From the IMG/VR virus record IMGVR_UViG_2930578203_000001, positions 57,299-121,298 of that record: a stretch of 64,000 nucleotides of DNA; one strand, written 5' to 3'. The notes below the pieces were generated by a model. The model was given only the letters and a program-made list of their open reading frames with translations, was not told the origin of the DNA and made no database searches. Of this stretch, positions 1 through 64,000 are shown piece after piece. Made by a program: the position numbers and the translations under genes. This DNA comes from a virus. Lineage: Duplodnaviria > Caudoviricetes. Numbering within the stretch: position 1 is the stretch's first letter; the number at the start of each line of letters is the position of its first letter.

Positions 1-1593
1 ACCTCCGCCCGCCCTCGCGAGATGGCCTACGAGACGCTGTCCGGCACCTCCAAGGGCGAGATCCTGGCCGCGTTCGGTGTCCCCGAAAGCATCGTCGGCA
101 ACGCCTCCGAGCGGACCTACGCGAACGCTGACCGCGAGGAATACAACTTCTGGGACCACACGGAGCTGCCCCACCTCAACCTGATCGCCTCCGGGTTCGA
201 CCCGGACCTCGATGACGAGTGGATCGTCCGCTTCGACACCTCCAGTGTTCAGGCGTTGGAGTTCCCCCGCCGCCAGGCCCGCGAGGAAGCCCGCAAGGAG
301 TGGGAAGCCGGCCTCATCACGATCGACGAGTACCGGGAGATCGCGGGTCGACCGGCATTCAACGTCCCACAGTCCCGGGCCCTTTGGATCTCTCCGCAGA
401 AGGCCCCCGTACCCGCCAACGACCAGGACGCCGCCGCACTGGGCCTCGGTCCCGACCCGGCCGCGGGCGGAACACCCGGAGCCGCGCCCACCGGTGCCCC
501 GCTCCCGCCGGGCACCGCTCCGGATACCGCGGCCGCCGACGTCGCCGCCGCCCGCGCTCTGGACGCTGGCCCGAGCGCCGCCGCGGATGTCGCCGCAGCG
601 CGGGCGCAGGGCACGCCCCTCGCCCTGCCTGCCGGTTCGACGGCTACCGACGCCGTCGCCGCGGCCCGCGCCGCCACTACCGACAGCGGCCCCGGTGACG
701 CGGCCGCCGACGTCGACCGCGCCCGCAGCACCCAGGACGCTGCACTCCCCGGCGACGACGCCGAGGACGTCGACGCCGCACGCGCCGCGGTCGAGACCAA
801 GGCCCTGCCCGAGGACGACGGATACGAGGTCACTGACGACGACTTCGACGCTCTGTCCATGGCCGTGTCCGCGGCCGTCACCGCGCTCCTCGCACGCCAG
901 GAAGGCGTCATACTCGCCCGGCTCCGCGCCCCGAAGATCCGCAAGTACACGAGGTACTGGGAGCCCGAGAACGACGACGACGTCCGGCACGTCGACGCCG
1001 ATCTCGACCAGGACCGTGTGGTCAGCGCCGCCCGCTGGGCCGAGGAGACCAGCCAATCCCTGACCCCGATCCTTCAGCAGGCGGCCATCGCCACGGCACG
1101 CAAGGTCGGCCAGGCCCTCACCGGCACGGACGAGGTCCCGCCGTCCGCGGCCGCGGCCGCCATCGTCACCGCGGCGTACGCCGGCGAGGCCATCACCGGA
1201 TTCCTCACCGAACTCGCCACCGTCCTCCGCGACGCCCAGCACGACGCCGCTGATGTCGGCGACTTGGCGCACGCCGTCGTCAGGTACTACCACTCCGCAG
1301 AGCCTGTTCTGATCGCCCGCGTCGCCGAGACGTGCGCCGTGGCGACCATCAACGGCGCAGCGGACGCCGCGGCAGAGCACGCCGGTCCGCACGTCGTCCG
1401 GACCTGGGTCACCCGCGCAGACAACCGAGTACGGCCCGCGCACAAGGCCCTCCAGGACAAGACGCTGCCGGTCGGCACCCCGTACACCATCGACGGCGCC
1501 AGCCTCCGCTACCCCGGCGACCCCTTCGCCCCGATCGCCCTCACGATCAACTGCCGCTGTCGCCTGCACTACGCCACCGACTCGAAGGAGTGA
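1..1593 (+). CDS. Portal protein C-terminal part fused to MuF-like (minor head) domain; 5' truncated
   Basis: Frame open from base 1; portal-like 'ILAAFGVPES...TYAN' and 'GLITIDEYRE'; MuF-like 'WVTRADNRVRPAH...YPGDP...INCRC'. Confidence 0.85.
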   Translation, partial: TSARPREMAYETLSGTSKGEILAAFGVPESIVGNASERTYANADREEYNFWDHTELPHLNLIASGFDPDLDDEWIVRFDTSSVQALEFPRRQAREEARKEWEAGLITIDEYREIAGRPAFNVPQSRALWISPQKAPVPANDQDAAALGLGPDPAAGGTPGAAPTGAPLPPGTAPDTAAADVAAARALDAGPSAAADVAAARAQGTPLALPAGSTATDAVAAARAATTDSGPGDAAADVDRARSTQDAALPGDDAEDVDAARAAVETKALPEDDGYEVTDDDFDALSMAVSAAVTALLARQEGVILARLRAPKIRKYTRYWEPENDDDVRHVDADLDQDRVVSAARWAEETSQSLTPILQQAAIATARKVGQALTGTDEVPPSAAAAAIVTAAYAGEAITGFLTELATVLRDAQHDAADVGDLAHAVVRYYHSAEPVLIARVAETCAVATINGAADAAAEHAGPHVVRTWVTRADNRVRPAHKALQDKTLPVGTPYTIDGASLRYPGDPFAPIALTINCRCRLHYATDSKE

Positions 1594-1598
1594 CCGCC

Positions 1599-1811
1599 AT
1601 GTGGGCAGCGATTTGGATCGCATGGACCGCCGCGTTTGCCGTGGCAGAGGGCATCGCCCTGGCCAATCGGCGCGACGAGGACACCCTGTCGGAGAACGTC
1701 CGTCGCCTGTTCCGTACCCGCACCAGCAGAGCTGGGAGAGCCGCCTTCGCCGTCGGTTGGTTCGGGTTCTCGGGCTGGTTCGCTCTCCACATCCTCACGG
1801 AGAACATGTGA
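1599..1811 (+). CDS. Small two-helix membrane protein (70 aa)
   Basis: ATG after AAGGAG; MWAAIWIAWTAAFAVAEG...FAVGWFGFSGWFALHIL hydrophobic segments. Confidence 0.7.
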   Translation: MWAAIWIAWTAAFAVAEGIALANRRDEDTLSENVRRLFRTRTSRAGRAAFAVGWFGFSGWFALHILTENM

Positions 1812-1820
1812 GTGCGGCCG

Positions 1821-2597
1821 TTACGGGCGCTTCGGAACCAGTTCCTCGGGCAGCCCCAGGTCACGGCATGCCTCTCTGATCAGCTTCTTCATGGGATCGC
1901 CCTTCAGAAGGGGGCTCATCACGCTCGCTGCTTGAAGCAGGGGAACGGGCATCCAGCACAGATCGGCGAGCCGATCGGCAGGCGACTGCTCGTACAAGGT
2001 GACCTTGTCGTCCTCGACTCCTGAAACGAACGCCGAGGCCGTGAGGTCGGTGGTGTGGGCGTACGAGGACAGGTTCCGGTAAACCGGGTACATCATCGCC
2101 GATCCGTACGCCTTCACCATGTTGTCGAAGTTGGACAGCTCGCCGACGAGTCGCCCATGTCGCTTGCGTTCCTCCTCCGTGTTGAAGCCGAAGTCGGGCT
2201 TCTCCCCGAGATCGACGCTCTCCGGCAGCTGCCACCCCACACCTTCCAGGTTGGTCAGCAGCTTCTCGCGGGACTTGTACGACTCGGAGACCAATGCCTT
2301 GTAGGCATCGTCACCGTTGTCGGCCAACCAATTGATGGCATAGGCGTGCCCCACAAGGTTCCTCATCAAAGGCACTACCTCGACTGTGAAACCCTGGTCG
2401 TAGAGGGCGATCATGGCGTCTGCCGTTCGGTTGGTGAACCGCCACCACCCTGCGAGAACCGCAAATACGGACGTCGATGTCTCAGCCGACGCCAACTCCT
2501 GCACGTGTAGGGCAGCCCCAGCCCCCGCTGTCAGTTTCGGCACAATCGCCCGGACTCGCTTCGCGGTCTTCTCATCGGCTCGATACGCAAAGGTCAT
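1821..2597 (-). CDS. Accessory (moron) protein, DUF5677-like
   Basis: Antisense to the head module; 'LMRNLVGHA' and 'YRNLSSYAH' motifs resemble DUF5677 proteins. Confidence 0.6.
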   Translation of the reverse strand: MTFAYRADEKTAKRVRAIVPKLTAGAGAALHVQELASAETSTSVFAVLAGWWRFTNRTADAMIALYDQGFTVEVVPLMRNLVGHAYAINWLADNGDDAYKALVSESYKSREKLLTNLEGVGWQLPESVDLGEKPDFGFNTEEERKRHGRLVGELSNFDNMVKAYGSAMMYPVYRNLSSYAHTTDLTASAFVSGVEDDKVTLYEQSPADRLADLCWMPVPLLQAASVMSPLLKGDPMKKLIREACRDLGLPEELVPKRP

Positions 2598-2659
2598 AGC
2601 GAGCGACGCTACGCCCCGCGGGAGCAGCACGGCAGCCGAATATGGCCAGGTCGCCGGGG

Positions 2660-2694
2660 CGCGACGCTAACCACCTGTGCTGTGCATGGTCCGC
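2660..2694 (+). promoter_or_regulatory. Phage late-promoter-like motif (copy 1), probably leaderless
   Basis: CGCGACGCTAAC...CATGGTCCGC, ATG at 2698. Confidence 0.65.
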
Positions 2695-2697
2695 GCC

Positions 2698-5600
2698 ATG
2701 CTGAATCGCCCCAATGCACAGGCTGAGTCGCAGGACCTGAGTCGCGACCTCGAGGTCAAGGTCACGCGTCGGCCGTGGAACCCTGCTCTGCACCCCCGGG
2801 ACAGCAAGGGCCGCTTCATCGAGACCGGCGGGGTGGTGAGGACCTGGGGCGGCAAGCTCGCGCGCGTCATCCGCGCGCTCCCGCACGACCGCATCCTCGT
2901 CCAGGACCAGACCGGCCCGGACGAGTTCCGCGGCCGCAGGCACACCACCAGTGCCAAGTGGGTCAGCATGGTCGCGCGCCCCGACGGCAGCGCGCCCACC
3001 GACGACGAAGAGAAGGTCGCCGAAGAGGACGAGCGGCGCACCCAGGACCCGCGCCGCGGCAACGGCGTTGCCCGCGACGACGACGGCGACCCCAACACCC
3101 CGAACGACCCGCACGACCAGGACGACAAGGGCCGCCCGATCGGCGAGGACGACGGCGACGGCCCGGACGACGATGACGACCAGGACGAGCCCGAGGACGG
3201 CGCCCACCCGGTCAACGTCGATGCCCTGCCGAACCAGCAGCACGCCGCCGGGGCCCGGTACGCCGATACCGCCGCCGTCCGCCGCCACTTCATGCAGGTT
3301 GCGGCCCAGCCCGGCACGAGCACGGACATGGCCACCTTCCTGCGCTCGGTGGCACACGACGACGACCTGCGGACCACCTCGTCCGGCCGACTCGTCATCC
3401 TCCTCGACGACCGGCCCGAGCACGCTGGCCGCTGGAACCTCACTGCAACCGGCTCCGGACAGCGCGTCGACGCCGCCGGCACCTTCGCCACCGCCGAGGA
3501 CACCGCCCGATTCGCCGAACACCTCGACAAGACCGCCGTGAACGGTCAGCTCACCAAGTTTCAGCAGCCGTTCGACTTCTCCGACCCGCAACTGGACCGG
3601 GAGGCCCGCGACTGGCGCTCCACCAGGGGCGAGAACATCCAGGGCGCTATCCAGCGGGCCCGTAAGGAGTTCGACGGCACGGACACCGCCCCGGCCTCCC
3701 CGAAGCCCGCACAGGCCCCCTCCGCCGCTGCCGCGGACGGACGGCGCTTCACCACCCTGCAGGACGTCCGCGCGCACTGGACTGACATGCGTACCCGCCT
3801 GAGCCAGGGCGGCCCCGAGACGCAGAACGCCGTGCGGATTCTGGACACCCTGATCAACGACGACCGGCTCAAGCTCGTAGGCCGTGGGCAGCTCGTCACG
3901 CGACGAGACGAAAACGGCGACTGGCTCCTCGTCGCCACCGGCAGCGGCTACACCCTGCGCGGGCAGACCCTGCACCCCCGCTTCGAGTCGCAGGAAGAGG
4001 CACAGCGCTTCGGCCGCTTCCTCGTCGCCTCCGGCATCAAGGGCGAGAACGGCGAGCCGCTGGACATGTCCCGCGGTGCCATCAGCCGGTGGCGCTCCGA
4101 GGACAACCAGTCCTTCAGCGAGGTCGTCGACGAGGCTCTCGCCAAGTGGCAGAGGGAGCGCGGCGGAGACGCCCCGGCCGGACAGAACGCACCAGCGCCG
4201 GACGCGCCGCAGGCCCATGACGAGACCGGCGCCCCTGCGCAGCCGGAGGCGGAACCCGCACCGGCCCCGGCCGTCCCCGAGGGTGCTAAACCCGTCGACG
4301 GGGTCGACGGCTACCACTACGTCAACGACGGCGGATCAATCACCCTGTATGGCCCCGACGGACAGGTCGCCGCGACCAGCGAGCGCGGCTACCCGCCGAA
4401 GGCCAAGATCGACGGCGTCACCGTGCCCGTCCCTCAGTACCCGAAGCAGGGCGCCGCGGTGATGGCCCGGCTGCACCGCGGCGCCCAGAACCCGGACCAG
4501 CGCGACCGGATCACCGCGGCGTGGGTGATGAAGCCCGGCAAGGACGGCAAGCCCGCCAAGCGGGTCATGGTCTTCCGCGGCACCATCAAGGGCGACGAGC
4601 GGGACTACGACGCCGTGGGCTCCACCCGCGCCATCAAGTGGGCCCCGTCCCTGCGGGCGTACTCGACCCAGTCGAACATGACCGAGGCCACGCGGGACGA
4701 GCGGATCTCCGAGGTCCTGTCCAAACTCGCCCGCCAGGGCCGCAACATCCACGTCACCGACGAGACCGCCGCGGGCAGCCCCGATGCACCGGCCAACGCC
4801 GTCGACGAGACCGAGGCCCTGCGCAAGGCCATCGCCAACGCGGACGACCCTCGCCTGTCGCAGTTGAAGTACGAGCGGTGGGCATCGCTCAACCGCACCC
4901 GCTCTGAGGCCAACCGCAAGCGTCTGAACTCTGAGATCGCAATGATCGACGACGAGTTGAAGCGCCGCCGAATCGAGCGGGACGAGGCCGCCGCCCGGGA
5001 CGTCTCCTCGCTCAGCGACGACGACATCGCCAACCGCATCCGCGAGTCACAGGAGGAGCGCGGTACATACGGTGCCCGCAAGGGCCAGGACGCCAACGAC
5101 GTCGAGCGGGCCATCTACAGCGAGCGCCGCCGCCGCTCGCAGGCCCTCGTCGACGACGACACCGACCTGACCACGGCCGCCGAGGACGACCTGGCCAAGG
5201 CCCGCGAGACCATCGCCGAACGCGTCCGCATGCACCAGGCCGCCGGCGACGACCCCGAGGCCGAGCGCACCATGCGCCAGGCCCTGCAGAACCGGCACGA
5301 CGCCATCGTGGGCGAGCAGCAGAGCCGCCATGCCCAGAAGATCGCCGATCGGCCGCCGGTCGCCGACCTCACCGACGAGGAACTGTCGCAGGAGTACAAC
5401 GACTTGCTCCGGCGCGACTTCCGGAAGGCCCCTCCGGAGGCGCAGCAGGTCCTCGAGGGCCGCATGGAGGACGTCAAGCGGGAGCGCCGCGACCGGGAAA
5501 AGCGGGCCATCACCGACCGCGATGCCCCCGAGAACCTGAGCGATGAGGACCTGAAGGCGGAGTACACCGAGCTTCGCCGCACGCGCTCCTCGTACACCGG

Positions 5601-8600
5601 GACCGACGACGTCAAGGCGGCCCGCAAGGAACGCATGGCCGCGCTGGAGGCCGAGCAGAACCGCCGCAGCTCCACGCCGGAGGTCGAGCAGCTCGTCGCC
5701 CGCGTCGACAACCCCGACGACAACGGCATGATCAGCATCGGCGGCGGCAGCGATTACGGCTACGTCGACTACCGGGACCAGACGCACGGGCACACGACCC
5801 GCGAGATCGGGTGGACCTGGGGCAAGCACAGTTGGGGGCACGCAGACACCGCCTATCCCTCCCGCGCCGCAGCTCTGGCAGCGATGGTCCAGGCGTACGA
5901 CAACGACCCCGACACCCGAGGTGAGCGCACCTGGGGCCGTAAGCGCCCCGTGTTCGTGCCGAAGATGTTCGTCGAGCTCTACCAGAACGAGCGTCTTCGC
6001 GACCGGCTCGCCGGCGCCAGCGAGGAACGGCAGTACCTCTACAGCCTGTTCCGGGACCGGTACGGCTGGGACGACGGCGTGAACCCCCTGGTGCCCAGCA
6101 ACAAAAAGGGCCACCACATCAAGGGCCGGAAGCTGTGGGTGCCCGAAGGCCTCCTCGCCGAACTGAACCGGGTGACGGAGGAGCTGTCCCGGGACATGTC
6201 CGTGCGGGCCGCGGACCGGGACGCGGACAGTTCCGACCGCCAGAAGGCCAAGACCCGGCTCGCGTCCATCAACGTGGCTCTGCACGGCATTGAGGCGCAG
6301 CGCGAGTCAGTCCGCAAGAATGGCGGGGACGACGACCGAAAGGTCATCTCCCGCGAGGAGATCGAGGCACAGCAGGCCGCACTCCGTGCAGCGCTGGGAG
6401 GCGACGATGACGAACATGTTCAGTCCGATGGTCCGGGATCACTGGCGGACGTACCGGCCCAAGGAGTGGGCGGCGATGACCGATCCGGAGGCGTTCGTCG
6501 AGACGAAGGCCAGGGAGATCGAGACTCAGATTCTCAAGGCCGAGGAGGCGCTGGAGAAGACCGTTCCGGAGCCGACGGAGTACGAGGAGCAGGTCGGCCG
6601 GCACAAGCAGATCAGGGCGGACGCAACAGCGATGGTCCTGGCGGATCTTCTGCCGGAGCCGGAGCCCGAGGCGGAGAAGGCGCCGGAGCAGACGCCGATG
6701 GAGCAGCACCTGCAGGAGATCAGGGACCTGATGTACGACGCGTAGCGCGGTTCCGGCCTAACCCGGCCGACGCGCCCAAGGGCGCCCGCGCGCGTGCGAC
6801 GGCCAACGTCGAGGCCATCCGCGTCCTCAAGAAGCTGGAGGCCGAGAACCGGCCGGCCACCGACGAGGAGCGCCGCATCCTCGCCCGCTGGTCCGGCTGG
6901 GGCTCGGTACCGATCCTCTTCGCCAACGAGCCGAACGAGAAGGAGCCCCGCTACCAGCAGGGCGGCACCCGGTACGGCAAGTTCGCCAAGGACCACGAGC
7001 GGTGGTCCGAGTACAGCGACATTCGCAGCGAGCTGCAGCGCGTGCTCACGCCTGTGGAGTTCCGGCAGGCATCCCGCGGCGTGCTGTCCATGCACTACAC
7101 GCCGCAGCCCATCGCCGAGGCGATGTGGGAAGGCCTTCGGGCATTCGGCTTCGACCGCGGCGACGTCCTTGAAGCCGGCTCCGGCGCGGGCACTTTCTTC
7201 GGCGTCGCTCCGGACGGCGCCCGCCTGACCGGCGTCGAACTGGACCCGACCACGGCCCGGATCGCTCAGGCGATTTACCCGCATGCCAACGTCCTCAACG
7301 AGTCTTTCGCGGAGACCGACGCCCAGCCGGGCACCTTTGACGCCGCCATCGGCAACGTGCCCTTCGCCCGGGTCCCGTTCGATGACAAGCGGTACCCGGC
7401 AGAGAGCCTTCACAACGGCTTCGTCACCAAGGAGATCGCCCTCGTCCGGCCCGGCGGCATCACCGCCGTCATCACCTCCCGCCAGACCCTCGACTCCAAG
7501 GGCGACAAGGCCCGCCGCCAGATGGCCAAGTACGGCGACCTGGTCGGCGCCGTGCGCCTGCCCTCCGGCGTCTTCACCGACGCCGGCACCGGGGTCACCA
7601 CCGACGTCCTCGTGTTCCGCCGCCGCGAGGACGGCACCGAGCCGGCCGACACGTCATGGCTGGACGCCCCTGAGCGGGACATCAACGGCACCGCACACCA
7701 CATCAACGCCTACTTCGACGAGCACCCCGAGCACATCCTCGGCACGCTGACCATGCAGTCCGGCCCGTACGGGCCCGAGGTGACCGTCAAGGGCGACCCG
7801 GCCAAGGCCGCCGAGCAGCTTCGAGCCGCGCTCGACGACATCGCCACCAAGGCGAAGGCCGACGGCCGCGGCTACGAGCCGCACCCCGACGGCGACAACC
7901 GGCCTCCGGTACAGCTCCAGACGGCCCGGGAGAAGCACGCGAACGACTGGACCGGCCGCCTCTACGAGGGCGATGACGGCCAGTTTTACCAGCACGTCAA
8001 CGGTGCCGAACCGGTCCTGCTGGAGCCCGCCGACGGCAACACCGCCCAGCTTCGCGGCCTCATGCAGCTCCGCGACGTCGCCGCCGAACTGCGCGAACTG
8101 GACCGGAAGAACGACGAGGAGGAGCGCGCCGAGGCTCTGCGCGCCCAACTCCGCGACCTGCACGCCGCCTACGTCGCCGAGTACGGCCCCCTGTCCAAGC
8201 CGGGCCAGCACCGCACCCAGGGCGGCCGCCCGACGGCGTGGGGCTACTTCCGGGCCGACCCGGACGCCGCGGCAGTCCTCGCTCTGGAACGGTGGGACGC
8301 CAACAAGGGCGAACCCGTCCTCTCCCGCGTCTTCACCGAGCGCGCCGCGGCCCGTCGACAGCCGCTCTCCTCGACCAACGATCCGAAGGCGGCCCTGGCC
8401 GCGGTCGTCGCCGCCAAGGGCGAAGTGGACCTCGGCGAGATCGCCCGGCTTCTCGACGTCACCCCGCAGGAAGCGGTGAAGCGCCTCGGCAACGAGGTCT
8501 TCACCGACCCTGAGACCGGCCGCCTCGAGCTGGCCAGCGCCTACCTGTCCGGCGCCGTCCGCGACAAGCTCGACGCCGCCCGCAAGGCCGCCGAGCGCGA

Positions 8601-11600
8601 CCCGGCGTATGCGGTCAACGTGGCCGCGCTGGAGGCCGTTCAGCCGCCGGACCGCACCATCGGCCAGTTCACCCCGGAGATGGGCGCCCACTGGACGCCG
8701 CCGGAACTTCTACAGGGCTTCCTGCGCGAGTACCTGGGCGACCGCACACTCCGTGTCGCGCATGACGACCGGTACGGCTGGATTCTCAACACCGGCCGCG
8801 TGCCCGAGGCCAACAACGTCATGTACGGCGTTCCGGCCGTCGAGCCCGACCCGGATAACGGCATCAAGGGCAACAAGGGCAAGAACGCCGTGGAGATCGC
8901 CCGCGCGATCCTCGGCTTCGGCTCGCTGACCGTCTACGAGGACGACAAGCGCAAGGAAGTCGACGAGGCGACCTCCCGTCTGATCCGGCAGAAGGCCGAC
9001 CAGATGCGGGCCGAGTTCGCCAAGTACGCCACGGCGAACGCTGATCGGCTGAGCGTCCTCACCGACTCGTACAACCGCATCATGAACGGGCACATCGTCC
9101 GTTCGTACGAGGGCATGTCGCCCACGCTGGAGGGCTTCACCCCCGACCGGAACCCCCACCCCTGGCAGCGTTCCGGCGCGGCCCGGATGCAGTTCGAGCG
9201 GGGCGTGATCCTCGCCCACGAGGTGGGCCTCGGTAAGACGTCCACGCTCGTCATGGGTACCCAGGCCCTCAAGGCGTCCGGGCAGATCGAGAAGCCCATG
9301 GCCGTGGTGCCGAACCACCTCGCGCGCCAGTGGTACAACGAGGCCCGGTGCCTGTACCCGAACGCCGATATCCACCTGATCACCTCGGCGGACCTGGCCG
9401 GCGACCGGCGCGGCAGCACGCTGGAGTGGCTGCGCGCCAACAGGCCGGATCTGGTGATCTTCACTGAAGAGGCGTTCGGCTCGATCAAGATGAGCCCGGA
9501 GGCTCAGGACGAGTACGAGTTCCGGGAGCTGGAGGCGCTGCGCGAGCAGCTTGACCGCCAGTACGAGGACGCCGACAACCCGAACCACCCGTTCATCGTC
9601 GCGAAGATCGAGCAGCGCATTGCGACGGTCAGCAAGAACATCAACAAGAACGCCGCCCCGATGCGGCGACCGGGTGAGACGTACTGGGACGACCTCGGAT
9701 TCGACTACTTCGTCGTCGACGAGGCTCACCGGTACAAGGGCGTTGGCTTCCGCTCCAAGGAGGGTGGCGGCGACAAGGCGTCCATCCGCGGCGTCGACCT
9801 GCATCAGAAGACGAGCGACCTGCACCGCCGCCGTCAGGGCCGTGCCACGATCACGCTCGCCACCGGTACGCCGCTGTCGAACAGCATCAGTGAGCAGTTC
9901 ACCATGCTGATGTTCGCGGCGCCGTGGGTGCTGGACGCCTACAAGGCGGGCGCCCCCGACCTGTGGGCCAACACCTTCGGTCGCAAGACCCTGCGCATCG
10001 AGAACGCCCCCGACGGCTCCGGCCTGCGCGTCGTGGAGCGGTTCTCCGAGTTCCACAACAAGCGCGCCATGAAGACCATGTGGGGCCTGGTCGCGGACAC
10101 CAAGCGCGGTGACGACGTCGGCATTCCCCGTCCGAAGCTCAGGGGCGGCAAGCCGAACCTGATCATGGTCGACGCGACGCCCGACCAGAAGAAGCGTCTG
10201 AAGGGGCTCGTCGCCCGCGGTCGCGCGATCCACAACGGTGAGGTCGACCGCCACCAGGACAACATGCTCGCGGTGTCCAACGAGGGCACCAGCGTGGCCC
10301 TCGACCCGCGGCTCATCGACGCCAAGGCCCTGGCCGGCAACAAGCTGAAGGCCGTCGCGGACCGGCACATCGAGCGCTACCACCAGCACAAGGACCGGCT
10401 CTATCCGGTCGCCCTCGACAGCCTCGTCAACCACCCGGTTCCGGGTGCTCTCCAGATGATCTTCCTGAACGAAGGCGTCCCGGGAGGAAAGAACAAGGGC
10501 AACTTCGACGCTTACGCCGAACTCAAGCGGCTCATGGTCGCGGGCGGCATCCCCGCGGACAAGATCGCCTTCGTCCAGGACGCCAAGAAGTCCGGCAAGC
10601 CCGAGGACATGACGGAGCTGTTCCGGAAGGCCCGCGAAGGCGAAATCGCGGTCCTCATCGGCTCCAGCGCCGTCGCGGGTACGGGCATGAACGCCCAGGA
10701 CCGCATGATCTCCCTCTCGCACGTCGACCTCGACTGGGGCGCCGCGCAGATGGAGCAGCGCAACGGCCGCATCCTGCGGTACGGCAACCTGAACCCCGAA
10801 GTCGAGATCGACATCTACGCGACCAAGGGCTCCATGGACGGCTGGAAGGCCGGATTCGTCGCAGCCAAGGCCGAGGGCTTGATCGACATTCAGCGGCCGG
10901 AGCCGGAAGACGGCGACTCCAGCGACGTTGTCCAGGAGATCGACGGCGCCGAGTTCGACTACGAGACGATGGAAGCCGAGATCGGCGGCAACCCCTTCAT
11001 GAGCCAGCTCATGAAGGCGAAGCGCCGTCTCAAGGATCTGGAGATCGACCAGCACAACGAGGCCGCCGAGCGTATCCGCCGCGCCGAAGCCCTCGATGCG
11101 CTGCGCCAGGAATCCCAGGCCACCCGCGACGGCATCCACCGCCGCGAGCAGGCCCTGCCCCGCATCCAGGAGGCCGACGACCGGTTCCGTATGACCATTG
11201 GCGGCTCCCCGTACGGCGAGCGCTCCGACGCCGGCAAGGCCCTGCACCGCCAGATCACCTCCCGCCTCCTGGAGCACAACCGCGAGGGCCTGAGTGACTG
11301 GCACATCCTTGGCCAGTTCCGCGGCTTGGACTTCGGTGTCCGCACCGAGAAGACAGCGGACGGCAAGCTCGTCGCGCACGTCGGCTTCCCCGACCTGCGG
11401 CAGTCCGACTTCGAGCGGACCGTGGAGGACTTGCAGAAGAAGGGCGCCGGGTCGGGCATGATCACCCGCCTCGGCAACGCCCTCGACAAGGCGCCCGCGT
11501 TGCAGGAGTCGGACCGGGCCAAGGTGCCGGAGCTGGACGAGCAGATAGCCCTGCTCCAGTCCGCGCACGCGGCCGCAGACCTCACCCCGCAGATCGACCA

Positions 11601-14600
11601 CGCTCGCAAGCGGTCGAACCTGCTCGAGGAGATCGTCGCCCGCGTCACCAACCTGGACGCGAAGCCGGAGATCGACCCCGACGAACTCGACAAGGAGCGG
11701 TACAAGAACAAGGACGACCGCGAGAAGATCGCCAAGGGGCGGCGCGAGGAACGCGAGCCGCTGCAGGCCGCCGTCGACGAGGCCGTCGCGAACCTGCACC
11801 GCTGGGACGAGGAGAACCCGGCACCGGAGCAGGACGACACGGTCCGCCTCTCCGAGGACGAGGTGCGCGAAGCCCTCGCCCGCCTCAGCCCGGAGCCCAG
11901 CACCACCCCGCAGCCGGACGCCCCGGAGACCAGCGACCGCAGTTCCGAGGACGCCGACACCGACGTCGACGAGCCGAACACCGCCGAGACGGAGACACCT
12001 GAGACCACCGGCGGGGGCAGCAGCGACGAGCCGCCGGCCGACACGCCAGCCGCGGACGACACCGGCGCCCAGAACGACGGCCAGGACCAGGACGACGTCG
12101 TTCGCCTCTCCCAGGACGAGGTGAACGACACCCTCGCCAGCATCCAGCCGGACGCCGACACGACCGCCACCGACGAGCCGGACGAGCCCCTGCGGTACGC
12201 GTGGGACAAGCCCGAGGACTTCGTCACCCTGACCATGCCGGCCGCACTCGCCGACTTCCTCAACGTCGACGAGACCGCCGCCATGGAGGACCCCGACACC
12301 CGGAAGGCCCTCAAGGAAGCCACGCCAGGCCGCCGCGGCACACTCCAGGTGACCGGCCCGATCGAGGTACACCGCGCCCTCCTCCAGTGGGCATGGACGC
12401 TCGAGGGCGGCGAAGGCCTTGAGTCCGACCCCAGCGAAGTCCGGGCCTACAAGGCGTACGCCAAGCGCATCGACGAGGCAGACGCCGACCTGCAGCGCCG
12501 TCGCGCCGAGCGGGAGGCCGCGGCCGCCGCGGACACCGATGAGAACGACAGCCCGGACGCCGACAGCACGAACGACGGCGGCAGCGACGAGCCGCCGACC
12601 GATGCCCCCAGCACGGCTGAGCCGGACGGCGAGGACGACCAGGACCAGAGCACCGACGAAGACACGGAGGCCAGCGACACTGTCACCCTGACTCCGGACG
12701 AGGTGTCCGACCAGCTCGACGCTGTACGCCCGGAGGGGTCCAAGGCTCCGTCCTCGATGGACGATGGCGAGATCCGCGACGAGATCGTCGACCTGATGGG
12801 CCGGGAGATGGCGGATGAGCTGTCCGGCGCGGACCACACCCGCCTGCAGGTCCTGCTAGCGGAGGAGGCCCGCCGTGCCGGCCGGGCCCCGAAGCAGGAG
12901 CCCAAGCCGAAGAGGACGACCGAGGAGCCCGGCGGACTCTTCGACGTCGACCAGCCCACCACCCAGCAGCCGAGCAGCGCCGCCGACGTCGACAACCCCG
13001 AGGACCAGCCCGACGACCTCTTCGGCACGCCGGACATGATCGCCGACGCCGAAGGCCGCAGCACCGAGGGCCTGCGCCCGGCGCGCATGCGCAACGCCGC
13101 CGACCTGAAGCAGGGTGACCGGTACACCGACGCAGACGGCCGCACGCACACCGTGTCCGAGCCGCCGGTCAAGACGCCTCGCGGCCGGACCCGCATCGTC
13201 ACCGACGACGGCGAGGAGCGCTTCTACAACGCCGACGCCCAGGTGCGCCTGCGCGACCCCGACGAGGAGATCCCCGAGAACGAGACCGACGAGCGGTCCG
13301 CCGACGACGATGCCGACAACACCCCGGATGTCGACGAACCGGAGACCTCCGAGCCGGACGTCGACGAACCGGAAGCCACCTCCGACAGCAGCAGCACCAA
13401 GGACCGCGCCGACCGCATGACCGGCCTCATCGACCAGGCCACCGACGGGGCAGGCGGTGACGAGCTGCCCGAGGTCAGCGAGGTCCGTGATGCGTTGGGC
13501 AGGGCCGAGGACTCCGACGACCCGGACGCCGAGCTCCGTTCCGCCGCCGACCGGCTCGACGACCTCGCCGAGATGTACGAGCTGGGAGGCCCCGAGGGAG
13601 AACGCGCCGCAGACCTGTTCCGGCAGGCCGCCCGCATCGCGAGGGGTGAGGACGAGGACGATCGCCGCGGCGACGACAACGACCGCAACGAGGACGACAG
13701 CGAAGCCCCCGACGCTACGAACCAGGACTCCGAAGAGGACCAGGACGACGACGAGGAACGCCAGCAGCGTCGGAACGGGGACGCGGACAGCGACGCCGCC
13801 GACCCGGACGGCGCCCCCGACGGAGGCGGCGCCGGTACCCCGGACACTCCTGCCGACAACGAGGACGAGGCCGGCAACCCCGACGATGCGCCCGACAACT
13901 CCGACGACGAGCAGGACGAGCCGGAGGCCGAGAAAGACGACGAGCAGGACGACCGCAACCGGCGTCGTCGCCGGCGTCGCCGCAACGGCGGTGGCGGCAG
14001 CGGCGGTCCCGGTGGCCCCGGCGGGCCCGGCCTGCCGCACCTGAACCTGCCCGACCTCAACACGCCGGACGCCGGAGGCGCCGACGGCAATGGGGACGGC
14101 GAAGACGGCCGCGGCACGCGCGACCGCGGGCGGACCCCTATGCGGCACCGCGACGTCGATTCGCTGCGCCGCGCCTGGAAGAACGGCGATGGGCTCACCC
14201 CTGCCGAGGAAACTCCGCAGCGGCGCGAGGCCCTGTCACAGGCGGCCGACCGGGACGGCTTGGCTCTGTCCCCGGGTGGGGGCCTGGTGACGTGGCCCGA
14301 ACAGCAGGAAGACGGCACCACCTTGTGGCGCTTCGCCCAGGCCCGCAACGGCGCCAACCTGACCGGATTGACCCTGACGACCGAAGACCCCGAAGAGGCC
14401 CGCGCGCTCGCAGGCCGCTTCGAGGAGATCACCGGTCGCGACGGGCAGCCCTTCGACTGGCAGCAGGCGTGGGGCCCGAGCACCGTGGGGCAGTGGCGCG
14501 ACGGGGAGGGCCGCAACCTGCAGCGGGCACTCCAGGCCGTCCTCGACGACTTCGAGCAGCAGCGGGCCGCCGCCGCCCAGCCGGAGCCGGCGCCGGAACG

Positions 14601-17600
14601 GAGGGCGCTGCCGGGCGACCTCACCGGCCTGGAAGACGACGAGCTGGTCGACGCGTGGAGCAACGACCTCAGCGACGAGGACCAGAAGCGCCTTATGGCG
14701 GAGATGGACCGCCGCGACGGCTACACCGACCAGCGCGTTCGTGACGTGCTGCCGGACACCCCGCCGGCCGACGCCGAAGAGGCCGAGCGCCGCGCGAAGG
14801 CCGTCGACGAGGCCCTCGGCTTTGGGGGCGCCGACGTCCCGCGCGTGCGCCGAACCCGTGAGGACATCATCCGTGCGGAGTTCGCCGACTTCGACGAAGC
14901 CCGCTACCAGGCCGCCATCGACGCCACGAACGGCTACTTCTACGCCCGGAAGTACAAGTACGGCAGCGGCATCAACGAACGAGACTTGTTCTCCGGTGGT
15001 GCACTCGCGAAGCTCAACCTCTGGGAGAAGTACGCCAGCGAGGAACTGAAGGACTGGTACAAGGCCAACGGCGGTCGCATCACGTACAACCAGTTCCGGC
15101 AGACCTACCGGGACAACGACCGCCAGGACCGGCAGCAGTTCGAGGAGGAGCAGCGCCGCCAGGCGGAAGCCGGGCAGACCGAGGAGCCCACCACCCCGGA
15201 GACCGAGCCGTACGACCCGGCCACGCCGCGCTTCGCGGACGAGGCGACCCTTCGGGACCACATCCGCAGCGGGCAGCTCGACGAGGTGCCCGAGGAGCAG
15301 CGTGGAGACGTGCCCTCAGCCGAGGAACGCGCGGAGATCGCCGATGCCGAGAGCACCCAGCTCTCCGACGGCGGCCGACTCCTCATCTACGGCAACGAGG
15401 CCGGTCGCGCCGGCAGTCGCAGCGGGCAGCGGTTCGACGTGGCCCTTCCGGGCAGCATGCAGCCCCTGTTCCGAAGCGGCTTCCACAGCGCCGCGGAAGC
15501 CCGCCGCTACGCCAGCGTCCTCGACGGCATCAAGGACACGGACGGCAACGCGTTCCCGTGGGATGCCCCCGACGTCGCCGACCGCGCCCGCGCGTTCCGG
15601 ACCGCCGACGGCAACCGCCTGTTCGACGAGATCACGGAACGCCTGTACGGCTTCAACGACCTCTACGAGCCGTGGAACAGCGACCGCGGCCAGGCATTGC
15701 ACCACCGGACGTGGAGCCAGCAGGAAGCCGACTGGAACACCCGCGAGGAGGAAGCCGGTTACTCGATCCCCATCGACCTGACGGACATCCGTCCCGGTGA
15801 CGAGATCAGCTTCCCCGTGGCCACGAGCCGCGGACAGAACACGCGGCCGCAGGACGAGTACGTGGGAACCGTGCACGCCACGGTGAGCGGCGAGGGAGAG
15901 CCCTTCCAGTACCGCTCGCAGTTCTCCGCCTTCGGGAACCAGCAGCTCTACCGGTTCCCGGCCGAAGGCTCCTGGATCAACCAGTACGGGGAGCACACCG
16001 AGATCGACGAGGCGTTCCCGAACCTGGGTGTCGTCCGCCGCCGCCCGCGGCCCGACGAGGTGTCCAGCACGGCTGACGACCGCGACGACCGTTCGTCCCG
16101 CGCGGACACCCCGCAGGCGGAGACGCCGGGCACCGCGACGCCCCCCGCGCGCCAGCAGCCCGCCCCGGACCGCGCTCCTGCAGAGCCGGAGCCCGCCGCG
16201 CCCTCGGCGCCGGCCGACCAACCGCAAGGTGAACCCGATCCCGTGGGCGGTCAGCCCGCACACTGGGCGCGCGTCCGCGACCTGGTGCAGGGCGACATGG
16301 TCCGTATGGAGGGCCGCACCAGTAACGGCCGCGCCATCACGCGGTCCGGCTACGTCTTCACCGGGCCCGTCGACGTGGAGGTCACCCGCAACGGCCGCAC
16401 GGAGCGGATGCTGCGCACGTACGTCACGGAGAACCCGGACGGCACCGGGAAGCGTGGCAACGTCTTCACGCCGCTGAACGCCACCGCGGCGCGGGCCGAG
16501 ACGCCCGACGACGTGGTGCCCGGGTCGCCGACCAGCGGCGCTCAGAGCGCCGTTCAGGCGGGCAGCCTCCCCGACCTGGTCCCCGCGGACCGGAACGGCC
16601 GGGGCTTGTTCCCGGGCAGCACCGTCACCGGCGTTGACGGGCTGCGTACCCGTGAGGGCACCGTCACGGGCGCCACCAGCACCACGGTGTCGGTGCGCTG
16701 GGACAACGACGACACCGCCGACGGACTCTCTCCGAACACCCTCACCGTGACCGGTGGCGACCGCCCCGACGGCTGGACCTCATCCGGGCAGCGCGTGACC
16801 CCGCGGCACATCGTGACCGACACCGAGGGCGCTCTCCTCGGACCGGTCGACGAGGTCAACGGCGACCGCGTCACCATCACCACCGCCGAAAGCACCATCA
16901 CACGGAGCGCCGGAGACCTCCGCGTCGCCGGCGAAGTACGCGACGACGCCCCGGGCACCGACCCCGTCACCGGCATCGACGACCCGGCGGCCGCGGACCT
17001 CAAGGAGGACGACGTCCTGGTCCTGGACCTCGACGGCACGCCCACCACCGTGGCGGTCACCGGTATCCACCGCGAAGGCGACCGCGTCACCATCGACTTC
17101 GCCGACACCACCACAGGCGAGATCGGCCAGATCGACGTGGACGCCTCCCAGGTCATCCCCCGGGCCCAGGGCGCCGACGACACTCCGCCCGACCTCGGGC
17201 CGGACGACGCCCCGGACGCCCCGGACGACCTGACCGTGCACGAGCCGCCGCACCGCGTCGAACCCGTCACCGGCCCGACCGTCGACCCCGACCTAACGAT
17301 GGGCGACCGAGACGTCATCGGTGACCTCGCCGACGGCCCGGACGACGACCCCGACGCCCAGCAGGCCGCCGTACGCATCACGGCCGACCTGCCCGTCCCC
17401 CCGGAACAGGCCGCCGCACTCGCCGCGCAACTCCGCGATTCCGCCGACCCCTCGACCCCGGAGGGCCGCGCCGCCCTGCGCGCCGCCAACCACCTGGACC
17501 GGGCCATCGGCCGGACCCCTCCGCCCGAGCTCAACCGGCCGCGGCCGTCGAACGCCGCACAGGTCGCGGAAGACGACACGATCGCCATACCCGACAACCA

Positions 17601-19737
17601 GGGCAACGGCGTACGCGTCTACCGCGTCCGGGGTGTCGAGGACGGCCCCGGCGGTACCCGCAGCCTCTTCCTGGAAGGCGAGGACGGCCGTACACGCCGC
17701 CGCGTCGTCCACGGAGCGATGCCGCTGTGGCAGCTCAGTGAGCCCCAGTCGGACGGCGAGAACGGATCAGACGACACTGCCCTTGTACCGGGCGCCCCGA
17801 CTGCGCCGACCCCGAGCCTGCCGCCCGCCGGTGCTCCGCGGGACCCCAACCCGTCTCCGCAGTCCGACGCCGACCGCATCGTCGCCGACCACCCCCGCGC
17901 GGTCGCCGCACGGATCATCGACGCGGCGATTGCGGGCACCGAACCGCCCGGCGACATCCACGCGCTTCGTGAGCAGATCGCCCAGCGCCTCACCGCCGAG
18001 GCCCTGCGCGATGCACGTCAGGCCGCTCGCGACGACGCCGTGGCCGCGTTGGACGCCGCGGGTATCACCGGCCGCGACCGTTCCGCAGCGCTGCAGGCCC
18101 TCAAGCGGGCACGGCAGAAGGCGCACACCGCGACGGTGCGCGCCGCCCTGCGCACCATCAACGACCTGGAGCCGCTGCCTGACGAGACCGACGAGGACCT
18201 CGCCGCGCGAGCCCGCGACCTCCTCAGCCTCATTCCCGATCAGATGGGAGGCGCCCCCAACGGGCCCGACAACGGCGGCGATGCAGACGTCGCCCGCACC
18301 GTCGCCGGGCACGTCGACGACGCCGTGAATGCGATCATGCAGCAGCTCCAGGCCGCGGGCGTGGACCCGGGCGACGCCGACCGCATCGCCCGCGTCCTCG
18401 CTCAGCAGATGAACGGCTCCCGACAGGCCACCGCCCGGCAGATCGCCCGCCGAGTCACGGCCGTGTCCCCGCAGGCCGGCCGCCAGCCGGGTCTGCTCGC
18501 CCGGATCGTGGCCGCGCTTGTCCGTCTCGCCAAGCGCCTCGCGGAACTTGTGCGGGCCGCAGCCCGGAAGATCGCCGAGAAGTACCGCAGTGCCCGCGAG
18601 CGCCTGCGTCGCCTGCGCGCCTTCCTCGGCCGCCTCGTCCGCCGCGTACGGGAGTGGCCGGAGTCCCGGCGCCTGGCCCGCCTGCACCTCGCCCTCGACC
18701 TGCCCGAAGCCGACGGTGAGTCCCTGGCCGCCCGGATCTCCCACTGGGCCGGCCTGATGCCGGAGGCCGGTCGCTTCGGCCAGGCTCAGCGCCGTGTCAC
18801 GTGGTGGAGGCCCACGACGTGGGCGCAGCTTGCCGCCGGGCGGTTCCCGGGCCGAAGCGACCGCACTCAGTGGGCGCCGGACCAGGCCGCGGATGGTGGC
18901 CCTGGCCTGACCGCGCTCCGCCATCTGGCAGCACTGAGGGCGGCCGGCGGCGACGTCGACCAGGACGTGACGCGCCGTCTGGCCGACGCTCTCGGCGACG
19001 ACTTCGGCGGCGACCCTCACGGCACGCTGCAGCGCGCGGACGACTACGTGGCGCTCACCGAACGCCGCCTGGTCAACCTCCAGGCGGCTCGGACGGGCGG
19101 CACCCTGCCGGATGACCCCGACCTCGAGGTCGAGATCACTGCGGCTCGGGCCGAAGCCGCGGCCGCGCGCCGAGAGTGGGCGGACCTTCGGGCCCAGTAC
19201 GCCGCGGCGGTCCCGGACGCGGTCGCGGCGACCCTCGCCGAGATCCGCAACATGGGCCCCGAGGGGAGCGCCAGCATCGTGTTCGGCCCGGACTCCACGC
19301 CGGACGCCGAGCGGGCCGTACGGGGCGTGCAGCGCCTCGTGCCTCGGGCGTGGCTCAACACCCCTGCCGCGCGCCGCGTGACGGCCGTGGACGGCGACGA
19401 GGGGCGGTACGAGCCCAACGAGCAGAGGATCACCGTCGCTGATCTCGCCGACGACGGGCTTGGCACGGCCGGGCACGCCTTGGCGCAGCACCTTGCCGAG
19501 CACCTGGGAGACCTGGACGCCGCCCAGCGCGCGTTCTGGTTCAACCAGACCCACACCGGCCGGCCTGGCGCCCGTCGCATGCGGCGCAGCACTCTCAGCC
19601 GCATCTTGCATCGCCAGCAGACGCAACCGGACACCGGTGACACCCTCGCTCGGTCCGTTCAGTCGATGTTCAACGGCGACTGGTACCTGGATGACGACCT
19701 TCGGGCGTTCCTCCTGGGCCTGCTCGCCACCCGATGA
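2698..19737 (+). CDS. Giant polyvalent protein: DarB-like N6-adenine methyltransferase, SNF2/SF2 helicase, repeated unknown domains, degenerate zincin-like C-terminus
   Basis: Uninterrupted ~5,680-codon ORF; MTase motifs HYTP, LEAGSGAGTF, IGNVPF (~6760-7800); helicase motifs HEVGLGKT, VVDEAH, ATGTPLSN, EQRNGRILR (~9160-10850); N-terminal HPRDSKGRF. Confidence 0.9.
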   Translation: MLNRPNAQAESQDLSRDLEVKVTRRPWNPALHPRDSKGRFIETGGVVRTWGGKLARVIRALPHDRILVQDQTGPDEFRGRRHTTSAKWVSMVARPDGSAPTDDEEKVAEEDERRTQDPRRGNGVARDDDGDPNTPNDPHDQDDKGRPIGEDDGDGPDDDDDQDEPEDGAHPVNVDALPNQQHAAGARYADTAAVRRHFMQVAAQPGTSTDMATFLRSVAHDDDLRTTSSGRLVILLDDRPEHAGRWNLTATGSGQRVDAAGTFATAEDTARFAEHLDKTAVNGQLTKFQQPFDFSDPQLDREARDWRSTRGENIQGAIQRARKEFDGTDTAPASPKPAQAPSAAAADGRRFTTLQDVRAHWTDMRTRLSQGGPETQNAVRILDTLINDDRLKLVGRGQLVTRRDENGDWLLVATGSGYTLRGQTLHPRFESQEEAQRFGRFLVASGIKGENGEPLDMSRGAISRWRSEDNQSFSEVVDEALAKWQRERGGDAPAGQNAPAPDAPQAHDETGAPAQPEAEPAPAPAVPEGAKPVDGVDGYHYVNDGGSITLYGPDGQVAATSERGYPPKAKIDGVTVPVPQYPKQGAAVMARLHRGAQNPDQRDRITAAWVMKPGKDGKPAKRVMVFRGTIKGDERDYDAVGSTRAIKWAPSLRAYSTQSNMTEATRDERISEVLSKLARQGRNIHVTDETAAGSPDAPANAVDETEALRKAIANADDPRLSQLKYERWASLNRTRSEANRKRLNSEIAMIDDELKRRRIERDEAAARDVSSLSDDDIANRIRESQEERGTYGARKGQDANDVERAIYSERRRRSQALVDDDTDLTTAAEDDLAKARETIAERVRMHQAAGDDPEAERTMRQALQNRHDAIVGEQQSRHAQKIADRPPVADLTDEELSQEYNDLLRRDFRKAPPEAQQVLEGRMEDVKRERRDREKRAITDRDAPENLSDEDLKAEYTELRRTRSSYTGTDDVKAARKERMAALEAEQNRRSSTPEVEQLVARVDNPDDNGMISIGGGSDYGYVDYRDQTHGHTTREIGWTWGKHSWGHADTAYPSRAAALAAMVQAYDNDPDTRGERTWGRKRPVFVPKMFVELYQNERLRDRLAGASEERQYLYSLFRDRYGWDDGVNPLVPSNKKGHHIKGRKLWVPEGLLAELNRVTEELSRDMSVRAADRDADSSDRQKAKTRLASINVALHGIEAQRESVRKNGGDDDRKVISREEIEAQQAALRAALGGDDDEHVQSDGPGSLADVPAQGVGGDDRSGGVRRDEGQGDRDSDSQGRGGAGEDRSGADGVRGAGRPAQADQGGRNSDGPGGSSAGAGARGGEGAGADADGAAPAGDQGPDVRRVARFRPNPADAPKGARARATANVEAIRVLKKLEAENRPATDEERRILARWSGWGSVPILFANEPNEKEPRYQQGGTRYGKFAKDHERWSEYSDIRSELQRVLTPVEFRQASRGVLSMHYTPQPIAEAMWEGLRAFGFDRGDVLEAGSGAGTFFGVAPDGARLTGVELDPTTARIAQAIYPHANVLNESFAETDAQPGTFDAAIGNVPFARVPFDDKRYPAESLHNGFVTKEIALVRPGGITAVITSRQTLDSKGDKARRQMAKYGDLVGAVRLPSGVFTDAGTGVTTDVLVFRRREDGTEPADTSWLDAPERDINGTAHHINAYFDEHPEHILGTLTMQSGPYGPEVTVKGDPAKAAEQLRAALDDIATKAKADGRGYEPHPDGDNRPPVQLQTAREKHANDWTGRLYEGDDGQFYQHVNGAEPVLLEPADGNTAQLRGLMQLRDVAAELRELDRKNDEEERAEALRAQLRDLHAAYVAEYGPLSKPGQHRTQGGRPTAWGYFRADPDAAAVLALERWDANKGEPVLSRVFTERAAARRQPLSSTNDPKAALAAVVAAKGEVDLGEIARLLDVTPQEAVKRLGNEVFTDPETGRLELASAYLSGAVRDKLDAARKAAERDPAYAVNVAALEAVQPPDRTIGQFTPEMGAHWTPPELLQGFLREYLGDRTLRVAHDDRYGWILNTGRVPEANNVMYGVPAVEPDPDNGIKGNKGKNAVEIARAILGFGSLTVYEDDKRKEVDEATSRLIRQKADQMRAEFAKYATANADRLSVLTDSYNRIMNGHIVRSYEGMSPTLEGFTPDRNPHPWQRSGAARMQFERGVILAHEVGLGKTSTLVMGTQALKASGQIEKPMAVVPNHLARQWYNEARCLYPNADIHLITSADLAGDRRGSTLEWLRANRPDLVIFTEEAFGSIKMSPEAQDEYEFRELEALREQLDRQYEDADNPNHPFIVAKIEQRIATVSKNINKNAAPMRRPGETYWDDLGFDYFVVDEAHRYKGVGFRSKEGGGDKASIRGVDLHQKTSDLHRRRQGRATITLATGTPLSNSISEQFTMLMFAAPWVLDAYKAGAPDLWANTFGRKTLRIENAPDGSGLRVVERFSEFHNKRAMKTMWGLVADTKRGDDVGIPRPKLRGGKPNLIMVDATPDQKKRLKGLVARGRAIHNGEVDRHQDNMLAVSNEGTSVALDPRLIDAKALAGNKLKAVADRHIERYHQHKDRLYPVALDSLVNHPVPGALQMIFLNEGVPGGKNKGNFDAYAELKRLMVAGGIPADKIAFVQDAKKSGKPEDMTELFRKAREGEIAVLIGSSAVAGTGMNAQDRMISLSHVDLDWGAAQMEQRNGRILRYGNLNPEVEIDIYATKGSMDGWKAGFVAAKAEGLIDIQRPEPEDGDSSDVVQEIDGAEFDYETMEAEIGGNPFMSQLMKAKRRLKDLEIDQHNEAAERIRRAEALDALRQESQATRDGIHRREQALPRIQEADDRFRMTIGGSPYGERSDAGKALHRQITSRLLEHNREGLSDWHILGQFRGLDFGVRTEKTADGKLVAHVGFPDLRQSDFERTVEDLQKKGAGSGMITRLGNALDKAPALQESDRAKVPELDEQIALLQSAHAAADLTPQIDHARKRSNLLEEIVARVTNLDAKPEIDPDELDKERYKNKDDREKIAKGRREEREPLQAAVDEAVANLHRWDEENPAPEQDDTVRLSEDEVREALARLSPEPSTTPQPDAPETSDRSSEDADTDVDEPNTAETETPETTGGGSSDEPPADTPAADDTGAQNDGQDQDDVVRLSQDEVNDTLASIQPDADTTATDEPDEPLRYAWDKPEDFVTLTMPAALADFLNVDETAAMEDPDTRKALKEATPGRRGTLQVTGPIEVHRALLQWAWTLEGGEGLESDPSEVRAYKAYAKRIDEADADLQRRRAEREAAAAADTDENDSPDADSTNDGGSDEPPTDAPSTAEPDGEDDQDQSTDEDTEASDTVTLTPDEVSDQLDAVRPEGSKAPSSMDDGEIRDEIVDLMGREMADELSGADHTRLQVLLAEEARRAGRAPKQEPKPKRTTEEPGGLFDVDQPTTQQPSSAADVDNPEDQPDDLFGTPDMIADAEGRSTEGLRPARMRNAADLKQGDRYTDADGRTHTVSEPPVKTPRGRTRIVTDDGEERFYNADAQVRLRDPDEEIPENETDERSADDDADNTPDVDEPETSEPDVDEPEATSDSSSTKDRADRMTGLIDQATDGAGGDELPEVSEVRDALGRAEDSDDPDAELRSAADRLDDLAEMYELGGPEGERAADLFRQAARIARGEDEDDRRGDDNDRNEDDSEAPDATNQDSEEDQDDDEERQQRRNGDADSDAADPDGAPDGGGAGTPDTPADNEDEAGNPDDAPDNSDDEQDEPEAEKDDEQDDRNRRRRRRRRNGGGGSGGPGGPGGPGLPHLNLPDLNTPDAGGADGNGDGEDGRGTRDRGRTPMRHRDVDSLRRAWKNGDGLTPAEETPQRREALSQAADRDGLALSPGGGLVTWPEQQEDGTTLWRFAQARNGANLTGLTLTTEDPEEARALAGRFEEITGRDGQPFDWQQAWGPSTVGQWRDGEGRNLQRALQAVLDDFEQQRAAAAQPEPAPERRALPGDLTGLEDDELVDAWSNDLSDEDQKRLMAEMDRRDGYTDQRVRDVLPDTPPADAEEAERRAKAVDEALGFGGADVPRVRRTREDIIRAEFADFDEARYQAAIDATNGYFYARKYKYGSGINERDLFSGGALAKLNLWEKYASEELKDWYKANGGRITYNQFRQTYRDNDRQDRQQFEEEQRRQAEAGQTEEPTTPETEPYDPATPRFADEATLRDHIRSGQLDEVPEEQRGDVPSAEERAEIADAESTQLSDGGRLLIYGNEAGRAGSRSGQRFDVALPGSMQPLFRSGFHSAAEARRYASVLDGIKDTDGNAFPWDAPDVADRARAFRTADGNRLFDEITERLYGFNDLYEPWNSDRGQALHHRTWSQQEADWNTREEEAGYSIPIDLTDIRPGDEISFPVATSRGQNTRPQDEYVGTVHATVSGEGEPFQYRSQFSAFGNQQLYRFPAEGSWINQYGEHTEIDEAFPNLGVVRRRPRPDEVSSTADDRDDRSSRADTPQAETPGTATPPARQQPAPDRAPAEPEPAAPSAPADQPQGEPDPVGGQPAHWARVRDLVQGDMVRMEGRTSNGRAITRSGYVFTGPVDVEVTRNGRTERMLRTYVTENPDGTGKRGNVFTPLNATAARAETPDDVVPGSPTSGAQSAVQAGSLPDLVPADRNGRGLFPGSTVTGVDGLRTREGTVTGATSTTVSVRWDNDDTADGLSPNTLTVTGGDRPDGWTSSGQRVTPRHIVTDTEGALLGPVDEVNGDRVTITTAESTITRSAGDLRVAGEVRDDAPGTDPVTGIDDPAAADLKEDDVLVLDLDGTPTTVAVTGIHREGDRVTIDFADTTTGEIGQIDVDASQVIPRAQGADDTPPDLGPDDAPDAPDDLTVHEPPHRVEPVTGPTVDPDLTMGDRDVIGDLADGPDDDPDAQQAAVRITADLPVPPEQAAALAAQLRDSADPSTPEGRAALRAANHLDRAIGRTPPPELNRPRPSNAAQVAEDDTIAIPDNQGNGVRVYRVRGVEDGPGGTRSLFLEGEDGRTRRRVVHGAMPLWQLSEPQSDGENGSDDTALVPGAPTAPTPSLPPAGAPRDPNPSPQSDADRIVADHPRAVAARIIDAAIAGTEPPGDIHALREQIAQRLTAEALRDARQAARDDAVAALDAAGITGRDRSAALQALKRARQKAHTATVRAALRTINDLEPLPDETDEDLAARARDLLSLIPDQMGGAPNGPDNGGDADVARTVAGHVDDAVNAIMQQLQAAGVDPGDADRIARVLAQQMNGSRQATARQIARRVTAVSPQAGRQPGLLARIVAALVRLAKRLAELVRAAARKIAEKYRSARERLRRLRAFLGRLVRRVREWPESRRLARLHLALDLPEADGESLAARISHWAGLMPEAGRFGQAQRRVTWWRPTTWAQLAAGRFPGRSDRTQWAPDQAADGGPGLTALRHLAALRAAGGDVDQDVTRRLADALGDDFGGDPHGTLQRADDYVALTERRLVNLQAARTGGTLPDDPDLEVEITAARAEAAAARREWADLRAQYAAAVPDAVAATLAEIRNMGPEGSASIVFGPDSTPDAERAVRGVQRLVPRAWLNTPAARRVTAVDGDEGRYEPNEQRITVADLADDGLGTAGHALAQHLAEHLGDLDAAQRAFWFNQTHTGRPGARRMRRSTLSRILHRQQTQPDTGDTLARSVQSMFNGDWYLDDDLRAFLLGLLATR
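6407..6745 (+). CDS. TnpV-like small helical protein nested (+1 frame) inside the giant ORF
   Basis: GGGAGG RBS before ATG; MTNMFSPMVRDHWRTYRPKEWAAMTDPEAFVETKAREIETQI...; GC-rich third positions shift to this frame. Confidence 0.75.
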   Translation: MTNMFSPMVRDHWRTYRPKEWAAMTDPEAFVETKAREIETQILKAEEALEKTVPEPTEYEEQVGRHKQIRADATAMVLADLLPEPEPEAEKAPEQTPMEQHLQEIRDLMYDA

Positions 19738-19747
19738 GGAGGTAGCC

Positions 19748-20017
19748 GTGCCGTTCGCCGTCACCGGCGCGTTCGAAGACGGGGCGACCTACAGCGTGCA
19801 GGTCACCGGGCTGGCCGACCGCCCGGTGATCGGGTCGCACCGTGCCACCGCCCTGGTGGAGCTCCACCAGGGGAGCCCGGTCTCCCTGTCCCCGACCGGC
19901 CCCGTCCGTACAGTGGCCGGGGACGACGAAGCGACCGTGCTCGCAGTGCTGCGAGAGTTCACCAGAGTCGTAGAGGAGGGGCCCGGTGCTCCCCGGCAGA
20001 CCAGCGTTCCCGGGTGA
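19748..20017 (+). CDS. Hypothetical protein (89 aa)
   Basis: GAGGAGG RBS overlapping the giant ORF stop; GTG start; typical codon bias. Confidence 0.75.
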   Translation: MPFAVTGAFEDGATYSVQVTGLADRPVIGSHRATALVELHQGSPVSLSPTGPVRTVAGDDEATVLAVLREFTRVVEEGPGAPRQTSVPG

Positions 20018-20076
20018 TTCAGGAGCTTGCACAATTGCGCAAGAACGATCTTGGTTCGGGGTGGGGCGGGCGTGGC

Positions 20077-20110
20077 CGGGACACAAGCGGCCCCGCCCGT
20101 CATCCTCCGC
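20077..20110 (+). promoter_or_regulatory. Late-promoter-like motif (copy 2)
   Basis: CGGGACACAAGC...CATCCTCCGC, GTG at 20113. Confidence 0.55.
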
Positions 20111-20112
20111 CC

Positions 20113-20718
20113 GTGACCAGATACGGATTCGCCATCAAGGCTCTCCCCAAGGGCGGTAAGCCGTTCGGGGACGAAGAAGACGACGAGCAGCCCGAGGGCA
20201 CCGAGGAGGAGACGCTCGAGGGCGACGACCCCGCAGCAGCACTCGAGGACCCTTCCGCTGACATGGGCCAGGACCCCGCGGCGCCGCCCGAGGACCGGGC
20301 CGCGGCCCTGGAGGAACCAGCCGCCGAACCGCCCGCAGAGGGAGCCGAGCCCCCGGCCGAGGGCGAGGAGCCGGTCGACGTGCCGGAGCCGCCTGCCGAC
20401 GACGCCCGGCCGTGGGCGGGCGACATGTACGACGAGGGCAGCGAGACCGACCCGGCCGACTCCTTCTCCGCGTACACCGGCAGCAACGGAGAACAGGCTT
20501 GGTTGGATCGGGCCCCAGACGGCACACTGACCGGGTGGGTCAGGGACGGCACGGGCCAGGTGTGGCGCTACACCGATCCGGACGCGTGGGCGGTCGACGT
20601 GGACGGCGCGCACATGACCCGCACGCACAGCCAGGCCGACGAACCCTCCGCCCCGCCAGCGGACGCCCCACCCGGCAACCGCGGCGTACAGGACTCGATG
20701 TTCCAGCAAGGGAGCTGA
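20113..20718 (+). CDS. Acidic hypothetical head-module protein
   Basis: D/E/P-rich N-half, small Trp-rich C-terminal domain. Confidence 0.7.
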   Translation: MTRYGFAIKALPKGGKPFGDEEDDEQPEGTEEETLEGDDPAAALEDPSADMGQDPAAPPEDRAAALEEPAAEPPAEGAEPPAEGEEPVDVPEPPADDARPWAGDMYDEGSETDPADSFSAYTGSNGEQAWLDRAPDGTLTGWVRDGTGQVWRYTDPDAWAVDVDGAHMTRTHSQADEPSAPPADAPPGNRGVQDSMFQQGS

Positions 20719-20719
20719 C

Positions 20720-20929
20720 GTGCAGTTGACCCGCAGCACCGCCCTCGCGCTCCAGCAGGAGGGCAAGGCCGCCTTTGAGGCGGGCGACCCCGCTGACTCC
20801 AGCCCGTACAACAGGTTCGGCAACGCGGAGCAGCAGTTCGGCTATCAGTTCTGGACCCGCGGCTACATCACGGCGCGTTCGGCCGCTGAGGGCGCCCAGG
20901 AACCTGCAGGAGCCAGCGCAGGACGTTAG
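20720..20929 (+). CDS. Rmf/CrpP-fold-like small protein
   Basis: EGKAAFEAG...SPY...FWTRGY matches the G..A...G....[C/S]PY....W..G[W/Y] pattern. Confidence 0.6.
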   Translation: MQLTRSTALALQQEGKAAFEAGDPADSSPYNRFGNAEQQFGYQFWTRGYITARSAAEGAQEPAGASAGR

Positions 20930-20953
20930 CCAGACGCGAACGGCACGGTGCCC
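20919..20953 (+). promoter_or_regulatory. Late-promoter-like motif (copy 3)
   Basis: CAGGACGTTAGC...CACGGTGCCC upstream of the protease gene. Confidence 0.5.
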
Positions 20954-20988
20954 GGCGGCCCACTGTCCACCGCCGGAGGTTCCCCGCC

Positions 20989-22908
20989 GTGCCGAGCGCT
21001 CCACCCACCAGATCGTCACACCCGAACACCCTGCGAGGCACCAGCCGGGCAATCTACGCCGTCACTGGCGTGGTCGACGAGGTCAACGACCTCATCGTCC
21101 CCGGCGCCTTCGCTCACACCCTGGCCACCCGTCGCGTCAAGGCCGTATGGCACCACGAATGGAAGGACGCCGTCGGCGTCGTCCTGCACGTCGAGGAGTG
21201 GCTACCCGGCGACCCCAGGTTCGCCGACGTCCCCGACTGGCCCGCCGAGGCCGGCGCCCTGGTCGCAACCGTCGAGTACAACCGGCGTACCAGCAAGGGC
21301 CGCGACACCTACGAGCAGGTCAAGCAGTGGTACGAGCACGGCGAAGCCGCGTTCTCCATCGGCTACCGCGTGCCCGCCGACGGAGCCACCCGCCGCGGTG
21401 ACGGCGTCCGCGTCATCCACCGCCTCGACCTGTTCGAAGTGAGCCCCGTCCTGCACGGCGCGCACCCCATGACCCGGGCGCTCGAGGTCAAGGCTGCGGC
21501 CAACCCCGGCATGGAGTACAAGGCGACGCCCAACGTCATCGAACTCGACGCAGGGACGGACGAGGACCGCATCAAGGTCGCCGGACTCGTCCTCAAGGCC
21601 GAGGACACCGGCCGCGTCCTGCTCATCCAGCGCGCCCTCGACGACGAGGACCCGGATGCCGGAACCTGGGAGTTCCCCGGCGGGCACCTGGAGAAGGACG
21701 AAGACGCGCTCGCCGCAGCGCTGCGCGAGTGGCAGGAGGAAACCGGCGCCGAACTCCCCGGATCGGCAAGCGTTGTCGGCTCCTGGACTTCCCCGAACGG
21801 CATCTACCGAGGGTTCGTCGCCGTAGTCCCCGGCGAGTCCCACATACCGCTGAACCGGCCCCCCAGCGAACGACCGGTGACCAACCCCGACGACCCCCAG
21901 GGCGAAGCGCCAGAGGTCACCGCCTGGTGGCCGATCACCGCCCTCCCCGACATGTCCCTGCTCCGGCCTGCATGCCGTGAGACCCCCTGGTCCCTCCTGG
22001 CAGGCGCCACCCTGCCGCAGGGCCCGGCGGCCAAGAAGCCCAGAGCCGAGGCCGAGCAGTTCGCCGCCGGCGTCATGAACACCTACGCCGCTCTCGGCAC
22101 CACGGAAGCGAAGTCCGCGCGCGCCGCAGTGGCCTCCGCCCGCTCCGTCCTGCCGCGCATCGAGCACAAATCCGCCCGCTCCACGGTCGCCGAGGCCAAG
22201 AGCCATCCCACGCCCCTTCCGGAGGCTTCTGTGATGTCCCCCAACCCCCTGCTCGAGTCCCAAGAGCAGTTCCGTGCCCGTCTCTCGGACAGCGTCCGCG
22301 AACTCCTCGACCAGGACGGCCAGACCTGGACGTGCATTGAGGGCACCTACCCGGACCGCGTCATCGTCTCCGTGCACAGCGAGGACGAGCGGCGCAGCAG
22401 CCACTACGCCATCCCGTACACGGCCACCGCGAACGGCGAGATCAGCCTCGGCACCCCTAAGTCCGTCGAACTCGCCACCGTCGTACTCCCGGAGGGCGCC
22501 AGCGCGCAGCGCACGGCCACCGACGAGGAAGACGTCGACGCCCGCGTCGTGCAGCCCACCGTGGAAGCCCTCGCCGACGCCACCGCTCGCATCAACACCA
22601 CCGAGGCCGACCCGGACCAACTCACGGGCGTACGGGACAAGGTGCGCACGCTGATCGCCGCCCTGTCCGCGAAGGGCCTCGACACCGCCGACGACACCGA
22701 AGCCCCGAAGGGCGCCCCCCGGGACCCCACGGCCGGCCCCATCGGCATGGACCTGTGGGACGAGTACTCGTTCAACGACGACGAGGACGAGGACGAAGTG
22801 CCCATGGAGGACGCTCCGCCGCCCGCCGAGGCGGACGTCGACGACGAGGACACGGTCCGGCTCGACGAGGACAAAGTGAAGTCGGCGCTCGCCATGATGC
22901 GGAGCTGA
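20989..22908 (+). CDS. HK97-type prohead protease fused to a NUDIX hydrolase and an acidic scaffold-like tail
   Basis: VVDEVNDLIVPGAF, WHH, FSIGY, LFEVSPVLHGAHP; intact Nudix box GGHLEKDEDALAAALREWQEETG. Confidence 0.9.
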   Translation: MPSAPPTRSSHPNTLRGTSRAIYAVTGVVDEVNDLIVPGAFAHTLATRRVKAVWHHEWKDAVGVVLHVEEWLPGDPRFADVPDWPAEAGALVATVEYNRRTSKGRDTYEQVKQWYEHGEAAFSIGYRVPADGATRRGDGVRVIHRLDLFEVSPVLHGAHPMTRALEVKAAANPGMEYKATPNVIELDAGTDEDRIKVAGLVLKAEDTGRVLLIQRALDDEDPDAGTWEFPGGHLEKDEDALAAALREWQEETGAELPGSASVVGSWTSPNGIYRGFVAVVPGESHIPLNRPPSERPVTNPDDPQGEAPEVTAWWPITALPDMSLLRPACRETPWSLLAGATLPQGPAAKKPRAEAEQFAAGVMNTYAALGTTEAKSARAAVASARSVLPRIEHKSARSTVAEAKSHPTPLPEASVMSPNPLLESQEQFRARLSDSVRELLDQDGQTWTCIEGTYPDRVIVSVHSEDERRSSHYAIPYTATANGEISLGTPKSVELATVVLPEGASAQRTATDEEDVDARVVQPTVEALADATARINTTEADPDQLTGVRDKVRTLIAALSAKGLDTADDTEAPKGAPRDPTAGPIGMDLWDEYSFNDDEDEDEVPMEDAPPPAEADVDDEDTVRLDEDKVKSALAMMRS

Positions 22909-23017
22909 GTCGCACGACCCGGTCTCACCCCTGCTCCCGCACCCTGTGCGCGTCATCCCGAAAAACCGCAGGTCAAACCTATGCGCTGCCCGCTCTTGAC
23001 TCCCTGAGCGGGCAGCG

Positions 23018-23052
23018 CGCGACGTTAACCCCTCTCTCCCTCTTCACTCCCG
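23018..23052 (+). promoter_or_regulatory. Late-promoter-like motif (copy 4)
   Basis: CGCGACGTTAAC...TTCACTCCCG upstream of the capsid gene. Confidence 0.6.
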
Positions 23053-23133
23053 CCTGGCGTTGAGGCTGTCCCGGTGCTGGCCGGGCGGAGCGACGCACGT
23101 CAACCGCACCCCAGCACCAGGGAGAGAGCAGCA

Positions 23134-24423
23134 ATGCCCGACAACGCTCGCATCGAGGAACTGCAGAAGCAGCTCCAGGCCAAGAGCGCCGAGGCCGAGG
23201 AGATCAGCAAGTCCTTCAAGGTCGAGGACGGCGGGTTCGTCGTCTCCACCGAGCAGGCAACCAAGTTCCGCAAGGTCTCCAGCGAGGCGCAGGAGATCAA
23301 GGCGCTCATCGACGCCGAGCAGGGCCTGGTCGAGATCAAGCAGTACCTCGACGCCCCGGAGACCACGCCGGCCGCGGCCGCGCACTACGGCAAGACCCCG
23401 ACCATGGAGGAGAAGTCTCTGGGCGACATGTTCGTCGACTCCGACTCCTTCAAGCGCGCCAGCGCCGCAGGCTTCGACGATCGCCCGTACATCCGCGCCG
23501 CGATGGAAGGGAAGTCGATCTTCTCCCTGAGCGCCGGCACGGTCACGCACCAGACCCTCGGCAGCGTCCAGAACCTGGGCATCGCCGAGCGGGCCTACCG
23601 CAAGTGGCACATCCGGGACCTGTTCCCGAAGTCCTCGACCAAGCAGGCCGTCCTCTACGGCGCCCGGGAGACCGGCTGGACGAACAACGCGAGGCAGGTC
23701 AAGGAACGCTACGGCGCCGACGGCACCAGCCCGGCGACCGGCGCGGACACCGACACCTGGGGCCGCGCGCCTCGGTCGAAGCTGGCCCTGACCCCGGTGA
23801 TGTACCCGGTCGCCGAGGTCGCGCACCTGATCGACGCGCACAAGAACATCCTGAGCGACGAACCGAGGCTCAAGACGTTCATCAACGGGCGCATGGTCGA
23901 GGGCGTCAAGTACCAGGAGGACTGGGACCTGCTCCACTCCGTCGGCGACGGCCAGTCCCTCACCGGCATCTACAACACCCCCGGCGTTCAGCAGTACACC
24001 GGGTTGGCGACCGACAAGTACTCGGTCCAGATCCGGCGTGCCATCACCAAGGCGCTCCTCGCCGAGTACGAGCCGACCGGCATCGTCCTGTCGCCCACGA
24101 TGTGGGAGCACGTCGAGGTCGAAGAGGACGACAACGGTGCCTTCCGCGTCGCCATCGCCGTGGCCATCGGCGCGGAGAAAAAGGTCTGGCGCCTGAACGT
24201 CGTCGAGACCACGGCCATGTCGGATGGGGACTTCCTCATCGGCGCCTTCGGCCTCGGCGCGCAGCTCCACGACAGGGAGAACGTCAGCGTCACCGTCTCG
24301 TCGGAGAACGCCGACAACTTCGAGAAGGGCCTGATCACCTTCCGCGCGGACGAGCGCCTGGCGCTCGAGGTCCCGCGGCCGGAGAGCTTCGTCATAGGCA
24401 CCTGGACCACTCCGACTGGCTGA
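23134..24423 (+). CDS. Major capsid protein (HK97 fold with delta domain)
   Basis: N-terminal coiled coil, KSLGDMF, GDG..LTGI, NFEKGLITFRADERLALEVPRPESF. Confidence 0.93.
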   Translation: MPDNARIEELQKQLQAKSAEAEEISKSFKVEDGGFVVSTEQATKFRKVSSEAQEIKALIDAEQGLVEIKQYLDAPETTPAAAAHYGKTPTMEEKSLGDMFVDSDSFKRASAAGFDDRPYIRAAMEGKSIFSLSAGTVTHQTLGSVQNLGIAERAYRKWHIRDLFPKSSTKQAVLYGARETGWTNNARQVKERYGADGTSPATGADTDTWGRAPRSKLALTPVMYPVAEVAHLIDAHKNILSDEPRLKTFINGRMVEGVKYQEDWDLLHSVGDGQSLTGIYNTPGVQQYTGLATDKYSVQIRRAITKALLAEYEPTGIVLSPTMWEHVEVEEDDNGAFRVAIAVAIGAEKKVWRLNVVETTAMSDGDFLIGAFGLGAQLHDRENVSVTVSSENADNFEKGLITFRADERLALEVPRPESFVIGTWTTPTG

Positions 24424-24837
24424 CTGCGCCGCGAGTGAGAGGGCGCTCGGGCGCCGGGGCACCCGGGACGGCCCTTGCCCGGCTCATCCCGTCTTGAGCG
24501 GTTTGAGCGTGCTGGTCGGCCACAGAAGCAGGTGAACACGGCCCCTGTAGATCATGGAGTTCTTTACCTTCAGGGTCCACAAGGGTGCCGTGTTCGTCCC
24601 GCTATCATCGCGCACCGATACTCCGCCCCTCTCGGCGCCCCGTCCTGATGAACTCCGTGGCCAAGTCATCCATCAGCAAGTCCGCAGATTGAGCGTCAAG
24701 TTGGATCCCATCGCTGATCCGCGTGGCGCGTTACCGACTGTCCTCGCTGATGGCTCCGGTGATCTATAGGATGACGGCAGCAGGTCACGACTCGATCATC
24801 ACGGCGGCCGAACGGGCATGACCAACCCGGATGGCGA

Positions 24838-25458
24838 TTACACGCCGAGCAAGCACTCCATACGAGACCAAACATAGGCCGCGACGTCTGCCTCGCTTTG
24901 GGTACAGTCGACACATAGAATCTCGCCGAAAAAATCGGCGGACCCCATAACATCGTCAAGCGATTTATATCCCGCCAAATTGTGATCACGCCCCAATTGT
25001 TCTTTGAGGCTCAACTCGGACCTGCTATTCACCCTCCCCCACAGCACATCAAATTCCGCAGAGAGATAGACTGTCAGGTCGACTGGGAATGCGCGGGCGG
25101 TATCTCTGAATAGACTCCTACCGACGTCAGACACCCCTTCATCCAAGCGGGAAATGTCGTACGGAATGAATCTGTCGAATATCACCACCTGAGAGCCACT
25201 GGCCTGGGCTATTCCAATCCTTGCGTGGGTGCGCGCAAGCCTGATGAACATGTCAGAGCATGGAGAGAGTCTATCGAATCCGCCGTCGGACCGCTTAATC
25301 ACTTGTGTCATAGCAGCGATATTGGTGGACGAATCGGCGGCACCCCTGCCAATAACCGTGCAATCAACCCGCCGCTCAGCCAATATGGCACTGATGTTTT
25401 TCACCAGCGTAGTCTTTCCGGCTCCGTCATACCCTTCCACTGCGAGGACAAACACCAT
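24838..25458 (-). CDS. Thymidylate kinase-like P-loop kinase
   Basis: LAVEGYDGAGKTT P-loop, VVIFDRF, PVDLTVYL, WGRVNSR lid region. Confidence 0.85.
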   Translation of the reverse strand: MVFVLAVEGYDGAGKTTLVKNISAILAERRVDCTVIGRGAADSSTNIAAMTQVIKRSDGGFDRLSPCSDMFIRLARTHARIGIAQASGSQVVIFDRFIPYDISRLDEGVSDVGRSLFRDTARAFPVDLTVYLSAEFDVLWGRVNSRSELSLKEQLGRDHNLAGYKSLDDVMGSADFFGEILCVDCTQSEADVAAYVWSRMECLLGV

Positions 25459-25473
25459 CCCCGTCCCTCCAGT

Positions 25474-26421
25474 TCAGTCTTCCGTGATAGATATACGAGA
25501 CGTCACATATCGCTCGACAAAGAGCGTGACCAGGAATGTCACCACCAAGGCGACGATTACAGCAACGCTGACGAATACAGCAACGTTCAAAAACTCGCGA
25601 TGCCGAATTGATTGCAACAGCGGGATACCGAGTGACGCCAGAAATGTCCCAACAGCCGCCACCATGACGGTTACGAGGGAGAGACGAAATGAACTCTTGG
25701 CCAGGAGAAGCTTTCCGGCTCGCACAGCCAAGAATCGGTGCATCGCCGACCGGTAGTGCAGGACTGTGAGCTGAGCGACGAGGTTCCGGTAGAACTGGCG
25801 ACCATTTGGGGGTACATGGTAGAACTGCCTCCGCAGTTCACTGTCAGAGTCGTAGATCATCTGAAACGAGTCCATTCGGTGAAATGTACACCGCGTGAAG
25901 ATCCCCTTCGTGTTGTCAAGACGTTGCTCGTACGGCCCTAGCTTGTCCTTCTTCCGGTCATGCTGAAAGCTCCTCAATAGCAGCTGGCTGGGTTGAGCAA
26001 AGAAAGAATCGATCCGCGCTCGGTTCTTTCCACCCGACTGCAGGTCGTACTGCTTAAGTGCAGAGTTCAGGTCAACCAAAGTCAGCAAGTGGTCATTGGC
26101 CTCTAGGTTCGTCTTAGCGTCGACCCCCTCTCGCCACTGCTTAGGCTGCATACTCTTCGAAGCGTATGTGTAGTCCACGATAATGAAGTCGTAGCGGCGG
26201 CGACATACATCGATGAAATCCTGAAGCGTCTCCGCAGAGAACTTGTACCCGTCCGGTGTGTCATCGACGACGACCTTGAGTGTTTCAATTACCGGTTCGA
26301 CCCTCCTACCGTCAACCTCAACCGATTGTCCGCGCAGAGTTTCAGCCAGTCTGCGCAGAACGACCTCGTCGTCATCAATGATAAGGGTGCGAAAGCTTAC
26401 CTTCTTGACGTGTCCCATCAC
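25474..26421 (-). CDS. Receiver(REC)-like domain protein with two C-terminal TM helices
   Basis: TLIIDDDEVVLRRL and YDFIIVDY receiver signatures; hydrophobic LSLVTVMVAAVGTFLASLGIPLL and VAVFVSVAVIVALVVTFLVTLFV. Confidence 0.75.
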   Translation of the reverse strand: MMGHVKKVSFRTLIIDDDEVVLRRLAETLRGQSVEVDGRRVEPVIETLKVVVDDTPDGYKFSAETLQDFIDVCRRRYDFIIVDYTYASKSMQPKQWREGVDAKTNLEANDHLLTLVDLNSALKQYDLQSGGKNRARIDSFFAQPSQLLLRSFQHDRKKDKLGPYEQRLDNTKGIFTRCTFHRMDSFQMIYDSDSELRRQFYHVPPNGRQFYRNLVAQLTVLHYRSAMHRFLAVRAGKLLLAKSSFRLSLVTVMVAAVGTFLASLGIPLLQSIRHREFLNVAVFVSVAVIVALVVTFLVTLFVERYVTSRISITED

Positions 26422-26431
26422 GGATCTCCTT

Positions 26432-27544
26432 CTACCTGCGGTAATCGGGTTCCTTGAGCTCGTGCGCGGCCATGGATGGCTGCCACTGCAAATTCCTCAG
26501 ATTCCGGGCATAGGTTTGAAAGAATTGCGGATCCTGGTACAGCGATACACTGAAGCCTGAAGTCAACGTTTTCTTCAGAGCCCTCACGATTGCACTGACG
26601 AGCCCTGGATTCTGGTAGTCGATTCCCACCGGGACATCAGAGACTCCCCGGTCCAAAGCGAAGTAGAACTGGGCTATATCCTTCAGGCCGAGGCAAATTT
26701 GACGTACCTGATATCGGTCAATCTCGTCGAATATTGCAGGGCTCTCGGCGAACGGTATTATCTCGTTTCTGAACAGCGATTCATACCTGTGGGCGAAGGA
26801 TTCGAACTCGGCGTGGCTTGTTACAAACGGGCAGGCGAACGAGACTCTGGTTTCGAAAGGTGCCACCGCACTCGCCATGCACTCAACCCACTCGGGATGC
26901 AGCGATAGGTACCTCATCCCATGGTTGCCGAGTTCGGGGTTTTTCTCTACCGAGTCGAACAGATACTGCCCTAGCACCGGGTCGTCACTCCGGATATCAA
27001 TTCCTCGCAAGACCACCTGAATCACATCGGGCAATTTGTCGACGATGCGCGCAAGAGAGGATGACATCCAGTGTGACAGCAGGTCTCGCCTGTAGCAGAT
27101 TTCCGGGTCTTCTACGACTGCCTTATACATTAGGTGTTCGGCACGCACAAAGATCGTTTCGACACGTTTAAGATCCAACCCCGCGAGATCACTTTCGTCA
27201 AATACGGCAGCCTGGAAGGACCCCGGAAAATTCTGGTATTCCTCACTGTTCGTGAAACCAGAGTTCACTCTTGCGGGAGCAAGGGTCCAAGAGTCCTGTA
27301 TGTAGTCGAGTCGCTCCACCCTATGAAGGGGTATTCCCTTGATTCGGCAAATGACCTCGGCGTGACTATTGGCACCCTTCTCAAGAAAGAAAATCCCTTT
27401 GACGTTCTCGATGAACCTGACATCGAGATCCTCTAGCTTGTGGAGATAGAGGACAACGTCCTGGCCTGGGATATGGCGTCCCGACTGGATTGCACATGGG
27501 ATTCCGTCAAGATCAACCACGCAGCTACCCTCCGGGATCAACAT
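26432..27544 (-). CDS. Compact PEP-utilising enzyme (Enzyme I-like): phospho-His swivel domain plus PEP-binding barrel
   Basis: KGANSHAEVICRIKGIP (cf. GGxTSHxAIxARxxGIP); VRAEHL, LRGIDIRSDD, EKNPELGNHGMRY (cf. ExNPxLGxRGxR), GLKDIAQFYFALDR (cf. GTNDLxQYxxAxDR). Confidence 0.82.
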   Translation of the reverse strand: MLIPEGSCVVDLDGIPCAIQSGRHIPGQDVVLYLHKLEDLDVRFIENVKGIFFLEKGANSHAEVICRIKGIPLHRVERLDYIQDSWTLAPARVNSGFTNSEEYQNFPGSFQAAVFDESDLAGLDLKRVETIFVRAEHLMYKAVVEDPEICYRRDLLSHWMSSSLARIVDKLPDVIQVVLRGIDIRSDDPVLGQYLFDSVEKNPELGNHGMRYLSLHPEWVECMASAVAPFETRVSFACPFVTSHAEFESFAHRYESLFRNEIIPFAESPAIFDEIDRYQVRQICLGLKDIAQFYFALDRGVSDVPVGIDYQNPGLVSAIVRALKKTLTSGFSVSLYQDPQFFQTYARNLRNLQWQPSMAAHELKEPDYRR

Positions 27545-27829
27545 TCAGATCAGGCTCCGCGGGGTCATGGCCGAAGCAGCGGCAACGACCGGCGGGGAGT
27601 CGAGGCAAACGCTTGGAGCGGACTAGGAGGTACCGTTTGGAACTTCCAATCAATGTGATCTTCCAAGAGAGTTGCATCCCGGTCTTGATTGAGGGCGAGA
27701 TACCCAATCGAATGCGGGCTCAATCTCGGTCCGCAGTACGCGAAGGGCTGGCCAGGGCCGTCCTCCGTGCCCGCATGATCGTCGGGGACCGTGACCTGGC
27801 CGTCGCCAACGACAGCCTCCGCAGCTGCC

Positions 27830-28035
27830 CTAATCGGGGCAGGAGCCTGGGTGGCGGACGCGACACACTGCTCGGTCCGGTAGCGCCTGGAGTTTGACGG
27901 GCCAGTTCTCCTGATCGCCCTTGACGGTCAGGAGATAGTGGGCGCCGCGCTCGTGCAGGTAGGTGGCGTGGGTCCGCTGTACGGGCAAGCGTCCACCGTG
28001 ATGACGGCACCGATCAGGTCGGCGTCCTCGATCAT
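27830..28035 (-). pseudogene. ISAs1-family transposase remnant (frameshifted fragment)
   Basis: 'QRTHATYLHERGAHYLLTVKGDQ' and, in another frame, 'PDLIGAVITVDA' resemble the ISAs1 segment D..GAVVTADA...HYLLTVKGNQ. Confidence 0.65.
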
Positions 28036-28046
28036 GCAACCGCGGG

Positions 28047-28081
28047 CGCGACCGTAGCGCTCTCCGTCCCCCATCCTTCCG
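28047..28081 (+). promoter_or_regulatory. Late-promoter-like motif (copy 5)
   Basis: CGCGACCGTAGC...CATCCTTCCG. Confidence 0.55.
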
Positions 28082-28115
28082 CGGCCACCACACCGGAAGC
28101 AGCGGAAGGAAACCC

Positions 28116-28577
28116 ATGGGGCTCTACCGAGAGAACGGGCAGCGGATCACGAAGGCGGCGTTCCCGGCCGTCGCCCTCACCGACCCGCCCAAGCGCATCA
28201 CCGAGAACGTCTACCAGACCGAGCCGTACGGCCGCGGCGACGGCCGCCCCGAGGGCTCCCGCCGTCACCTGCTTTACGAGGCCGGGGACATGGTCCCTCA
28301 GTCCGTGATCGACCGGCTGTTCACTGCGGCGACGATCGGCACCGTCACACCGGCCACCGGCCCGGCCGCGGGCGGTACAACCGTCACCATCACCGGCACC
28401 GCCCTCGACGGCGTCTCTGCGGTGAACTTCGGCGCGACCGCTGGGACTGAACTCAACGTCGTCTCCGCGACCGAGCTGCGCGTCAAGACGCCCGCGGGCG
28501 CGGCCGGAGCGGTGAACGTCGTCCTCGTCGACGACGGCGGCAACATCACCAAGACGGGCGGCTTCACCTACGCGTGA
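28116..28577 (+). CDS. IPT/TIG (Ig-like) domain virion protein
   Basis: TVTPATGPAAGGTTVTITGT...VNFG...VVSATELRVKTPAG...FTY. Confidence 0.88.
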   Translation: MGLYRENGQRITKAAFPAVALTDPPKRITENVYQTEPYGRGDGRPEGSRRHLLYEAGDMVPQSVIDRLFTAATIGTVTPATGPAAGGTTVTITGTALDGVSAVNFGATAGTELNVVSATELRVKTPAGAAGAVNVVLVDDGGNITKTGGFTYA

Positions 28578-28589
28578 GGACGAACACGC

Positions 28590-28623
28590 AAAGAGCCCCG
28601 GGGCTTGGGCCCGGGGCTCTTTT
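28590..28623. terminator. Intrinsic terminator, potentially bidirectional
   Basis: AAAGAGCCCCGGG-loop-CCCGGGGCTCTTT hairpin with A and T tracts. Confidence 0.8.
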
Positions 28624-28640
28624 GCTGCTTGCGGGTGGCC

Positions 28641-28757
28641 TTAGAACAGCTCGCCGGCTAGCCAACGCAGGAACTCCCACACAGCCCTGGCCGCCAGACT
28701 CACGCCCAGACGACGGACCAGTGACTCCCTGTCCTTCGGTTCGTTCTGCTTTCTCAA
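28641..28757 (-). CDS. Putative 38-aa amphipathic peptide
   Basis: TTG start 8 nt after AGGAAGGGGGG; MRKQNEPKDRESLVRRLGVSLAARAVWEFLRWLAGELF; stop just before the terminator. Confidence 0.45.
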   Translation of the reverse strand: MRKQNEPKDRESLVRRLGVSLAARAVWEFLRWLAGELF

Positions 28758-28900
28758 GCATCACGCCCCCCTTCCTGAGAAGTACCTCGAGTTCTCGAGG
28801 CCTTTTGGCCCCTATCCACAAAGGTCTTCGTCCAGGAGAGCGAGCTGATCGTATCGCCGATCCCCCGTCATCTGACCCGCACTGCAGGGACCGGGCAGGA

Positions 28901-28935
28901 CGCGACACAAGCCGCGTCCGGTGTGCAGGGTGCGC
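28901..28935 (+). promoter_or_regulatory. Late-promoter-like motif (copy 6)
   Basis: CGCGACACAAGC...CAGGGTGCGC. Confidence 0.6.
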
Positions 28936-28969
28936 GTCGACCGGACTACCACCCGAGAGGGAGCCACCC

Positions 28970-29503
28970 ATGGCAGGCACCACCCGTACCCGTAAAACCG
29001 CCGCGGCGCAGCCCGCGGACGCCGGCGACACCCCCGTCGCCGAGGCCGAGAAGACCACCGCGGAGCCCACGGGTGATCCCGCCACCGAGGAGGCCACCAC
29101 CGCGGCGACAGCCGGGGAGTCCCCCACAGTCGAGACCAGCCCGAAGGCGCCCGACGTGGCCCCGCTGGAGCCTTCGGCCGTCCACGAGGCGCCCGAGCCC
29201 CCGGCGGAACCCGGCTACGTCTCCCCGACCGAGGTCATCCCCGACGACATCGCCGAGGTCATCCTCGACGACGCCACCAAGCATCCCCCGGCCGACATCG
29301 ACGCCGTGTTCCAGCCCGTCACCCCGCACGGCTCCGCCTTCAGGTGCACCGTCCGCCTGGTCGAGCGGACCTACGTGGGCCCGCACAGCAACCCGATCGA
29401 GCGGCTGCTGCAGCCCAAGGGCGCCCACGTCTCCGAGAGCATCGCCGCCCGCATCCGTGAGCGCCTGGTCGCGCAGGCCGACGCCACTAGCACCGAGAAG
29501 TAA
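28970..29503 (+). CDS. Hypothetical virion-module protein
   Basis: GAGGGAG RBS, ATG, phage-like codon bias. Confidence 0.75.
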   Translation: MAGTTRTRKTAAAQPADAGDTPVAEAEKTTAEPTGDPATEEATTAATAGESPTVETSPKAPDVAPLEPSAVHEAPEPPAEPGYVSPTEVIPDDIAEVILDDATKHPPADIDAVFQPVTPHGSAFRCTVRLVERTYVGPHSNPIERLLQPKGAHVSESIAARIRERLVAQADATSTEK

Positions 29504-29514
29504 GGGGGCCCGGG

Positions 29515-30381
29515 GTGTCGGTCGTCGACCACGAACCCATGTACGGCGGGGCGCACTACGACCCCGAACCGGCCGGCGGACAGGTCACCAGCCTCGTCCT
29601 CTACAACGGCCCGGAACGCACCACCAAAGTTGCCGCGTCAGGGCCGGGCACTCGACTGCGGCCCGGGACGTACCGGTTCGCGTTGCCTGACGTGCCGCCC
29701 GGCCGGTACTGGGCCACCGTCACCTTCACCCCCAGCAGCGGCGCCCAGCCCGTCAAGGACCAGTCCCTACGGCTGGACCTTCCCCTCGGGCTGGGCCTCG
29801 CCACCTCCCCGGAAGCCGTCGCCGACGACCTCGGCGTGCCGCTCCCACTCACCCCCGCTCAGCGCGACTCCCTGACGACCGCGATCCGCCGGGCTCAAGC
29901 CGACGTCGAGGCGTACCTGGGCAGGCCCCTTGTTCCGCGCGTCGTCACCCGCACCGCGGTCACGCCCTACTGGCGTCCCAACGAGGATCTGGCCGACCCC
30001 GAGGCATGGCCGTTCGACATCGACGACGACTGGCAGGTGTCCGCCTACCGTGACCGCGGGGACGGCACGTATGACGTCGACCTCCTCGTCGGCCTGGACG
30101 GTGCCGCTGAAGACCCGATCGTCCGCTACGTCACCGCCCACGCCGCGGAGTCCGAACGCAACCGGCCCGGCGGCGTCGGCGCCCAGGGCCGCCGTGTCTC
30201 CTCCGTGAGCGCCGAAGGACAGTCGATCTCGTACGACTCTGCGCCCACGACCGGTCAGGCCGGCGCCCTGCCGACCATCGACACCCTGTCCCGGTTGAAG
30301 CGCCGCCTGTGGCAGCCGCTCAACATCCCACCGCGCCCTCCGTGGCCGTACTCCTCGACCCGCTACCGCAGCGGCCGCTGA
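29515..30381 (+). CDS. Putative head-tail adaptor
   Basis: Synteny; AQADVEAYLGRPL and VSSVSAEGQSISY are typical of adaptors. Confidence 0.65.
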   Translation: MSVVDHEPMYGGAHYDPEPAGGQVTSLVLYNGPERTTKVAASGPGTRLRPGTYRFALPDVPPGRYWATVTFTPSSGAQPVKDQSLRLDLPLGLGLATSPEAVADDLGVPLPLTPAQRDSLTTAIRRAQADVEAYLGRPLVPRVVTRTAVTPYWRPNEDLADPEAWPFDIDDDWQVSAYRDRGDGTYDVDLLVGLDGAAEDPIVRYVTAHAAESERNRPGGVGAQGRRVSSVSAEGQSISYDSAPTTGQAGALPTIDTLSRLKRRLWQPLNIPPRPPWPYSSTRYRSGR

Positions 30382-30400
30382 CGAAGGGAGCTGCCCCGCC

Positions 30401-30733
30401 ATGGCCGTCGTGCTGCCGAACGCCAGGCTGACGGTGTACGTGCTCGCACACCCCTGGGAGCGCGACGCCAACGGCGTGCCGGTACCGCCGAACCCCAACG
30501 AGAAGCCGCCCCCGCGCGGCACCTGGCCCGGGTCGGTCCTCGAGCAGAGCGACGGTTCATGGTCGGTGCGCCTCGACCCGCAGGCGTGGCCACTGGAGGC
30601 CGGCGACACCATCACGGACAAGACCGGCCGCTCCTGGACCTTGTCCAGCGCCCGGCTCCACGCCGTTCCCGGCTGCGCGGATGCCGACTACGTCCAGGCC
30701 GCGGCCACGCTTAACCCTCCAGAAGTCCCCTGA
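30401..30733 (+). CDS. Putative head closure/stopper protein
   Basis: Synteny, 110 aa beta-rich, 'RDANGVP' N-terminus. Confidence 0.55.
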   Translation: MAVVLPNARLTVYVLAHPWERDANGVPVPPNPNEKPPPRGTWPGSVLEQSDGSWSVRLDPQAWPLEAGDTITDKTGRSWTLSSARLHAVPGCADADYVQAAATLNPPEVP

Positions 30734-31263
30734 TGGCGAAGTTCACGCCCGCGCCGGGCCTCGAAGAGGCGCTCGCCAGGATGGTGGCGCCCTCCGTCCA
30801 CCGCATCGCTCAGCAGGTAGAGATCGAGGCGAAGCGACTCGCCCCGCCCGTCAAACGGTGGGTCACCGTAGCCGACGACAAGGTGCGCCCGACCCACGTT
30901 GCTGCCCAGGGCCAAGAGGTCCCGGGCAATCTGCGGTTCGCCATCAACTCGATGGACTGGGACCGCCGTCACCGCGGCGTCGGAGCGAAGACGTACATGC
31001 GGGAGCCCAGGGACCAGTCGTCCCGCGCCGTCGCCAATATCAAGAACTGCCGGTGCACGACCCACAGCGACCCGGACGGCATCGCGAAGAACATCAACAC
31101 GGGCCAGCCCGTCGTCGCCGGGAAGAAGGTCACCGTGACCGTCACCGCTCGCGGCAGCCTGGTCGTCGAGGCCGAAGTGGGCACTGTCTACCCCGGCAAC
31201 CTCGTCGCCGACGGCGCGCACTTCATGTCCCGCGGCGCCGCCATCGTCGCCGCCCGACGCTGA
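30733..31263 (+). CDS. Putative neck (HK97 gp10-like) protein containing a MuF-like motif
   Basis: EAKRLAP...EVGT...HFM; internal RWVTVADDKVRPTH...NCRC. Confidence 0.6.
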   Translation: MAKFTPAPGLEEALARMVAPSVHRIAQQVEIEAKRLAPPVKRWVTVADDKVRPTHVAAQGQEVPGNLRFAINSMDWDRRHRGVGAKTYMREPRDQSSRAVANIKNCRCTTHSDPDGIAKNINTGQPVVAGKKVTVTVTARGSLVVEAEVGTVYPGNLVADGAHFMSRGAAIVAARR

Positions 31264-31266
31264 GCA

Positions 31267-31300
31267 CGCGACACAAGCGGCCCCCGCCCGCACAGTGCGC
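31267..31300 (+). promoter_or_regulatory. Late-promoter-like motif (copy 7), leaderless
   Basis: CGCGACACAAGC...CACAGTGCGC, ATG at 31304. Confidence 0.6.
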
Positions 31301-31303
31301 ACC

Positions 31304-31570
31304 ATGGCTACGAACACCACTCCCAGGAAGCCGGCGGAGGAGTCCGCCGAGACCGTTACCGACACCGCCGCGGCCCGCCCCGAGCGCGCCACCCGCCGGG
31401 CCCCGGCCCTCGTCGGCCCGCCCCTCGGCGAGGGCCAGGAGCCGGTCACCGTCACCATGTCGCATCACCTGCGCATCGACGGCACCGACTTCACACCCGG
31501 CGCCGAGATCACCGTGTCCCCCGACTACGCCCGCCGCCTCCGCGGACAGGGCTTCACCGCCCGCACCTGA
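31304..31570 (+). CDS. Hypothetical protein
   Basis: Translationally coupled (TGATG) to the next gene. Confidence 0.7.
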   Translation: MATNTTPRKPAEESAETVTDTAAARPERATRRAPALVGPPLGEGQEPVTVTMSHHLRIDGTDFTPGAEITVSPDYARRLRGQGFTART

Positions 31571-31995
31571 TGGCCGAACTGACCCTCGCGGACGCCGACC
31601 CAGTCTCCGTACTCCTCGCCTGGCTCCAACAGAGCGCCGCGGCCGCCGACGCACTCGGCGGCCCCGGCCGCGTGTCCGGGATGGCCGAGGCCCCATGGCC
31701 GCACCTCGCCATCGGGCACGGCCCCGGCGGAAATCTCCGTGACCTCCGTTGGGCCACAGCACCGGAGGTGACGCTCGAGGCGTACGGAGATCCCGGCGGC
31801 TGGCCGGGCAAGGCGGAGCTGCGGCGCATCCTCATCCGCTGCGCGAATGCCGCTCAGGACATCGTCGAGGCGCCCCACACGCCCGACCGGCCGGTCATCA
31901 ACGGTGTGAAGCCCTCCGGCCTCCTCGTCTGGTCGCCGCTCGTCGACGGCCAACCCCGGTGGTTGATGAACCTCTCCGTGACCCTCCACCCGTGA
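31570..31995 (+). CDS. Putative tail terminator/completion protein
   Basis: Position before the major tail gene; 141 aa; C-terminal PRWLMNLSVTLHP. Confidence 0.65.
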   Translation: MAELTLADADPVSVLLAWLQQSAAAADALGGPGRVSGMAEAPWPHLAIGHGPGGNLRDLRWATAPEVTLEAYGDPGGWPGKAELRRILIRCANAAQDIVEAPHTPDRPVINGVKPSGLLVWSPLVDGQPRWLMNLSVTLHP

Positions 31996-31998
31996 CCA

Positions 31999-32033
31999 CG
32001 CGACGTTAACCACCCCGGCTCTCCAAGGTGTCC
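31999..32033 (+). promoter_or_regulatory. Late-promoter-like motif (copy 8)
   Basis: CGCGACGTTAAC...CAAGGTGTCC. Confidence 0.62.
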
Positions 32034-32067
32034 GCGCCCTAGCACCGGACACCTTGGAGAGCACGTC

Positions 32068-32664
32068 ATGGCAGGCGAGAGCGCCAACAACAACGAGATC
32101 GTCATCCCGGCGATCACCCGGATCTACCTGGCCCCCGTCGGGTCGCAGGCCCCGGCCGACGCTACGTCGCCGATGCCCGAAGCCCTGCGGAACGTGGGCC
32201 TCACCACTGAGGACAGCCTCAAGTTCAACAGCGAGCCGAACTTCGAGCAGGTGCGGAGCGCACAGTCCTCCTACCCGACCCGGACGTTCCAGACGACTGA
32301 CGCGGCGACGATCGAAGTCGACCTGCAGCAGTGGTCCGGCGCAAACTTCCGGGCCGTGTACGGCGGGGGCGAGATCACCGAGATCACCGTGGCCGGCCAG
32401 ACCGGCGTCAAGCACTACAAGTTCGCCCCGCCGAAGATCGGCGGCCGCACCGAGGTCATGGCCGTCGTCGAGGTCGTCGACGGTGGCAAGCACTACCGGT
32501 ACGTCTTCCCGCGCGCGATGCAGATGGAAGGCGTCTCCAAGGACCTCGCCAAGACGAAGGAGGCCGTGCTGCCCCTGCGTCTCGCGGTCCAGGGCGGCGA
32601 CGAACTCGACGCCTGGTACCTCATCACCGACGACCCGGCCTTCGCGCTGCCGACCACTCCGTGA
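32068..32664 (+). CDS. Major tail tube protein
   Basis: IYLAPVGS.AP, VGLTTEDS, RYVFPR; synteny. Confidence 0.85.
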   Translation: MAGESANNNEIVIPAITRIYLAPVGSQAPADATSPMPEALRNVGLTTEDSLKFNSEPNFEQVRSAQSSYPTRTFQTTDAATIEVDLQQWSGANFRAVYGGGEITEITVAGQTGVKHYKFAPPKIGGRTEVMAVVEVVDGGKHYRYVFPRAMQMEGVSKDLAKTKEAVLPLRLAVQGGDELDAWYLITDDPAFALPTTP

Positions 32665-32679
32665 CCCCTCGCGGCAGCG

Positions 32680-32714
32680 CGCGACGCAAGCCCTCACGGC
32701 TTGTCACTGTCCGC
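32680..32714 (+). promoter_or_regulatory. Late-promoter-like motif (copy 9)
   Basis: CGCGACGCAAGC...CACTGTCCGC. Confidence 0.6.
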
Positions 32715-32765
32715 GCGCTGCCGCACCACCGCGACTCAGCTACGCAGACACGAGAGGTCACGCAC

Positions 32766-33290
32766 ATGTCGTTCGTCATCGACCTGGACGCCGAACGCCG
32801 CGAGGTTCAGTACCCCGACGGTATCCCGGTCAAGTTCGGCGGAGAGCAGTTCATCTTCCCCGCGGAGTTGCCGGCCGAAGCCCTCGATCCGATCCTGTCG
32901 GACGAGTTGGACCTGGTCGGCCTCCTCGGTGACGTCATCGACTCCGCCGACGGCGACGCCGGTATCTCCGAAGTCGTCACCGCCCTGTTCCGGCGCCCGT
33001 CCCTGCCGCGGAAGTTCCTCGCCGCGATCCGGGAGACGTACGCGATCCTCCTCCGTGACCAGCACGAGGACTTCCTCAAGCAGCGCCCGTACATCGGCGA
33101 CTACGTCCGCCTGACGACCGCCCTGACTCGCGTCTACGGGGTTGAGCTGGGGAAACTCTTTCGGTCGGTCGGCTCCTCCGCGAACGATTCGCAGACGTCG
33201 AATCCGACCTCTCCCGCTACCACGGCATCGACGCCCGACGCGTCTGGCTCCGACCAGGACAGCGCGGATTCCTCGGAGTCCGACGGCTGA
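32766..33290 (+). CDS. Tail assembly chaperone (G)
   Basis: GAGAGG RBS; between major tail and tape measure; slippery G GGG AAA at 33149-33155. Confidence 0.85.
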   Translation: MSFVIDLDAERREVQYPDGIPVKFGGEQFIFPAELPAEALDPILSDELDLVGLLGDVIDSADGDAGISEVVTALFRRPSLPRKFLAAIRETYAILLRDQHEDFLKQRPYIGDYVRLTTALTRVYGVELGKLFRSVGSSANDSQTSNPTSPATTASTPDASGSDQDSADSSESDG

Positions 33291-33598
33291 TCTCCCTCGT
33301 CGACGGACTGCCAGACGGCTCCCGGGTCCGCTCCGCCCCCGTCGGGGGCTGGACCAAGGTCCTGGAACTTCTGGCGCTGATCGTCGACGAGGTCGGGCTC
33401 CTGGCCGCAGACAAGCGGCGTGAGGAGCCGACCCACGTCATCCGCCCGCCTCGCTCCAGCGAGGGCGCCGCACGCCAGCGCAGCGGTTCCGCACCGCAGG
33501 CAGCGCAGCCCGCCCCGGAGCAGCAGGCGCCCCGCATGACCGGCCACCGGCAAATGCTCGCGGCCGCCATGCAGAGAGGAATGGTCCGAAGTGGCTGA
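33149..33598 (+). CDS. Tail assembly chaperone GT extension via programmed -1 frameshift
   Basis: -1 frame reads GETLSVGRLLRERFADVESDLSRYHGID...RRLISLVDGLPDGS...MVRSG*, ending over the tape measure start. Confidence 0.8.
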   Translation, partial: GETLSVGRLLRERFADVESDLSRYHGIDARRVWLRPGQRGFLGVRRLISLVDGLPDGSRVRSAPVGGWTKVLELLALIVDEVGLLAADKRREEPTHVIRPPRSSEGAARQRSGSAPQAAQPAPEQQAPRMTGHRQMLAAAMQRGMVRSG

Positions 33599-36500
33599 GG
33601 GCCTGCAGGCCGGTCGCCTCGACGTGCCGGTCGTTGCTGACCTTGCAGGCTTCGCCGCGAAGCTCCGCACCGAGGTTGAGTCGGCCGCCGAGGGACTGGC
33701 CGCCAAGATCAAGGTTGAGATCGACTCCAAGGGCCTCAAGCGCCGCTTGAAGGAGGTCGTCAAGGAGGCGTCCAAGGGCGTCTCCGCCACCGTCCGCGTC
33801 AAGGTCGACGAGGAGCGGTTCCGCGCCGATCTAGACGGCATCCGTCGCCGTCTCGATGACGCAAACCTCAACCTCCCTGTGCGCCCCAGTGTTGACGGGG
33901 ATGGAGAGCGAAGCGGCGGACTGCTCAGCGGACTGCGAAACCTGGTCACCGGCGCCCAGGGCGAGGCCGACCGGAACCCGGTCAACGTGCCGGTCCAGAT
34001 ACGCCTGCCCGGCCGCGGCCGGGGCCTGCGCATGCTCGGCGTCGGCGCAATCGTCTCCCTCCTACAGCCCGCGGTCGCCCTCATCGGCCAGTACGGCGCC
34101 GGCCTGACCGCGCTCGTATCGGCGGCCGCGCCCGCGGTCGGTGTCCTTGGTGCGATACCCGGGCTGATCACCGCGGCGGGCACCGCAGCGATCGGCACGA
34201 AGATCGCGTTCAAAGGCTTCGGTGAAGCGCTCAAGCAGTCGAACGCGGCGCAGCAGATGCTCGCCACGGACGGCAAGGTCACCGAGGCCCAGCAGAAGAA
34301 GCTCAAGGAGGCACTGGACAAGCTCTCCCCTTCAGCCCGCGACGCGGTCAAGGCCGTTTCGTCGCTGCAAGGAGCGTGGAGCAAGGTCCGCATGTCCGTC
34401 AGCGACCGTTTCTTCTCCAAGGTCGCCGACGACATCAAGCCCCTGGCGAAGACCGTCTTCCCGCTCCTCGAAGACGCCCTCGGCGACTCCGCGTCGCAGA
34501 TGGGCTCCTTGGGGGAGCGCGCCGCGAAGGCGATGCAAAGCGGCCCGTTCCGCAAGGACTTCAAGACCGTCGCGTCCTCGAACTCGCGGGTCATCGGCCA
34601 CCTGACAGATGGCATCGCCAACATGGCCGGCGCCACCGGGGACTTCCTCGTGGCCAGCGGCCCGTTCGTCGAGCGGGTCGCGCGTGGCGGTGAACGGCTG
34701 ACGCAGTGGGTCAGGGCCTCCGTGAAGGCCGGCCGGGAAACCGGCAGCCTCGCGAAGTTCCTGGACCACGCCGGAGACAAGGCCGCGCAGCTCGGACGGA
34801 CCACCGGCAGCCTCATCCGAGGACTTGGCGGTGTCGGCCGCGCGGCCATGGACACCGGCAACGCGCTGCTCAACGGTCTCGAAGGGAGCATGCTCCGGTT
34901 CGAGCGCTGGGCCAACTCGGGCGTCGGCCAGCGCGCCATGCAGCAGTTCTTTTCGGATGCTGCGCCCGTGTTCCACGAGGTCAACGCCTTGTTCGGCGAC
35001 CTCATGCGCGGGATGGGCCGGTCCATGAAGGACGGCGGCATTCTCGACCTGGTCCGCCAGATCCGAACCGAACTGATGCCGGCCTTGGGCACCTTCTTCA
35101 ACGCCCTCGGTCAGACCGTCGGTCCGGCGATCATCTCAGTCATCTCGAACATCGCTACGGCGATCGGGAACCTCTCCGCGGCCGGGTCCGGGCTCGGCGT
35201 ACTGCTCGTGGCGTTCAGCGGCCTGCTCGAGGTCTTCAACACGCTCATGAGCATCATCCCCGGTGCGAACACCGTACTGGCTACCTTCCTCGGCACGATG
35301 CTCGCCCTCAAGGTGATCAGTGGCGTCGTCGGCATGCTGGGCCGCTTCGGTACCTCCGTCGCAGCCGCGGGAACGTCCGCACGCACGCTCGGCACCACCA
35401 TGCGCGGAAGCCTGGGCCCCGGTGTCATGGGCCCTCAGATCACCACATGGCAGCGCATGGGCCTCGCCTACCAGGGCGCGGCAACACAGGGAAACCGCCT
35501 GTCCGGCGCCATGCGCGGAATCGGCGCGGCCAACCGCGTCGCCTCCCGAGCCATCGGCGGCATCACCTCTGCGCTCGGCGGGCCGCTCGGTATCGCGCTC
35601 ATCGGCGTCACTATCGGGCTCGGCCTGCTTGCCTCACGGCAGGAAGAGGCCGCCCGCGCCACCCAGGCGCACCAGGAGCGGGTGAAGTCGCTGACGGACG
35701 CACTGGTCGCGTCCGGCGGGGCGATCGACGCCAACGTGAGGGCCCAGGCCGCCCAGCTACTCCAAGACACGGAGCTCGCCGACGGCAAGGGCAAGCTGGT
35801 CGACAGTGTCCGCGAGGCAGGCGTCAGCCTCGGCGATCTGACGAACGCGTACCTCGGGCAGGGCACGTCCCTCGGTGATCTGCAGAAGAAGCTCCAGGAG
35901 ACAGCCGACGCGCACAAGGTGTGGGTCCGAACCGCGACCGGCGCCGCACAAGCATGGGACGACGAGGGCCTCGCCGCGATCCGGGCCCGGGACGCCATCG
36001 GCACCGTGAAGGGCGAACTCCAGGACAGCCAGAAGAAGCATAAGGAACTCGCCAACGCCATCAACAACTCCGGCACCACCGGCACCGATGCGTACGGCCG
36101 GCTCCAGTCCGCCGTGACGACATTCAGCGACAAGACAAAGTCCGCGGACGAACGTGTCGATGCCCTCAAACGGGCTCTGGACGCACTGAACGGCAACACC
36201 CAGAGCTTCCATGACGCTGAGGCCCAGCTCAACGCTGTGATGCTGCAGATCGACGACACGATGAAGTCGAACATCGAGAAGGCCGATGGCTGGGGCAAGG
36301 CGTTGGTCGCCAACGACGGTCTGGTCAACACCACGACCAAGAACGGCCAGAACCTGAACGGTCAGCTCACGGAGCTGCGCGACGGCATGCTCGGAGTGGC
36401 GACCCGGGCGCAGGAAGCTGCGGAACAGGGCCTGATGCCCATGTCCACCGCGATGGACAAGAGCCAGGAGGCGATGGAGCGGGCCCGCGCGAAGGCCATC

Positions 36501-37637
36501 CAACTCGCCACGGACATGGGCATCCCGAAGGCTCAAGCCAAGGCACTCGCCGATCAGATGGGGTTCGTCCCGGACACCATCACCACCCTGGTCACCGCAA
36601 CGGGCATCCCGGCGGCGACCGCCGAAATCCTCGCCCTGCGCGGCAAGCTGGAGAGCATTCCGCCGGGCAAGGGCATCCAGATCAAGGCACCCACCATCGA
36701 GGCCCGCACACAGCTCGAGGCCCTCGGCTTCACCGTGCAGCGAATCCCCGGCAGCAAGAACGTCTCAGTCACCGCCCCGACCGGCGGCGCGCGCGTGAAC
36801 ATCTCCGCCCTGGCCCAGGACATCGCCAACGCGCCGGACAAGAAGAAGGTCACCGTCCAGGCGATCATCAAGCAGGCCGCTGGCGACCTGAAGAACGTCC
36901 AGGAGAAGGTGGCGGGCCTACCCAAGGGCAAGAGCATCGACGTCAAGGCGCCCACTAAGACCGCGCAACAGGCGTTGAAGGATCTCGGCTACAAGATCAA
37001 GACGGTCGACGGCTCCAACGGCAAGACGGTCCGGATCACCGCCCCGACGAAGACTCCGCTCGCGAACGTGCAGTCCATCCAGCGGGCGATCAACGGCCTT
37101 ACCGGCAGGACCATCAACGTCACGGTGCAGTACAGCGAGTCGGGCAAGCCGTCTGTTGTCAGGACGCACGCGGACGGCGGGATCGTCCACTACGCCAACG
37201 GTGGCATCCGCGCGGCTACCAACCGAATCAAGGCGTTCGCGGCCGGCGCTGAGCGGCACATCGCACAGATCGGAAGACCGGGCGAAATACGCATATGGAA
37301 TGAACCAGAGACTCATGGGGAGGCTTACCTCCCTTTGGCCCCCAGCAAGCGCAAGCGCAGCAAGGCCATCCTCGAGCGCGTTGCGGAGATGTTCGGCGGC
37401 CAGGTCGTGTACTTCGCGCAGGGCGCCCTTCGCCAGTACGCGAACGGCGCGGTGCGCTCCACCACGGCGAGCGCGCCCCGTTCCCGGGCGACCGCTTCAC
37501 CGGCCGCCGCGGCACTCGTCGGCGGCGACCTCAACCTGACCATGACCGGCGCACCCATGACCCCGGGCGCGGCCCTGAGCGACGCTCTGTTCGAGCTGCG
37601 CCGTATCCGCCGAGGAGGCTCACATGCCACTCCGTGA
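33591..37637 (+). CDS. Tape measure protein
   Basis: 1348 aa Ala/Gly-rich helical protein with hydrophobic stretches; C-terminal ADGGI/ANGG and WNEPETHGEAYLPL. Confidence 0.92.
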   Translation: MAEGLQAGRLDVPVVADLAGFAAKLRTEVESAAEGLAAKIKVEIDSKGLKRRLKEVVKEASKGVSATVRVKVDEERFRADLDGIRRRLDDANLNLPVRPSVDGDGERSGGLLSGLRNLVTGAQGEADRNPVNVPVQIRLPGRGRGLRMLGVGAIVSLLQPAVALIGQYGAGLTALVSAAAPAVGVLGAIPGLITAAGTAAIGTKIAFKGFGEALKQSNAAQQMLATDGKVTEAQQKKLKEALDKLSPSARDAVKAVSSLQGAWSKVRMSVSDRFFSKVADDIKPLAKTVFPLLEDALGDSASQMGSLGERAAKAMQSGPFRKDFKTVASSNSRVIGHLTDGIANMAGATGDFLVASGPFVERVARGGERLTQWVRASVKAGRETGSLAKFLDHAGDKAAQLGRTTGSLIRGLGGVGRAAMDTGNALLNGLEGSMLRFERWANSGVGQRAMQQFFSDAAPVFHEVNALFGDLMRGMGRSMKDGGILDLVRQIRTELMPALGTFFNALGQTVGPAIISVISNIATAIGNLSAAGSGLGVLLVAFSGLLEVFNTLMSIIPGANTVLATFLGTMLALKVISGVVGMLGRFGTSVAAAGTSARTLGTTMRGSLGPGVMGPQITTWQRMGLAYQGAATQGNRLSGAMRGIGAANRVASRAIGGITSALGGPLGIALIGVTIGLGLLASRQEEAARATQAHQERVKSLTDALVASGGAIDANVRAQAAQLLQDTELADGKGKLVDSVREAGVSLGDLTNAYLGQGTSLGDLQKKLQETADAHKVWVRTATGAAQAWDDEGLAAIRARDAIGTVKGELQDSQKKHKELANAINNSGTTGTDAYGRLQSAVTTFSDKTKSADERVDALKRALDALNGNTQSFHDAEAQLNAVMLQIDDTMKSNIEKADGWGKALVANDGLVNTTTKNGQNLNGQLTELRDGMLGVATRAQEAAEQGLMPMSTAMDKSQEAMERARAKAIQLATDMGIPKAQAKALADQMGFVPDTITTLVTATGIPAATAEILALRGKLESIPPGKGIQIKAPTIEARTQLEALGFTVQRIPGSKNVSVTAPTGGARVNISALAQDIANAPDKKKVTVQAIIKQAAGDLKNVQEKVAGLPKGKSIDVKAPTKTAQQALKDLGYKIKTVDGSNGKTVRITAPTKTPLANVQSIQRAINGLTGRTINVTVQYSESGKPSVVRTHADGGIVHYANGGIRAATNRIKAFAAGAERHIAQIGRPGEIRIWNEPETHGEAYLPLAPSKRKRSKAILERVAEMFGGQVVYFAQGALRQYANGAVRSTTASAPRSRATASPAAAALVGGDLNLTMTGAPMTPGAALSDALFELRRIRRGGSHATP

Positions 37638-38568
37638 GGGCGAATGGAACCTCTCCTACAGCGCCAACGGGGTTCACCCGGCGGCCAACTTCACCTTCGG
37701 CACGATCGGGTCCGGCTACTACCTGTTGGAGCCGTACGAGATCACCTACGCCGACGTCGACACCGGGGACACCCCTATGCCGCGCGAGGACGGGGCCCGG
37801 TTCGGCGAGGACTACCGCGGCCAAGCCACCGTCACCTTCGAGGTGGGCGTGGACACCGTCGACGACGCCGCGAACATGCTCGGCCGCCACGCTGCCAACC
37901 TGGACGCGGTCTCGGTTATGGGGCAGGCCTGGGACGGCAAGGCAGTCCGCAAGCGGATGGCAACCCCGGCGGTGCTGCGCACCACCCAGGGCGGCCGGCC
38001 GCGCCGCTTCTACGGCCGCCCCCGCAAGTTCGCTCCCGCCGGGTCCAGGCTCACCCGCCAGGGGTACACGCCGGTCGTGGCCACGTTCGTGTGCGTCGAT
38101 GACACCGCGTACGACGACACCGAGCAGACGCTCCGTGTTGACCTCAATCCGCCGCCGCATCGCGGGCTCGTTGGGCCGCTTGCGGAGCCGCTGTCGATGA
38201 CAGGGCAGGGAGCGACCAAGGTGCCGGGCGAGGCAGTCATCGGGGGGAAGAGTCCCACCTGGCCCGTCATCAGGTTCTACGGGCCGATCAGCAATCCGAC
38301 GTGCGAGGTTGTCGGCGGCTGGAAGCTTACGTTCAGTGGCCTGACGCTGGGCGCCGGACAGTACGTCACCGTCGACCCGCGGCCATGGGCTCGGACCGTC
38401 CTGCGGAACAGCGGGGCGTCCGTCGCGGGCGACATCACCCGCGGCTCTCCTCGACTGCAGGACCTGCTCCTGCCCGTGGGACGGCACGACTTCGTCCTCC
38501 GCGGGACCGACCCCACCGGCACGGCGTACATGACGATCGCCTGGCGCGACGCCTACCCCTACCTGTGA
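37624..38568 (+). CDS. Distal tail protein (Dit-like)
   Basis: Immediately after the tape measure; WPVIRFYGPISNP, C-terminal WRDAY. Confidence 0.75.
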   Translation: MPLREGEWNLSYSANGVHPAANFTFGTIGSGYYLLEPYEITYADVDTGDTPMPREDGARFGEDYRGQATVTFEVGVDTVDDAANMLGRHAANLDAVSVMGQAWDGKAVRKRMATPAVLRTTQGGRPRRFYGRPRKFAPAGSRLTRQGYTPVVATFVCVDDTAYDDTEQTLRVDLNPPPHRGLVGPLAEPLSMTGQGATKVPGEAVIGGKSPTWPVIRFYGPISNPTCEVVGGWKLTFSGLTLGAGQYVTVDPRPWARTVLRNSGASVAGDITRGSPRLQDLLLPVGRHDFVLRGTDPTGTAYMTIAWRDAYPYL

Positions 38569-38587
38569 CCCGGGAGCCCCGGCAGGG

Positions 38588-38622
38588 CGCGACGTTAAGG
38601 CCCGCCGGGGGTGAGCCTCCGC
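38588..38622 (+). promoter_or_regulatory. Late-promoter-like motif (copy 10)
   Basis: CGCGACGTTAAG...GAGCCTCCGC. Confidence 0.55.
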
Positions 38623-38652
38623 TGTCCATCAACAGCAGCGGAGGTAAAACAC

Positions 38653-39642
38653 ATGGCGTGGGATTCAGTGCCCTGGTTCACCGAGGGCGGCGCCGAGCAC
38701 AGCTCCGAGGTGGCCCGACTTCTGGCCTACGCGGCGTTCGCCGGCGCCGAGGGCATCATCGGCAACTCGGATCTGCAGGTGAAGGCCCTCAGTTCGCCAG
38801 GGTCCTCGGTGCAGGTCATGACCGGGGCGTGCGCCATCCTCAACCGCGCGGCCGGGGCGAGGTACCAGGCGTACGCCGCACGGCTTCCCAGCGCGGACAC
38901 CGTGAACATCGCGGCGACCGGCGCGACCGCGCGCAGTGACCTGATCGTCGCGCGCATCGAGAACCCCTACAGCTACGGCGAGACGTGGAACCAGCCAGCC
39001 GACCCGACCGTCGGCCCATACATCTTCACCCGGGTCATCTCCGGTGTTCCGAAGACCACGACCCGGGTCAAGCAAGTCCGCGCCGGTGACTCGGCGATCA
39101 CCCTGGCCCGCATCGACATTCCGGCGAACACGTCCGCGATCACCCAGGGCATGATCAAGGACCTGCGGGAGATGGCGAACCCCCGCCGCCGGCGAGTCGT
39201 GCGCGCGCTGCGCGGGACGTGGACCACGCCTGACGAGGTCGGGAACACCAAGTTCCCGAGCTGGGAGGAGTTCCCCAACGGCGCCCGCTGGGACATCGAG
39301 GTTCCTGAGTGGGCCACCAAGGCAACGATCATGGCGACCTGGGCGGGGCTCGACCAGCGCAACGCGAAGGACTCGTACGGCCATCTGCGGGCAGTCCTGG
39401 GGTCTCTGGCGACTCCCATCACGAACTTCAATTGTGACTGGGTCGGCAGCGCTCAGCGGTTCACGTTCGTCGGTGGCGGCGATGTCACCATCCCGGCCTC
39501 CATGCGGGGCAACGTCTACGACCTGGTGCTTGAGGGCTGTGGCGCGTCGAGCGGATACACCGGGGTCCTGGAGGCAGACGGCGGTGCCACGGTCTTCGCG
39601 GACATCGAGTTCGTCGAGGACCCGACGGAGGACGCGGTCTGA
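38653..39642 (+). CDS. Minor tail protein
   Basis: GGAGG RBS; RSDLIVARIENP, ITLARIDIPANTSAIT..MIKDLR, typical of actinophage minor tail proteins. Confidence 0.8.
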   Translation: MAWDSVPWFTEGGAEHSSEVARLLAYAAFAGAEGIIGNSDLQVKALSSPGSSVQVMTGACAILNRAAGARYQAYAARLPSADTVNIAATGATARSDLIVARIENPYSYGETWNQPADPTVGPYIFTRVISGVPKTTTRVKQVRAGDSAITLARIDIPANTSAITQGMIKDLREMANPRRRRVVRALRGTWTTPDEVGNTKFPSWEEFPNGARWDIEVPEWATKATIMATWAGLDQRNAKDSYGHLRAVLGSLATPITNFNCDWVGSAQRFTFVGGGDVTIPASMRGNVYDLVLEGCGASSGYTGVLEADGGATVFADIEFVEDPTEDAV

Positions 39643-40847
39643 TGCAGGGGTGGCGGTTCATCGCGCAGCGCGCCCTCGGCGATGAAGTCCTCGACTGGGA
39701 GGTGCCGTTCGCCCTGTCCTCGAACCCCAAGCGGGACCTGTCCGGGCCGGGGGCGATGACGGGGACCATCACCCCCGAGTACGCGCGCATGATGGGCTCG
39801 GACGGTACCCCGATCCTGCAGGAGTGGGGCACCAAGATGTATCTGGAGATCGAAGGCGACATCCGGTGGGGCGGCATCATCACGAAGACGTCGTTCGACG
39901 GGCCCCAGTTCACCGTCGCCTGCGAGGGGTTCAGCAGCTACCCGCACGGCATCCCGTACGAGAGCTACATCATCTCCGGGAAGAAGATCACGCCCAAGGA
40001 TCCGTACGCCGGTAAGGACAAGAACCATGACGGCTGGGTCGACGGACAGAAGGGCAAGAAGAAGGTCCCTCCGCCGCCGAAGCCGTACGGCGGCCCCCGC
40101 ATCGACGTCTTCGACGGCTTCCGGCACGTCTGGGCTCACGTCCAGGGCAAGCCGGGCGGCAACATCGGCATCAAGGTCGACGCCCACGACCTCGGGGAGC
40201 TCCTGGGCACCTCCAATGGTGAGGACCCGTGGGAACTGGCCTGGTGGGACAACCCCGACTGTGGGCAGGTCCTCGACACCCTGACCACACAGACCCCGTT
40301 CGACTGGCTCGAGACCCACGAGTGGGCGAACGCGACCAGCAACACCATCAACCACCGCATCCGGCTGGGGAAGCCACGCCTCGGCCGCAAGCGCCCCGAC
40401 CTGCGATTCATGGACGGCGAGAACATCGCCGCCATCGCCAAGCCCGAGGGCATGGGCGACGACTACGCCAACGAGGCCATCGTCCTGGGCAAGGGCGAGG
40501 GCAAGAAGATGAAGAGGGCACAGGTCTACCGCCCACGGACCGGCGGCCGACTGCGTCGGGTCGTCACGGTCACCGACAAGACCCTCGCCTCCGACAAGTC
40601 GCTTCGCAGCCGCGGGGACAAGGAGCTTGCCGGCCGCACCGCGAACCTGCAGATCCCCGCCATCCAGATATGGGACCACCCGAACGCCCGCTTCGGATCG
40701 TGGTCCCTGGGCGACGACATCCGCGTCCAGGTGCACGTCCCGTGGGTCGGCGACATCGACGTGTGGCACCGCATCATCGGCGACGAGATCAGCGCGGACG
40801 GCCGCTGCACGCTCACCTTGAAGCGGTCCGACTCCTTCCACTACTGA
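39642..40847 (+). CDS. Baseplate hub/Tal-like minor tail protein
   Basis: LSGPGAMTGTI, IRWGGII, YANEAIVLGKGEG, WSLGDDIRV. Confidence 0.75.
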   Translation: MQGWRFIAQRALGDEVLDWEVPFALSSNPKRDLSGPGAMTGTITPEYARMMGSDGTPILQEWGTKMYLEIEGDIRWGGIITKTSFDGPQFTVACEGFSSYPHGIPYESYIISGKKITPKDPYAGKDKNHDGWVDGQKGKKKVPPPPKPYGGPRIDVFDGFRHVWAHVQGKPGGNIGIKVDAHDLGELLGTSNGEDPWELAWWDNPDCGQVLDTLTTQTPFDWLETHEWANATSNTINHRIRLGKPRLGRKRPDLRFMDGENIAAIAKPEGMGDDYANEAIVLGKGEGKKMKRAQVYRPRTGGRLRRVVTVTDKTLASDKSLRSRGDKELAGRTANLQIPAIQIWDHPNARFGSWSLGDDIRVQVHVPWVGDIDVWHRIIGDEISADGRCTLTLKRSDSFHY

Positions 40848-40857
40848 CCAAATGGCG

Positions 40858-41436
40858 CTACCGGGCGCGCCGCAGAGCCTTCCGCCGGGGATGGGCGGAG
40901 AGGGAGAATCCGTCCTGGACGTGCAGGTTCACGTTGCGCAGGACCCGGCGGCCAAACAGCCGCCGGGATCTACCCTGCAGCGTCTGCGGATGAATCGCGT
41001 CGTGGCCGTAAACGTCGGGGAGAACGTCGCGGATCCACTCAGTTCCATCAGAATCCACGAAGGTCATGTATGCACGTCTGGTGTTGCCCTCAGCTATGCC
41101 GATTGCCTCGCCAACCTCACTCTCTGAGGGGCGGACGATCGAAGCGACACGACGGGTCCTCAGCACGCGGCGACCGTTTGGGTCCCGCGTTTGCTGCTCA
41201 ATGACCAGGTGAACCCCTGACACGGGCCGGTCGGCGAAGTTCTCCACGTGGGGCATGTACTGACGGCTGTCCTCCCCGAATTCCAACCCCTCTAGCCAAC
41301 ACATGACTTGCATGGCTTCGGCCCGTTCCTCTTTCCGGCGGTCTCGAAGCAGGATGTAGAAACCCAGCAGGAGTGATCCGCTGGTCAGGAATGCGCTCAC
41401 CCAGGTGGGGACCGTGCCCCAGTCCAAACCGTGCAT
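40858..41436 (-). CDS. Membrane-anchored moron protein
   Basis: Antisense insert in the tail module; N-terminal DWGTVPTWVSAFLTSGSLLLGFYILL TM; start uncertain (41436 or 41472). Confidence 0.65.
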   Translation of the reverse strand: MHGLDWGTVPTWVSAFLTSGSLLLGFYILLRDRRKEERAEAMQVMCWLEGLEFGEDSRQYMPHVENFADRPVSGVHLVIEQQTRDPNGRRVLRTRRVASIVRPSESEVGEAIGIAEGNTRRAYMTFVDSDGTEWIRDVLPDVYGHDAIHPQTLQGRSRRLFGRRVLRNVNLHVQDGFSLSAHPRRKALRRAR

Positions 41437-41545
41437 CCAAGTTGAGGAAGCGCCACAAGTCAGTCCGCTCATGGCGGCATCTTTCCGTCGATACCGCACG
41501 CGCGAACCTAATTTGAGGCACTTCTGAGGCGCCGCTCTGTGAGCA

Positions 41546-41580
41546 CGCGACGTTAGCTGTGGCCGCCGTTCACCATCCGC
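41546..41580 (+). promoter_or_regulatory. Late-promoter-like motif (copy 11), leaderless
   Basis: CGCGACGTTAGC...CACCATCCGC, ATG at 41585 with no SD. Confidence 0.65.
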
Positions 41581-41584
41581 GGCC

Positions 41585-44500
41585 ATGGCGAACTTCCTCG
41601 ACGATCAGACCGATGCGAAGCGCCTGGCGCAGTTGCTCGACGACTACGACCGGCGCCTCAAAGCGCTGGAACGCACCACCCAAGCCAGCTACACGAGCAT
41701 TGAAGGCGGCTCCCTCGACATCTACGACGACGATGGCGTCCTCAAGGGCAGCGTCGGCGTACAGCCCGACGGCGGCGTCGCCCTGGTCCCGGTCAACACG
41801 ACCCCGCCCCCGACGCCGACCGCCCCGACCGTCGAGGCCGTACTCGCCGGCCTCCTCGTCGGCTGGGACGGGCAATGGGATGACGCCTACACCACCCCCA
41901 CGGACTTCTCCCTCGTACAGGTCCACGTCGGCACGACCGCGGAGTTCACGCCGGACCTGACCACACACGTCGCCACGATCACGGCCCCGCTCGGCGGCAC
42001 CGTGACGATTGCCATCGAGGGCTACGACACCGCGTGGGTGCGCCTGGTCGGCCAGAACACCGGCTCCCTCACCGGCCCCCCGTCGGTGGCCGTACAGGGC
42101 CAGCCCCGGCAGGCCGTGGAGCAGGACCTCATCGACGGCATGGTCACGGAGAAGAAGCTCGCCGAGAGCGCCGTGACCGCCGTGAAAATCGCGCTGGGAG
42201 CTGTCGGCACCACCGCGCTCGCCGACGGGGCAGTCCTCGAGGACAAGCTGGCCAAGGCCGCGGTCACGCTCGGAAAGATCGCCAACGGGGCCGTCACCAT
42301 CAACGCCCTCGGCGGCGCCCTCAGCGACAGTGCGGCTCAGCGCTACGTCGACACGATGAACGACCCGGCGGCCTGGACGGTCACTGACAAGGGCACCGGG
42401 GCCACCTGGGAGCTCCTTACCGGTGTCGCCGATGCCCCGACCAGCCAGCGGGTGGGCCAGTCCACGGGCTACAACCGGCTGCAGGGCACCACGACCATCC
42501 CGTACGAGCCGGGGGTGCTGTACCGGCTGAGCGCCCGGGTGCGCCTCAAGGCCGGAACCAGCGACACGTTCTATGTCGGCATCGCCGGCATCGGCGCGGA
42601 CGGCACGACCCTGGTCAACCGCATGGGTGTCGCCGGAAGCCCGAACTCGCACTACTACGTCGCCGCCTCCGGACGGGCCATCACGCAGGCAGACGGCTGG
42701 GTCACGGTCGTCGGATTCGTGAAGGACCGGGCCGCGACCGGCTCGGCCGGCCCCAACAACGACCCGCGGTCCCCGGGCCTGATACACACCGACGTCCGGT
42801 TCATCGCGCCGTACGTGTGGCTCAACTACACCGGGCAGGGCGCAACGTCGACGAACGTCATGCAAGTCGACTGCGTGACGCTCGAGGCGCTCAAGACGGG
42901 CATCGTCGACTCCGTCAACATCACGGCCGGGGCCGTGAACACCGCGGCGCTTGCCGCGGACGCCGTGACCGCGGGGAAGGTCGCCGCGGACGCGATCAGC
43001 GCCCGGGAGCTGCAGGCGAATTCCGTCACCGCGCTGGAACTGGCGGCCGGGTCCGTCACCGCGAATGCCATAGCGGCCGGAGCCATCACGACGGACAAGC
43101 TCACCGTCACGGGCGGATCGAACATCCTGCCCGACCCCAGTTTCGAGGGCGCGGTCACCGCCTCACTGATCCTCGGCCTCTCCTACGCCACGCAGGACAA
43201 GACCAAGGGCAACGGCTCGGCCGCATCCTTGAAGATCGACGGCCGGTCGGCCACGGCCCTGTACCGGGACGTTCCGCTGACGTTGATTCCTGCGTTGCCG
43301 GGGGATCAGTTCTACCTCGCCACGGACTACTTCGTATCCGCGGACTGGGTGGGCACCTCCCTCAACATTCACGCGCGCTGGGAAGACGCCGCAGGGGCAA
43401 TCGTCGGGTACGGCGTCGTCGGCACGACCGGCACGCCGGTACGGGAAGCATGGGCGCGGATATCCGGCACTGTTACGGCGCCGGCCGGAACGGTCCGCGC
43501 TGCCATCCGTGTGCAGACCGCACTGACGACTGCGGGTGACACCTGGTACGACAACGCGGCGGTCCGTCCGGTGGTCCCGGGGGTTCAGATCGCAGACGGC
43601 GGCATCACCGCGCCGAAGATCCTTGCGGGGGCGGTCACCACCGACAAGCTCCTCGCCCTGGCCGTGACCGCCGAAAAGATCGCGTCCTTGGCGATCACCA
43701 CGGACAAGCTCAACGCGCTCGCCGTGACGGCCGACAAACTCGCGGTGAACTCCGTGACCGCTACCAAGATCGCGGCCGGAGTCATCGACGCCACTCACGT
43801 TAAGGCCGGGTCGCTCACTGCGGACCGGCTCGCGATTGGCGCGGACGGTGGCAACCTGATCGCCGACCCCTCCTTCGAGGGCGCCGTGAGTGTCCAACGC
43901 GTCTCCGGGAGGGCGGCGTGGACGCTCGTCGCCGGCGGCAACGGCACCGCGCAGGCACTGCGCCAGGATGCCACCAACACCGATGAGCTTCCGCTCGTCG
44001 GCCCGATCCCCGCCACGCCTGGTCAAAAGATGTACCTCGCCATCGACTACAACGCCTCCAGCGACTACGTGGGCGAACAGGTCCTTATCTATGCCGAGTG
44101 GCAGGACGCTTCTGGCACCGCCATCGACTGGGCCAACGTCACCACCGGCGCGGGCCCTGTCGTCCGGGGCGCATGGGCGCGAATCGCCGGGATCGGATCA
44201 GTCGTCGCTCCGTCCGGTACCGCGCGGGTAGTCGTCCGCCTCAAGTCGTTCCACTCCACGGCGGGCAGCGTGCTGTGGGACAACGCCGTCGCGCGCTTCG
44301 TGACCGCATCCGGCTACGCCGGAGCGCGAGCCGAGCTGTCGCCGCTCGGGTTGCAGTTGTACGACGAGGAGGGGGAAGAGGCCGTCGCGCTTCTGACCGG
44401 TCGCCCCAACTACCTGACCCTCAGCGCGGTCGGCGTGCCGGTCGCCACAATCGACCAGGAGGGCAAGGCGGGGTTCCAGTCCCTGGCCATCGCTGAGGGC

Positions 44501-45508
44501 TTGACCGTGGGCGGTGACGACATCGCCTCGATCCTCGATCAGCGGCCGCGCGGCATCGTCGCGTACGGCGTGCCCGCAACCACGGTGACATCGACCGGCA
44601 CGGAGATCGGGTTGTTCGAGCTGCCCGCCACAATCGTGGCGGGGCGGATGTACCGCATCAAGTTCCACGCCACGGCCGACTTCGACACCGCCAGCGACGG
44701 CGAGGCCCGCGTGTATCTCCGTGACGGTGGTGCCTCCACACCCTCGATCAACTCGACACTGCGCCAGCACGTCGTCCTGACCCCGTCACACACCGGCCGG
44801 TACTGGACGGCGGAGTTGGAACACATCGTTCCGGCGAGCGCGCTGGGCGCAGGCCTGCACCGGTTCCTGATCTCCTTCGAGAACACCGGCGGCACCACGG
44901 GGCAGACCTTCGAACTCGGCTTGCCGACGACGGGGCGCAGTTGCTACTTCATCGTCGAGGACATCGGCCCGGAGATCCCGAAGACAGGCGGCAACAACAC
45001 CGGCGGCGGCACGGCAGCACCGCCCGTTATCCAGTACACCAAAACGTACTCCGCGACCTGGTCCGGGTCGTACGCGAGCCGCGGCTCGTACAACTCGTAC
45101 TTCGGCAACTCCTGCTACCAGGGCTACTACAGCTCCACCAACGGGATGCAGGCGAGCCTGATCGGTTTCGCCTCCTCTCTGGGCACGGACCTGTCCGGCG
45201 CCACCATCCAGAAGGCGGAGGTCTACCTCTACTTCGATCACTGGTACAGCAACAGCGGTGGGAAGGCCGTGATCAAGGCGCACAAGCACACCTCCCGTCC
45301 GTCGACCTTCTCCTGCGACGCCGAGTCCAAGACCGTGACCTGGGCGAAGAACGAGGGCAAGTGGGTCGACATCACCTCCGTCTTCGACAGCACGACATGG
45401 CGGGGTATTGCCCTGGACCCAAACACCTCCGGCCTGACGTACTACGGCCGCGCGCGCGGCTACGGCCAGACCAATCCCCCGAAGCTGCGCGTCACCTACA
45501 CCAAGTGA
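41585..45508 (+). CDS. Tail fibre/receptor-binding protein with 10-residue 'VTAxKI' repeats and carbohydrate-binding-like modules
   Basis: Repeats AVTAGKVAAD/AVTTDKLLAL; two 'N(I/L)..DPSFEG' CBM-like starts. Confidence 0.85.
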   Translation: MANFLDDQTDAKRLAQLLDDYDRRLKALERTTQASYTSIEGGSLDIYDDDGVLKGSVGVQPDGGVALVPVNTTPPPTPTAPTVEAVLAGLLVGWDGQWDDAYTTPTDFSLVQVHVGTTAEFTPDLTTHVATITAPLGGTVTIAIEGYDTAWVRLVGQNTGSLTGPPSVAVQGQPRQAVEQDLIDGMVTEKKLAESAVTAVKIALGAVGTTALADGAVLEDKLAKAAVTLGKIANGAVTINALGGALSDSAAQRYVDTMNDPAAWTVTDKGTGATWELLTGVADAPTSQRVGQSTGYNRLQGTTTIPYEPGVLYRLSARVRLKAGTSDTFYVGIAGIGADGTTLVNRMGVAGSPNSHYYVAASGRAITQADGWVTVVGFVKDRAATGSAGPNNDPRSPGLIHTDVRFIAPYVWLNYTGQGATSTNVMQVDCVTLEALKTGIVDSVNITAGAVNTAALAADAVTAGKVAADAISARELQANSVTALELAAGSVTANAIAAGAITTDKLTVTGGSNILPDPSFEGAVTASLILGLSYATQDKTKGNGSAASLKIDGRSATALYRDVPLTLIPALPGDQFYLATDYFVSADWVGTSLNIHARWEDAAGAIVGYGVVGTTGTPVREAWARISGTVTAPAGTVRAAIRVQTALTTAGDTWYDNAAVRPVVPGVQIADGGITAPKILAGAVTTDKLLALAVTAEKIASLAITTDKLNALAVTADKLAVNSVTATKIAAGVIDATHVKAGSLTADRLAIGADGGNLIADPSFEGAVSVQRVSGRAAWTLVAGGNGTAQALRQDATNTDELPLVGPIPATPGQKMYLAIDYNASSDYVGEQVLIYAEWQDASGTAIDWANVTTGAGPVVRGAWARIAGIGSVVAPSGTARVVVRLKSFHSTAGSVLWDNAVARFVTASGYAGARAELSPLGLQLYDEEGEEAVALLTGRPNYLTLSAVGVPVATIDQEGKAGFQSLAIAEGLTVGGDDIASILDQRPRGIVAYGVPATTVTSTGTEIGLFELPATIVAGRMYRIKFHATADFDTASDGEARVYLRDGGASTPSINSTLRQHVVLTPSHTGRYWTAELEHIVPASALGAGLHRFLISFENTGGTTGQTFELGLPTTGRSCYFIVEDIGPEIPKTGGNNTGGGTAAPPVIQYTKTYSATWSGSYASRGSYNSYFGNSCYQGYYSSTNGMQASLIGFASSLGTDLSGATIQKAEVYLYFDHWYSNSGGKAVIKAHKHTSRPSTFSCDAESKTVTWAKNEGKWVDITSVFDSTTWRGIALDPNTSGLTYYGRARGYGQTNPPKLRVTYTK

Positions 45509-45521
45509 GGAGGGTCCCGTC

Positions 45522-45920
45522 TTGCCTGCCCTGCCCCTGTCCCTGAACGCCATCTGCGGTCTCGCCTGCGAGCCGACGTTACTTCCCCGCATTCGCATGG
45601 CCATCGCGATGGTTGCGCAGGAAGTATTTGCCGAGCCCCCGGAGACGGCGGGGTACCCCATGCGCTGGAACCTGTCGAAGACCGTGCTCAGCCCCACGGA
45701 GTCGCAGGCCGCGCAAATGATGGTCGGCATCGTCGCCTCGCCGCCCATGCTCGCCGCGGCCGCCGCCGCTGCCGCGGGCGGAGCTACGGACTCGGCGGCC
45801 ATGGCCGCAGCCATCACGGATGACCAGATCCTCGACGCGATCCGAAGGGGCTGGAACGCCGTCGCCGGCGTCGGCCCCACGTACGCCCAGACGAGGCAAG
45901 CCGAGCAGCAGGAGACGTAA
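45522..45920 (+). CDS. Hypothetical protein (contains a TTA codon)
   Basis: GAGGAGG RBS, TTG start; ITDDQILDAIRRGWNAVAG. Confidence 0.7.
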   Translation: MPALPLSLNAICGLACEPTLLPRIRMAIAMVAQEVFAEPPETAGYPMRWNLSKTVLSPTESQAAQMMVGIVASPPMLAAAAAAAAGGATDSAAMAAAITDDQILDAIRRGWNAVAGVGPTYAQTRQAEQQET

Positions 45921-45950
45921 GCGCCCGTCGGGGTGCAGCGTTCTGGGCCG

Positions 45951-45986
45951 CGGGGAGCCGCGGGCCTTCGGGCCCCGGCTCCCGCG
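45951..45986 (+). terminator. GC-rich hairpin, possible terminator
   Basis: GGGAGCCGCGGGCC-TTCG-GGCCCCGGCTCCC. Confidence 0.5.
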
Positions 45987-46019
45987 CACCCCCATCCGAC
46001 TGACGATCTAGGAGGCGCC

Positions 46020-46451
46020 ATGGAATGGCTTATCTCCCTGGCGCCTGTCCTCGGCCCCCTCTTCGGTATGACGGGCGTGCTGGGCGGGGCCTGGATGGTT
46101 CACCGCCGGGAGAACCGTAAGAACAAGAAGGACGCCCATACGGCGGAGGCGAACACCTACGTCGCTTCCGTCCAGACAGTCACGGACGGCTTTACGCAGC
46201 TCCTCGAACAGCAGCGGGCGACAAACGCCCAGACCCTTGAGCGGGTCGCCACTCTGGAGACCAAGCAGACCGCACTTGAGCGGAAGGTCGAGGTCCTGGA
46301 GGAGGAGCAGCGACAGTGGCGGCGCTGGAAGGCGGCCGCGGTTGAGTACATCCACCAGCTTCGCGACCTGGTCGCCAAGCTCTACGAGCGGCCCGTACCA
46401 GCCCCGCCCAGAGAGATCGCGGAAGACCTCGGCGACAGCCCCACCTCCTGA
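46020..46451 (+). CDS. Membrane protein with coiled coil (lysis-cassette type)
   Basis: AGGAGG RBS; N-terminal TM, heptad region, C-terminal PVPAPP. Confidence 0.75.
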   Translation: MEWLISLAPVLGPLFGMTGVLGGAWMVHRRENRKNKKDAHTAEANTYVASVQTVTDGFTQLLEQQRATNAQTLERVATLETKQTALERKVEVLEEEQRQWRRWKAAAVEYIHQLRDLVAKLYERPVPAPPREIAEDLGDSPTS

Positions 46452-46454
46452 GCC

Positions 46455-46489
46455 CGCGACACAAAGCCGGGGCGCCCTCCAGAGTCCGC
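46455..46489 (+). promoter_or_regulatory. Late-promoter-like motif (copy 12)
   Basis: CGCGACACAAAGC...CAGAGTCCGC. Confidence 0.55.
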
Positions 46490-46521
46490 CCGTCACACAA
46501 CCTCGTGAAGGGCAGGACCTC

Positions 46522-46845
46522 ATGTCGCAGACGCTCGAATCCCTCTCCAACGGCGCCCAGGTGGGCGCCGTGCTGCCGCTCCTCACCGCGGTGGTGCAGA
46601 AGCCCGCCTGGTCGGCGAAGTACAAGAAGGTCGTGGCGGTCGTGGCCGCGCTCGTCGCCAGCGTTTTCGCCGTGGCAGCAGACGGCGGATGGGACCAGTT
46701 CCAGCACGGACAGCTCACGGCCGCGACCCTCCTCGGCGTCCTGGCGGCCTCGCAGACGAGCTACGACCTCGTCTGGAAGCCGAGCAAGCTCGCCCCGATG
46801 ATCGAGGCCCTGACCACCAGGAAGACGGCTCAGCAGGCCGAATAG
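46522..46845 (+). CDS. Putative holin
   Basis: 107 aa with 2-3 TM; LPLLTAVVQKPAWS..K, SYDLVWKP. Confidence 0.7.
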   Translation: MSQTLESLSNGAQVGAVLPLLTAVVQKPAWSAKYKKVVAVVAALVASVFAVAADGGWDQFQHGQLTAATLLGVLAASQTSYDLVWKPSKLAPMIEALTTRKTAQQAE

Positions 46846-47157
46846 CGCCCAGGGCACCTGCCCGGCCCTTCGCCGGCGGGTACCATCAACTCTTGAGGTG
46901 GCCGTACCGCTGCCGCGCCAACAGCGTTGAGATAGCCGTCAGGCGTCATTGGATTCTCGGACACCGCGGTGACCCTTCTCCAGGGACGCGCCTGACACCA
47001 GGCGTCGAGACCACCGGGTGCGTGCAGAGCACTCGGGGCCGGGGAGCACTGCTCAGCGATGAGCCGGCACACGCTGTCGCAAAGCTCGGTACGGCCACCT
47101 CTTGCTGCCCCGGCAGCGCCGAGAGCAGCGGGCCCAACCCGAGGAGGAACAGACCGC

Positions 47158-47979
47158 ATGGCCGAAGCACAGGAGATCGAGGCGGAGATCAAACGCCTGT
47201 CAGGCATGTCTCCCGATGGCCTGATGAACGCGGTCGTCCAGTACGTCACCGGCGGGTCCAAGACCGGCGCCCCACGCGACGTCCAAGGCGCGGCACTGCT
47301 CTCCCCTCAGATGGCTCCGCGGACCCTCGATGCGCTGGAGCTGGCCCTCAAGCGGGTGCGCAGCTTCATGCCCCGCCAGGAGGGCGAGAGTAAGAACCAG
47401 CAGGCGGCCCGCATCGCTCCGTTCCGGGCAGCTCTCCAGGCGGCCACGCGGCCGTATGAGGACGTCGTCGACGACCTCGCGCACGAGGAGGCCAAACAGC
47501 TCGCCGCGCTCGACGACGAGACGTTCGCCCGTCGGTGGACGGCGTTCGTCCGCGACCAGCCGGTCACAGGACCGGTGCCGCGACGGGTGCAGGCTCTCGC
47601 CTTCCGCTCACCGAGAGTAGCGAGCAGGGCTGAGGCGATCTGCCGTCTGATGATGGAGGAACCGGCCCGGTTCCTGCCGCCGGCCGCGGCTGGCGAAAGC
47701 CGCAAGGCGCGCGATACCCGAGTCAAGGAGTTCCGCGACCGGGTCCTGACGGAAGCGCGCTTCCTTCGGTACGGCATCCAGTTCGCCGAGGCGCGCCACG
47801 GCCGGATGCCGAGCGAGCCGAACGTTCGATTGCGCGCGCTCCGTCTCCTCGGCCAGCAGCACCCCGAGGAGCTGTCGAGTCTCCTGCGCCAGGTCCGCGA
47901 GGAACTGATGGAAGGGAAGAAGCAGGCGCGCCGAGACGCACGAGCGGTCCGCCGTGCCGCCGGGCAGAGCGCGCCCTAA
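47158..47979 (+). CDS. Hypothetical Arg-rich helical protein
   Basis: GAGGAGG RBS, ATG, 273 aa. Confidence 0.8.
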   Translation: MAEAQEIEAEIKRLSGMSPDGLMNAVVQYVTGGSKTGAPRDVQGAALLSPQMAPRTLDALELALKRVRSFMPRQEGESKNQQAARIAPFRAALQAATRPYEDVVDDLAHEEAKQLAALDDETFARRWTAFVRDQPVTGPVPRRVQALAFRSPRVASRAEAICRLMMEEPARFLPPAAAGESRKARDTRVKEFRDRVLTEARFLRYGIQFAEARHGRMPSEPNVRLRALRLLGQQHPEELSSLLRQVREELMEGKKQARRDARAVRRAAGQSAP

Positions 47980-48740
47980 GGGCGCGACACCGGCCGGGTC
48001 GTGGAAAGAGGGCGCGCCTGGGGCGCGCCCTTCGTCGTCTCCGGGCGCGCGCGATCGGCCCGGCCAGGCGCGCCACTGGCGCGCGCTCGAGGGGAACCGG
48101 CGCGCGCGCTCGATCAGTACCCCGCCGAGCGGCGCGGCCGGACCGCGCGGTCGACGGCGCGCTCGAGGACCCGCGCCCTGCTCGCCGCGCGCCTCCTGCG
48201 CTGGCCCGTTCACCCCGCGCCAGGCAGGCGCGCGCCACGCAGCCCACGGGGCGCGCCTCGATGAATTCGCAGGTCACAGGGCGCGCGCCATCGACTCGGA
48301 GGGGCGCGCCGTCCTGAGCGCGCCATACCGCGCGGCTACGCAGGCGTGGGCGCGCCGGTCGAGATCAAGCGCGCCGCGCCGCGCGAATCGGTGGGCGCGC
48401 TGCGCGCCGATCGGGGGCGCGCCCTTCCCCGGCGCGCGCCATCGCGCGAGTTCGCAGGCGCGCCAAGATCAGCGCGCGGCGCGCCCCACGGAGGCGCGCC
48501 AGGGTCCCGGTGGCGCGCCTCGGATTGCGCGGGCGCGCGGCGCGGGCGCGCCCCGGGAGGCGATCATGGGCGCGCCGGCCACCGATCGGAGGCGCGCCTG
48601 CAGGCGGTGGCAGGGCGCGCCGCGTCCCGTGAGGTGAGGTGAGGTGACGCGGGGAGGGAGACGCGCGAGAGCGGTGGGCGCGCCCCAGAGGCCCCGGGCC
48701 GCCGTCACCTCACGTCACCTCACTGCCCTGCGGGCGCGCT
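47925..48740. repeat. Dense array of GCGCGC/GGCGCGCC palindromes
   Basis: About 33 GCGCGC loci counted by eye in ~820 bp, between convergent genes. Confidence 0.9.
48629..48723. repeat. 21-bp inverted repeat built from GTGAG units
   Basis: GTGAGGTGAGGTGAGGTGACG (48629-48649) vs CGTCACCTCACGTCACCTCAC (48703-48723), 20/21 complementary. Confidence 0.85.
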
Positions 48741-50417
48741 GTCGAAGTAGGGGGCGAACTTCTTCGCGAGACCAAGATCCGGCATCGGCGCGCGCCGGTA
48801 GACGTCGGCGAGGACGGGCTGGTCGTTCTCCTCCAGGAGCGCGATCACCTCGGCGCGTTGCCCCTGCACGAAGTCCCGGAGCTGAGCCAAACCCGGCTCT
48901 CCGTTCGCGTAGATCGGCTGGAGTAGGTCACGCCGAGTAGTGAACTTCAAGCGGGCCTGTACCTCGGCTTCGTCGAGCAGAGCCTGGCGCGCGATCTCCG
49001 TCGGGTCGTTCGGCTTCTTCCTCGGGGCGCGTCTGGCCGCGGGCCGGGCCGGGATGTCCTGCGGCTCCTCGGCCGCGCTGGTGTCCTCGGGTGTCTCAGC
49101 GGACGGAAGCTCCTCGGCCTGCGGGTCCGGCGGCGGAGGGGTGGCGCCTTCGGCCGGAGGCTCCTGCTCGGGCGTGGGCGGGACCGGCGCCGAGGACTCC
49201 GGCGGCGTCTCGCGGTGCTCGCGCGCCTTGTCCTGCTCGACCGTGGCCGGCGGAGTGCTGGTCGTCTCTCCCTGCCCGTCGTCGGTGCCGGTCGCCTCTC
49301 CCCGCTGCTGGTCCCCCGCGCCCTGCTGGCGCTTCTCGGCCTGTGCCTTGATGTACGCGAGGGAGCGGGCGATCAGGGCGTCCGCGCTCATCTTCCCGAG
49401 CCGGGACTCGGTGGGGAGCTGCTGAAGGGTGCGGATGCCCCACTCCTCGCGGATGCCCTGCAGGGCCATCTCGGGGTTGGTCGGGTCTTCCAGCGCCTTC
49501 TTGATGAGCGCGGCCGCCTTCGGGCCGGTTAGCTCGTTGTCCGCGGGGCGCTGCTGAGCACGCTGGGGCTGGGTGGGCTGCTGCTCGTCGAGGTAGGCCT
49601 CCGGGCGCGACTCGGTGACCTGACGGTGTGTGGCCGCTTCCTCGAACCCCATACGGCGCAAAAGGGCGTCGATGCTGAAGTCCTCGAACCGGACGGTATC
49701 GCCGGGCTTCACGTCCCAGTGCAAGGTGCGCACTCCCGTCAGGTACGCATCACCGATGCCGCGCATCTCCACGATCGCGTCGACGGCGGCCGGGAGATTC
49801 TTCTCCGCCTTGATCTTCCGGGTCGTGTTGCGGGTGGGCTTGTCGTTCTCGAAAGCCGTGACAACCTCCTGACGGGCGATCATCACCACGGGCCCGGCGT
49901 GGCGGCGGAGCATCCAAAGGATCTCGCCCCACCTGTCCTTGGCCCGGTTCCACAAGTCAGGGTCGACGACGACCGGATCGTCCAGGCTGGGTGCGCGGCG
50001 ACGGCTCTCCTGTGCCTTGTTCACGGCTCGTCGCCGGGCGAACAGGGCCTGCTCGTCGCTGATCATGTCCCACAGGTTGGAGCCATTGTCGATGACGATC
50101 ATGTTCGGCTTGCCTGCGACGCGTTGCGGCTGGTGCACGGCCCACCGGATGGCGTCGAGGATGTCCTGGTAACTGCCGTCATGCGGAACGATCTCGTAGT
50201 TGGCGCCGGGGACTCGACCGTAGTAGTCGGCTGTTCCCTCAGACCCGCCGATCTCAATCCAGAACGCGATGCCGATCAGGTCGGAGCCGGTACCACGGGC
50301 GGCCTCGTGGCTCTTGCCGCATTTCTCCGGACCGCACAGCACGATCATGGGCGGGTTGGGGAGACCGGTCGGCCGGCGGGACTTGCGTTCACGCAAGGGC
50401 GTGGTGATACCAGGCAT
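48720..50417 (-). CDS. AAA ATPase, Sak4-like phage recombination protein, with long C-terminal extension
   Basis: LCGPEKCGKS Walker A, MIVIDN Walker B, VVMIARQ, IKAEKNLP. Confidence 0.75.
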   Translation of the reverse strand: MPGITTPLRERKSRRPTGLPNPPMIVLCGPEKCGKSHEAARGTGSDLIGIAFWIEIGGSEGTADYYGRVPGANYEIVPHDGSYQDILDAIRWAVHQPQRVAGKPNMIVIDNGSNLWDMISDEQALFARRRAVNKAQESRRRAPSLDDPVVVDPDLWNRAKDRWGEILWMLRRHAGPVVMIARQEVVTAFENDKPTRNTTRKIKAEKNLPAAVDAIVEMRGIGDAYLTGVRTLHWDVKPGDTVRFEDFSIDALLRRMGFEEAATHRQVTESRPEAYLDEQQPTQPQRAQQRPADNELTGPKAAALIKKALEDPTNPEMALQGIREEWGIRTLQQLPTESRLGKMSADALIARSLAYIKAQAEKRQQGAGDQQRGEATGTDDGQGETTSTPPATVEQDKAREHRETPPESSAPVPPTPEQEPPAEGATPPPPDPQAEELPSAETPEDTSAAEEPQDIPARPAARRAPRKKPNDPTEIARQALLDEAEVQARLKFTTRRDLLQPIYANGEPGLAQLRDFVQGQRAEVIALLEENDQPVLADVYRRAPMPDLGLAKKFAPYFDSAPAGQ

Positions 50418-50533
50418 CGGTGATCCTTCGTTCGGGACGCGCGGGTTGCTCTGCCCGCGCAGAATGAGACAGCGGAACCGTTAAGCTCTCACAGTCTCAT
50501 TGCTGCACTATTCTACCCGTACGAAGGCCTGAC

Positions 50534-50944
50534 TCAATGCCTGTTCAGCAGATCAGCGACAGGTTTTTCGAGGTCAGGGTCGTGATCCTCGCGATGCCGG
50601 GCGTACCAGGCGTCTAGGTCCTCTGCGCCTTCGCCCTCGGCGTCGGCCTCGCCCTCGTGCGCGCTCCACTCGGCGACGGCGTCCGCGTATTCCCCCTCGA
50701 CCGTCTTCGGGTCGCGACGGTTCAGCGCCTTGCTGATCTCCTGCCAGTCGGCGCCAGCCAGGGCTTCGCCGAGTACGACTCGGTCCACGTACTCGTTGAC
50801 CATCTGTCGCAGTTCGCGTGCGCGCTGGATGCGTTCGGTGGAATTGACTGGCTCGGCTGTCGCGCCGACCGCCTGACGGGCCAGGTCGGAAAGGTCGCGG
50901 GCGGCACGGGCGGCGGCGATCCGGGCCAGGATCTCCGGTCTCAT
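50534..50944 (-). CDS. Hypothetical protein (possible HTH 'GADWQEISKAL')
   Basis: ORF in the leftward operon. Confidence 0.65.
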   Translation of the reverse strand: MRPEILARIAAARAARDLSDLARQAVGATAEPVNSTERIQRARELRQMVNEYVDRVVLGEALAGADWQEISKALNRRDPKTVEGEYADAVAEWSAHEGEADAEGEGAEDLDAWYARHREDHDPDLEKPVADLLNRH

Positions 50945-51022
50945 GAAGGGTCCGATCATGCAGGCGGCGGGCACCCCCGTGGAGGGTGCCCGCCGCGTTG
51001 GTGCGGGTGGGTGCAGCATGCC

Positions 51023-52261
51023 TTACGGCAGTGCTGCGGTCATCACGTCCTCGACCGTGAAGTTGTCGGGCAGGGTCTGGTTCAGGAGGTTGGCCGCGTA
51101 CGTGGAGAGCAGGCGGCGGCGGACCTTGCGGCCGTTCTGCGCGGTCTGGCCCATCGCCCGTCCGATGGCGGAGCCGGTCAGGTCTCCGCTGTTGAAGCGG
51201 TCTATGTCGCGGGCCTGGATCGCATCCTTGATCATGTCGTACACCTGCGCCTCGGTGAGCGGGGTCGACGTCGCCGCCGGAGTCGGGGCGGGCGGCTGAG
51301 CAGCGGGTGCGGGCGCGGGGGATGGGGCTGAGGGCGGGGCCGCTGTGGGTGTGGGAACGGTGGCGGTCACCCGGCGGGGCGTCGTCTGCGCAGCCGGGAC
51401 GGGCGCGAGCGGCTTGGCGCCCCCTGCCGCGGGAGCAGGCAGAGCAGCGAAGGGCCCGGTGGTCTCGATGCCGGCCGCGGCGAGCCCGTCCGGCGCGGTC
51501 TCGGCGAGGGGGATGCCATTGCGCGCCAGGCGCAGCGGCAGCAGTGCCTCGACCGGCGCCTTCCGGCGCCACTTCCGGCCGAACCGTCCGCGGAGCTTGG
51601 CCTGGTAGACCAGGCGCTCCTGCTCCAGTTTGAGGACGGTGTCATACGACTCCTGCTCCCACAGATTCATGCGGCGCCACAGCACGAACGTGGGCCCCGG
51701 GGAGAGGAGCCAGCGCTTCCAGCGGACCTTGTCGAGGCGGCGGCGACGGCCGGTCGCGGCGCCGATGCGGACGGCGTAGACGTGTGCGGCGATCTCGGAA
51801 ACGCCTACCCACAGCAGGGAGATCGCGCCGTGTGCGACCTTCGCCCACAGGGAGTTGCCCGCGGCGACGTTCAGGGCGCAGGTGATCAGGCTCAGCGCCC
51901 AGGGCACGAACCGCACCCACGCCAGAGCCATGTCCATACGGATCAGGTAGAGGTTGGCCGCGGTGAACACGGGAATCGCCGAGTCGATGGACACGGGCAG
52001 AACCCATGGGTCATCGAATCCCCAGGACACCGCTTTGAGTGAGACCGCGTCGAAGGACGCGTAGAAGCCCAGGGCGCCGACGCCGACGGCGAGCAGCGAG
52101 GTCAGGACGGCGCCGAAGCGCTCCCAGCGGGTGAGCGGCGGCACTCCGGACTCGGTGAGCGGCCTCGGCTGCTTCGCCCTGCCCTTACGGGCACGCAAAA
52201 ACGGCAGATTCGACAAGACACCATCCCTTCGTTCGGGTCGCCCCGGCCGACGTATGCTCAT
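51023..52261 (-). CDS. DUF2637-like membrane protein (Spd-like mobile-element protein); start uncertain
   Basis: 4 TM; FYASFDAV, LPVSID, ITCALNV, KVAHG, RWLLSP..TF.LWRRM.LWE. Confidence 0.75.
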   Translation of the reverse strand: MSIRRPGRPERRDGVLSNLPFLRARKGRAKQPRPLTESGVPPLTRWERFGAVLTSLLAVGVGALGFYASFDAVSLKAVSWGFDDPWVLPVSIDSAIPVFTAANLYLIRMDMALAWVRFVPWALSLITCALNVAAGNSLWAKVAHGAISLLWVGVSEIAAHVYAVRIGAATGRRRRLDKVRWKRWLLSPGPTFVLWRRMNLWEQESYDTVLKLEQERLVYQAKLRGRFGRKWRRKAPVEALLPLRLARNGIPLAETAPDGLAAAGIETTGPFAALPAPAAGGAKPLAPVPAAQTTPRRVTATVPTPTAAPPSAPSPAPAPAAQPPAPTPAATSTPLTEAQVYDMIKDAIQARDIDRFNSGDLTGSAIGRAMGQTAQNGRKVRRRLLSTYAANLLNQTLPDNFTVEDVMTAALP

Positions 52262-52365
52262 AGCCGTCCGGGTCGATCAAACGATATAGCGTCTTTCCTT
52301 CGCACGCTCTGACGTAATTCACACCGCGTCAGTTTCGTCCCGTAAGGGGGCTTTTCTCGGCGCGG

Positions 52366-53196
52366 TCACCAGTCGAGAGGCTTCGCCGGCTTCCGTCGGT
52401 CCGGTCCGTGGATCTTCACGAGGTGGGCGGAGGCTTCGAGCCGGGACAGAAGCCGCTCGCCGAGGATGTCCACCACACCCAAGCCGGGGTGTTCCTCCGA
52501 CCGGCGGCTGCGCAGGTTTGTGGAGAACGCCGTGGCGCGGCCGGCCGCGAGCCGGGAGTCGATCAGGTCGATGGTCTCCTTGCGAGCGAACTCCGTGGCG
52601 GTCATGTCCATCTCGCCGCACAGCTCGTCGAGAATCAGCAGATCGCAGGTGACGAACCGCTCCCGCACCTGGTGCGCGGTCAGGTTGTGCGGAGCGGAGT
52701 CGGGACGGCGCCATGTCAGGTAGGTGGCGTGCTTCACGAACCGCACGACCAGGCCCTGCTCCGCGGCCTCGTTGCCGAGCGCGCACACTGCGGCCGTCTT
52801 TCCGCTGCCGATGTTCCCCGGCACGATCAAGTTCAGGACCTCCGGCCGCGCCTCGCGCTTCTTCGCCTCAACCAGTGAACTCATCCAGTTCCGCAAGGTG
52901 TTCGGCTTCTGGCTCGGGTCCAAGTGCTCGAAGCGGAAGTGCAGGTATTCGTCGTGCGCCGCGTCCGTCATGCTGTTCCTCCACAAGTTCCGCCGTGCGC
53001 GGGCCTGCGGAACGCTCACGTCTTCCCACAGTCCGTCTTCCGGCTCCGGCTGCGCAGGCACGCCGAGCTTGGACATGTCCGCCCCGCTGCGCTCCAGAAC
53101 AGCCATCAGGTGCTCGCTGAGCGCGCCGAAGGAGTTCATCCCGCGGGCCGGTGCGGGGACCGCCGGGGCGTCCGTGGTGAGAGACATCAGGGTCAC
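52366..53196 (-). CDS. DnaC/IstB-like helicase loader ATPase
   Basis: GNIGSGKT, DLLILDEL, LIDSR, STNL, GERLLSRL, GPDRR. Confidence 0.88.
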   Translation of the reverse strand: MTLMSLTTDAPAVPAPARGMNSFGALSEHLMAVLERSGADMSKLGVPAQPEPEDGLWEDVSVPQARARRNLWRNSMTDAAHDEYLHFRFEHLDPSQKPNTLRNWMSSLVEAKKREARPEVLNLIVPGNIGSGKTAAVCALGNEAAEQGLVVRFVKHATYLTWRRPDSAPHNLTAHQVRERFVTCDLLILDELCGEMDMTATEFARKETIDLIDSRLAAGRATAFSTNLRSRRSEEHPGLGVVDILGERLLSRLEASAHLVKIHGPDRRKPAKPLDW

Positions 53197-53201
53197 GCTC
53201 C

Positions 53202-54251
53202 TTACGGTCGTTCGACGATGCCGAACGTGGCGTCGTCATGGTCGTCATCAGCGGGTGTGCTGGGCGGTGGGCCGTTGGTGGCTCCCGGGATGATCGACGT
53301 GCTGTCGCCCGGACCGCCCCACGTCGCGGCGTCGCTGTACGGGACGCGGCCGCCAGCGTTCCGGGGCTGGATGTGGTTGGCGACGATGCCGAGGGCGTCC
53401 TGCCACTGCTGTGCGCTGGGCCAGTGCTTCGCGGCGCGGATAAGGGCCTTGCCGCACTGATTCTTGGTGTAGCCCTTCTCCAGGGCGTTGCGGACCTGCT
53501 TGCGCATGCCGAGGTATCCGTGCTTGTCCCCGACGTACGGGCCGTACCGCTTCTCCGCGTCCGCCCACCACCACTTGGCGACCTCCTCGGCGTCCGCGTC
53601 GAGGAGGGCTTTCTCCGCTGCCTTCTGGGCGGCCGCTTCCTTCGGCTCCTCGGCTGAAGCCTTGGGCGTCGCCTTCTTCGCCGGAGCCTTCTTGGCGGCC
53701 GCGGGCTTGGCAACCTGGGAGGGCTTCAGTGCCGGGGAGGCCGGCGTCTCCGGCTCCTCGGCGGGCGTCTCCTCCTCGAGCTCGTCGTCGAGGTCGGGCT
53801 CGGCGCCCGCGGCCTCGGTGGTGAACCCATCGGTGCCGAACGAGCCGTCGGGGTAGTGCACTTGGAAAGAGCCGTCCTCCTGCTCAACCACCGGGACGGT
53901 CAGGTTCTCACCGAAGGTGACGTAGTCCTTGGCCCATTGCTCGACGCGGAACTCGGAGATGGCGGTACCCATGGCGTTCTGGCCGTTGCGGAACCGGCGG
54001 CGCTCCAGGCGGTAATGGCCGCGGCGCGCCAACTCGTGCAGCGCTTTGCGGACGGCGTCCCGTCCTTCCCGGCCCTCTCCCTTAGAGAGCTGTTCGGACT
54101 TCACCTGCCAGTCCTCGCTCTGATCCAGGAGGTACGTCAGGATTCCCAGGGCGCGATAGCTCATGGCGGTGTCGCGAACCGTCTGGGAGTCGACGTGGAC
54201 GTAGGGGCGTCGGTTGATCCGGACGCCGTTACGACTGATCAAGCGGCTCAC
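53202..54251 (-). CDS. Replication initiator (replisome organiser, N-terminal HTH)
   Basis: RDTAMSYRALGILTYLL...EGRDAVRKALHELARRG; adjacent to the DnaC-like gene. Confidence 0.8.
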   Translation of the reverse strand: MSRLISRNGVRINRRPYVHVDSQTVRDTAMSYRALGILTYLLDQSEDWQVKSEQLSKGEGREGRDAVRKALHELARRGHYRLERRRFRNGQNAMGTAISEFRVEQWAKDYVTFGENLTVPVVEQEDGSFQVHYPDGSFGTDGFTTEAAGAEPDLDDELEEETPAEEPETPASPALKPSQVAKPAAAKKAPAKKATPKASAEEPKEAAAQKAAEKALLDADAEEVAKWWWADAEKRYGPYVGDKHGYLGMRKQVRNALEKGYTKNQCGKALIRAAKHWPSAQQWQDALGIVANHIQPRNAGGRVPYSDAATWGGPGDSTSIIPGATNGPPPSTPADDDHDDATFGIVERP

Positions 54252-54541
54252 GGAGTGGCCTCGGTGGCGTTGTCGTCGACGAGGCGGGCGTACGTGCGCC
54301 ACGTCGGTCTGCCAGTGCCGCCCCTCTCGTAGCGCCGGTCGTGCTCTATGAGGCCGGCCGCGCGCAGTTCGCTGATAGGCAGGCGGATCTGGTGGGAAGT
54401 CATCTCGAGCTGTTCAGCGACGGAGGAGAGCGGGACCCACCCTCGTTCCATGTCTACCGCGAGCACGTAGAGGATGCGGAACGCGCGGTCGGATATGCCG
54501 CTGGCAAGTGCCGGTTTCATCACGTCAGTGGGCGTGGCCAT
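54248..54541 (-). CDS. Winged-helix DNA-binding protein
   Basis: ISDRAFRIL...SVAEQLEMT...ISELRAAGLI. Confidence 0.7.
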   Translation of the reverse strand: MATPTDVMKPALASGISDRAFRILYVLAVDMERGWVPLSSVAEQLEMTSHQIRLPISELRAAGLIEHDRRYERGGTGRPTWRTYARLVDDNATEATP

Positions 54542-54596
54542 CGTTGTTCCTCAGGAGGGAAGCGGGGCCCGGCCGCCGGGGGCTGGGCCCGGGCGG

Positions 54597-55202
54597 TCAG
54601 TGCTGGGCGTCCTCGGCGGTGGGCCGTGGTCCGGCCATCAGCTCTGGCTTCTCCTTGAGGAGGTCGTTCAAGGCCCCCTCCTGGTAGAGGCGCATCAGCC
54701 GCTTCTTGCCGACCTCGCCCTGCTCCCACGTCCACGTCAGGTTCCCCGTGGGGTCCCCGCCCTTCTCGTACTTGAGGCCCCGCACCACTTCGCCGTTGCG
54801 GGTATCGATGATCTGTCCCGTGTCCTCGTCGTACTTGGCGTACGTGAGCAGGGACGCTTCCCATGTGGGGTTCCGGCGGATGATGACCTCTATGCCGCCG
54901 TGGCTGTCGGCGTACTCGTTGAGTGCCGCTTCGTTGTCCTCGTCGACGACGACCTTCGGCTGTGCCAGGTTGACTTTGTAGCGGCCGATCACGTCGTCAC
55001 CGACTCGGATGATGAGGTCCGACTGTCCGCCCTCGACGTACCCCTTGATCAACGGGACCTTCGGCGCGTCCACCACCGGCTTGACGACCTTCTTCTGATG
55101 GTCGCTCAACAGGCGGGCAAGGGCGCCGATCAGACCGACGTCCGAAAGGCGAGGCTCGGCTGGCTGGTCGGCCTGCGGGTCCTCCACGGCGTCGTTCACC
55201 AT
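54597..55202 (-). CDS. Hypothetical protein, first gene of the leftward operon
   Basis: GGAAGGAAGG RBS; MVNDAVEDPQ...; good codon bias only from this ATG. Confidence 0.75.
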   Translation of the reverse strand: MVNDAVEDPQADQPAEPRLSDVGLIGALARLLSDHQKKVVKPVVDAPKVPLIKGYVEGGQSDLIIRVGDDVIGRYKVNLAQPKVVVDEDNEAALNEYADSHGGIEVIIRRNPTWEASLLTYAKYDEDTGQIIDTRNGEVVRGLKYEKGGDPTGNLTWTWEQGEVGKKRLMRLYQEGALNDLLKEKPELMAGPRPTAEDAQH

Positions 55203-55286
55203 TGCGGTGTTCCTTCCTTCCCCGGACGCCAAGGCCCAGGGGTTTGGGACTGTCCCGGGCGGGGTGTTCCGGGGCGTCGTATGGAG

Positions 55287-55315
55287 GTACGACAACCGCC
55301 GATTTTTGTTACACC
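55287..55315 (-). promoter_or_regulatory. ECF-type promoter for the replication operon
   Basis: Minus strand GGTGTAAC-N16-CGTAC; matching copy at 62298-62326. Confidence 0.65.
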
Positions 55316-55631
55316 TAGGCCCAGGTAGCTGGGTCGCTCTCCCAGCCGCTTTGGATAGTACAGCAATGAGACTCGCGTGTGTAGACGCGACGGTAGAGGC
55401 GCATCTCCTTACGTTCCCCCACGGCCCTACTGCTCCCGGCGACGTCACCGGAAGCGGTGGAGCCCCGGCGCCGCCCCATCCGGAACGAGGGCAGCACCGG
55501 CCCGGCGACGGGCGGGGACCGGCCATGACGGCATCGTCCTGCTTGCGAGGCAGGGCGCCGCGGTAGAAGTCCGCGGGCTCGCAGCCCCCTCCCATCGCCG
55601 GCACCGACGCATGGGAGAGGACCAACCAGCC

Positions 55632-56267
55632 GTGACCGAGACGATCGCCAGGCCGCCGCGCTACATCGCCTACGTGCCGCTCACCGACTTGACGCCGGCA
55701 CCGCGGAACCCCAAGCGGCACGAGCTGGAACTCCTCATCGACGCCATCCGCATGCACGGCCTGGTCGAAGTCCCCGTCGCCGACGAGCGCACCCAGTACG
55801 TCCTCCACGGCCACGGCCGCCGCGAGGCCCTGATTGAGATGCAGAGCCGTGGGATGTCCCTGCCCGGCGGCGTCGCCCTGGACGAGGACGGCGGATGGCT
55901 CGTCCCCCTGCTGCGCGGCTGGTCCTCCCGATCCGACGCGGAAGCTGAGGCCCTGGCTATCAAGCTCAACCGCCTCCCGGGCGAAGGTGGATGGGACCCC
56001 CGCGAGTTCGCCGCGGTCCTCGAGGACCTGGCGACCGGCGACGCGGACCTGTTCGACTCCCTGGCCATCCCCCACGACGAGATCGACAAGCTCCTCGGCC
56101 AGGTCGACCCCGAGACCCTGCCCGGCGGCATCCGCGAGGACGAACCGCCCACACTCCACCTGCCCGACGACGGCGAGCGGGATGGTGGCCTCAGTCCCGA
56201 CGACGACGGCCGCGCCGCGCACACGGCCTGCCCCGCCTGCGGCCACCTGTTCAACAGCGGCCGCTGA
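55632..56267 (+). CDS. ParB/Srx N-terminal-like domain protein with C-terminal CPxCG
   Basis: LTPAPRNPKRH, DAIRMHG, VLHGHGRREAL, NRL. Confidence 0.75.
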   Translation: MTETIARPPRYIAYVPLTDLTPAPRNPKRHELELLIDAIRMHGLVEVPVADERTQYVLHGHGRREALIEMQSRGMSLPGGVALDEDGGWLVPLLRGWSSRSDAEAEALAIKLNRLPGEGGWDPREFAAVLEDLATGDADLFDSLAIPHDEIDKLLGQVDPETLPGGIREDEPPTLHLPDDGERDGGLSPDDDGRAAHTACPACGHLFNSGR

Positions 56268-56287
56268 ACCCGCCGCGAGGTCCCCCC

Positions 56288-56932
56288 ATGTCCACCCGAC
56301 GCAAGGCCCGCCGGCCACAGAGCCGCGGCGGCCGCCCGCGCCTGCTCTCCGACGAGGTCGAGGCGCGCCTCGTCAATGCCTCTCGAACGGGCATCGCCGT
56401 CGAGCTGGCCGCCGAGATGGCCGGGATCTCCCGTACCAGCTTCCTGCGCTGGATGGCGTTCGGCCGTGCCGAGATCGAGGCCCGCGAGTCAGGGGAGGAA
56501 CCCGACGAGGAGGCGGAGGAGTACGCCGCCCTGTACGAGAAGGTCCGCACCGCACGCGCCCACGCGGCCGCGCGCGCCATGGCGAACATCCGCAGGGTCG
56601 CGGACGGCGGGATTGTCACCAAGACCACCACCCGACAGTTCCGGGACTCCGTCACTGGCGAGATCGTCACAGAGACCGTCGAGGACCGCACCGCGCCGGA
56701 CTGGCGCGCGGACGCCTGGTACCTCGAGCGCCAGCACCGTGAGCACTACGGCAAGGACGCGATCGTCGCGGTCGAGATCACCGGCCTGGGCGACATCCCG
56801 TCCGGCGCGGACGACCAGGCCGTCGACATGGCCGCGCTCGCCGAGCGCCTGAACCACAGCCTGTTCTCTGTCCAGTACCCGCCTGAACTCGAGGACGGAT
56901 CCGTCCTCGACGCCGAGGTCCTGGACGAGTAG
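56288..56932 (+). CDS. Terminase small subunit-like HTH protein
   Basis: GRPRLL, AAEMAGISRTSFLRW HTH, PDWRADAWYLER. Confidence 0.6.
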   Translation: MSTRRKARRPQSRGGRPRLLSDEVEARLVNASRTGIAVELAAEMAGISRTSFLRWMAFGRAEIEARESGEEPDEEAEEYAALYEKVRTARAHAAARAMANIRRVADGGIVTKTTTRQFRDSVTGEIVTETVEDRTAPDWRADAWYLERQHREHYGKDAIVAVEITGLGDIPSGADDQAVDMAALAERLNHSLFSVQYPPELEDGSVLDAEVLDE

Positions 56933-56961
56933 ACGGACGCCTGTCAGCGGTCACCTGTTGA

Positions 56962-57636
56962 ATGCCGGACATGGACATCGTTGAGGGCAGCATCGCGGCA
57001 GTCGCCGCAGCGTTCAGTGGCTGGGCGGCGTGGAGCGCGATGAAAGCTGCGAAGTCGTCGGACCGGAACTCGCAGACGGCCAACCGGACAGCCGAGCTGG
57101 CCTACCAAACGGCCGAATCGGTCGCCCAGATCGAACGGAACCGCTGGCACCAGGACCTGACGCCGCAAATCTCCTTCCGGATCGATGACGAGAGGGGGTG
57201 GCCTGACCTGATGGTGCGGTACACGGCGCCGTCAGGAATCAGCCGACTGGACTCGGTGGAGCTGCGCGTACGCGACGACCGCAACCGCGAGGAGGACCCG
57301 GTCCTCGCGGGCAGCCTGACCCCGGAGGAACGGCGGGCAACGATCTGGGGCCCCTACCGCTTCCGAATCTACGACCGCAGCACCGAGGCCGAAGGCATTG
57401 GCCGAATTCCTGAGCCCTTCTCGCTTGCTCGAGGCGATGTTCAGCGCCTGACCCTGGAAACGACTTTCCCGCACTCGCACTACGGCGGCAGCTCCACCGA
57501 CTGGGAGCACCACTACGCGGGCGAACCCCTCCGGTTGTGGATCGTCTGCCGCGCGGAGGGCCACAAACCGTGGGAGCTGACCGTCGACGTGCCGGAGCAG
57601 ACCGCCGAGTACGGGGCGTGGACCCTGGCCCAATAG
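56962..57636 (+). CDS. Membrane-anchored moron protein
   Basis: N-terminal TM IAAVAAAFSGWAAWSA followed by a coiled stretch and a beta domain. Confidence 0.7.
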   Translation: MPDMDIVEGSIAAVAAAFSGWAAWSAMKAAKSSDRNSQTANRTAELAYQTAESVAQIERNRWHQDLTPQISFRIDDERGWPDLMVRYTAPSGISRLDSVELRVRDDRNREEDPVLAGSLTPEERRATIWGPYRFRIYDRSTEAEGIGRIPEPFSLARGDVQRLTLETTFPHSHYGGSSTDWEHHYAGEPLRLWIVCRAEGHKPWELTVDVPEQTAEYGAWTLAQ

Positions 57637-57642
57637 CCAGCA

Positions 57643-57677
57643 CGCGACGCTAACCAGGCGCGCCATGCACGGTGCCC
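57643..57677 (+). promoter_or_regulatory. Late-promoter-like motif (copy 13) before the endolysin
   Basis: CGCGACGCTAAC...CACGGTGCCC. Confidence 0.62.
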
Positions 57678-57710
57678 TCCACCTGATCACCCAGTGGAGG
57701 GCACCACCCC

Positions 57711-58763
57711 ATGACCGTCAGCATCATCTCCCGTACAACCTGGGGCGCGAAGCCCTGGAACGGCACCCCGGCCACCGTTTCCCTGACGAAGCGAAGCGAG
57801 TTCTTCGTCCACTACGACGGCGGCGCCCATATCACCCGCACCGGCTACGCGATCATGCGCGCCATCGAGGCCGAGCACCTCGGCAACGGGTGGAGCGGTG
57901 TGGGCTACAACTTCGTCGTTGACCAGGCCGGGAACATCTACGAGGGCCGCGGCTGGACGCTCCAGGGCGCCCACTGCCCCAACCACAACACCACCGGCAT
58001 CGGCGTCCAGATCGCCATCGGCGGCGACCAGGAGCCCAGCGCCAAGGCCCTGGCTGCGTGCCGCGCGCTGTACGAGGAGGCGTGCAAGAAGACCGGCCGC
58101 ACGCTGGCCAAGAAGGGCCACCGGGACGGGTTCGCTACCGCCTGCCCCGGCACCAAGTTGTACGCGTGGGTGAAGGCGGGCATGCCGGCCGGGGACTACG
58201 CGCCCGCCCCGAACCCGGGCGGCTCCCTCCCCAGCGGCGGCACCGAGGTCTCCCGCGCCCAGGTCACCATCAACGGCCTGGTCTACGGCTACGGCGCCAA
58301 GGGCAACCACGTCACCAAGGTCGGCCAGGCCCTGGAGAAGCGAGGGTTCGGCAAGCACTACACGTCGGGCCCCGGCCCCACCTGGACGGACGCGGACACC
58401 AAGAACTACCAGGAGTTCCAGAAGTCGTTGGGCTACAGCGGCGCGGCCGCGGACGGTGTCCCCGGCGAGGCCTCCCTCAAGGAGCTGCTGGGCATCCTGC
58501 CCGGCAAGGTCACCGCGAAGCCCGCGCCGCCGTTCCCCGGCGTCGACAAGTTCGGCCCCGGCAAGAGCAATGCGTCCGTCACTCTGCTCGGGCAGCAGCT
58601 CGTTCGAAAGGGCTACGGCAAGCACTACACCTCCGGCCCCGGACCGAAGTGGGGCGAGGCGGACCGACTGAACGTCCGCGACTTCCAGCTCGCCCACAAG
58701 GAGCTGGCGGGCGACGCCGACGGGATTCCCGGGCCGAAGACCTGGCAGCTCCTGTTCTCCTGA
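57711..58763 (+). CDS. Endolysin: amidase_2 (PGRP-like) plus two peptidoglycan-binding repeats
   Basis: IISRTTWGA, FVHY, GWSGVGYNFVV..IYEGRGW...GAH, GHRD..TACPG; duplicated GKHYTSGPGP.W...ADG.PG. Confidence 0.93.
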   Translation: MTVSIISRTTWGAKPWNGTPATVSLTKRSEFFVHYDGGAHITRTGYAIMRAIEAEHLGNGWSGVGYNFVVDQAGNIYEGRGWTLQGAHCPNHNTTGIGVQIAIGGDQEPSAKALAACRALYEEACKKTGRTLAKKGHRDGFATACPGTKLYAWVKAGMPAGDYAPAPNPGGSLPSGGTEVSRAQVTINGLVYGYGAKGNHVTKVGQALEKRGFGKHYTSGPGPTWTDADTKNYQEFQKSLGYSGAAADGVPGEASLKELLGILPGKVTAKPAPPFPGVDKFGPGKSNASVTLLGQQLVRKGYGKHYTSGPGPKWGEADRLNVRDFQLAHKELAGDADGIPGPKTWQLLFS

Positions 58764-58823
58764 CCGTTCCGTCCCGGCCGGGCCGCACCAGCGGGCCGGC
58801 CCCGTCCCTGAAAGGCCCTGTCA

Positions 58824-59279
58824 GTGGCAGGCGAATCCGTCATCACAGTCATCGGCAATCTGGTCGACGACCCCGAACTTCGCTTCACTCCCTCCGGCGC
58901 CGCCGTCGCGAAGTTCCGCGTCGCCTCAACTCCCCGCACCTTCGACCGGCAGACCAACGAGTGGAAGGATGGCGAGAGCCTCTTCCTGACCTGTGCTGTG
59001 TGGCGCCAGGCTGCCGAGAACGCCGCCGAATCCCTGCAGCACGGTATGCGCGTCATCGTTCAGGGGCGCCTCAAGCAGCGGTCCTACGAGGACCGTGAGG
59101 GCGTCAAGCGCACTGTGTTCGAGCTGGACGTCGAGGAGGTCGGCGCGAGCCTGCGCAACGCCACGGCGAAGGTCACCAAGACCGGAGGCAGCGCGCAGCG
59201 TCCGGCGGCCGCGGCGCATGGGCGGCCCGCTGCCGATGACCCGTGGGCAGGCCCAGCGCCCGACGATCCGCCGTTCTGA
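58824..59279 (+). CDS. ssb: Single-stranded DNA-binding protein
   Basis: [28 protein letters not shown]...; C-terminal DDPPF. Confidence 0.95.
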
Positions 59280-59291
59280 CCGACACGCACT

Positions 59292-59325
59292 CGAGGGGCC
59301 CCGGGCTGATATCCGGGGCCCCTCG
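59292..59325. terminator. Hairpin between convergent genes
   Basis: CGAGGGGCCCCGG...CCGGGGCCCCTCG. Confidence 0.7.
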
Positions 59326-59332
59326 GGCTTGT

Positions 59333-60847
59333 TCAGGCTGCGGCGACGGTCCAGGCGGAGTCCAGGATTAACAGGTCGCCGTCGTCGGCCTGGTCCGTGG
59401 TGTCCGCGGGCGGAGTTGCTGCCTGCCCGGGAGGCACGGCGCCTTCTGTAGGCGTTTCGACAGGGGCGGGCGTGTCCTCGACGGGAGCGGTCGGCGTCTC
59501 CTCCACCGGGTCGGTGGCCGGAGGGTCCGACGACTCCGGGACCGTGGGGATCGTCTCTGCGGGAGCCTCGCTCGGCGTCGTGTCCCCGGTGGACGGCTCC
59601 GTCGGGTCCGTCGGGGTGCTCGGCTCCGTCGACGGGGTGGCGGTCGTGGGAGCTGGCGACGTCGTAGTCGGCTGTGTCCCTTCTGTGCTCTCAGTCGGTG
59701 TGGAATCCGGGCGGCCGTCCACCACAGGCCCAACCGGGGGCTCCATGTCCGGAGTGTGCACAGGCACGGACACCACCGGCGGCTGATCAAGACCCGCAGC
59801 GATCGCCGCGATATCGTCGCCGCCCGTGACCCACGGGGCGGTGGTTTGGACACCGAGCACTGACTGCGCGGCCAGGAGAACAGATTCATCGACCGGTGCG
59901 CTTTTCGGCGCGTACAGGATGGTCTCCACGTCCTGTCTGTCCAGCCCCAACGTACCTAGGGTGAGAGCTGCCAGACGAGGCGGGAGCGGCGCCGCCAAGC
60001 CCGACGCGTTCGCTTTCGCCGACGGGTCGACTTCCGTGTCTTGGATCAAGTCCGTGTACTCCGACAACCGCCCCTTGTCCGTGCCCCAGAGCACGTACCG
60101 GCCGGATCGCGAGAGATTGGGGTACAGCTCGGTCGTACCGTCTTGCCGGACCCACGTCTCCGCATAGTCCTTGTCTGCGAAGATCCTCAGCCCTATGCGC
60201 TCTGAGCCGTACGAGAAGGTGAAGATCGTGCTGTCCGGTCCGATGGCCGCCTTGCTTGCCATCACCATGCCGTCAGCGTCCGTGCACTCTGCTTCGAGAT
60301 TGGCGATCGGCTTGCAGTCGATCTGGCCAGCATTGGAGAAGTCCAGAAACTCCGGGCCGATGAACGGCTTCGCCGAGGACTGCCCGGCCGAAGCACCGGA
60401 AGGACTCGGCGACGAGTCCGGTGAACTCGCTGAGGTTCCTGCTGGGCTACCGGCGGTGAGGTAGCCCAGCGCCCAACTGCCTGCGAGCGCAGGCACCAAC
60501 GCTGCAGCAACAACCCACCGCCTCGCTCGGCCGCGCAGGCGTCCGGGCTGGAGGGGCTCGTCGGGCGTGGGGGTGATGTCGAGTGGTGGAGCTGACTTGA
60601 CGGTTTCCAGCAGTTCACCGAAGTCCTTGAACTCCGGGTGCTCACGGACCATGCGTTCGACCTGCTCCAGTGGGAGATCAGGCAATGCAGAACGCACCTG
60701 CCGTACGGCTGAGTCGAAGCTCTGGGGCTTCAAGAAGAGGAGGCGTTCACCTCCCAGGTTGACAAGGCCCAGGTCGGTGAGATCTGCGTCGTCCTCGTCC
60801 TCGGGGGTCAGGATGTGGATTCGGACGGGAGGCTGTGACTCGGTCAA
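59333..60847 (-). CDS. Single-pass membrane protein with extracytoplasmic domain and P/T/E-rich tail (candidate anti-sigma/sensor)
   Basis: RARRWVVAAALVPALAGSWALGY TM; two Cys in the outer domain; last gene of the sigma operon. Confidence 0.7.
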   Translation of the reverse strand: MTESQPPVRIHILTPEDEDDADLTDLGLVNLGGERLLFLKPQSFDSAVRQVRSALPDLPLEQVERMVREHPEFKDFGELLETVKSAPPLDITPTPDEPLQPGRLRGRARRWVVAAALVPALAGSWALGYLTAGSPAGTSASSPDSSPSPSGASAGQSSAKPFIGPEFLDFSNAGQIDCKPIANLEAECTDADGMVMASKAAIGPDSTIFTFSYGSERIGLRIFADKDYAETWVRQDGTTELYPNLSRSGRYVLWGTDKGRLSEYTDLIQDTEVDPSAKANASGLAAPLPPRLAALTLGTLGLDRQDVETILYAPKSAPVDESVLLAAQSVLGVQTTAPWVTGGDDIAAIAAGLDQPPVVSVPVHTPDMEPPVGPVVDGRPDSTPTESTEGTQPTTTSPAPTTATPSTEPSTPTDPTEPSTGDTTPSEAPAETIPTVPESSDPPATDPVEETPTAPVEDTPAPVETPTEGAVPPGQAATPPADTTDQADDGDLLILDSAWTVAAA

Positions 60848-60887
60848 GACTGACCCCAGGTGCCGCGGCCCCCCGAAATTGCGTTGC

Positions 60888-61274
60888 TCAACTCTGGCGG
60901 TCTCTTTCCTTGCTGTTCAAGATGCTGGCGATGCGGGCGCGCGTCTTCTCGGCACGCTCGGGCGTGATGTCTTCGATGTCGGTGAGGATGAGCTGACCGC
61001 CATCAGGCAGTTCAATCTCCTCACGATGGAGCTCCGGCTCGTCCAGGCCGTCTCCTGATCCGGCGTCCTCCCGTATCTCCTGCGGGTTCTGGACGCGTGC
61101 GAATTCTCGGAGCATCGCTTCCCTGGTGGCGCGCACCCTCGAAGGGCTACGTCGATTGCCGGGCCGCAACGCTCGCGCGGCGGCCAGCATCTGGCGGGTC
61201 TCCTCATCGTGAGGGGTGGGCCCGCCTTCCAGCGCCCGCTCCAAGCGCTCGCTCTGGTCAGCGCGTCGCGACAT
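60888..61274 (-). CDS. Small protein overlapping the sigma gene end (candidate anti-sigma)
   Basis: MSRRADQSERLERALEG...MLAAARALRP...REAML; overlaps the sigma stop. Confidence 0.65.
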   Translation of the reverse strand: MSRRADQSERLERALEGGPTPHDEETRQMLAAARALRPGNRRSPSRVRATREAMLREFARVQNPQEIREDAGSGDGLDEPELHREEIELPDGGQLILTDIEDITPERAEKTRARIASILNSKERDRQS

Positions 61275-61926
61275 GCGCCCTCGCCTCTCGTGTCTCTACC
61301 CGTGTTCCGACAACTCTTTTCCTGCCCCCGGCTGCGGTCAGCAGCTCCTCGATCAGCTGGGAGGAAGACTCGCCCTCCGGCATCACCTCGGCAAGTTTGC
61401 GCAGGGCCCGCACCGTAAGGGTACGGACAGCGCCGTCCGTCTTCCCCATGATCTCCGCAGTCTGCCCAGGGGTAAGCCCGTCGAAGAAGCGCAGGATCAG
61501 GACCTCACGCTGCACGGGACGCAGTTTGTGCATGCGCGCGGCAACGGCCTGAGCCAGTGCACGCCGTTCGGCGTGTTCTTCCGGGCTCTGGTCGAAGCGC
61601 GGCCGGTCGAGTTCAAGGTGGTCGGCGTACAGCACCTCCGCGGGGCGCCGCTGCACCGAGCGTAGGTAGTCCAGCGCGGTGTTCTTCGTGATTGTGCGCA
61701 GCCAGGCCAACAGGCTTGTACCCGAGCGGTACTTGCCGATGTTCTGCGCGACCTTCAGCCACACTTCCTGGCACAGGTCTTCCGCGACGTGCCCGTCCCG
61801 GATGTACCGCCGCACCCAGTGGTACACGGTGTCATTGAGTTCGTCGTACAACGCCGCCATGGCGTCGGCCCCGTCTTCTCCGCCTGCTGCGGCGCGTCCG
61901 ACCAGAGCCTCCAGAATGTCGGTCAC
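61258..61926 (-). CDS. ECF sigma factor, BldN-like
   Basis: AEDLCQEVWLK, LLAWLRTITKNTALDYLR (region 2); QREVLILRFFDGL...TAEIMGKTDGAVRTLTVRALRKL (region 4). Confidence 0.9.
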   Translation of the reverse strand: MTDILEALVGRAAAGGEDGADAMAALYDELNDTVYHWVRRYIRDGHVAEDLCQEVWLKVAQNIGKYRSGTSLLAWLRTITKNTALDYLRSVQRRPAEVLYADHLELDRPRFDQSPEEHAERRALAQAVAARMHKLRPVQREVLILRFFDGLTPGQTAEIMGKTDGAVRTLTVRALRKLAEVMPEGESSSQLIEELLTAAGGRKRVVGTRVETREARAHVATR

Positions 61927-62297
61927 GGCGTGATATCCCCCCAAGCCGATGCTGCGTTTATCAGCTACAGCGCCACACTCGGGCACACCCCCATGGTCTC
62001 CCCACCAACGGACGATCACGTTCCGAGGCGGCGCTGATGCAGCATAACCAATCTTTTGCGAACCGCATCGAACAGGCCTGCGATGACTCGGGACGCTCAA
62101 GCACCCGGTGCGGGCGTGCACCGAGGGAGCAACTTGGGCGGGCTGATCCGTCGACAAACCCTTGTCAGCACGCCCAAGACCGCTGCTGAGGTCGACAACA
62201 TCCGAGAGGCTCAGCCGACGATCCAACCGACGCCATCCAAGGCGGACGCCACCCCGCAGCGACCTCACCGTGCGGCCGGCGCGTTGGGATTCCCACG

Positions 62298-62326
62298 GGT
62301 GTAACAGATTCCGCTGATCGACGTAC
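62298..62326 (+). promoter_or_regulatory. ECF-type promoter upstream of the excisionase
   Basis: GGTGTAAC-N16-CGTAC. Confidence 0.65.
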
Positions 62327-62409
62327 TTACCGGTGCCGGGCCGAACGGAACCGGCTCCATCCGGCCGGAACGGTTTGCCGGGGGACACCACGAGTGGACG
62401 AGGACGACT

Positions 62410-62595
62410 ATGGCCCGCGGCGGTTCCAACGTATTGCTGAGCTTCGAGACGATTGCCGAGCGGATGGAACTCACAAAGCGCACGGTGCTCGACAACTACC
62501 GGAGTTGGGATATCCCCGTCGTGCGCATCAGTGATCGGATACTCCGCGTCCGGGAGCGCGATTTCGAGGCATGGCTCGACGCCCGTACGGAGTGA
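62410..62595 (+). CDS. xis: Excisionase (MerR-like HTH)
   Basis: LLSFETIAERMELTKRTV...VVRISDRILRVRERDFEAWL, upstream of int. Confidence 0.8.
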   Translation: MARGGSNVLLSFETIAERMELTKRTVLDNYRSWDIPVVRISDRILRVRERDFEAWLDARTE

Positions 62596-62761
62596 AATCC
62601 CCAGCGCCGCGCGGGCGTTATTGCCGCGAATAGAAGGGGCACAACCAACCGTTCCGCCTCCCGCTCGACGGCTTGACCGGCCATGGCTAAGCCTGCGTAC
62701 AGTCCGACTCCCCTGGCCAGGGAGTCACCCGAGAACCAACCAAGATCGCGAGAGGCGTCCC

Positions 62762-64000
62762 GTGGCACGCAAGCCCACTGTGTATAAGCGGTGCGATTGC
62801 TCCGACCAGAACAGGCCCAAGAAAGGCGGATGCGGCCATAGCTGGTCTTACAACCGCACGACCGACGCGGGTAACCGCACACGGGCAACGATTCCCGACT
62901 CCGTCGGGCTGACCCAGGCCCAAGCACAGGCCATTCTCGACGGAATGACTCCAGGCGTGGCGCCCGAGCCCGTCGAAACGAACCTCACCTTCAAACAGTG
63001 GTCGGCCGACTGGCTCAGTAGGCGCCGCGCCAAGGAGATCAGCGTCCAGGGCTACGAGTCAGCCGTCCGCGTGCACCTCAATCCCCGCTGGGGTAGGCAA
63101 CGCCTACGGACCATCAAGAAGGCCCAGGTCGAAGCCTGGGTTCAGGAGATGGAGGCCAACAAGCGCATCGCCAACTCCACGGCGGATGGCCACTGGAAGG
63201 TCTTCAAGATGATCCTCAAGGATGCCCTCCAGAACGGAAAGATCGCCTCGAACCCCACTTACGAGGTCGATGGGCCCTACGTAGAAGCGTCGACCTCGTA
63301 CGTCTTCAGCGCGGACGAGTGCTGGGCGATCTACGACGAGTTCCCCAAGCACTACCGCCCCATCCCCATGCTCGGTTTCGCCTGCGGCCTTCGGCAGGGG
63401 GAGGCGCTCGCTGTGTGCGACGACGTCATCGACACCGACGGAAAGCTACTCACCGTTCGTCGACAGGTACTCAGGACCAAGGAGAGTGGCTACAGCCCCA
63501 CCCTCGTGGACCGCCTCAAGACGAGCCCGCGCCTCAACACGAAGAATGTGCCGATCCCTCCGTACCTCCAGGACGTTTTGGACGAGTACATGGAGTGGCG
63601 CCCGCCGCGCCCAACAGCGAACGTCCTGTGGGAGCACAAGAAGACGATCACCGAATGTAAGCGCGGCTCGGTACAGGCACTCTTCTGGACGCGGCGCGGG
63701 AACCTCGTCTGCCGAAACCACTTCAACGACGACGCGTGGAAGCCCACGCTGCTGAAGCTCGGCATCAAGGACGAGGAGGGAAACCTTCCGACCTTCCATG
63801 ACCTCCGGCACACCTTCATCTCCACGTGCCTTCAGAACGGGATCCCCGAGCACACTGTGGCCGCGTGGGTGGGCGACACCGTCGAGGAGCTGCGCCGTAC
63901 GTATAGCCACCTCCTGAGGGACCATGCCGATACCCACGGCGCGATAGCCGCCGGCCTGACCGCACGGCCGAAGCCGACCCTCGTACGCGCCGCGGCGTGA
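62762..64000 (+). CDS. int: Tyrosine recombinase/integrase
   Basis: CGLRQGEAL (R), LKT (K), FHDLRH (HxxR), RTYSH (Y); SAM-like N-terminal part. Confidence 0.93.
   Translation: MARKPTVYKRCDCSDQNRPKKGGCGHSWSYNRTTDAGNRTRATIPDSVGLTQAQAQAILDGMTPGVAPEPVETNLTFKQWSADWLSRRRAKEISVQGYESAVRVHLNPRWGRQRLRTIKKAQVEAWVQEMEANKRIANSTADGHWKVFKMILKDALQNGKIASNPTYEVDGPYVEASTSYVFSADECWAIYDEFPKHYRPIPMLGFACGLRQGEALAVCDDVIDTDGKLLTVRRQVLRTKESGYSPTLVDRLKTSPRLNTKNVPIPPYLQDVLDEYMEWRPPRPTANVLWEHKKTITECKRGSVQALFWTRRGNLVCRNHFNDDAWKPTLLKLGIKDEEGNLPTFHDLRHTFISTCLQNGIPEHTVAAWVGDTVEELRRTYSHLLRDHADTHGAIAAGLTARPKPTLVRAAA

What the first reader, a model, noticed from the sequence alone, without database searches (positions are those of the whole stretch)
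6407..6745. Overprinted TnpV-like gene fully nested inside the 17-kb giant ORF, directly before the MTase domain
Seen: in the giant frame this stretch reads as G/D/R-rich low-complexity sequence with many A/T-ending codons. The +1 frame has a GGGAGG RBS, an ATG, GC-rich third positions and a plausible 112-aa helical protein (HWRTYRPKEWAAMTDPEAF...YEEQVGRHKQIRADATAMVL). The giant frame nevertheless has no stop. Known: TnpV-like small genes occur next to MTase-helicase genes in mobile elements. Inference: an ancestral tnpV-MTase-helicase cassette was fused to an upstream domain array by reading through tnpV in another frame, leaving a dual-coding region. The small protein may be a partner or chaperone of the giant enzyme.
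Basis: partly seen in the sequence, partly recalled or inferred. Interest (0 to 1): 0.78.

Follow-up and report, generated by a model that had tools for sequence, protein, structure and literature searches.

The report
Hidden gene inside giant antirestriction gene
A small TnpV-like protein gene lies entirely inside a 17-kb phage gene for a giant DarB-like DNA methylase-helicase, read in a different frame, and the same arrangement recurs in related genes of many plasmids and phages, where annotation misses or splits it.

Summary
ATG 6407 to TAG 6745 (+1 frame) is a 112-aa ORF with a GGGAGG Shine-Dalgarno site. It lies inside the stop-free 5686-aa ORF 2677-19737. This is the only stretch of the 17 kb where the codon-position GC signal moves to the other frame.

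The nested frame is a real gene:
- It has 1306 relatives in a profile search, and some pass the Pfam TnpV threshold.
- Pooled dN/dS is 0.41 in the nested frame and 1.33 in the giant frame.
- Start codon and SD are conserved.
- The AlphaFold model is confidently helical.

The giant frame is kept open by selection. No stop occurs in 54 of 54 unique Streptomyces-type sequences, where about 73 were expected.

The giant protein is a DarB-like polyvalent protein (LPD36, adenine methylase, SNF2 helicase), encoded between the portal and prohead protease genes.

The read-through is not a Streptomyces fusion. In 15 of 15 other actinobacterial plasmids the helicase ORF also starts upstream of the TnpV-like gene and reads through it, although the annotation splits them there. 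Similar nested ORFs precede LPD36 in an alphaproteobacterial plasmid and in Klebsiella, Erwinia, Burkholderia and Ralstonia phages.

Expression and the small protein's function remain untested.

The parts
2677..19737 (+). Giant ORF (5686 aa): polyvalent DarB-like protein, made of an N-terminal array, a linker, LPD36, an adenine MTase, an SNF2 helicase and a long C-terminal region
   Evidence: The ORF has no stop. Third-position GC is about 0.9 throughout except at 6350-6750. Pfam finds SNF2-rel_dom, ResIII and Helicase_C. Residues from 6745-10800 match 'DarB-like antirestriction' phage proteins over 99-100% of their length.
6396..6401 (+). Shine-Dalgarno GGGAGG of the nested gene, 5 nt before its ATG
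   Evidence: Read directly. The SD/anti-SD duplex is at or below -8 kcal/mol in 51 of 54 unique homologous loci, against 5% of background positions.
6407..6745 (+). Nested TnpV-like gene, 112 aa, in the +1 frame of the giant ORF
   Evidence: Searches give the ORF. Nested-frame third-position GC is 0.91. Homologs. Pooled dN/dS is 0.41. The AF2 model has pLDDT 85.6 and five helices.
6400..6744 (+). Giant-frame reading of the same DNA: a G/D/R/A-rich, low-complexity linker
   Evidence: Translation. Giant-frame dN/dS is 1.33 here, against 0.13-0.45 in the flanks. Stop avoidance is shown.
6745..7074 (+). LPD36-like helical region, starting at the nested stop codon (ARFRPNPADAP...ARWSGWGS; the GWGS motif is at 6895-6906)
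   Evidence: Sequence. It fits the description of LPD36 (GxG[GAS] motif, N-terminal to the MTase) in PMC5512222 (passages). No profile for LPD36 was available to test it.
7165..7524 (+). Adenine methyltransferase core (NVPF at 7354-7365)
   Evidence: Weak Pfam hits to Methyltransf_25 and Eco57I, both below cut-off. The P1/P7 DarB methylase part matches at E 2e-20. N204-F207 are invariant columns in A5.
9193..10785 (+). SNF2/SF2 helicase core
   Evidence: Pfam: SNF2-rel_dom 31.5 bits (cut-off 24.9), ResIII 26.9 bits (cut-off 22.5), Helicase_C 21.7 bits (cut-off 23.5).
1..1593 (+). Portal protein gene (5' end cut by the window), upstream neighbour
   Evidence: PHROGs portal protein, E 3e-40.
20989..24423 (+). 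Head maturation protease (20989-22908) and major head protein (23074-24423), downstream neighbours
   Evidence: PHROGs phrog_80 at 3e-17 and phrog_10 at 6.7e-36.

Best explanation
This is a genuine same-strand overprinted gene pair.

The 17-kb gene lies between the portal and prohead-protease genes of a siphophage-like prophage. It encodes one giant polyvalent, DarB-like protein: an N-terminal array, a disordered linker, LPD36, an N6-adenine methylase, an SNF2 helicase and a C-terminal array. By analogy with DarB-like proteins it is probably packaged and delivered with the DNA to counter restriction (inferred).

The DNA that encodes the linker just before LPD36 also encodes, in the +1 frame, a 112-aa all-helical TnpV-family protein. 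That protein is translated from its own SD and ATG (inferred from conserved signals). The nested frame dictates the sequence: it carries the codon usage and the purifying selection. The giant frame is only required to stay free of stops and yields a G/D/R-rich spacer.

The arrangement is ancient. It accompanies the LPD36-methylase-helicase module in actinobacterial plasmids and prophages and in at least some proteobacterial plasmids and phages.

The most likely role of the small protein is a dedicated accessory factor of the methylase-helicase module, such as an assembly or packaging helper or a regulator of its activity in the producing cell. This role is inferred only from the invariant position of the gene, with odds of about 0.5. 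The confidence given below refers to the dual-coding claim.
For: The nested frame is coding:
- Third-position GC is 0.91.
- tblastn finds 11 plasmid records. Profile searches find 446 proteins and 1306 representatives at E<=1e-3, of which 907 are at E<=1e-10.
- Pfam TnpV is the only recurrent family, hit by 14 of 66 members at E<=0.01. P0004 (31.1 bits), P0044 (28.6) and the L067 protein (27.4) pass the 27-bit cut-off.
- The nearest ESM Atlas clusters are 'TnpV protein family'.
- The AF2 model has pLDDT 85.6.
- Pooled over 24 independent pairs, dN/dS is 0.41 in the nested frame and 1.33 in the giant frame; nested is lower in 23 of 24 pairs (single pairs).

Translation signals:
- Start codons are ATG in 46 and GTG in 8 of 54 unique sequences. 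The SD duplex is <= -8 kcal/mol in 51 of 54, against 5% of background positions.

The giant frame is kept open:
- It is stop-free across the nested gene in 54 of 54 unique Streptomyces-type sequences (57 loci). None of 248 T-ending nested codons precedes an AA/AG/GA codon, out of 1763 such positions, so about 73 stops were expected.
- In 15 of 15 other actinobacterial plasmid loci the -1 frame spans the whole small gene and the +1 frame never does. There, none of 90 T-ending codons is in a dangerous position, with about 25 stops expected.
- No in-frame start codon lies between the nested stop and LPD36 in the window.

The giant protein is DarB-like:
-. The neighbours are portal, protease and capsid genes.

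Beyond Actinomycetota and high GC:
- L067 at 47% GC.
- A Brucella pseudintermedia plasmid.
- Metagenome loci L084 and L086.
- Phages SopranoGao, PEp14, Bcep22 and Gerry, each with the GC-position flip.
Against: - There is no direct evidence that either product is made. No RNA run was available, and no proteomics or ribosome profiling could be consulted.
- Nested-frame constraint is moderate (dN/dS 0.41). Differences by nested codon position are 175/168/262, which is not the steep skew of a strongly constrained gene.
- The window's own protein gives no Pfam TnpV hit.
- L011 carries a 24-codon deletion that removes the nested C-terminus.
- The arrangement is not universal. It is absent in L083 and L085, in P1 darB and in a Streptococcus phage.
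- Homology of the Bcep22/Gerry-type nested ORFs is weak (HMM E 1e-3 to 0.03; hhalign probability 10-13%).
- The fold has no informative match, so the function is open.
Confidence: 0.85

Rival explanations
1. The 17-kb ORF is an artefact of high GC content. On this view there are really three genes (an upstream gene, tnpV, and the MTase-helicase), and the alternative frame across tnpV is merely open by chance.
For: In this DNA an open -1 frame over a 112-codon gene is not rare: P is 0.22-0.43 per sequence. PGAP annotates TnpV plus a separate helicase in many actinobacterial plasmids.
Against: No stop occurs in 54 of 54 plus 15 of 15 sequences, where about 73 and about 25 were expected. The upstream part has no stop codon of its own. 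LPD36 has no in-frame start after the nested stop in the window, and PGAP's internal starts cut off the conserved LPD36 N-terminus. A conserved N-terminal motif lies upstream in the same frame in 10 of 15 loci and in 0 control frames. The arrangement also holds at 47% and 57% GC.
Confidence: 0.04
2. The nested frame is a fossil. A former tnpV gene is now only read in the giant frame and is no longer expressed in this element.
For: dN/dS of 0.41 is only moderate. L011 lost the C-terminal 24 codons. The window's protein scores below the Pfam threshold.
Against: The ORF is intact with start and SD in 54 of 54 unique sequences, across clades as low as 30-38% identical. Nested-frame third-position GC stays at 0.89-0.98 in all of them. 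dN/dS is lower in the nested frame in 23 of 24 pairs. A dead frame would have drifted toward giant-frame codon usage and acquired stops.
Confidence: 0.06
3. The two frames are joined by programmed ribosomal frameshifting. One version is a -1 shift at the end of the TnpV-like frame, giving a TnpV-LPD36-MTase-helicase isoform. The other is a +1 shift from the giant frame into the TnpV-like frame. In either case the nested gene would not be a free-standing product.
For: The relative frame is fixed: LPD36 is in the -1 frame of TnpV in every locus. The nested stop abuts LPD36. SD-like sequences can stimulate frameshifting (general knowledge).
Against: Canonical X XXY YYZ heptamers in the nested frame occur in only 6 of 69 unique sequences, at no conserved position. 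The nested frame is closed only a few codons upstream of the start in some loci (L031, L045, L047). A conserved SD plus ATG/GTG is the simpler reading. No in-frame TnpV fusion of 316-2000 aa was found (weak evidence by that tool's own warning), and the best 150 representatives are all 90-280 aa.
Confidence: 0.05

Closest known systems
Embedded Rz1 within Rz (phage spanin genes), and from recall comS within srfAB and phiX174 genes B within A and E within D
   Same: In each case a small gene with its own start lies wholly inside a larger same-strand gene in another frame. The two products are functionally linked. Embedded Rz1 in Bcep22-like phages is mentioned in PMC9144972 (passages).
   Different: Here the host gene is a 17-kb polyvalent protein gene. 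The host frame uses the overlap only as a low-complexity linker. The overlap is 100-190 codons long and is conserved across phyla. comS and phiX174 are recalled and were not checked here.
DarB of phage P1/P7 and DarB-like gp75 of Burkholderia phage Bcep22 (the LPD36-MTase-SWI2/SNF2 module of polyvalent proteins, Iyer et al. 2017, PMC5512222)
   Same: The order LPD36-like region, adenine methylase, SNF2 helicase is the same. The module matches DarB-like phage proteins at about 30% identity over its full length, and the P1/P7 DarB methylase part at E 2e-20. The gene sits in the head-morphogenesis region. DarB-like gp69 of phage JC1 is virion-associated by mass spectrometry (PMC9144972, passage).
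   Different: P1 darB shows no nested ORF and starts only about 50 codons before its methylase core. Antirestriction activity and packaging of the window's protein are not shown. The searchable text of PMC5512222 contains 'TnpV', 'overlapping' and 'frameshift' zero times.
TnpV of Tn4451 (Pfam PF14198)
   Same: Both are small helical proteins of mobile elements. Members of the window's family pass the Pfam threshold, and PGAP names many actinobacterial homologs 'TnpV protein'.
   Different: The window's protein is a divergent member below the threshold. Classical TnpV is a free-standing gene beside a serine recombinase and was postulated to be Xis-like (PMC3158075, passage). Whether classical TnpV genes of Firmicutes are ever nested was not tested.

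Membership tests
TnpV (Pfam PF14198) | Whole-protein score at or above the curated 27-bit cut-off | tested here: not met
   The window's protein has no TnpV hit at E<=1. Relatives do pass: P0004 31.1 bits, P0044 28.6 bits, and the L067 nested protein 27.4 bits. 14 of 66 family members hit at E<=0.01, and 5 of 10 hit weakly. The window's protein is therefore a divergent relative by transitive homology, not a scored member.
TnpV (Pfam PF14198) | Small protein (about 110 aa) encoded on mobile elements | tested here: met
   The protein has 112 aa. It lies in a prophage. Homologs are on 11 and 65 plasmid records.
TnpV (Pfam PF14198) | Role in excision (postulated Xis-like) | not testable with these tools
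   The role is only a postulate in the literature (PMC3158075, passage). The AF2 model is all-helical and has no informative fold match.
DarB-like polyvalent protein (LPD36-MTase-SWI2/SNF2 module) | SF2/SNF2 helicase fused C-terminal to the methylase | tested here: met
   SNF2-rel_dom scores 31.5 bits (cut-off 24.9) and ResIII 26.9 bits (cut-off 22.5), both downstream of the methylase region.
DarB-like polyvalent protein (LPD36-MTase-SWI2/SNF2 module) | EcoKI/TaqI-like adenine methylase with an NPP(Y/F)-type motif | tested here: inconclusive
   The Pfam methylase hits are below cut-off. NVPF is invariant in A5. The region matches the P1/P7 DarB methylase part at E 2e-20 and annotated DNA methylases.
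DarB-like polyvalent protein (LPD36-MTase-SWI2/SNF2 module) | LPD36: a helical domain with a GxG[GAS] motif N-terminal to the methylase | tested here: inconclusive
   GWGS sits inside a conserved block of about 60 aa that starts at the nested stop. This fits the description in PMC5512222. No LPD36 profile was available, and Pfam gave no hit.
DarB-like polyvalent protein (LPD36-MTase-SWI2/SNF2 module) | Full-length similarity to proteins annotated as DarB-like | tested here: met
   136 phage records match, and 78 of them cover at least 80% of the 1352-aa query. Bcep22 gp75 matches at E 2e-146 with 100% coverage.
DarB-like polyvalent protein (LPD36-MTase-SWI2/SNF2 module) | Packaged in the virion and protects incoming DNA from restriction | not testable with these tools
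   Only the gene position between the portal and protease genes speaks to this.
Same-strand overprinted (nested, out-of-frame) gene pair | Both frames open, with independent initiation signals for the inner gene | tested here: met
Same-strand overprinted (nested, out-of-frame) gene pair | Selection acting on both frames | tested here: met
   The inner frame has dN/dS 0.41. The outer frame shows stop avoidance, with 0 stops observed against about 73 and about 25 expected.
Same-strand overprinted (nested, out-of-frame) gene pair | Both products demonstrably made | not testable with these tools
   No RNA holder was listed.

The most novel reading that the evidence does not exclude
The TnpV family as a whole may be the obligate, overprinted companion of the LPD36-methylase-SNF2 (DarB-like) antirestriction module in phages and conjugative elements of several phyla.

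On this reading the small protein controls the giant enzyme. It might hold the enzyme inactive, or escort it for packaging or transfer in the producing cell. The overlap itself could set the ratio of the two products, because ribosomes traversing the giant ORF would occlude the internal SD.

If so, a hidden gene sits unannotated in well-studied DarB-like genes such as Bcep22 gp75. 'TnpV' would then be a misnomer for an antirestriction accessory protein.
Probability: 0.25. Interest if true: 0.85.

Novelty: new variant of a known kind. Interest (0 to 1): 0.78.

Why it matters
Well-supported out-of-frame nested genes in bacteria and their mobile elements are few, and annotation pipelines exclude them by rule. 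This one is 100-190 codons long. It shows selection in both frames, and it recurs in more than 70 independent loci across actinobacterial orders and in some proteobacterial phages and plasmids.

Three consequences follow.
- It adds an unrecognised component to DarB-like antirestriction and polyvalent proteins. Any model of how these giant proteins are made, packaged or regulated has to account for it.
- It exposes a systematic annotation error. PGAP either omits the small gene or calls it 'TnpV protein' and truncates the helicase gene at an internal start, which cuts off LPD36.
- It gives a clean natural case of the prediction that the younger frame of an overprint is a disordered, low-complexity sequence.

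Tried and rejected
Binding is untested.
- The look-up of sequencing runs, kind rna: no RNA holder was listed.
- Fold searches of the AF2 model: Foldseek against the PDB gave no match at E<=0.001. VIA-align wide gave a best Z of 6.2, with generic helical hairpins only. A PDB sequence search with profile A3 found nothing below E 0.44.
- NCBIfam gave no family for the nested proteins. tblastn of the window's nested protein against the phage collection gave no match.
- A search with PF14198 in the window's own record and in 14 control genomes found nothing anywhere. I therefore could not fetch classical Firmicutes TnpV loci to test whether they are nested.
- The search for related loci failed with alignments A1 and A4 because no conserved stretch was available. 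It worked with A2, and with A1 on the viral contigs.
- The 'longer' protein search found no fused forms of 316-2000 aa. The tool's own warning makes this weak evidence.
- Programmed -1 frameshifting: no conserved slippery heptamer was found.
- tblastn with the Brucella-plasmid nested protein found only itself.
- Literature: I searched 'TnpV' (38 papers, 20 listed by title and abstract start); 'TnpV' plus 'helicase' (2 papers, listing only); 'overprinting' / 'nested gene' / 'Streptomyces' / 'plasmid' (31 papers, 10 listed); and 'Bcep22' plus 'DarB' (7 papers). I read passages of PMC5512222, PMC9144972 and PMC3158075. None describes a gene nested in a DarB-like or MTase-helicase gene. Subscription journals and paper supplements were not searchable.
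Full report
**Observation.** The window is part of a 121,298-base IMG/VR 'provirus' record.
- ORF 2677-19737 (+, 5686 aa) has no stop.
GGGAGG lies at 6396-6401, 5 nt upstream of the ATG.
- Codon-position GC shows the giant frame's third-position GC at 0.9-1.0 everywhere except about 6350-6750. There it falls to 0.3-0.5, and the position that is third in the nested frame rises to 0.9. No other stretch of the 17 kb behaves so.
- The giant frame reads the stretch as G/D/R/A-rich low complexity.
On this sequence alone an open giant frame is not improbable: P is 0.22 by synonymous resampling and 0.042 by codon-order shuffling.

**The nested frame is a real gene.**
- tblastn found homologs on 11 plasmids.
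- Pattern scans found 12 viral contigs and 38 species-representative genomes of Streptomyces, Kitasatospora, Actinacidiphila and Dactylosporangium.
- A profile of the family found 446 small proteins in the 5.8-billion set and 1306 representatives at E<=1e-3 in the 1.84-billion set. The best 150 of those are all 90-280 aa.
- Across 57 Streptomyces-type loci (54 unique nested sequences), the ORF is intact in all. The start is ATG in 46 and GTG in 8. The SD/anti-SD duplex is at or below -8 kcal/mol in 51 of 54, against 5% of background positions.
- Pooled over 24 independent pairs, dN/dS is 0.41 in the nested frame and 1.33 in the giant frame. Nested is lower in 23 of 24 pairs. The giant frame's flanks give 0.13-0.45.
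- AlphaFold2 with a 26-row alignment gives a confident model (pLDDT 85.6) with helices at 6-16, 18-23, 27-52, 59-81 and 97-111.

**Is it TnpV?**
- The window's protein has no Pfam TnpV hit.
- Weak, colinear TnpV hits occur in 5 of 10 relatives and in 14 of 66 relatives at E<=0.01.
- Three relatives pass the curated cut-off: P0004, P0044 and the L067 protein.
- PGAP names many actinobacterial homologs 'TnpV protein', and the nearest ESM Atlas clusters carry that name.
- It is therefore a divergent TnpV-family protein.
- TnpV's function is unknown. An Xis-like role in Tn4451 excision was only postulated (PMC3158075, passage).
- Fold searches gave nothing informative.

**The giant frame is kept open.**
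- In all 54 unique Streptomyces-type sequences the giant frame has no stop across the nested gene. In 53 of them it belongs to an ORF of at least 3.9 kb. L031 is a decayed remnant of 921 nt, and L003 is a remnant beside an IS5 element.
- A stop in the giant frame needs a nested codon ending in T followed by a codon starting AA, AG or GA. Of 248 T-ending codons, none precedes one of the 1763 such codons, so about 73 stops were expected.
- The upstream part has no stop of its own. No in-frame ATG, GTG or TTG lies between the nested stop and the conserved block that follows it.

**What the giant protein is.**
- The nested stop abuts a conserved block (ARFRPNPADAP...ARWSGWGS). This block fits the description of LPD36, the helical domain with a GxG[GAS] motif that precedes the adenine methylase in polyvalent proteins (PMC5512222, passages).
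- Next comes a methylase region (NVPF motif; Pfam hits below cut-off) and then SNF2/ResIII/Helicase_C.
- Residues from 6745-10800 match 136 phage records. Proteins annotated 'DarB-like antirestriction' in Bcep22, Ralstonia and Klebsiella phages match at about 30% identity over 99-100% of the query, and the methylase part of P1/P7 DarB matches at E 2e-20.
- The gene sits between the portal gene and the head protease and major head protein genes. Tape-measure and tail genes follow downstream.
- DarB-like gp69 of phage JC1 is virion-associated by mass spectrometry (PMC9144972, passage).
- Packaging and antirestriction activity of the window's protein are inferred, not shown.

- In Nocardioides, Arthrobacter and Ruania plasmids, PGAP annotates a free small gene followed by a 'helicase'. 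Those helicase starts cut off the conserved LPD36 N-terminus.
- The LPD36 frame is the -1 frame of the small gene, as in the window. It is open through the whole small gene, from a start upstream of it.
- I fetched 12 more plasmid loci out of the 65 records that tblastn found with P0113. I chose them for taxonomic spread: Micrococcales, Propionibacteriales, Micromonosporales, Streptosporangiales, Pseudonocardiales and Mycobacteriales.
- In 15 of 15 loci the -1 frame spans the entire small gene, and the +1 frame does so in 0 of 15. None of 90 T-ending codons is in a stop-making position, with about 25 stops expected.
- In 10 of 15 loci a motif of the type GQLSFD..LW lies in that frame upstream of the small gene, with no hit in the control frames. 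The pattern was derived post hoc.
- In six of the 15 loci the long frame ends within 0.1-2 kb after the small gene (L009, L070, L076, L077, L079, L081), so those copies may be decaying.
- Some depositors did annotate the long ORF across the small gene as 'helicase' or 'putative helicase' (H17, H20).
- In a sample of 401 Actinomycetota genomes, 6 had a hit. One of these is an unpublished genome that I did not analyse. All 5 loci of the four further published genomes show the same nesting.
- The read-through is therefore ancestral. Streptomyces-type elements added different N-terminal domains.

**Beyond high GC and beyond the phylum.**
- L067, from a 47% GC locus, has a nested protein that passes the Pfam TnpV cut-off. 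It lies inside an ORF that continues into LPD36-MTase.
- A Brucella pseudintermedia plasmid (57% GC) has a homolog with an ATG in the +1 frame of an annotated 14.9-kb 'PLxRFG domain' CDS, directly before LPD36.
- Of four metagenome loci, two are nested (L084, L086) and two are not (L083, L085).
- I examined seven DarB-like phage genes:

| Phage | Result |
|---|---|
| Klebsiella phage SopranoGao | +1-frame ORF ending at LPD36; family HMM hit, E 4.5e-7 in a search of 97 ORF pieces; GC-position flip |
| Erwinia phage PEp14 | same; E 2e-4 to 8e-4 |
| Burkholderia phage Bcep22 | same; E 1e-3 to 8e-3 |
| Ralstonia phage Gerry | same; E 0.026 |
| Helicobacter ganmani prophage (38% GC) | 144-codon +1 ORF at the same place, no HMM hit |
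| P1 | none |
| Streptococcus phage | none |

- hhalign links the actinobacterial family to the SopranoGao/L067 type at 95.5% probability, but only over 29 columns. The Bcep22/Gerry type scores only 10-13%. For those two phages the case rests mainly on position, frame and composition.

**Mechanism.**
- Shown: two overlapping frames, each carrying its own selection signature. The inner gene has its own initiation signals. The position immediately 5' of LPD36 is fixed.
- Inferred: one giant polypeptide whose linker is the out-of-frame reading of the small gene; independent translation of the small protein; and a functional link between the small protein and the methylase-helicase module.
- Programmed frameshifting is unlikely, because slippery heptamers occur in only 6 of 69 sequences and are not conserved in position.
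- Binding could not be tested.

**Novelty.** In the searchable literature I found no description of a gene nested in a DarB-like or MTase-helicase gene. Out-of-frame embedded genes are a known kind (Rz/Rz1). This is a new, unusually long and widely conserved variant in a different gene family.

Noticed in passing
L008 5019-5447, L009 1505-2185, L010 4986-5714, and L070, L072, L075, L078, L080: PGAP splits the locus into 'TnpV protein' or 'hypothetical protein' plus a helicase gene. The annotated helicase start lies inside or after LPD36, so the conserved LPD36 N-terminus and the upstream N-terminal peptide are left unannotated. Other depositors annotate only the long ORF.
   Followed up: yes
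L010 4805-4997, L009 1342-1504, L071, L074, L080 (giant frame upstream of the small gene): There is a conserved short N-terminal peptide of the helicase ORF: basic residues after the Met, then a GQLSFD..LW-like motif, present twice in Arthrobacter and Leifsonia. Its function is unknown. It could be a transfer or packaging signal.
   Followed up: partly
L011 4974-5246: An in-frame 72-nt deletion removes the last 24 codons of the nested gene but keeps the giant frame open. The C-terminal helix may be dispensable, or the nested gene may be decaying in that plasmid.
   Followed up: no
L091 1998-2429 (Helicobacter ganmani prophage, 38% GC): A 144-codon open +1 frame lies inside a giant ORF directly before LPD36, in low-GC DNA. 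It has no HMM hit, but it ends with an 'LLP.ESEEWE'-like segment that recalls the 'EEWIFLPSEED' end of L067-type TnpV.
   Followed up: partly
L065 and L069 (genome G297, contig 7, about 600 nt apart): Two TnpV-like ORFs sit in tandem, and each has the -1 frame open across it.
   Followed up: no
window 2677-6300 and 14500-17000 (giant protein): A repeated domain appears at least twice in the N-terminal part and again in the C-terminal part (segments like '...DENGDWLLVATGSGYTL...' and '...GRWNLTATGSGQRV...'). The C-terminal 2078 aa have no Pfam family.
   Followed up: no
window about 13600-14100 (giant protein, acidic tract followed by RRRRRRRNGGGGSGGPGGPGGPG): An extreme low-complexity acidic, poly-Arg and poly-Gly tract lies inside the giant ORF. 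Third-position GC stays high there, so it is in the coding frame.
   Followed up: no
L005 and L011 (Streptomyces plasmids), L077 (Thermobifida): The same giant-gene family sits directly after a type IV coupling protein gene instead of a phage portal gene. The module therefore serves both phage-type and conjugative-type elements.
   Followed up: partly
window 20989-22905: The ORF after the giant gene combines head-maturation-protease and NUDIX-hydrolase PHROG hits in one 639-aa product.
   Followed up: no

What the first reader, a model, noticed from the sequence alone, without database searches (positions are those of the whole stretch)
24838..27544. Low-GC three-gene operon: Enzyme-I-like PEP phosphotransferase + receiver/2TM protein + thymidylate-kinase-like protein (candidate new defence or signalling system)
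Seen: three tightly spaced minus-strand genes (gaps of 10 and 15 bp), visibly more AT-rich than the phage, wedged antisense between the capsid and IPT genes next to an ISAs1 scar. Gene 1 (370 aa) keeps the phospho-His motif (GANSHAE..CR..GIP) and PEP-barrel motifs, but lacks Enzyme I's HPr-binding helical domain and the PPDK/PEPS nucleotide-binding domain. Its GTND-to-GLKD change and missing CGE cysteine show divergence. Gene 2 has receiver signatures (IIDDD, DFIIVD) fused to two C-terminal TM helices. Gene 3 is a TMPK-like kinase. Known: prophage morons are enriched in anti-phage genes, and 2TM effectors and nucleotide-metabolising enzymes are common in them. Inference: a PEP-fuelled His-to-Asp relay, or a PEP/nucleotide sensor, gating a membrane effector, with the kinase sensing or altering dNMP pools during infection. 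I do not recognise this combination as a named system.
Basis: partly seen in the sequence, partly recalled or inferred. Interest (0 to 1): 0.9.

Follow-up and report, generated by a model that had tools for sequence, protein, structure and literature searches.

The report
Candidate three-gene antiphage cassette in prophage
A rare, horizontally moving trio of genes carried by a Streptomyces-type prophage looks like a new bacterial antiviral switch, in which a phosphate-transfer enzyme of the sugar-uptake type and a nucleotide-kinase-like protein probably control a membrane-damaging protein; none of this has been tested at the bench.

Summary
Three tightly spaced minus-strand genes (370, 315 and 206 aa) lie in a 53% GC insert in a 70% GC prophage, between the capsid and IPT/TIG genes. 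Phage Gilgamesh carries different cargo in the same slot.

- **g1** is a minimal PEP-utilising enzyme: His swivel plus PEP-type TIM barrel, no third domain, catalytic Cys position replaced.
- **g2** has no Pfam match but folds as a receiver domain. The acidic pair, acceptor Asp and Ser/Thr are kept in 62-64 of 64 relatives. It ends in two membrane helices.
- **g3** is dTMP-kinase-like.

The trio recurs in the same order in a Micromonospora genome and a Synechococcus MAG. In the MAG it lies in a low-GC island with type I R-M and GmrSD.

The wider g2 family has 114 cluster representatives. In three of them a TIR domain replaces the membrane helices, a swap typical of immune effectors.

No PADLOC, PHROG or literature match to the combination was found.

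Best reading: a new abortive-infection-type defence cassette. The PEP-to-His-to-Asp wiring is inferred, not shown. This scan noted the stretch before only on this same genome.

The parts
26432..27544 (-). g1: minimal PEP-utilising-type phosphotransferase (His swivel domain about 30-75 with invariant H61; TIM barrel about 110-365; no third domain)
   Evidence: ORF. Pfam PF02896 E 4.3e-7 and PF00391 E 6.6e-5. H61 is invariant in 7 of 7 sequences. Profile hits PEP synthase and Enzyme I structures at E 1e-8 to 9e-6. Model pLDDT 80. Foldseek finds the PEP-binding domains of PEPS/EI/PPDK at E 1.8e-12.
25474..26421 (-). g2: receiver-like switch domain (1 to about 235; D16, D17, D83, S151, R167) fused to two C-terminal membrane helices (238-271, 273-307); presumed effector
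   Evidence: ORF. Model pLDDT 82. VIA-align top rows are receiver domains, Z 9.4-8.2. hhalign to 30 canonical receiver domains gives 89% probability, E 2e-6, with controls at 1% or less. Conservation counts, hydrophobic segments.
24838..25458 (-). g3: dTMP-kinase-like P-loop protein (P-loop G9-T17, D95-R96, R142, R146)
   Evidence: ORF. Pfam PF02223 E 5.4e-8. Profile of 4 homologues hits solved thymidylate kinases at E 7e-10. Invariant columns. phrog_761 'thymidylate kinase' E 2.9e-8.
24465..28103 (.). Variable cargo slot between capsid and IPT/TIG genes; collinearity with Streptomyces phage Gilgamesh breaks here
   Evidence: blastn shows window 20022-24464 and 28104-28577 collinear with Gilgamesh, and nothing between. 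Gilgamesh has gp54-56 in the slot. The IPT gene is 72% identical to gp57.
27906..28024 (.). Short ISAs1-like remnant upstream of g1
   Evidence: hit H3: query positions 362-480 match at 71.7% under an annotated ISAs1 family transposase. No Pfam family for the ORFs here.

Best explanation
The three genes are one horizontally mobile operon, carried here as a prophage moron. Most likely it protects the lysogen against other phages by an abortive-infection-type mechanism.

g2 is the effector. It has a cytoplasmic receiver-like switch domain with a conserved acidic phosphate/Mg pocket (D16, D17, D83, S151). This domain controls a C-terminal two-helix membrane module, presumably by phosphorylation-driven oligomerisation that damages the membrane.

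g1 is the phosphodonor. Its TIM barrel loads His61 from PEP or a related phospho-compound. Because g1 lacks any acceptor-binding domain of its own, the swivelling His domain then delivers the phosphate in trans, most plausibly to Asp83 of g2.

g3 is a dTMP-kinase-like nucleotide binder. It is proposed to couple the relay to the nucleotide state of the cell, either as the infection sensor or as a phosphate sink that keeps g2 off in uninfected cells.

Shown here: gene structure, folds, conserved residues, conserved synteny, mobility, island context and effector-module swapping. Inferred: defence function, donor identity, His-to-Asp transfer, direction of the switch and the role of g3.
For: 1. 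Linkage. g1-g2-g3 occur in the same order in L002 (Micromonospora sp. BL4; 45, 60 and 45% identity) and L004 (Synechococcus MAG; 35, 38 and 36%). The gaps are small or overlapping. g2-g3 also adjoin on metagenome contig L007. g1 hit P0005 and g2 hit P0010 both list a longest contig of 28734, which may be a further pair.

2. Mobility. Each copy lies in a low-GC patch of a high-GC genome. The window copy fills a slot that holds other genes in phage Gilgamesh.

3. Immune context. In the Synechococcus MAG the trio lies in a roughly 14.7-kb low-GC island with HsdM, HsdS, an AAA_13-like gene, HsdR and GmrSD.

4. Effector logic. The g2 family has 114 cluster representatives at E <= 1e-3. Of the 92 that are at least 280 aa long, 86 end in hydrophobic segments. 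Three members (P0040, P0082, P0068) carry TIR domains instead. These TIR parts match PADLOC TIR models: CBASS SAVED-TIR, ThsB, PDC-S35 and PycTIR. All three share D83, S151, R167 and D184 with g2.

5. Phospho-acceptor site. In 64 family members D16 is kept in 62, D17 in 63, D83 in 64 and S/T151 in 63. hhalign places D16/D17 and D83 on the acidic pair and acceptor Asp of 30 canonical receivers, and controls fail.

6. Donor. g1 keeps the phospho-His motif (H61 in 7 of 7) and the barrel. It has no cis acceptor domain.

7. Precedent. Detocs shows that receiver-gated effectors, including transmembrane ones, defend against phages (passages read).
Against: - There is no experimental datum of any kind.
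- Only one of the four loci with visible flanks lies beside known defence genes. The Micromonospora copy lies among sugar-metabolism genes in the 10 ORFs scanned. The Mycobacteriales MAG has g1 alone, and g2 was not found in that (incomplete) genome.
- g2 does not reach Pfam Response_reg. It gave 0 hits, and only 1 of 64 relatives hit, at E 0.01.
- g2 lacks the conserved Lys after strand 5. That place holds D184.
- Structural Z scores for receivers (9.4) are within 1 of a TIR domain and flavodoxin-like proteins (8.8-8.3).
- The g1 barrel has H, K and Y where the aligned PEP synthases have R, N and C, so PEP may not be the substrate.
They may pair with ordinary histidine kinases.
- A His-to-Asp transfer from a PEP-utilising enzyme has, to my knowledge (recall), never been described.
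Confidence: 0.45

Rival explanations
1. Nucleotide-messenger defence. g3 (NMP-kinase-like) and g1 (phospho-His enzyme acting like a PEP-driven nucleoside-diphosphate kinase) together make a phosphorylated, possibly non-canonical, nucleotide on infection. The acidic Mg pocket of the g2 receiver-like domain binds it as a ligand and opens the membrane module. The neighbouring Nudix genes would clear the signal.
For: g1 lacks a nucleotide-binding domain and g3 could supply one in trans. Nudix genes abut the cassette in 2 of the 5 loci holding cassette genes: upstream in L004 and downstream in L007. The sensor-domain plus TM-or-TIR architecture of the g2 family is that of messenger-activated effectors; P0082 hits the Pycsar TIR effector model. 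Kongming shows that linear nucleotides made with the help of nucleotide kinases can be immune signals (abstracts seen in the listing).
Against: The residues kept across the g2 family are exactly the receiver phosphorylation set, DD, D and S/T. That fits covalent phosphorylation better than ligand binding. The two Nudix genes share only the generic Nudix box (35% over 55 aa), lie on opposite sides of the cassette, and are absent from the window and L002 cassettes. No cyclase or base-modifying enzyme is present.
Confidence: 0.2
2. Not immunity. The cassette is a small metabolic or signalling module, for example PEP-state-dependent control of a membrane protein or lysogenic conversion of envelope or transport functions, or an addiction (toxin-antitoxin-like) module that merely stabilises the mobile DNA carrying it.
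For: The Micromonospora copy lies among ThuA, GFO/IDH/MocA, DUF993 and xylose-isomerase-like genes. PEP-utilising enzymes and dTMP kinases are classic metabolic families. The g2 family was found in only the centre genome of two samples of 401 genomes, which fits a selfish, sporadic element.
Against: The cassette is its own low-GC islet inside those sugar genes, so the neighbours are an insertion site, not partners. TIR substitution for the membrane module and the R-M/GmrSD island point to conflict systems. An addiction module and an abortive-infection system are not mutually exclusive.
Confidence: 0.2
3. Phage counter-defence or phage nucleotide metabolism. The prophage uses the kinase and the phosphotransferase to remodel nucleotide pools or to destroy host immune signals for its own benefit.
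For: The cassette lies in a provirus. Phages often carry dNMP kinases (phrog_761 hit) and Nudix enzymes; the prohead protease here contains a Nudix domain.
Against: g1 and g2 hit no PHROG. g2 has no tblastn match in 50,697 phage records or in the three IMG/VR scans. The relative Gilgamesh lacks the cassette. The cassette is antisense to the late genes and of foreign GC. The other copies lie in chromosomal settings.
Confidence: 0.05

Closest known systems
Detocs (defensive two-component system: DtcA kinase, DtcB buffer receiver, DtcC receiver-effector)
   Same: A three-gene operon in which a receiver-type domain with a phosphate-accepting Asp appears to gate an exchangeable cell-killing module. 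Detocs effectors include transmembrane forms (passages read). A third protein may buffer the relay.
   Different: The cassette has no histidine kinase, no TPR sensor and no stand-alone receiver. The presumed donor is a PEP-utilising-type His enzyme and the third gene is a P-loop dTMP-kinase-like protein. No PADLOC model, Detocs models included, hits g1, g2 or g3 meaningfully. g2 lacks the receiver Lys and carries large insertions.
PTS Enzyme I / PEP synthase / pyruvate phosphate dikinase (PEP-utilising enzymes)
   Same: g1 has the swivelling phospho-His domain followed by the PEP-binding TIM barrel. Foldseek gives E 1.8e-12 to the PEPS and EI barrels, and TM 0.69 over phosphorylated full-length EI 2hwg. 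The Mg-ligand-type E and D positions and the DR motif are kept in the alignment.
   Different: g1 is only 370 aa. It has no HPr-binding (PF05524) or ATP-grasp (PF01326) domain. H208, K288 and Y336 stand where the aligned enzymes have R, N and C. NCBIfam equivalog scores are far below cut-off, 19 bits against 583-740.
Messenger-activated effectors of Pycsar/CBASS/Thoeris type (sensor domain + TM or TIR)
   Same: The g2 family shows the same modular swap: one N-terminal sensor domain joined to 2 TM helices, 6-7 hydrophobic segments, or a TIR domain.
   Different: The sensor domain is receiver-like, not cNMP-binding, SAVED, STING or SLOG. No cyclase is encoded. PADLOC models match only the TIR parts.
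Kongming (dITP signalling that depends on nucleotide kinases)
   Same: A nucleotide-monophosphate-kinase activity is part of an immune pathway (abstracts in the listing).
   Different: In Kongming the kinase is the phage's and the effector is a SIR2 complex. Here the kinase-like gene is in the cassette, and there is no deaminase, SIR2 or HAM1-type gene.
Bacterial thymidylate kinase (Tmk)
   Same: g3 has the P-loop, the D-R motif after strand 3, the lid arginines and the overall length of Tmk. Pfam is above cut-off, and solved Tmk structures are hit at E 7e-10.
   Different: TIGR00041 scores 35 bits against a cut-off of 83. The segment after the D-R motif and the region 37-70 are family-specific. 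The substrate is unknown.

Membership tests
PEP-utilising enzymes (EI/PEPS/PPDK) | PEP-binding TIM-barrel domain (PF02896) | tested here: met
   29.8 bits against cut-off 22.8. Foldseek E 1.8e-12 to 8a8e and 2xz9. Profile E 1.1e-8 to 9dae.
PEP-utilising enzymes (EI/PEPS/PPDK) | Mobile domain with catalytic His (PF00391) | tested here: inconclusive
   22.9 bits, just under the 23.1 cut-off. H61 is invariant in 7 of 7. The His region aligns to the ..SHAAI.. segment of PEP synthases only at domain i-E-values of 41-220. 1 of 7 homologues carries a precomputed PF00391 hit.
PEP-utilising enzymes (EI/PEPS/PPDK) | A third, acceptor or nucleotide-binding domain (PEP-utilisers_N or PPDK_N) | tested here: not met
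   No such Pfam hit at E <= 1. The protein is 370 aa, and residues 1-28 are modelled as disordered.
PEP-utilising enzymes (EI/PEPS/PPDK) | Active-site Cys of the ..CG(Q/E).. motif and the GTND / NP.LG.RG residues (roles recalled from the EI/PPDK literature) | tested here: not met
   The alignment places Y336 on the Cys, K288 on the N, and H208 on the R. Q337, K288 and H208 are invariant in 7 of 7.
PEP-utilising enzymes (EI/PEPS/PPDK) | PEP-dependent autophosphorylation on His | not testable with these tools
   Needs a 32P-PEP assay.
Response-regulator receiver (CheY-like) domains | (beta-alpha)5 flavodoxin-like fold | tested here: met
   Model pLDDT 82. VIA-align top rows are receivers (2qzj Z 9.4, rmsd 3.1, 120 of 121 aligned), but a TIR and flavodoxin-like proteins are within 1 Z. 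The ESM Atlas structure rows are mostly Response_reg clusters, TM 0.35-0.44 by query.
Response-regulator receiver (CheY-like) domains | Acidic pair after strand 1 and phospho-acceptor Asp after strand 3 | tested here: met
   D16 in 62 of 64, D17 in 63 of 64, D83 in 64 of 64. hhalign to 30 receivers from G001/G003 gives probability 89.3%, E 2.1e-6, and aligns these residues. The reversed and 8 shuffled templates give 1% or less.
Response-regulator receiver (CheY-like) domains | Ser/Thr after strand 4 | tested here: met
   S or T at position 151 in 63 of 64, directly after predicted strand 145-150. hhalign did not align this half reliably, so the placement rests on the model.
Response-regulator receiver (CheY-like) domains | Conserved Lys after strand 5 | tested here: not met
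   After strand 178-183 the family has D184 (D in 54 of 64, N in 6), not K. The only conserved basic residue is R167 (R in 59 of 64, K in 4) at the start of helix 4.
Response-regulator receiver (CheY-like) domains | Match to Pfam PF00072 at its cut-off | tested here: not met
   0 hits for g2 at E <= 1. 1 of 64 relatives hits, at E 0.01. The PF00072 genome search of G001 and G003 at E <= 1e-15 lists 80 places, and none is a g2 locus.
Thymidylate kinase | Pfam PF02223 at its cut-off, P-loop, D-R motif, lid Arg | tested here: met
   33.2 bits against cut-off 27. Two of the three other homologues pass it as well; the L004 homologue scores 24.4, below it. G9, D11, G12, G14, K15, T17, D95, R96, R142 and R146 are invariant in 4 of 4. 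That these motifs define Tmk is recalled.
Thymidylate kinase | Equivalog-level match (TIGR00041 dTMP kinase) | tested here: not met
   35.2 bits against cut-off 83.25.
Detocs | DtcA histidine kinase, DtcB receiver, DtcC receiver-effector, all three required | tested here: not met
   The three genes give no PADLOC Detocs hit. The best hits are RexB at E 0.0084 on the TM part of g2 and P-loop-only hits for g3. No HisKA or HATPase gene lies in the cassette.
Any system in PADLOC-DB v2.0.0 | Significant match of the component proteins | tested here: not met
   g1 has 0 families. g2 has RexB only, E 0.0084 over 62 residues. The best hit for g3 is PDC-M51B at E 6e-5 over residues 1-27, the P-loop. 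DefenseFinder was not available.

The most novel reading that the evidence does not exclude
This would be a phosphoenolpyruvate-fuelled immune phosphorelay. A stripped-down Enzyme-I/PEP-synthase-like protein passes phosphate from its swivelling His directly to the Asp of a receiver-like domain that gates membrane (or, in paralogues, TIR) effectors. A dTMP-kinase-like protein ties the relay to nucleotide pools that phages disturb. It would be the first His-to-Asp transfer from a PEP-utilising enzyme, and the first use of PTS-type chemistry in antiviral defence.
Probability: 0.25. Interest if true: 0.9.

Novelty: new variant of a known kind. Interest (0 to 1): 0.72.

Why it matters
If the cassette defends, it adds two enzyme families not yet seen in immunity: a minimal PEP-utilising phosphotransferase, and a receiver-like sensor family of over a hundred clusters with TM or TIR outputs. 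It would also link central-metabolite or nucleotide status directly to a suicide effector.

It would extend the Detocs idea, that phosphorelays can serve as immune wiring, to a donor that is not a histidine kinase. It gives a small, testable three-gene system. It also shows a capsid-proximal cargo slot in Gilgamesh-like Streptomyces phages that exchanges accessory genes.

Tried and rejected
**Neighbourhoods of homologues.** This includes the Agreia, Rhodococcus, Arsenicicoccus, Neomicrococcus and Verrucomicrobiota proteins named, and the TIR-fused members. As the tool's message allowed, I went on with the search for related loci and the genome search.

**Collection scans.**
- IMG/VR scans with A1, A2 and A5 found no relative.
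- A3 was too diverse to scan with (error).
- The metagenome scan gave one short contig.

**Genome samples.**
- Two samples of 401 genomes, labelled by the tool 'class of G001' and 'phylum of G003', held the g2 family only in the centre genome. Handle G006 appears in both samples, so I cannot vouch for their taxonomic make-up.
- A1 against 301 genomes gave 48 with hits. Apart from G001, these cover only profile positions of about 132-356, in open frames of 474-1078 aa. They are the housekeeping PEP enzymes.

**Annotated collections.**
- g2 has no tblastn match in the phage or plasmid collections.
- P0045 has none in plasmids.
- P0082 matches plasmids only through its TIR part.

**Expression.** No RNA holder was listed.

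**Nudix as a fourth component.** Rejected as shown. The L004 and L007 Nudix genes share only the Nudix box. The resemblance to the phage protease's Nudix is equally generic.

**Terminal inverted repeats.** A 23-nt, 83% complementary pair (24457-24479 and 27750-27772) brackets the cassette, and one arm lies at the Gilgamesh breakpoint. A pair of the same size brackets the L002 cassette. The two pairs are unrelated in sequence, and such imperfect pairs are expected in GC-rich DNA, so I treat them as chance.

**Weak hits on the g2 C-terminus.** RexB and claudin hits were taken as hydrophobic-composition matches.

**Other readings considered.**
- Phage DNA-hypermodification kinase: rejected, because the cassette is antisense, of foreign GC, absent from Gilgamesh, and found in non-phage settings.
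- Antibiotic phosphotransferase of the rifampicin-phosphotransferase kind (recalled): considered unlikely, given the membrane or TIR effector family and the R-M island. It was not tested.

**Promoter and terminator scan.** It gave no more than shuffles do.

**Literature.** Searches found no paper that joins PEP-utilising enzymes with phage defence.
- Passages only were read of DefensePredictor, Detocs, the language-model defence preprint and the eLife conflict-systems paper.
- Only listing abstracts were seen for Kongming.
- Supplementary tables are closed. Detocs Table S5, DefensePredictor table S8 and the preprint's lists of about 216,000 candidate families may mention these families, and I could not see them.

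**Untested lead.** The ESM Atlas shows 'putative PEP-binding protein' clusters of about 400-430 aa, mostly Actinomycetota, at score 0.93-0.95 to g1.

Full report
**What is there.** The window is the right half of a 121-kb IMG/VR provirus, 93% complete by CheckV. Three minus-strand ORFs of 370, 315 and 206 aa lie at 26432-27544, 25474-26421 and 24838-25458. The gaps between them are 10 and 15 nt. GC falls to 0.52-0.55 across them, against 0.66-0.76 around. The flanking + strand genes are an HK97-type capsid protein and an IPT/TIG protein. The prohead protease upstream carries a Nudix domain.

**Relation to phage Gilgamesh.** The closest annotated phage is Streptomyces phage Gilgamesh, whose capsid is 84% identical at the protein level. 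The window is collinear with it up to 24464 and again from 28104. The IPT/TIG gene is 72% identical to Gilgamesh gp57. Between these points Gilgamesh has three + strand genes, gp54-56: one annotated metallophosphoesterase, and one with a GP88 Pfam domain. None of them has a match in the window. So 24465-28103 is a cargo slot, and the three genes are foreign cargo in it. Next to them is a roughly 120-nt piece resembling an ISAs1 transposase gene.

**g1.**
- Pfam finds the PEP-binding barrel above its cut-off and the mobile His domain 0.2 bits below it. It finds nothing else.
- Only 7 proteins, self included, came up among 5.8 billion. All are 362-434 aa and 36-45% identical.
- H61, inside a ..SH.E..CRIKGI.. 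block, is invariant in them.
- The family profile hits solved PEP synthases and Enzyme I barrels at E 1e-8 to 9e-6.
- The AlphaFold model (pLDDT 80) matches those barrels at Foldseek E 1.8e-12. It matches full-length phosphorylated Enzyme I with TM 0.69 by the query.
- In the alignment g1 has H where the synthases have the R of NP.LG.RG, K where they have the N of GTND, and Y336 where they have the Cys of CGQ. From the EI/PPDK literature (recalled), that Cys protonates the enolate.
- So g1 is a real, minimal member of the superfamily with an altered barrel. The His carrier has no built-in destination.

**g2.**
- No Pfam, NCBIfam (only noise), PADLOC or PHROG family describes it.
- Ten close homologues, self included, are 39-63% identical. 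This is more conserved than g1 or g3.
- The model (pLDDT 82) is a five-stranded alpha/beta domain (about 6-235) with a beta-hairpin insertion (39-61) and a long loop after strand 3. A long helix and two hydrophobic helices follow.
- An exhaustive structural comparison puts receiver domains first: 2qzj Z 9.4, KdpE 9.2, NtrC4 9.2. A plant TIR (8.8) and flavodoxin-like proteins are within one unit. Foldseek alone is weak, with best E 1.9e-3 to RssB.

**Is g2 really a receiver?** Sequence evidence settles the kinship better than the structure scores.
- A profile search of 1.84 billion representatives found 114 family members at E <= 1e-3, 67 of them at <= 1e-10.
- In an alignment of 64 full-length members, D16 is kept in 62, D17 in 63, D83 in 64, S/T151 in 63 and R167 in 59, with K in 4 more.
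- I built a control alignment of 30 canonical receiver domains found with PF00072 in the Micromonospora and Synechococcus genomes.
- hhalign relates the g2 N-domain to it at 89% probability, E 2e-6. It places D16/D17 on the acidic pair and D83 on the acceptor Asp. A reversed template and eight column-shuffled templates give 1% or less.
- The Lys of the receiver quintet is missing, and Pfam's own model does not reach the family.
- I therefore call g2 receiver-like, with an apparently intact phosphorylation pocket. I do not call it a certified Response_reg member.

**g3.** Pfam Thymidylate_kin is above its cut-off. Of the three other homologues, those in L002 and L007 also pass it. The one in L004 scores 24.4 bits against 27. 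The four-sequence profile hits solved thymidylate kinases at E 7e-10. The P-loop, the D-R pair and two lid arginines are invariant. The dTMP-kinase equivalog model is missed by a wide margin, so the substrate is open.

**Are the three genes a unit?** Of three genomic loci that encode a g1 relative (36 pattern matches examined), two hold all three genes in the same order.
- Micromonospora sp. BL4: g1, g2 and g3 are 45, 60 and 45% identical.
- A Synechococcus MAG: 35, 38 and 36% identical.
- The third locus, a Mycobacteriales MAG, has g1 alone in a 1.1-kb low-GC patch. g2 was not found in that incomplete genome.
- A 1.8-kb metagenome contig holds the end of g2, then g3 with no gap, then a Nudix gene.
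- g1 hit P0005 and g2 hit P0010 both list a longest contig of 28734, probably one more pair.

Every copy is a low-GC patch in a high-GC genome. The trio is thus conserved across phyla and moves horizontally as a block.

**Context.**
- In Micromonospora the islet lies among sugar-metabolism genes, in the 10 ORFs scanned.
- In the Synechococcus MAG it lies inside a roughly 14.7-kb low-GC island. The island reads Nudix, g1, g2, g3, HsdM, HsdS, an AAA_13-like gene, two small ORFs, HsdR, a 400-aa unknown and GmrSD.
- Here it is a prophage moron.
- So two of the four informative contexts are of the kind where defence genes collect.

**The strongest new clue.** Among the 92 family representatives of at least 280 aa, 86 end in hydrophobic segments. 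Three of these have 6-7 such segments. Of the six without, I scanned five. Three of those (P0040, P0082, P0068) end in TIR domains instead: TIR_2 at E 6e-23 and 2e-21, and the CAP12/Pycsar TIR at E 2.5e-29. PADLOC matches those TIR parts to CBASS SAVED-TIR, ThsB, Argonaute-TIR, PDC-S35 and PycTIR models, but matches nothing in the shared N-domain. The TIR-fused proteins keep D83, S151, R167 and D184. One sensor domain joined to either a membrane module or a TIR module is the signature of immune suicide effectors. In Detocs, exactly such swapping occurs behind a receiver domain (passages).

**How it most likely works.**

Shown:
- a His-carrier enzyme without an acceptor domain;
- a receiver-like domain with the phosphorylation residues, fused to a membrane hairpin;
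- a nucleotide-kinase-like protein;
- tight operon coupling.

Inferred:
- g1 charges His61 from PEP or a related donor and phosphorylates Asp83 of g2.
- Phosphorylation changes the oligomeric state of g2, so that the membrane hairpins breach the membrane and the infected cell dies before the phage matures.
- g3 senses or buffers, for instance by draining g1~P onto bound nucleotides until infection disturbs the pools.

The direction could equally be a dead-man switch, in which phosphorylation holds g2 off. I put 0.45 on the package 'defence cassette with g2 as gated effector and g1/g3 as its controllers'. I put about 0.25 on the specific PEP-to-His-to-Asp wiring.

**Rivals.**
- The main rival (0.2) keeps the immune reading. 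It has g3 and g1 make a phosphorylated nucleotide that g2 binds. The recurring but non-orthologous Nudix neighbours and the Kongming precedent (abstracts) speak for it. The receiver-type residue conservation speaks against it.
- Non-immune or purely selfish readings get 0.2.
- Phage counter-defence gets 0.05.

**Known or new.** No PADLOC v2.0.0 model, no PHROG (apart from the generic kinase hit) and none of my eight literature searches describes this combination. The supplements that list large candidate sets were closed. By logic it is nearest to Detocs, and by parts to Enzyme I/PEP synthase and thymidylate kinase. It fails the membership tests of each of these (see the table). I class it as a new variant of a known kind, a phospho- or nucleotide-gated abortive-infection system with unprecedented components. 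This scan had noted the stretch before only on this same genome.

**Limits.**
- There is no expression or phenotype data.
- The family is rare. It was found only in the centre genome of two 401-genome samples, so the comparative evidence rests on five loci.

Noticed in passing
window 24465-28103 versus L009 (Gilgamesh) 6357-8868: The capsid-to-IPT/TIG interval is an exchangeable cargo slot in Gilgamesh-like Streptomyces phages. Gilgamesh holds gp54 (91 aa), gp55 (annotated metallophosphoesterase, no Pfam hit here) and gp56 (GP88 domain) on the + strand. The window holds the antisense cassette instead.
   Followed up: partly
L004 7360-7968; L007 1272-1769; window 20989-22908: Nudix genes abut the cassette in two loci, upstream in the Synechococcus MAG and downstream on the metagenome contig. 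The window's prohead protease ORF also contains a Nudix domain (E 3e-17). The three share only the generic Nudix box.
   Followed up: partly
L004 10731-16981 and L010 6972-13984 (Synechococcus MAG, G003 contig 4): A roughly 14.7-kb low-GC island with a complete type I R-M (HsdM, HsdS, HsdR), an AAA_13-like gene, a 400-aa protein without a Pfam family and a GmrSD type IV restriction enzyme.
   Followed up: partly
L003 7986-9068 (Mycobacteriales MAG): A g1 homologue (41% identity) stands alone in a 1.1-kb low-GC patch, with no g2 or g3 nearby and no g2 found in that MAG. It is either a remnant or a sign that g1 can work without the others.
   Followed up: partly
window 24457-24479 and 27750-27772; L002 7538-7560 and 11044-11066: Imperfect 23-nt inverted repeats (83% complementary) bracket the cassette in both loci. 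One window arm lies exactly at the Gilgamesh homology breakpoint. The two pairs are unrelated in sequence, so this is probably chance in GC-rich DNA.
   Followed up: no
window 27906-28024: A short stretch about 72% identical to an annotated ISAs1 family transposase gene on a Streptomyces plasmid. Four other Streptomyces plasmids match nearby pieces without such annotation.
   Followed up: partly
g1 protein (window 26432-27544): The ESM Atlas lists clusters named 'putative PEP-binding protein' or 'PEP-utilizing protein' (400-433 aa; 65-140 members; mostly Actinomycetota) at feature scores 0.93-0.95 and TM 0.77. This suggests a larger family of two-domain PEP-type enzymes whose partners are unknown.
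   Followed up: no
P0089, P0095, P0118 (g2-family representatives): Three family members of 489-542 aa join the receiver-like domain to 6-7 hydrophobic segments instead of two. None has a Pfam or PADLOC family.
   Followed up: no
The genome search samples: Handle G006 appears both in the 'class of G001' and in the 'phylum of G003' sample. The samples may therefore not be restricted to the taxa that their labels suggest.
   Followed up: no
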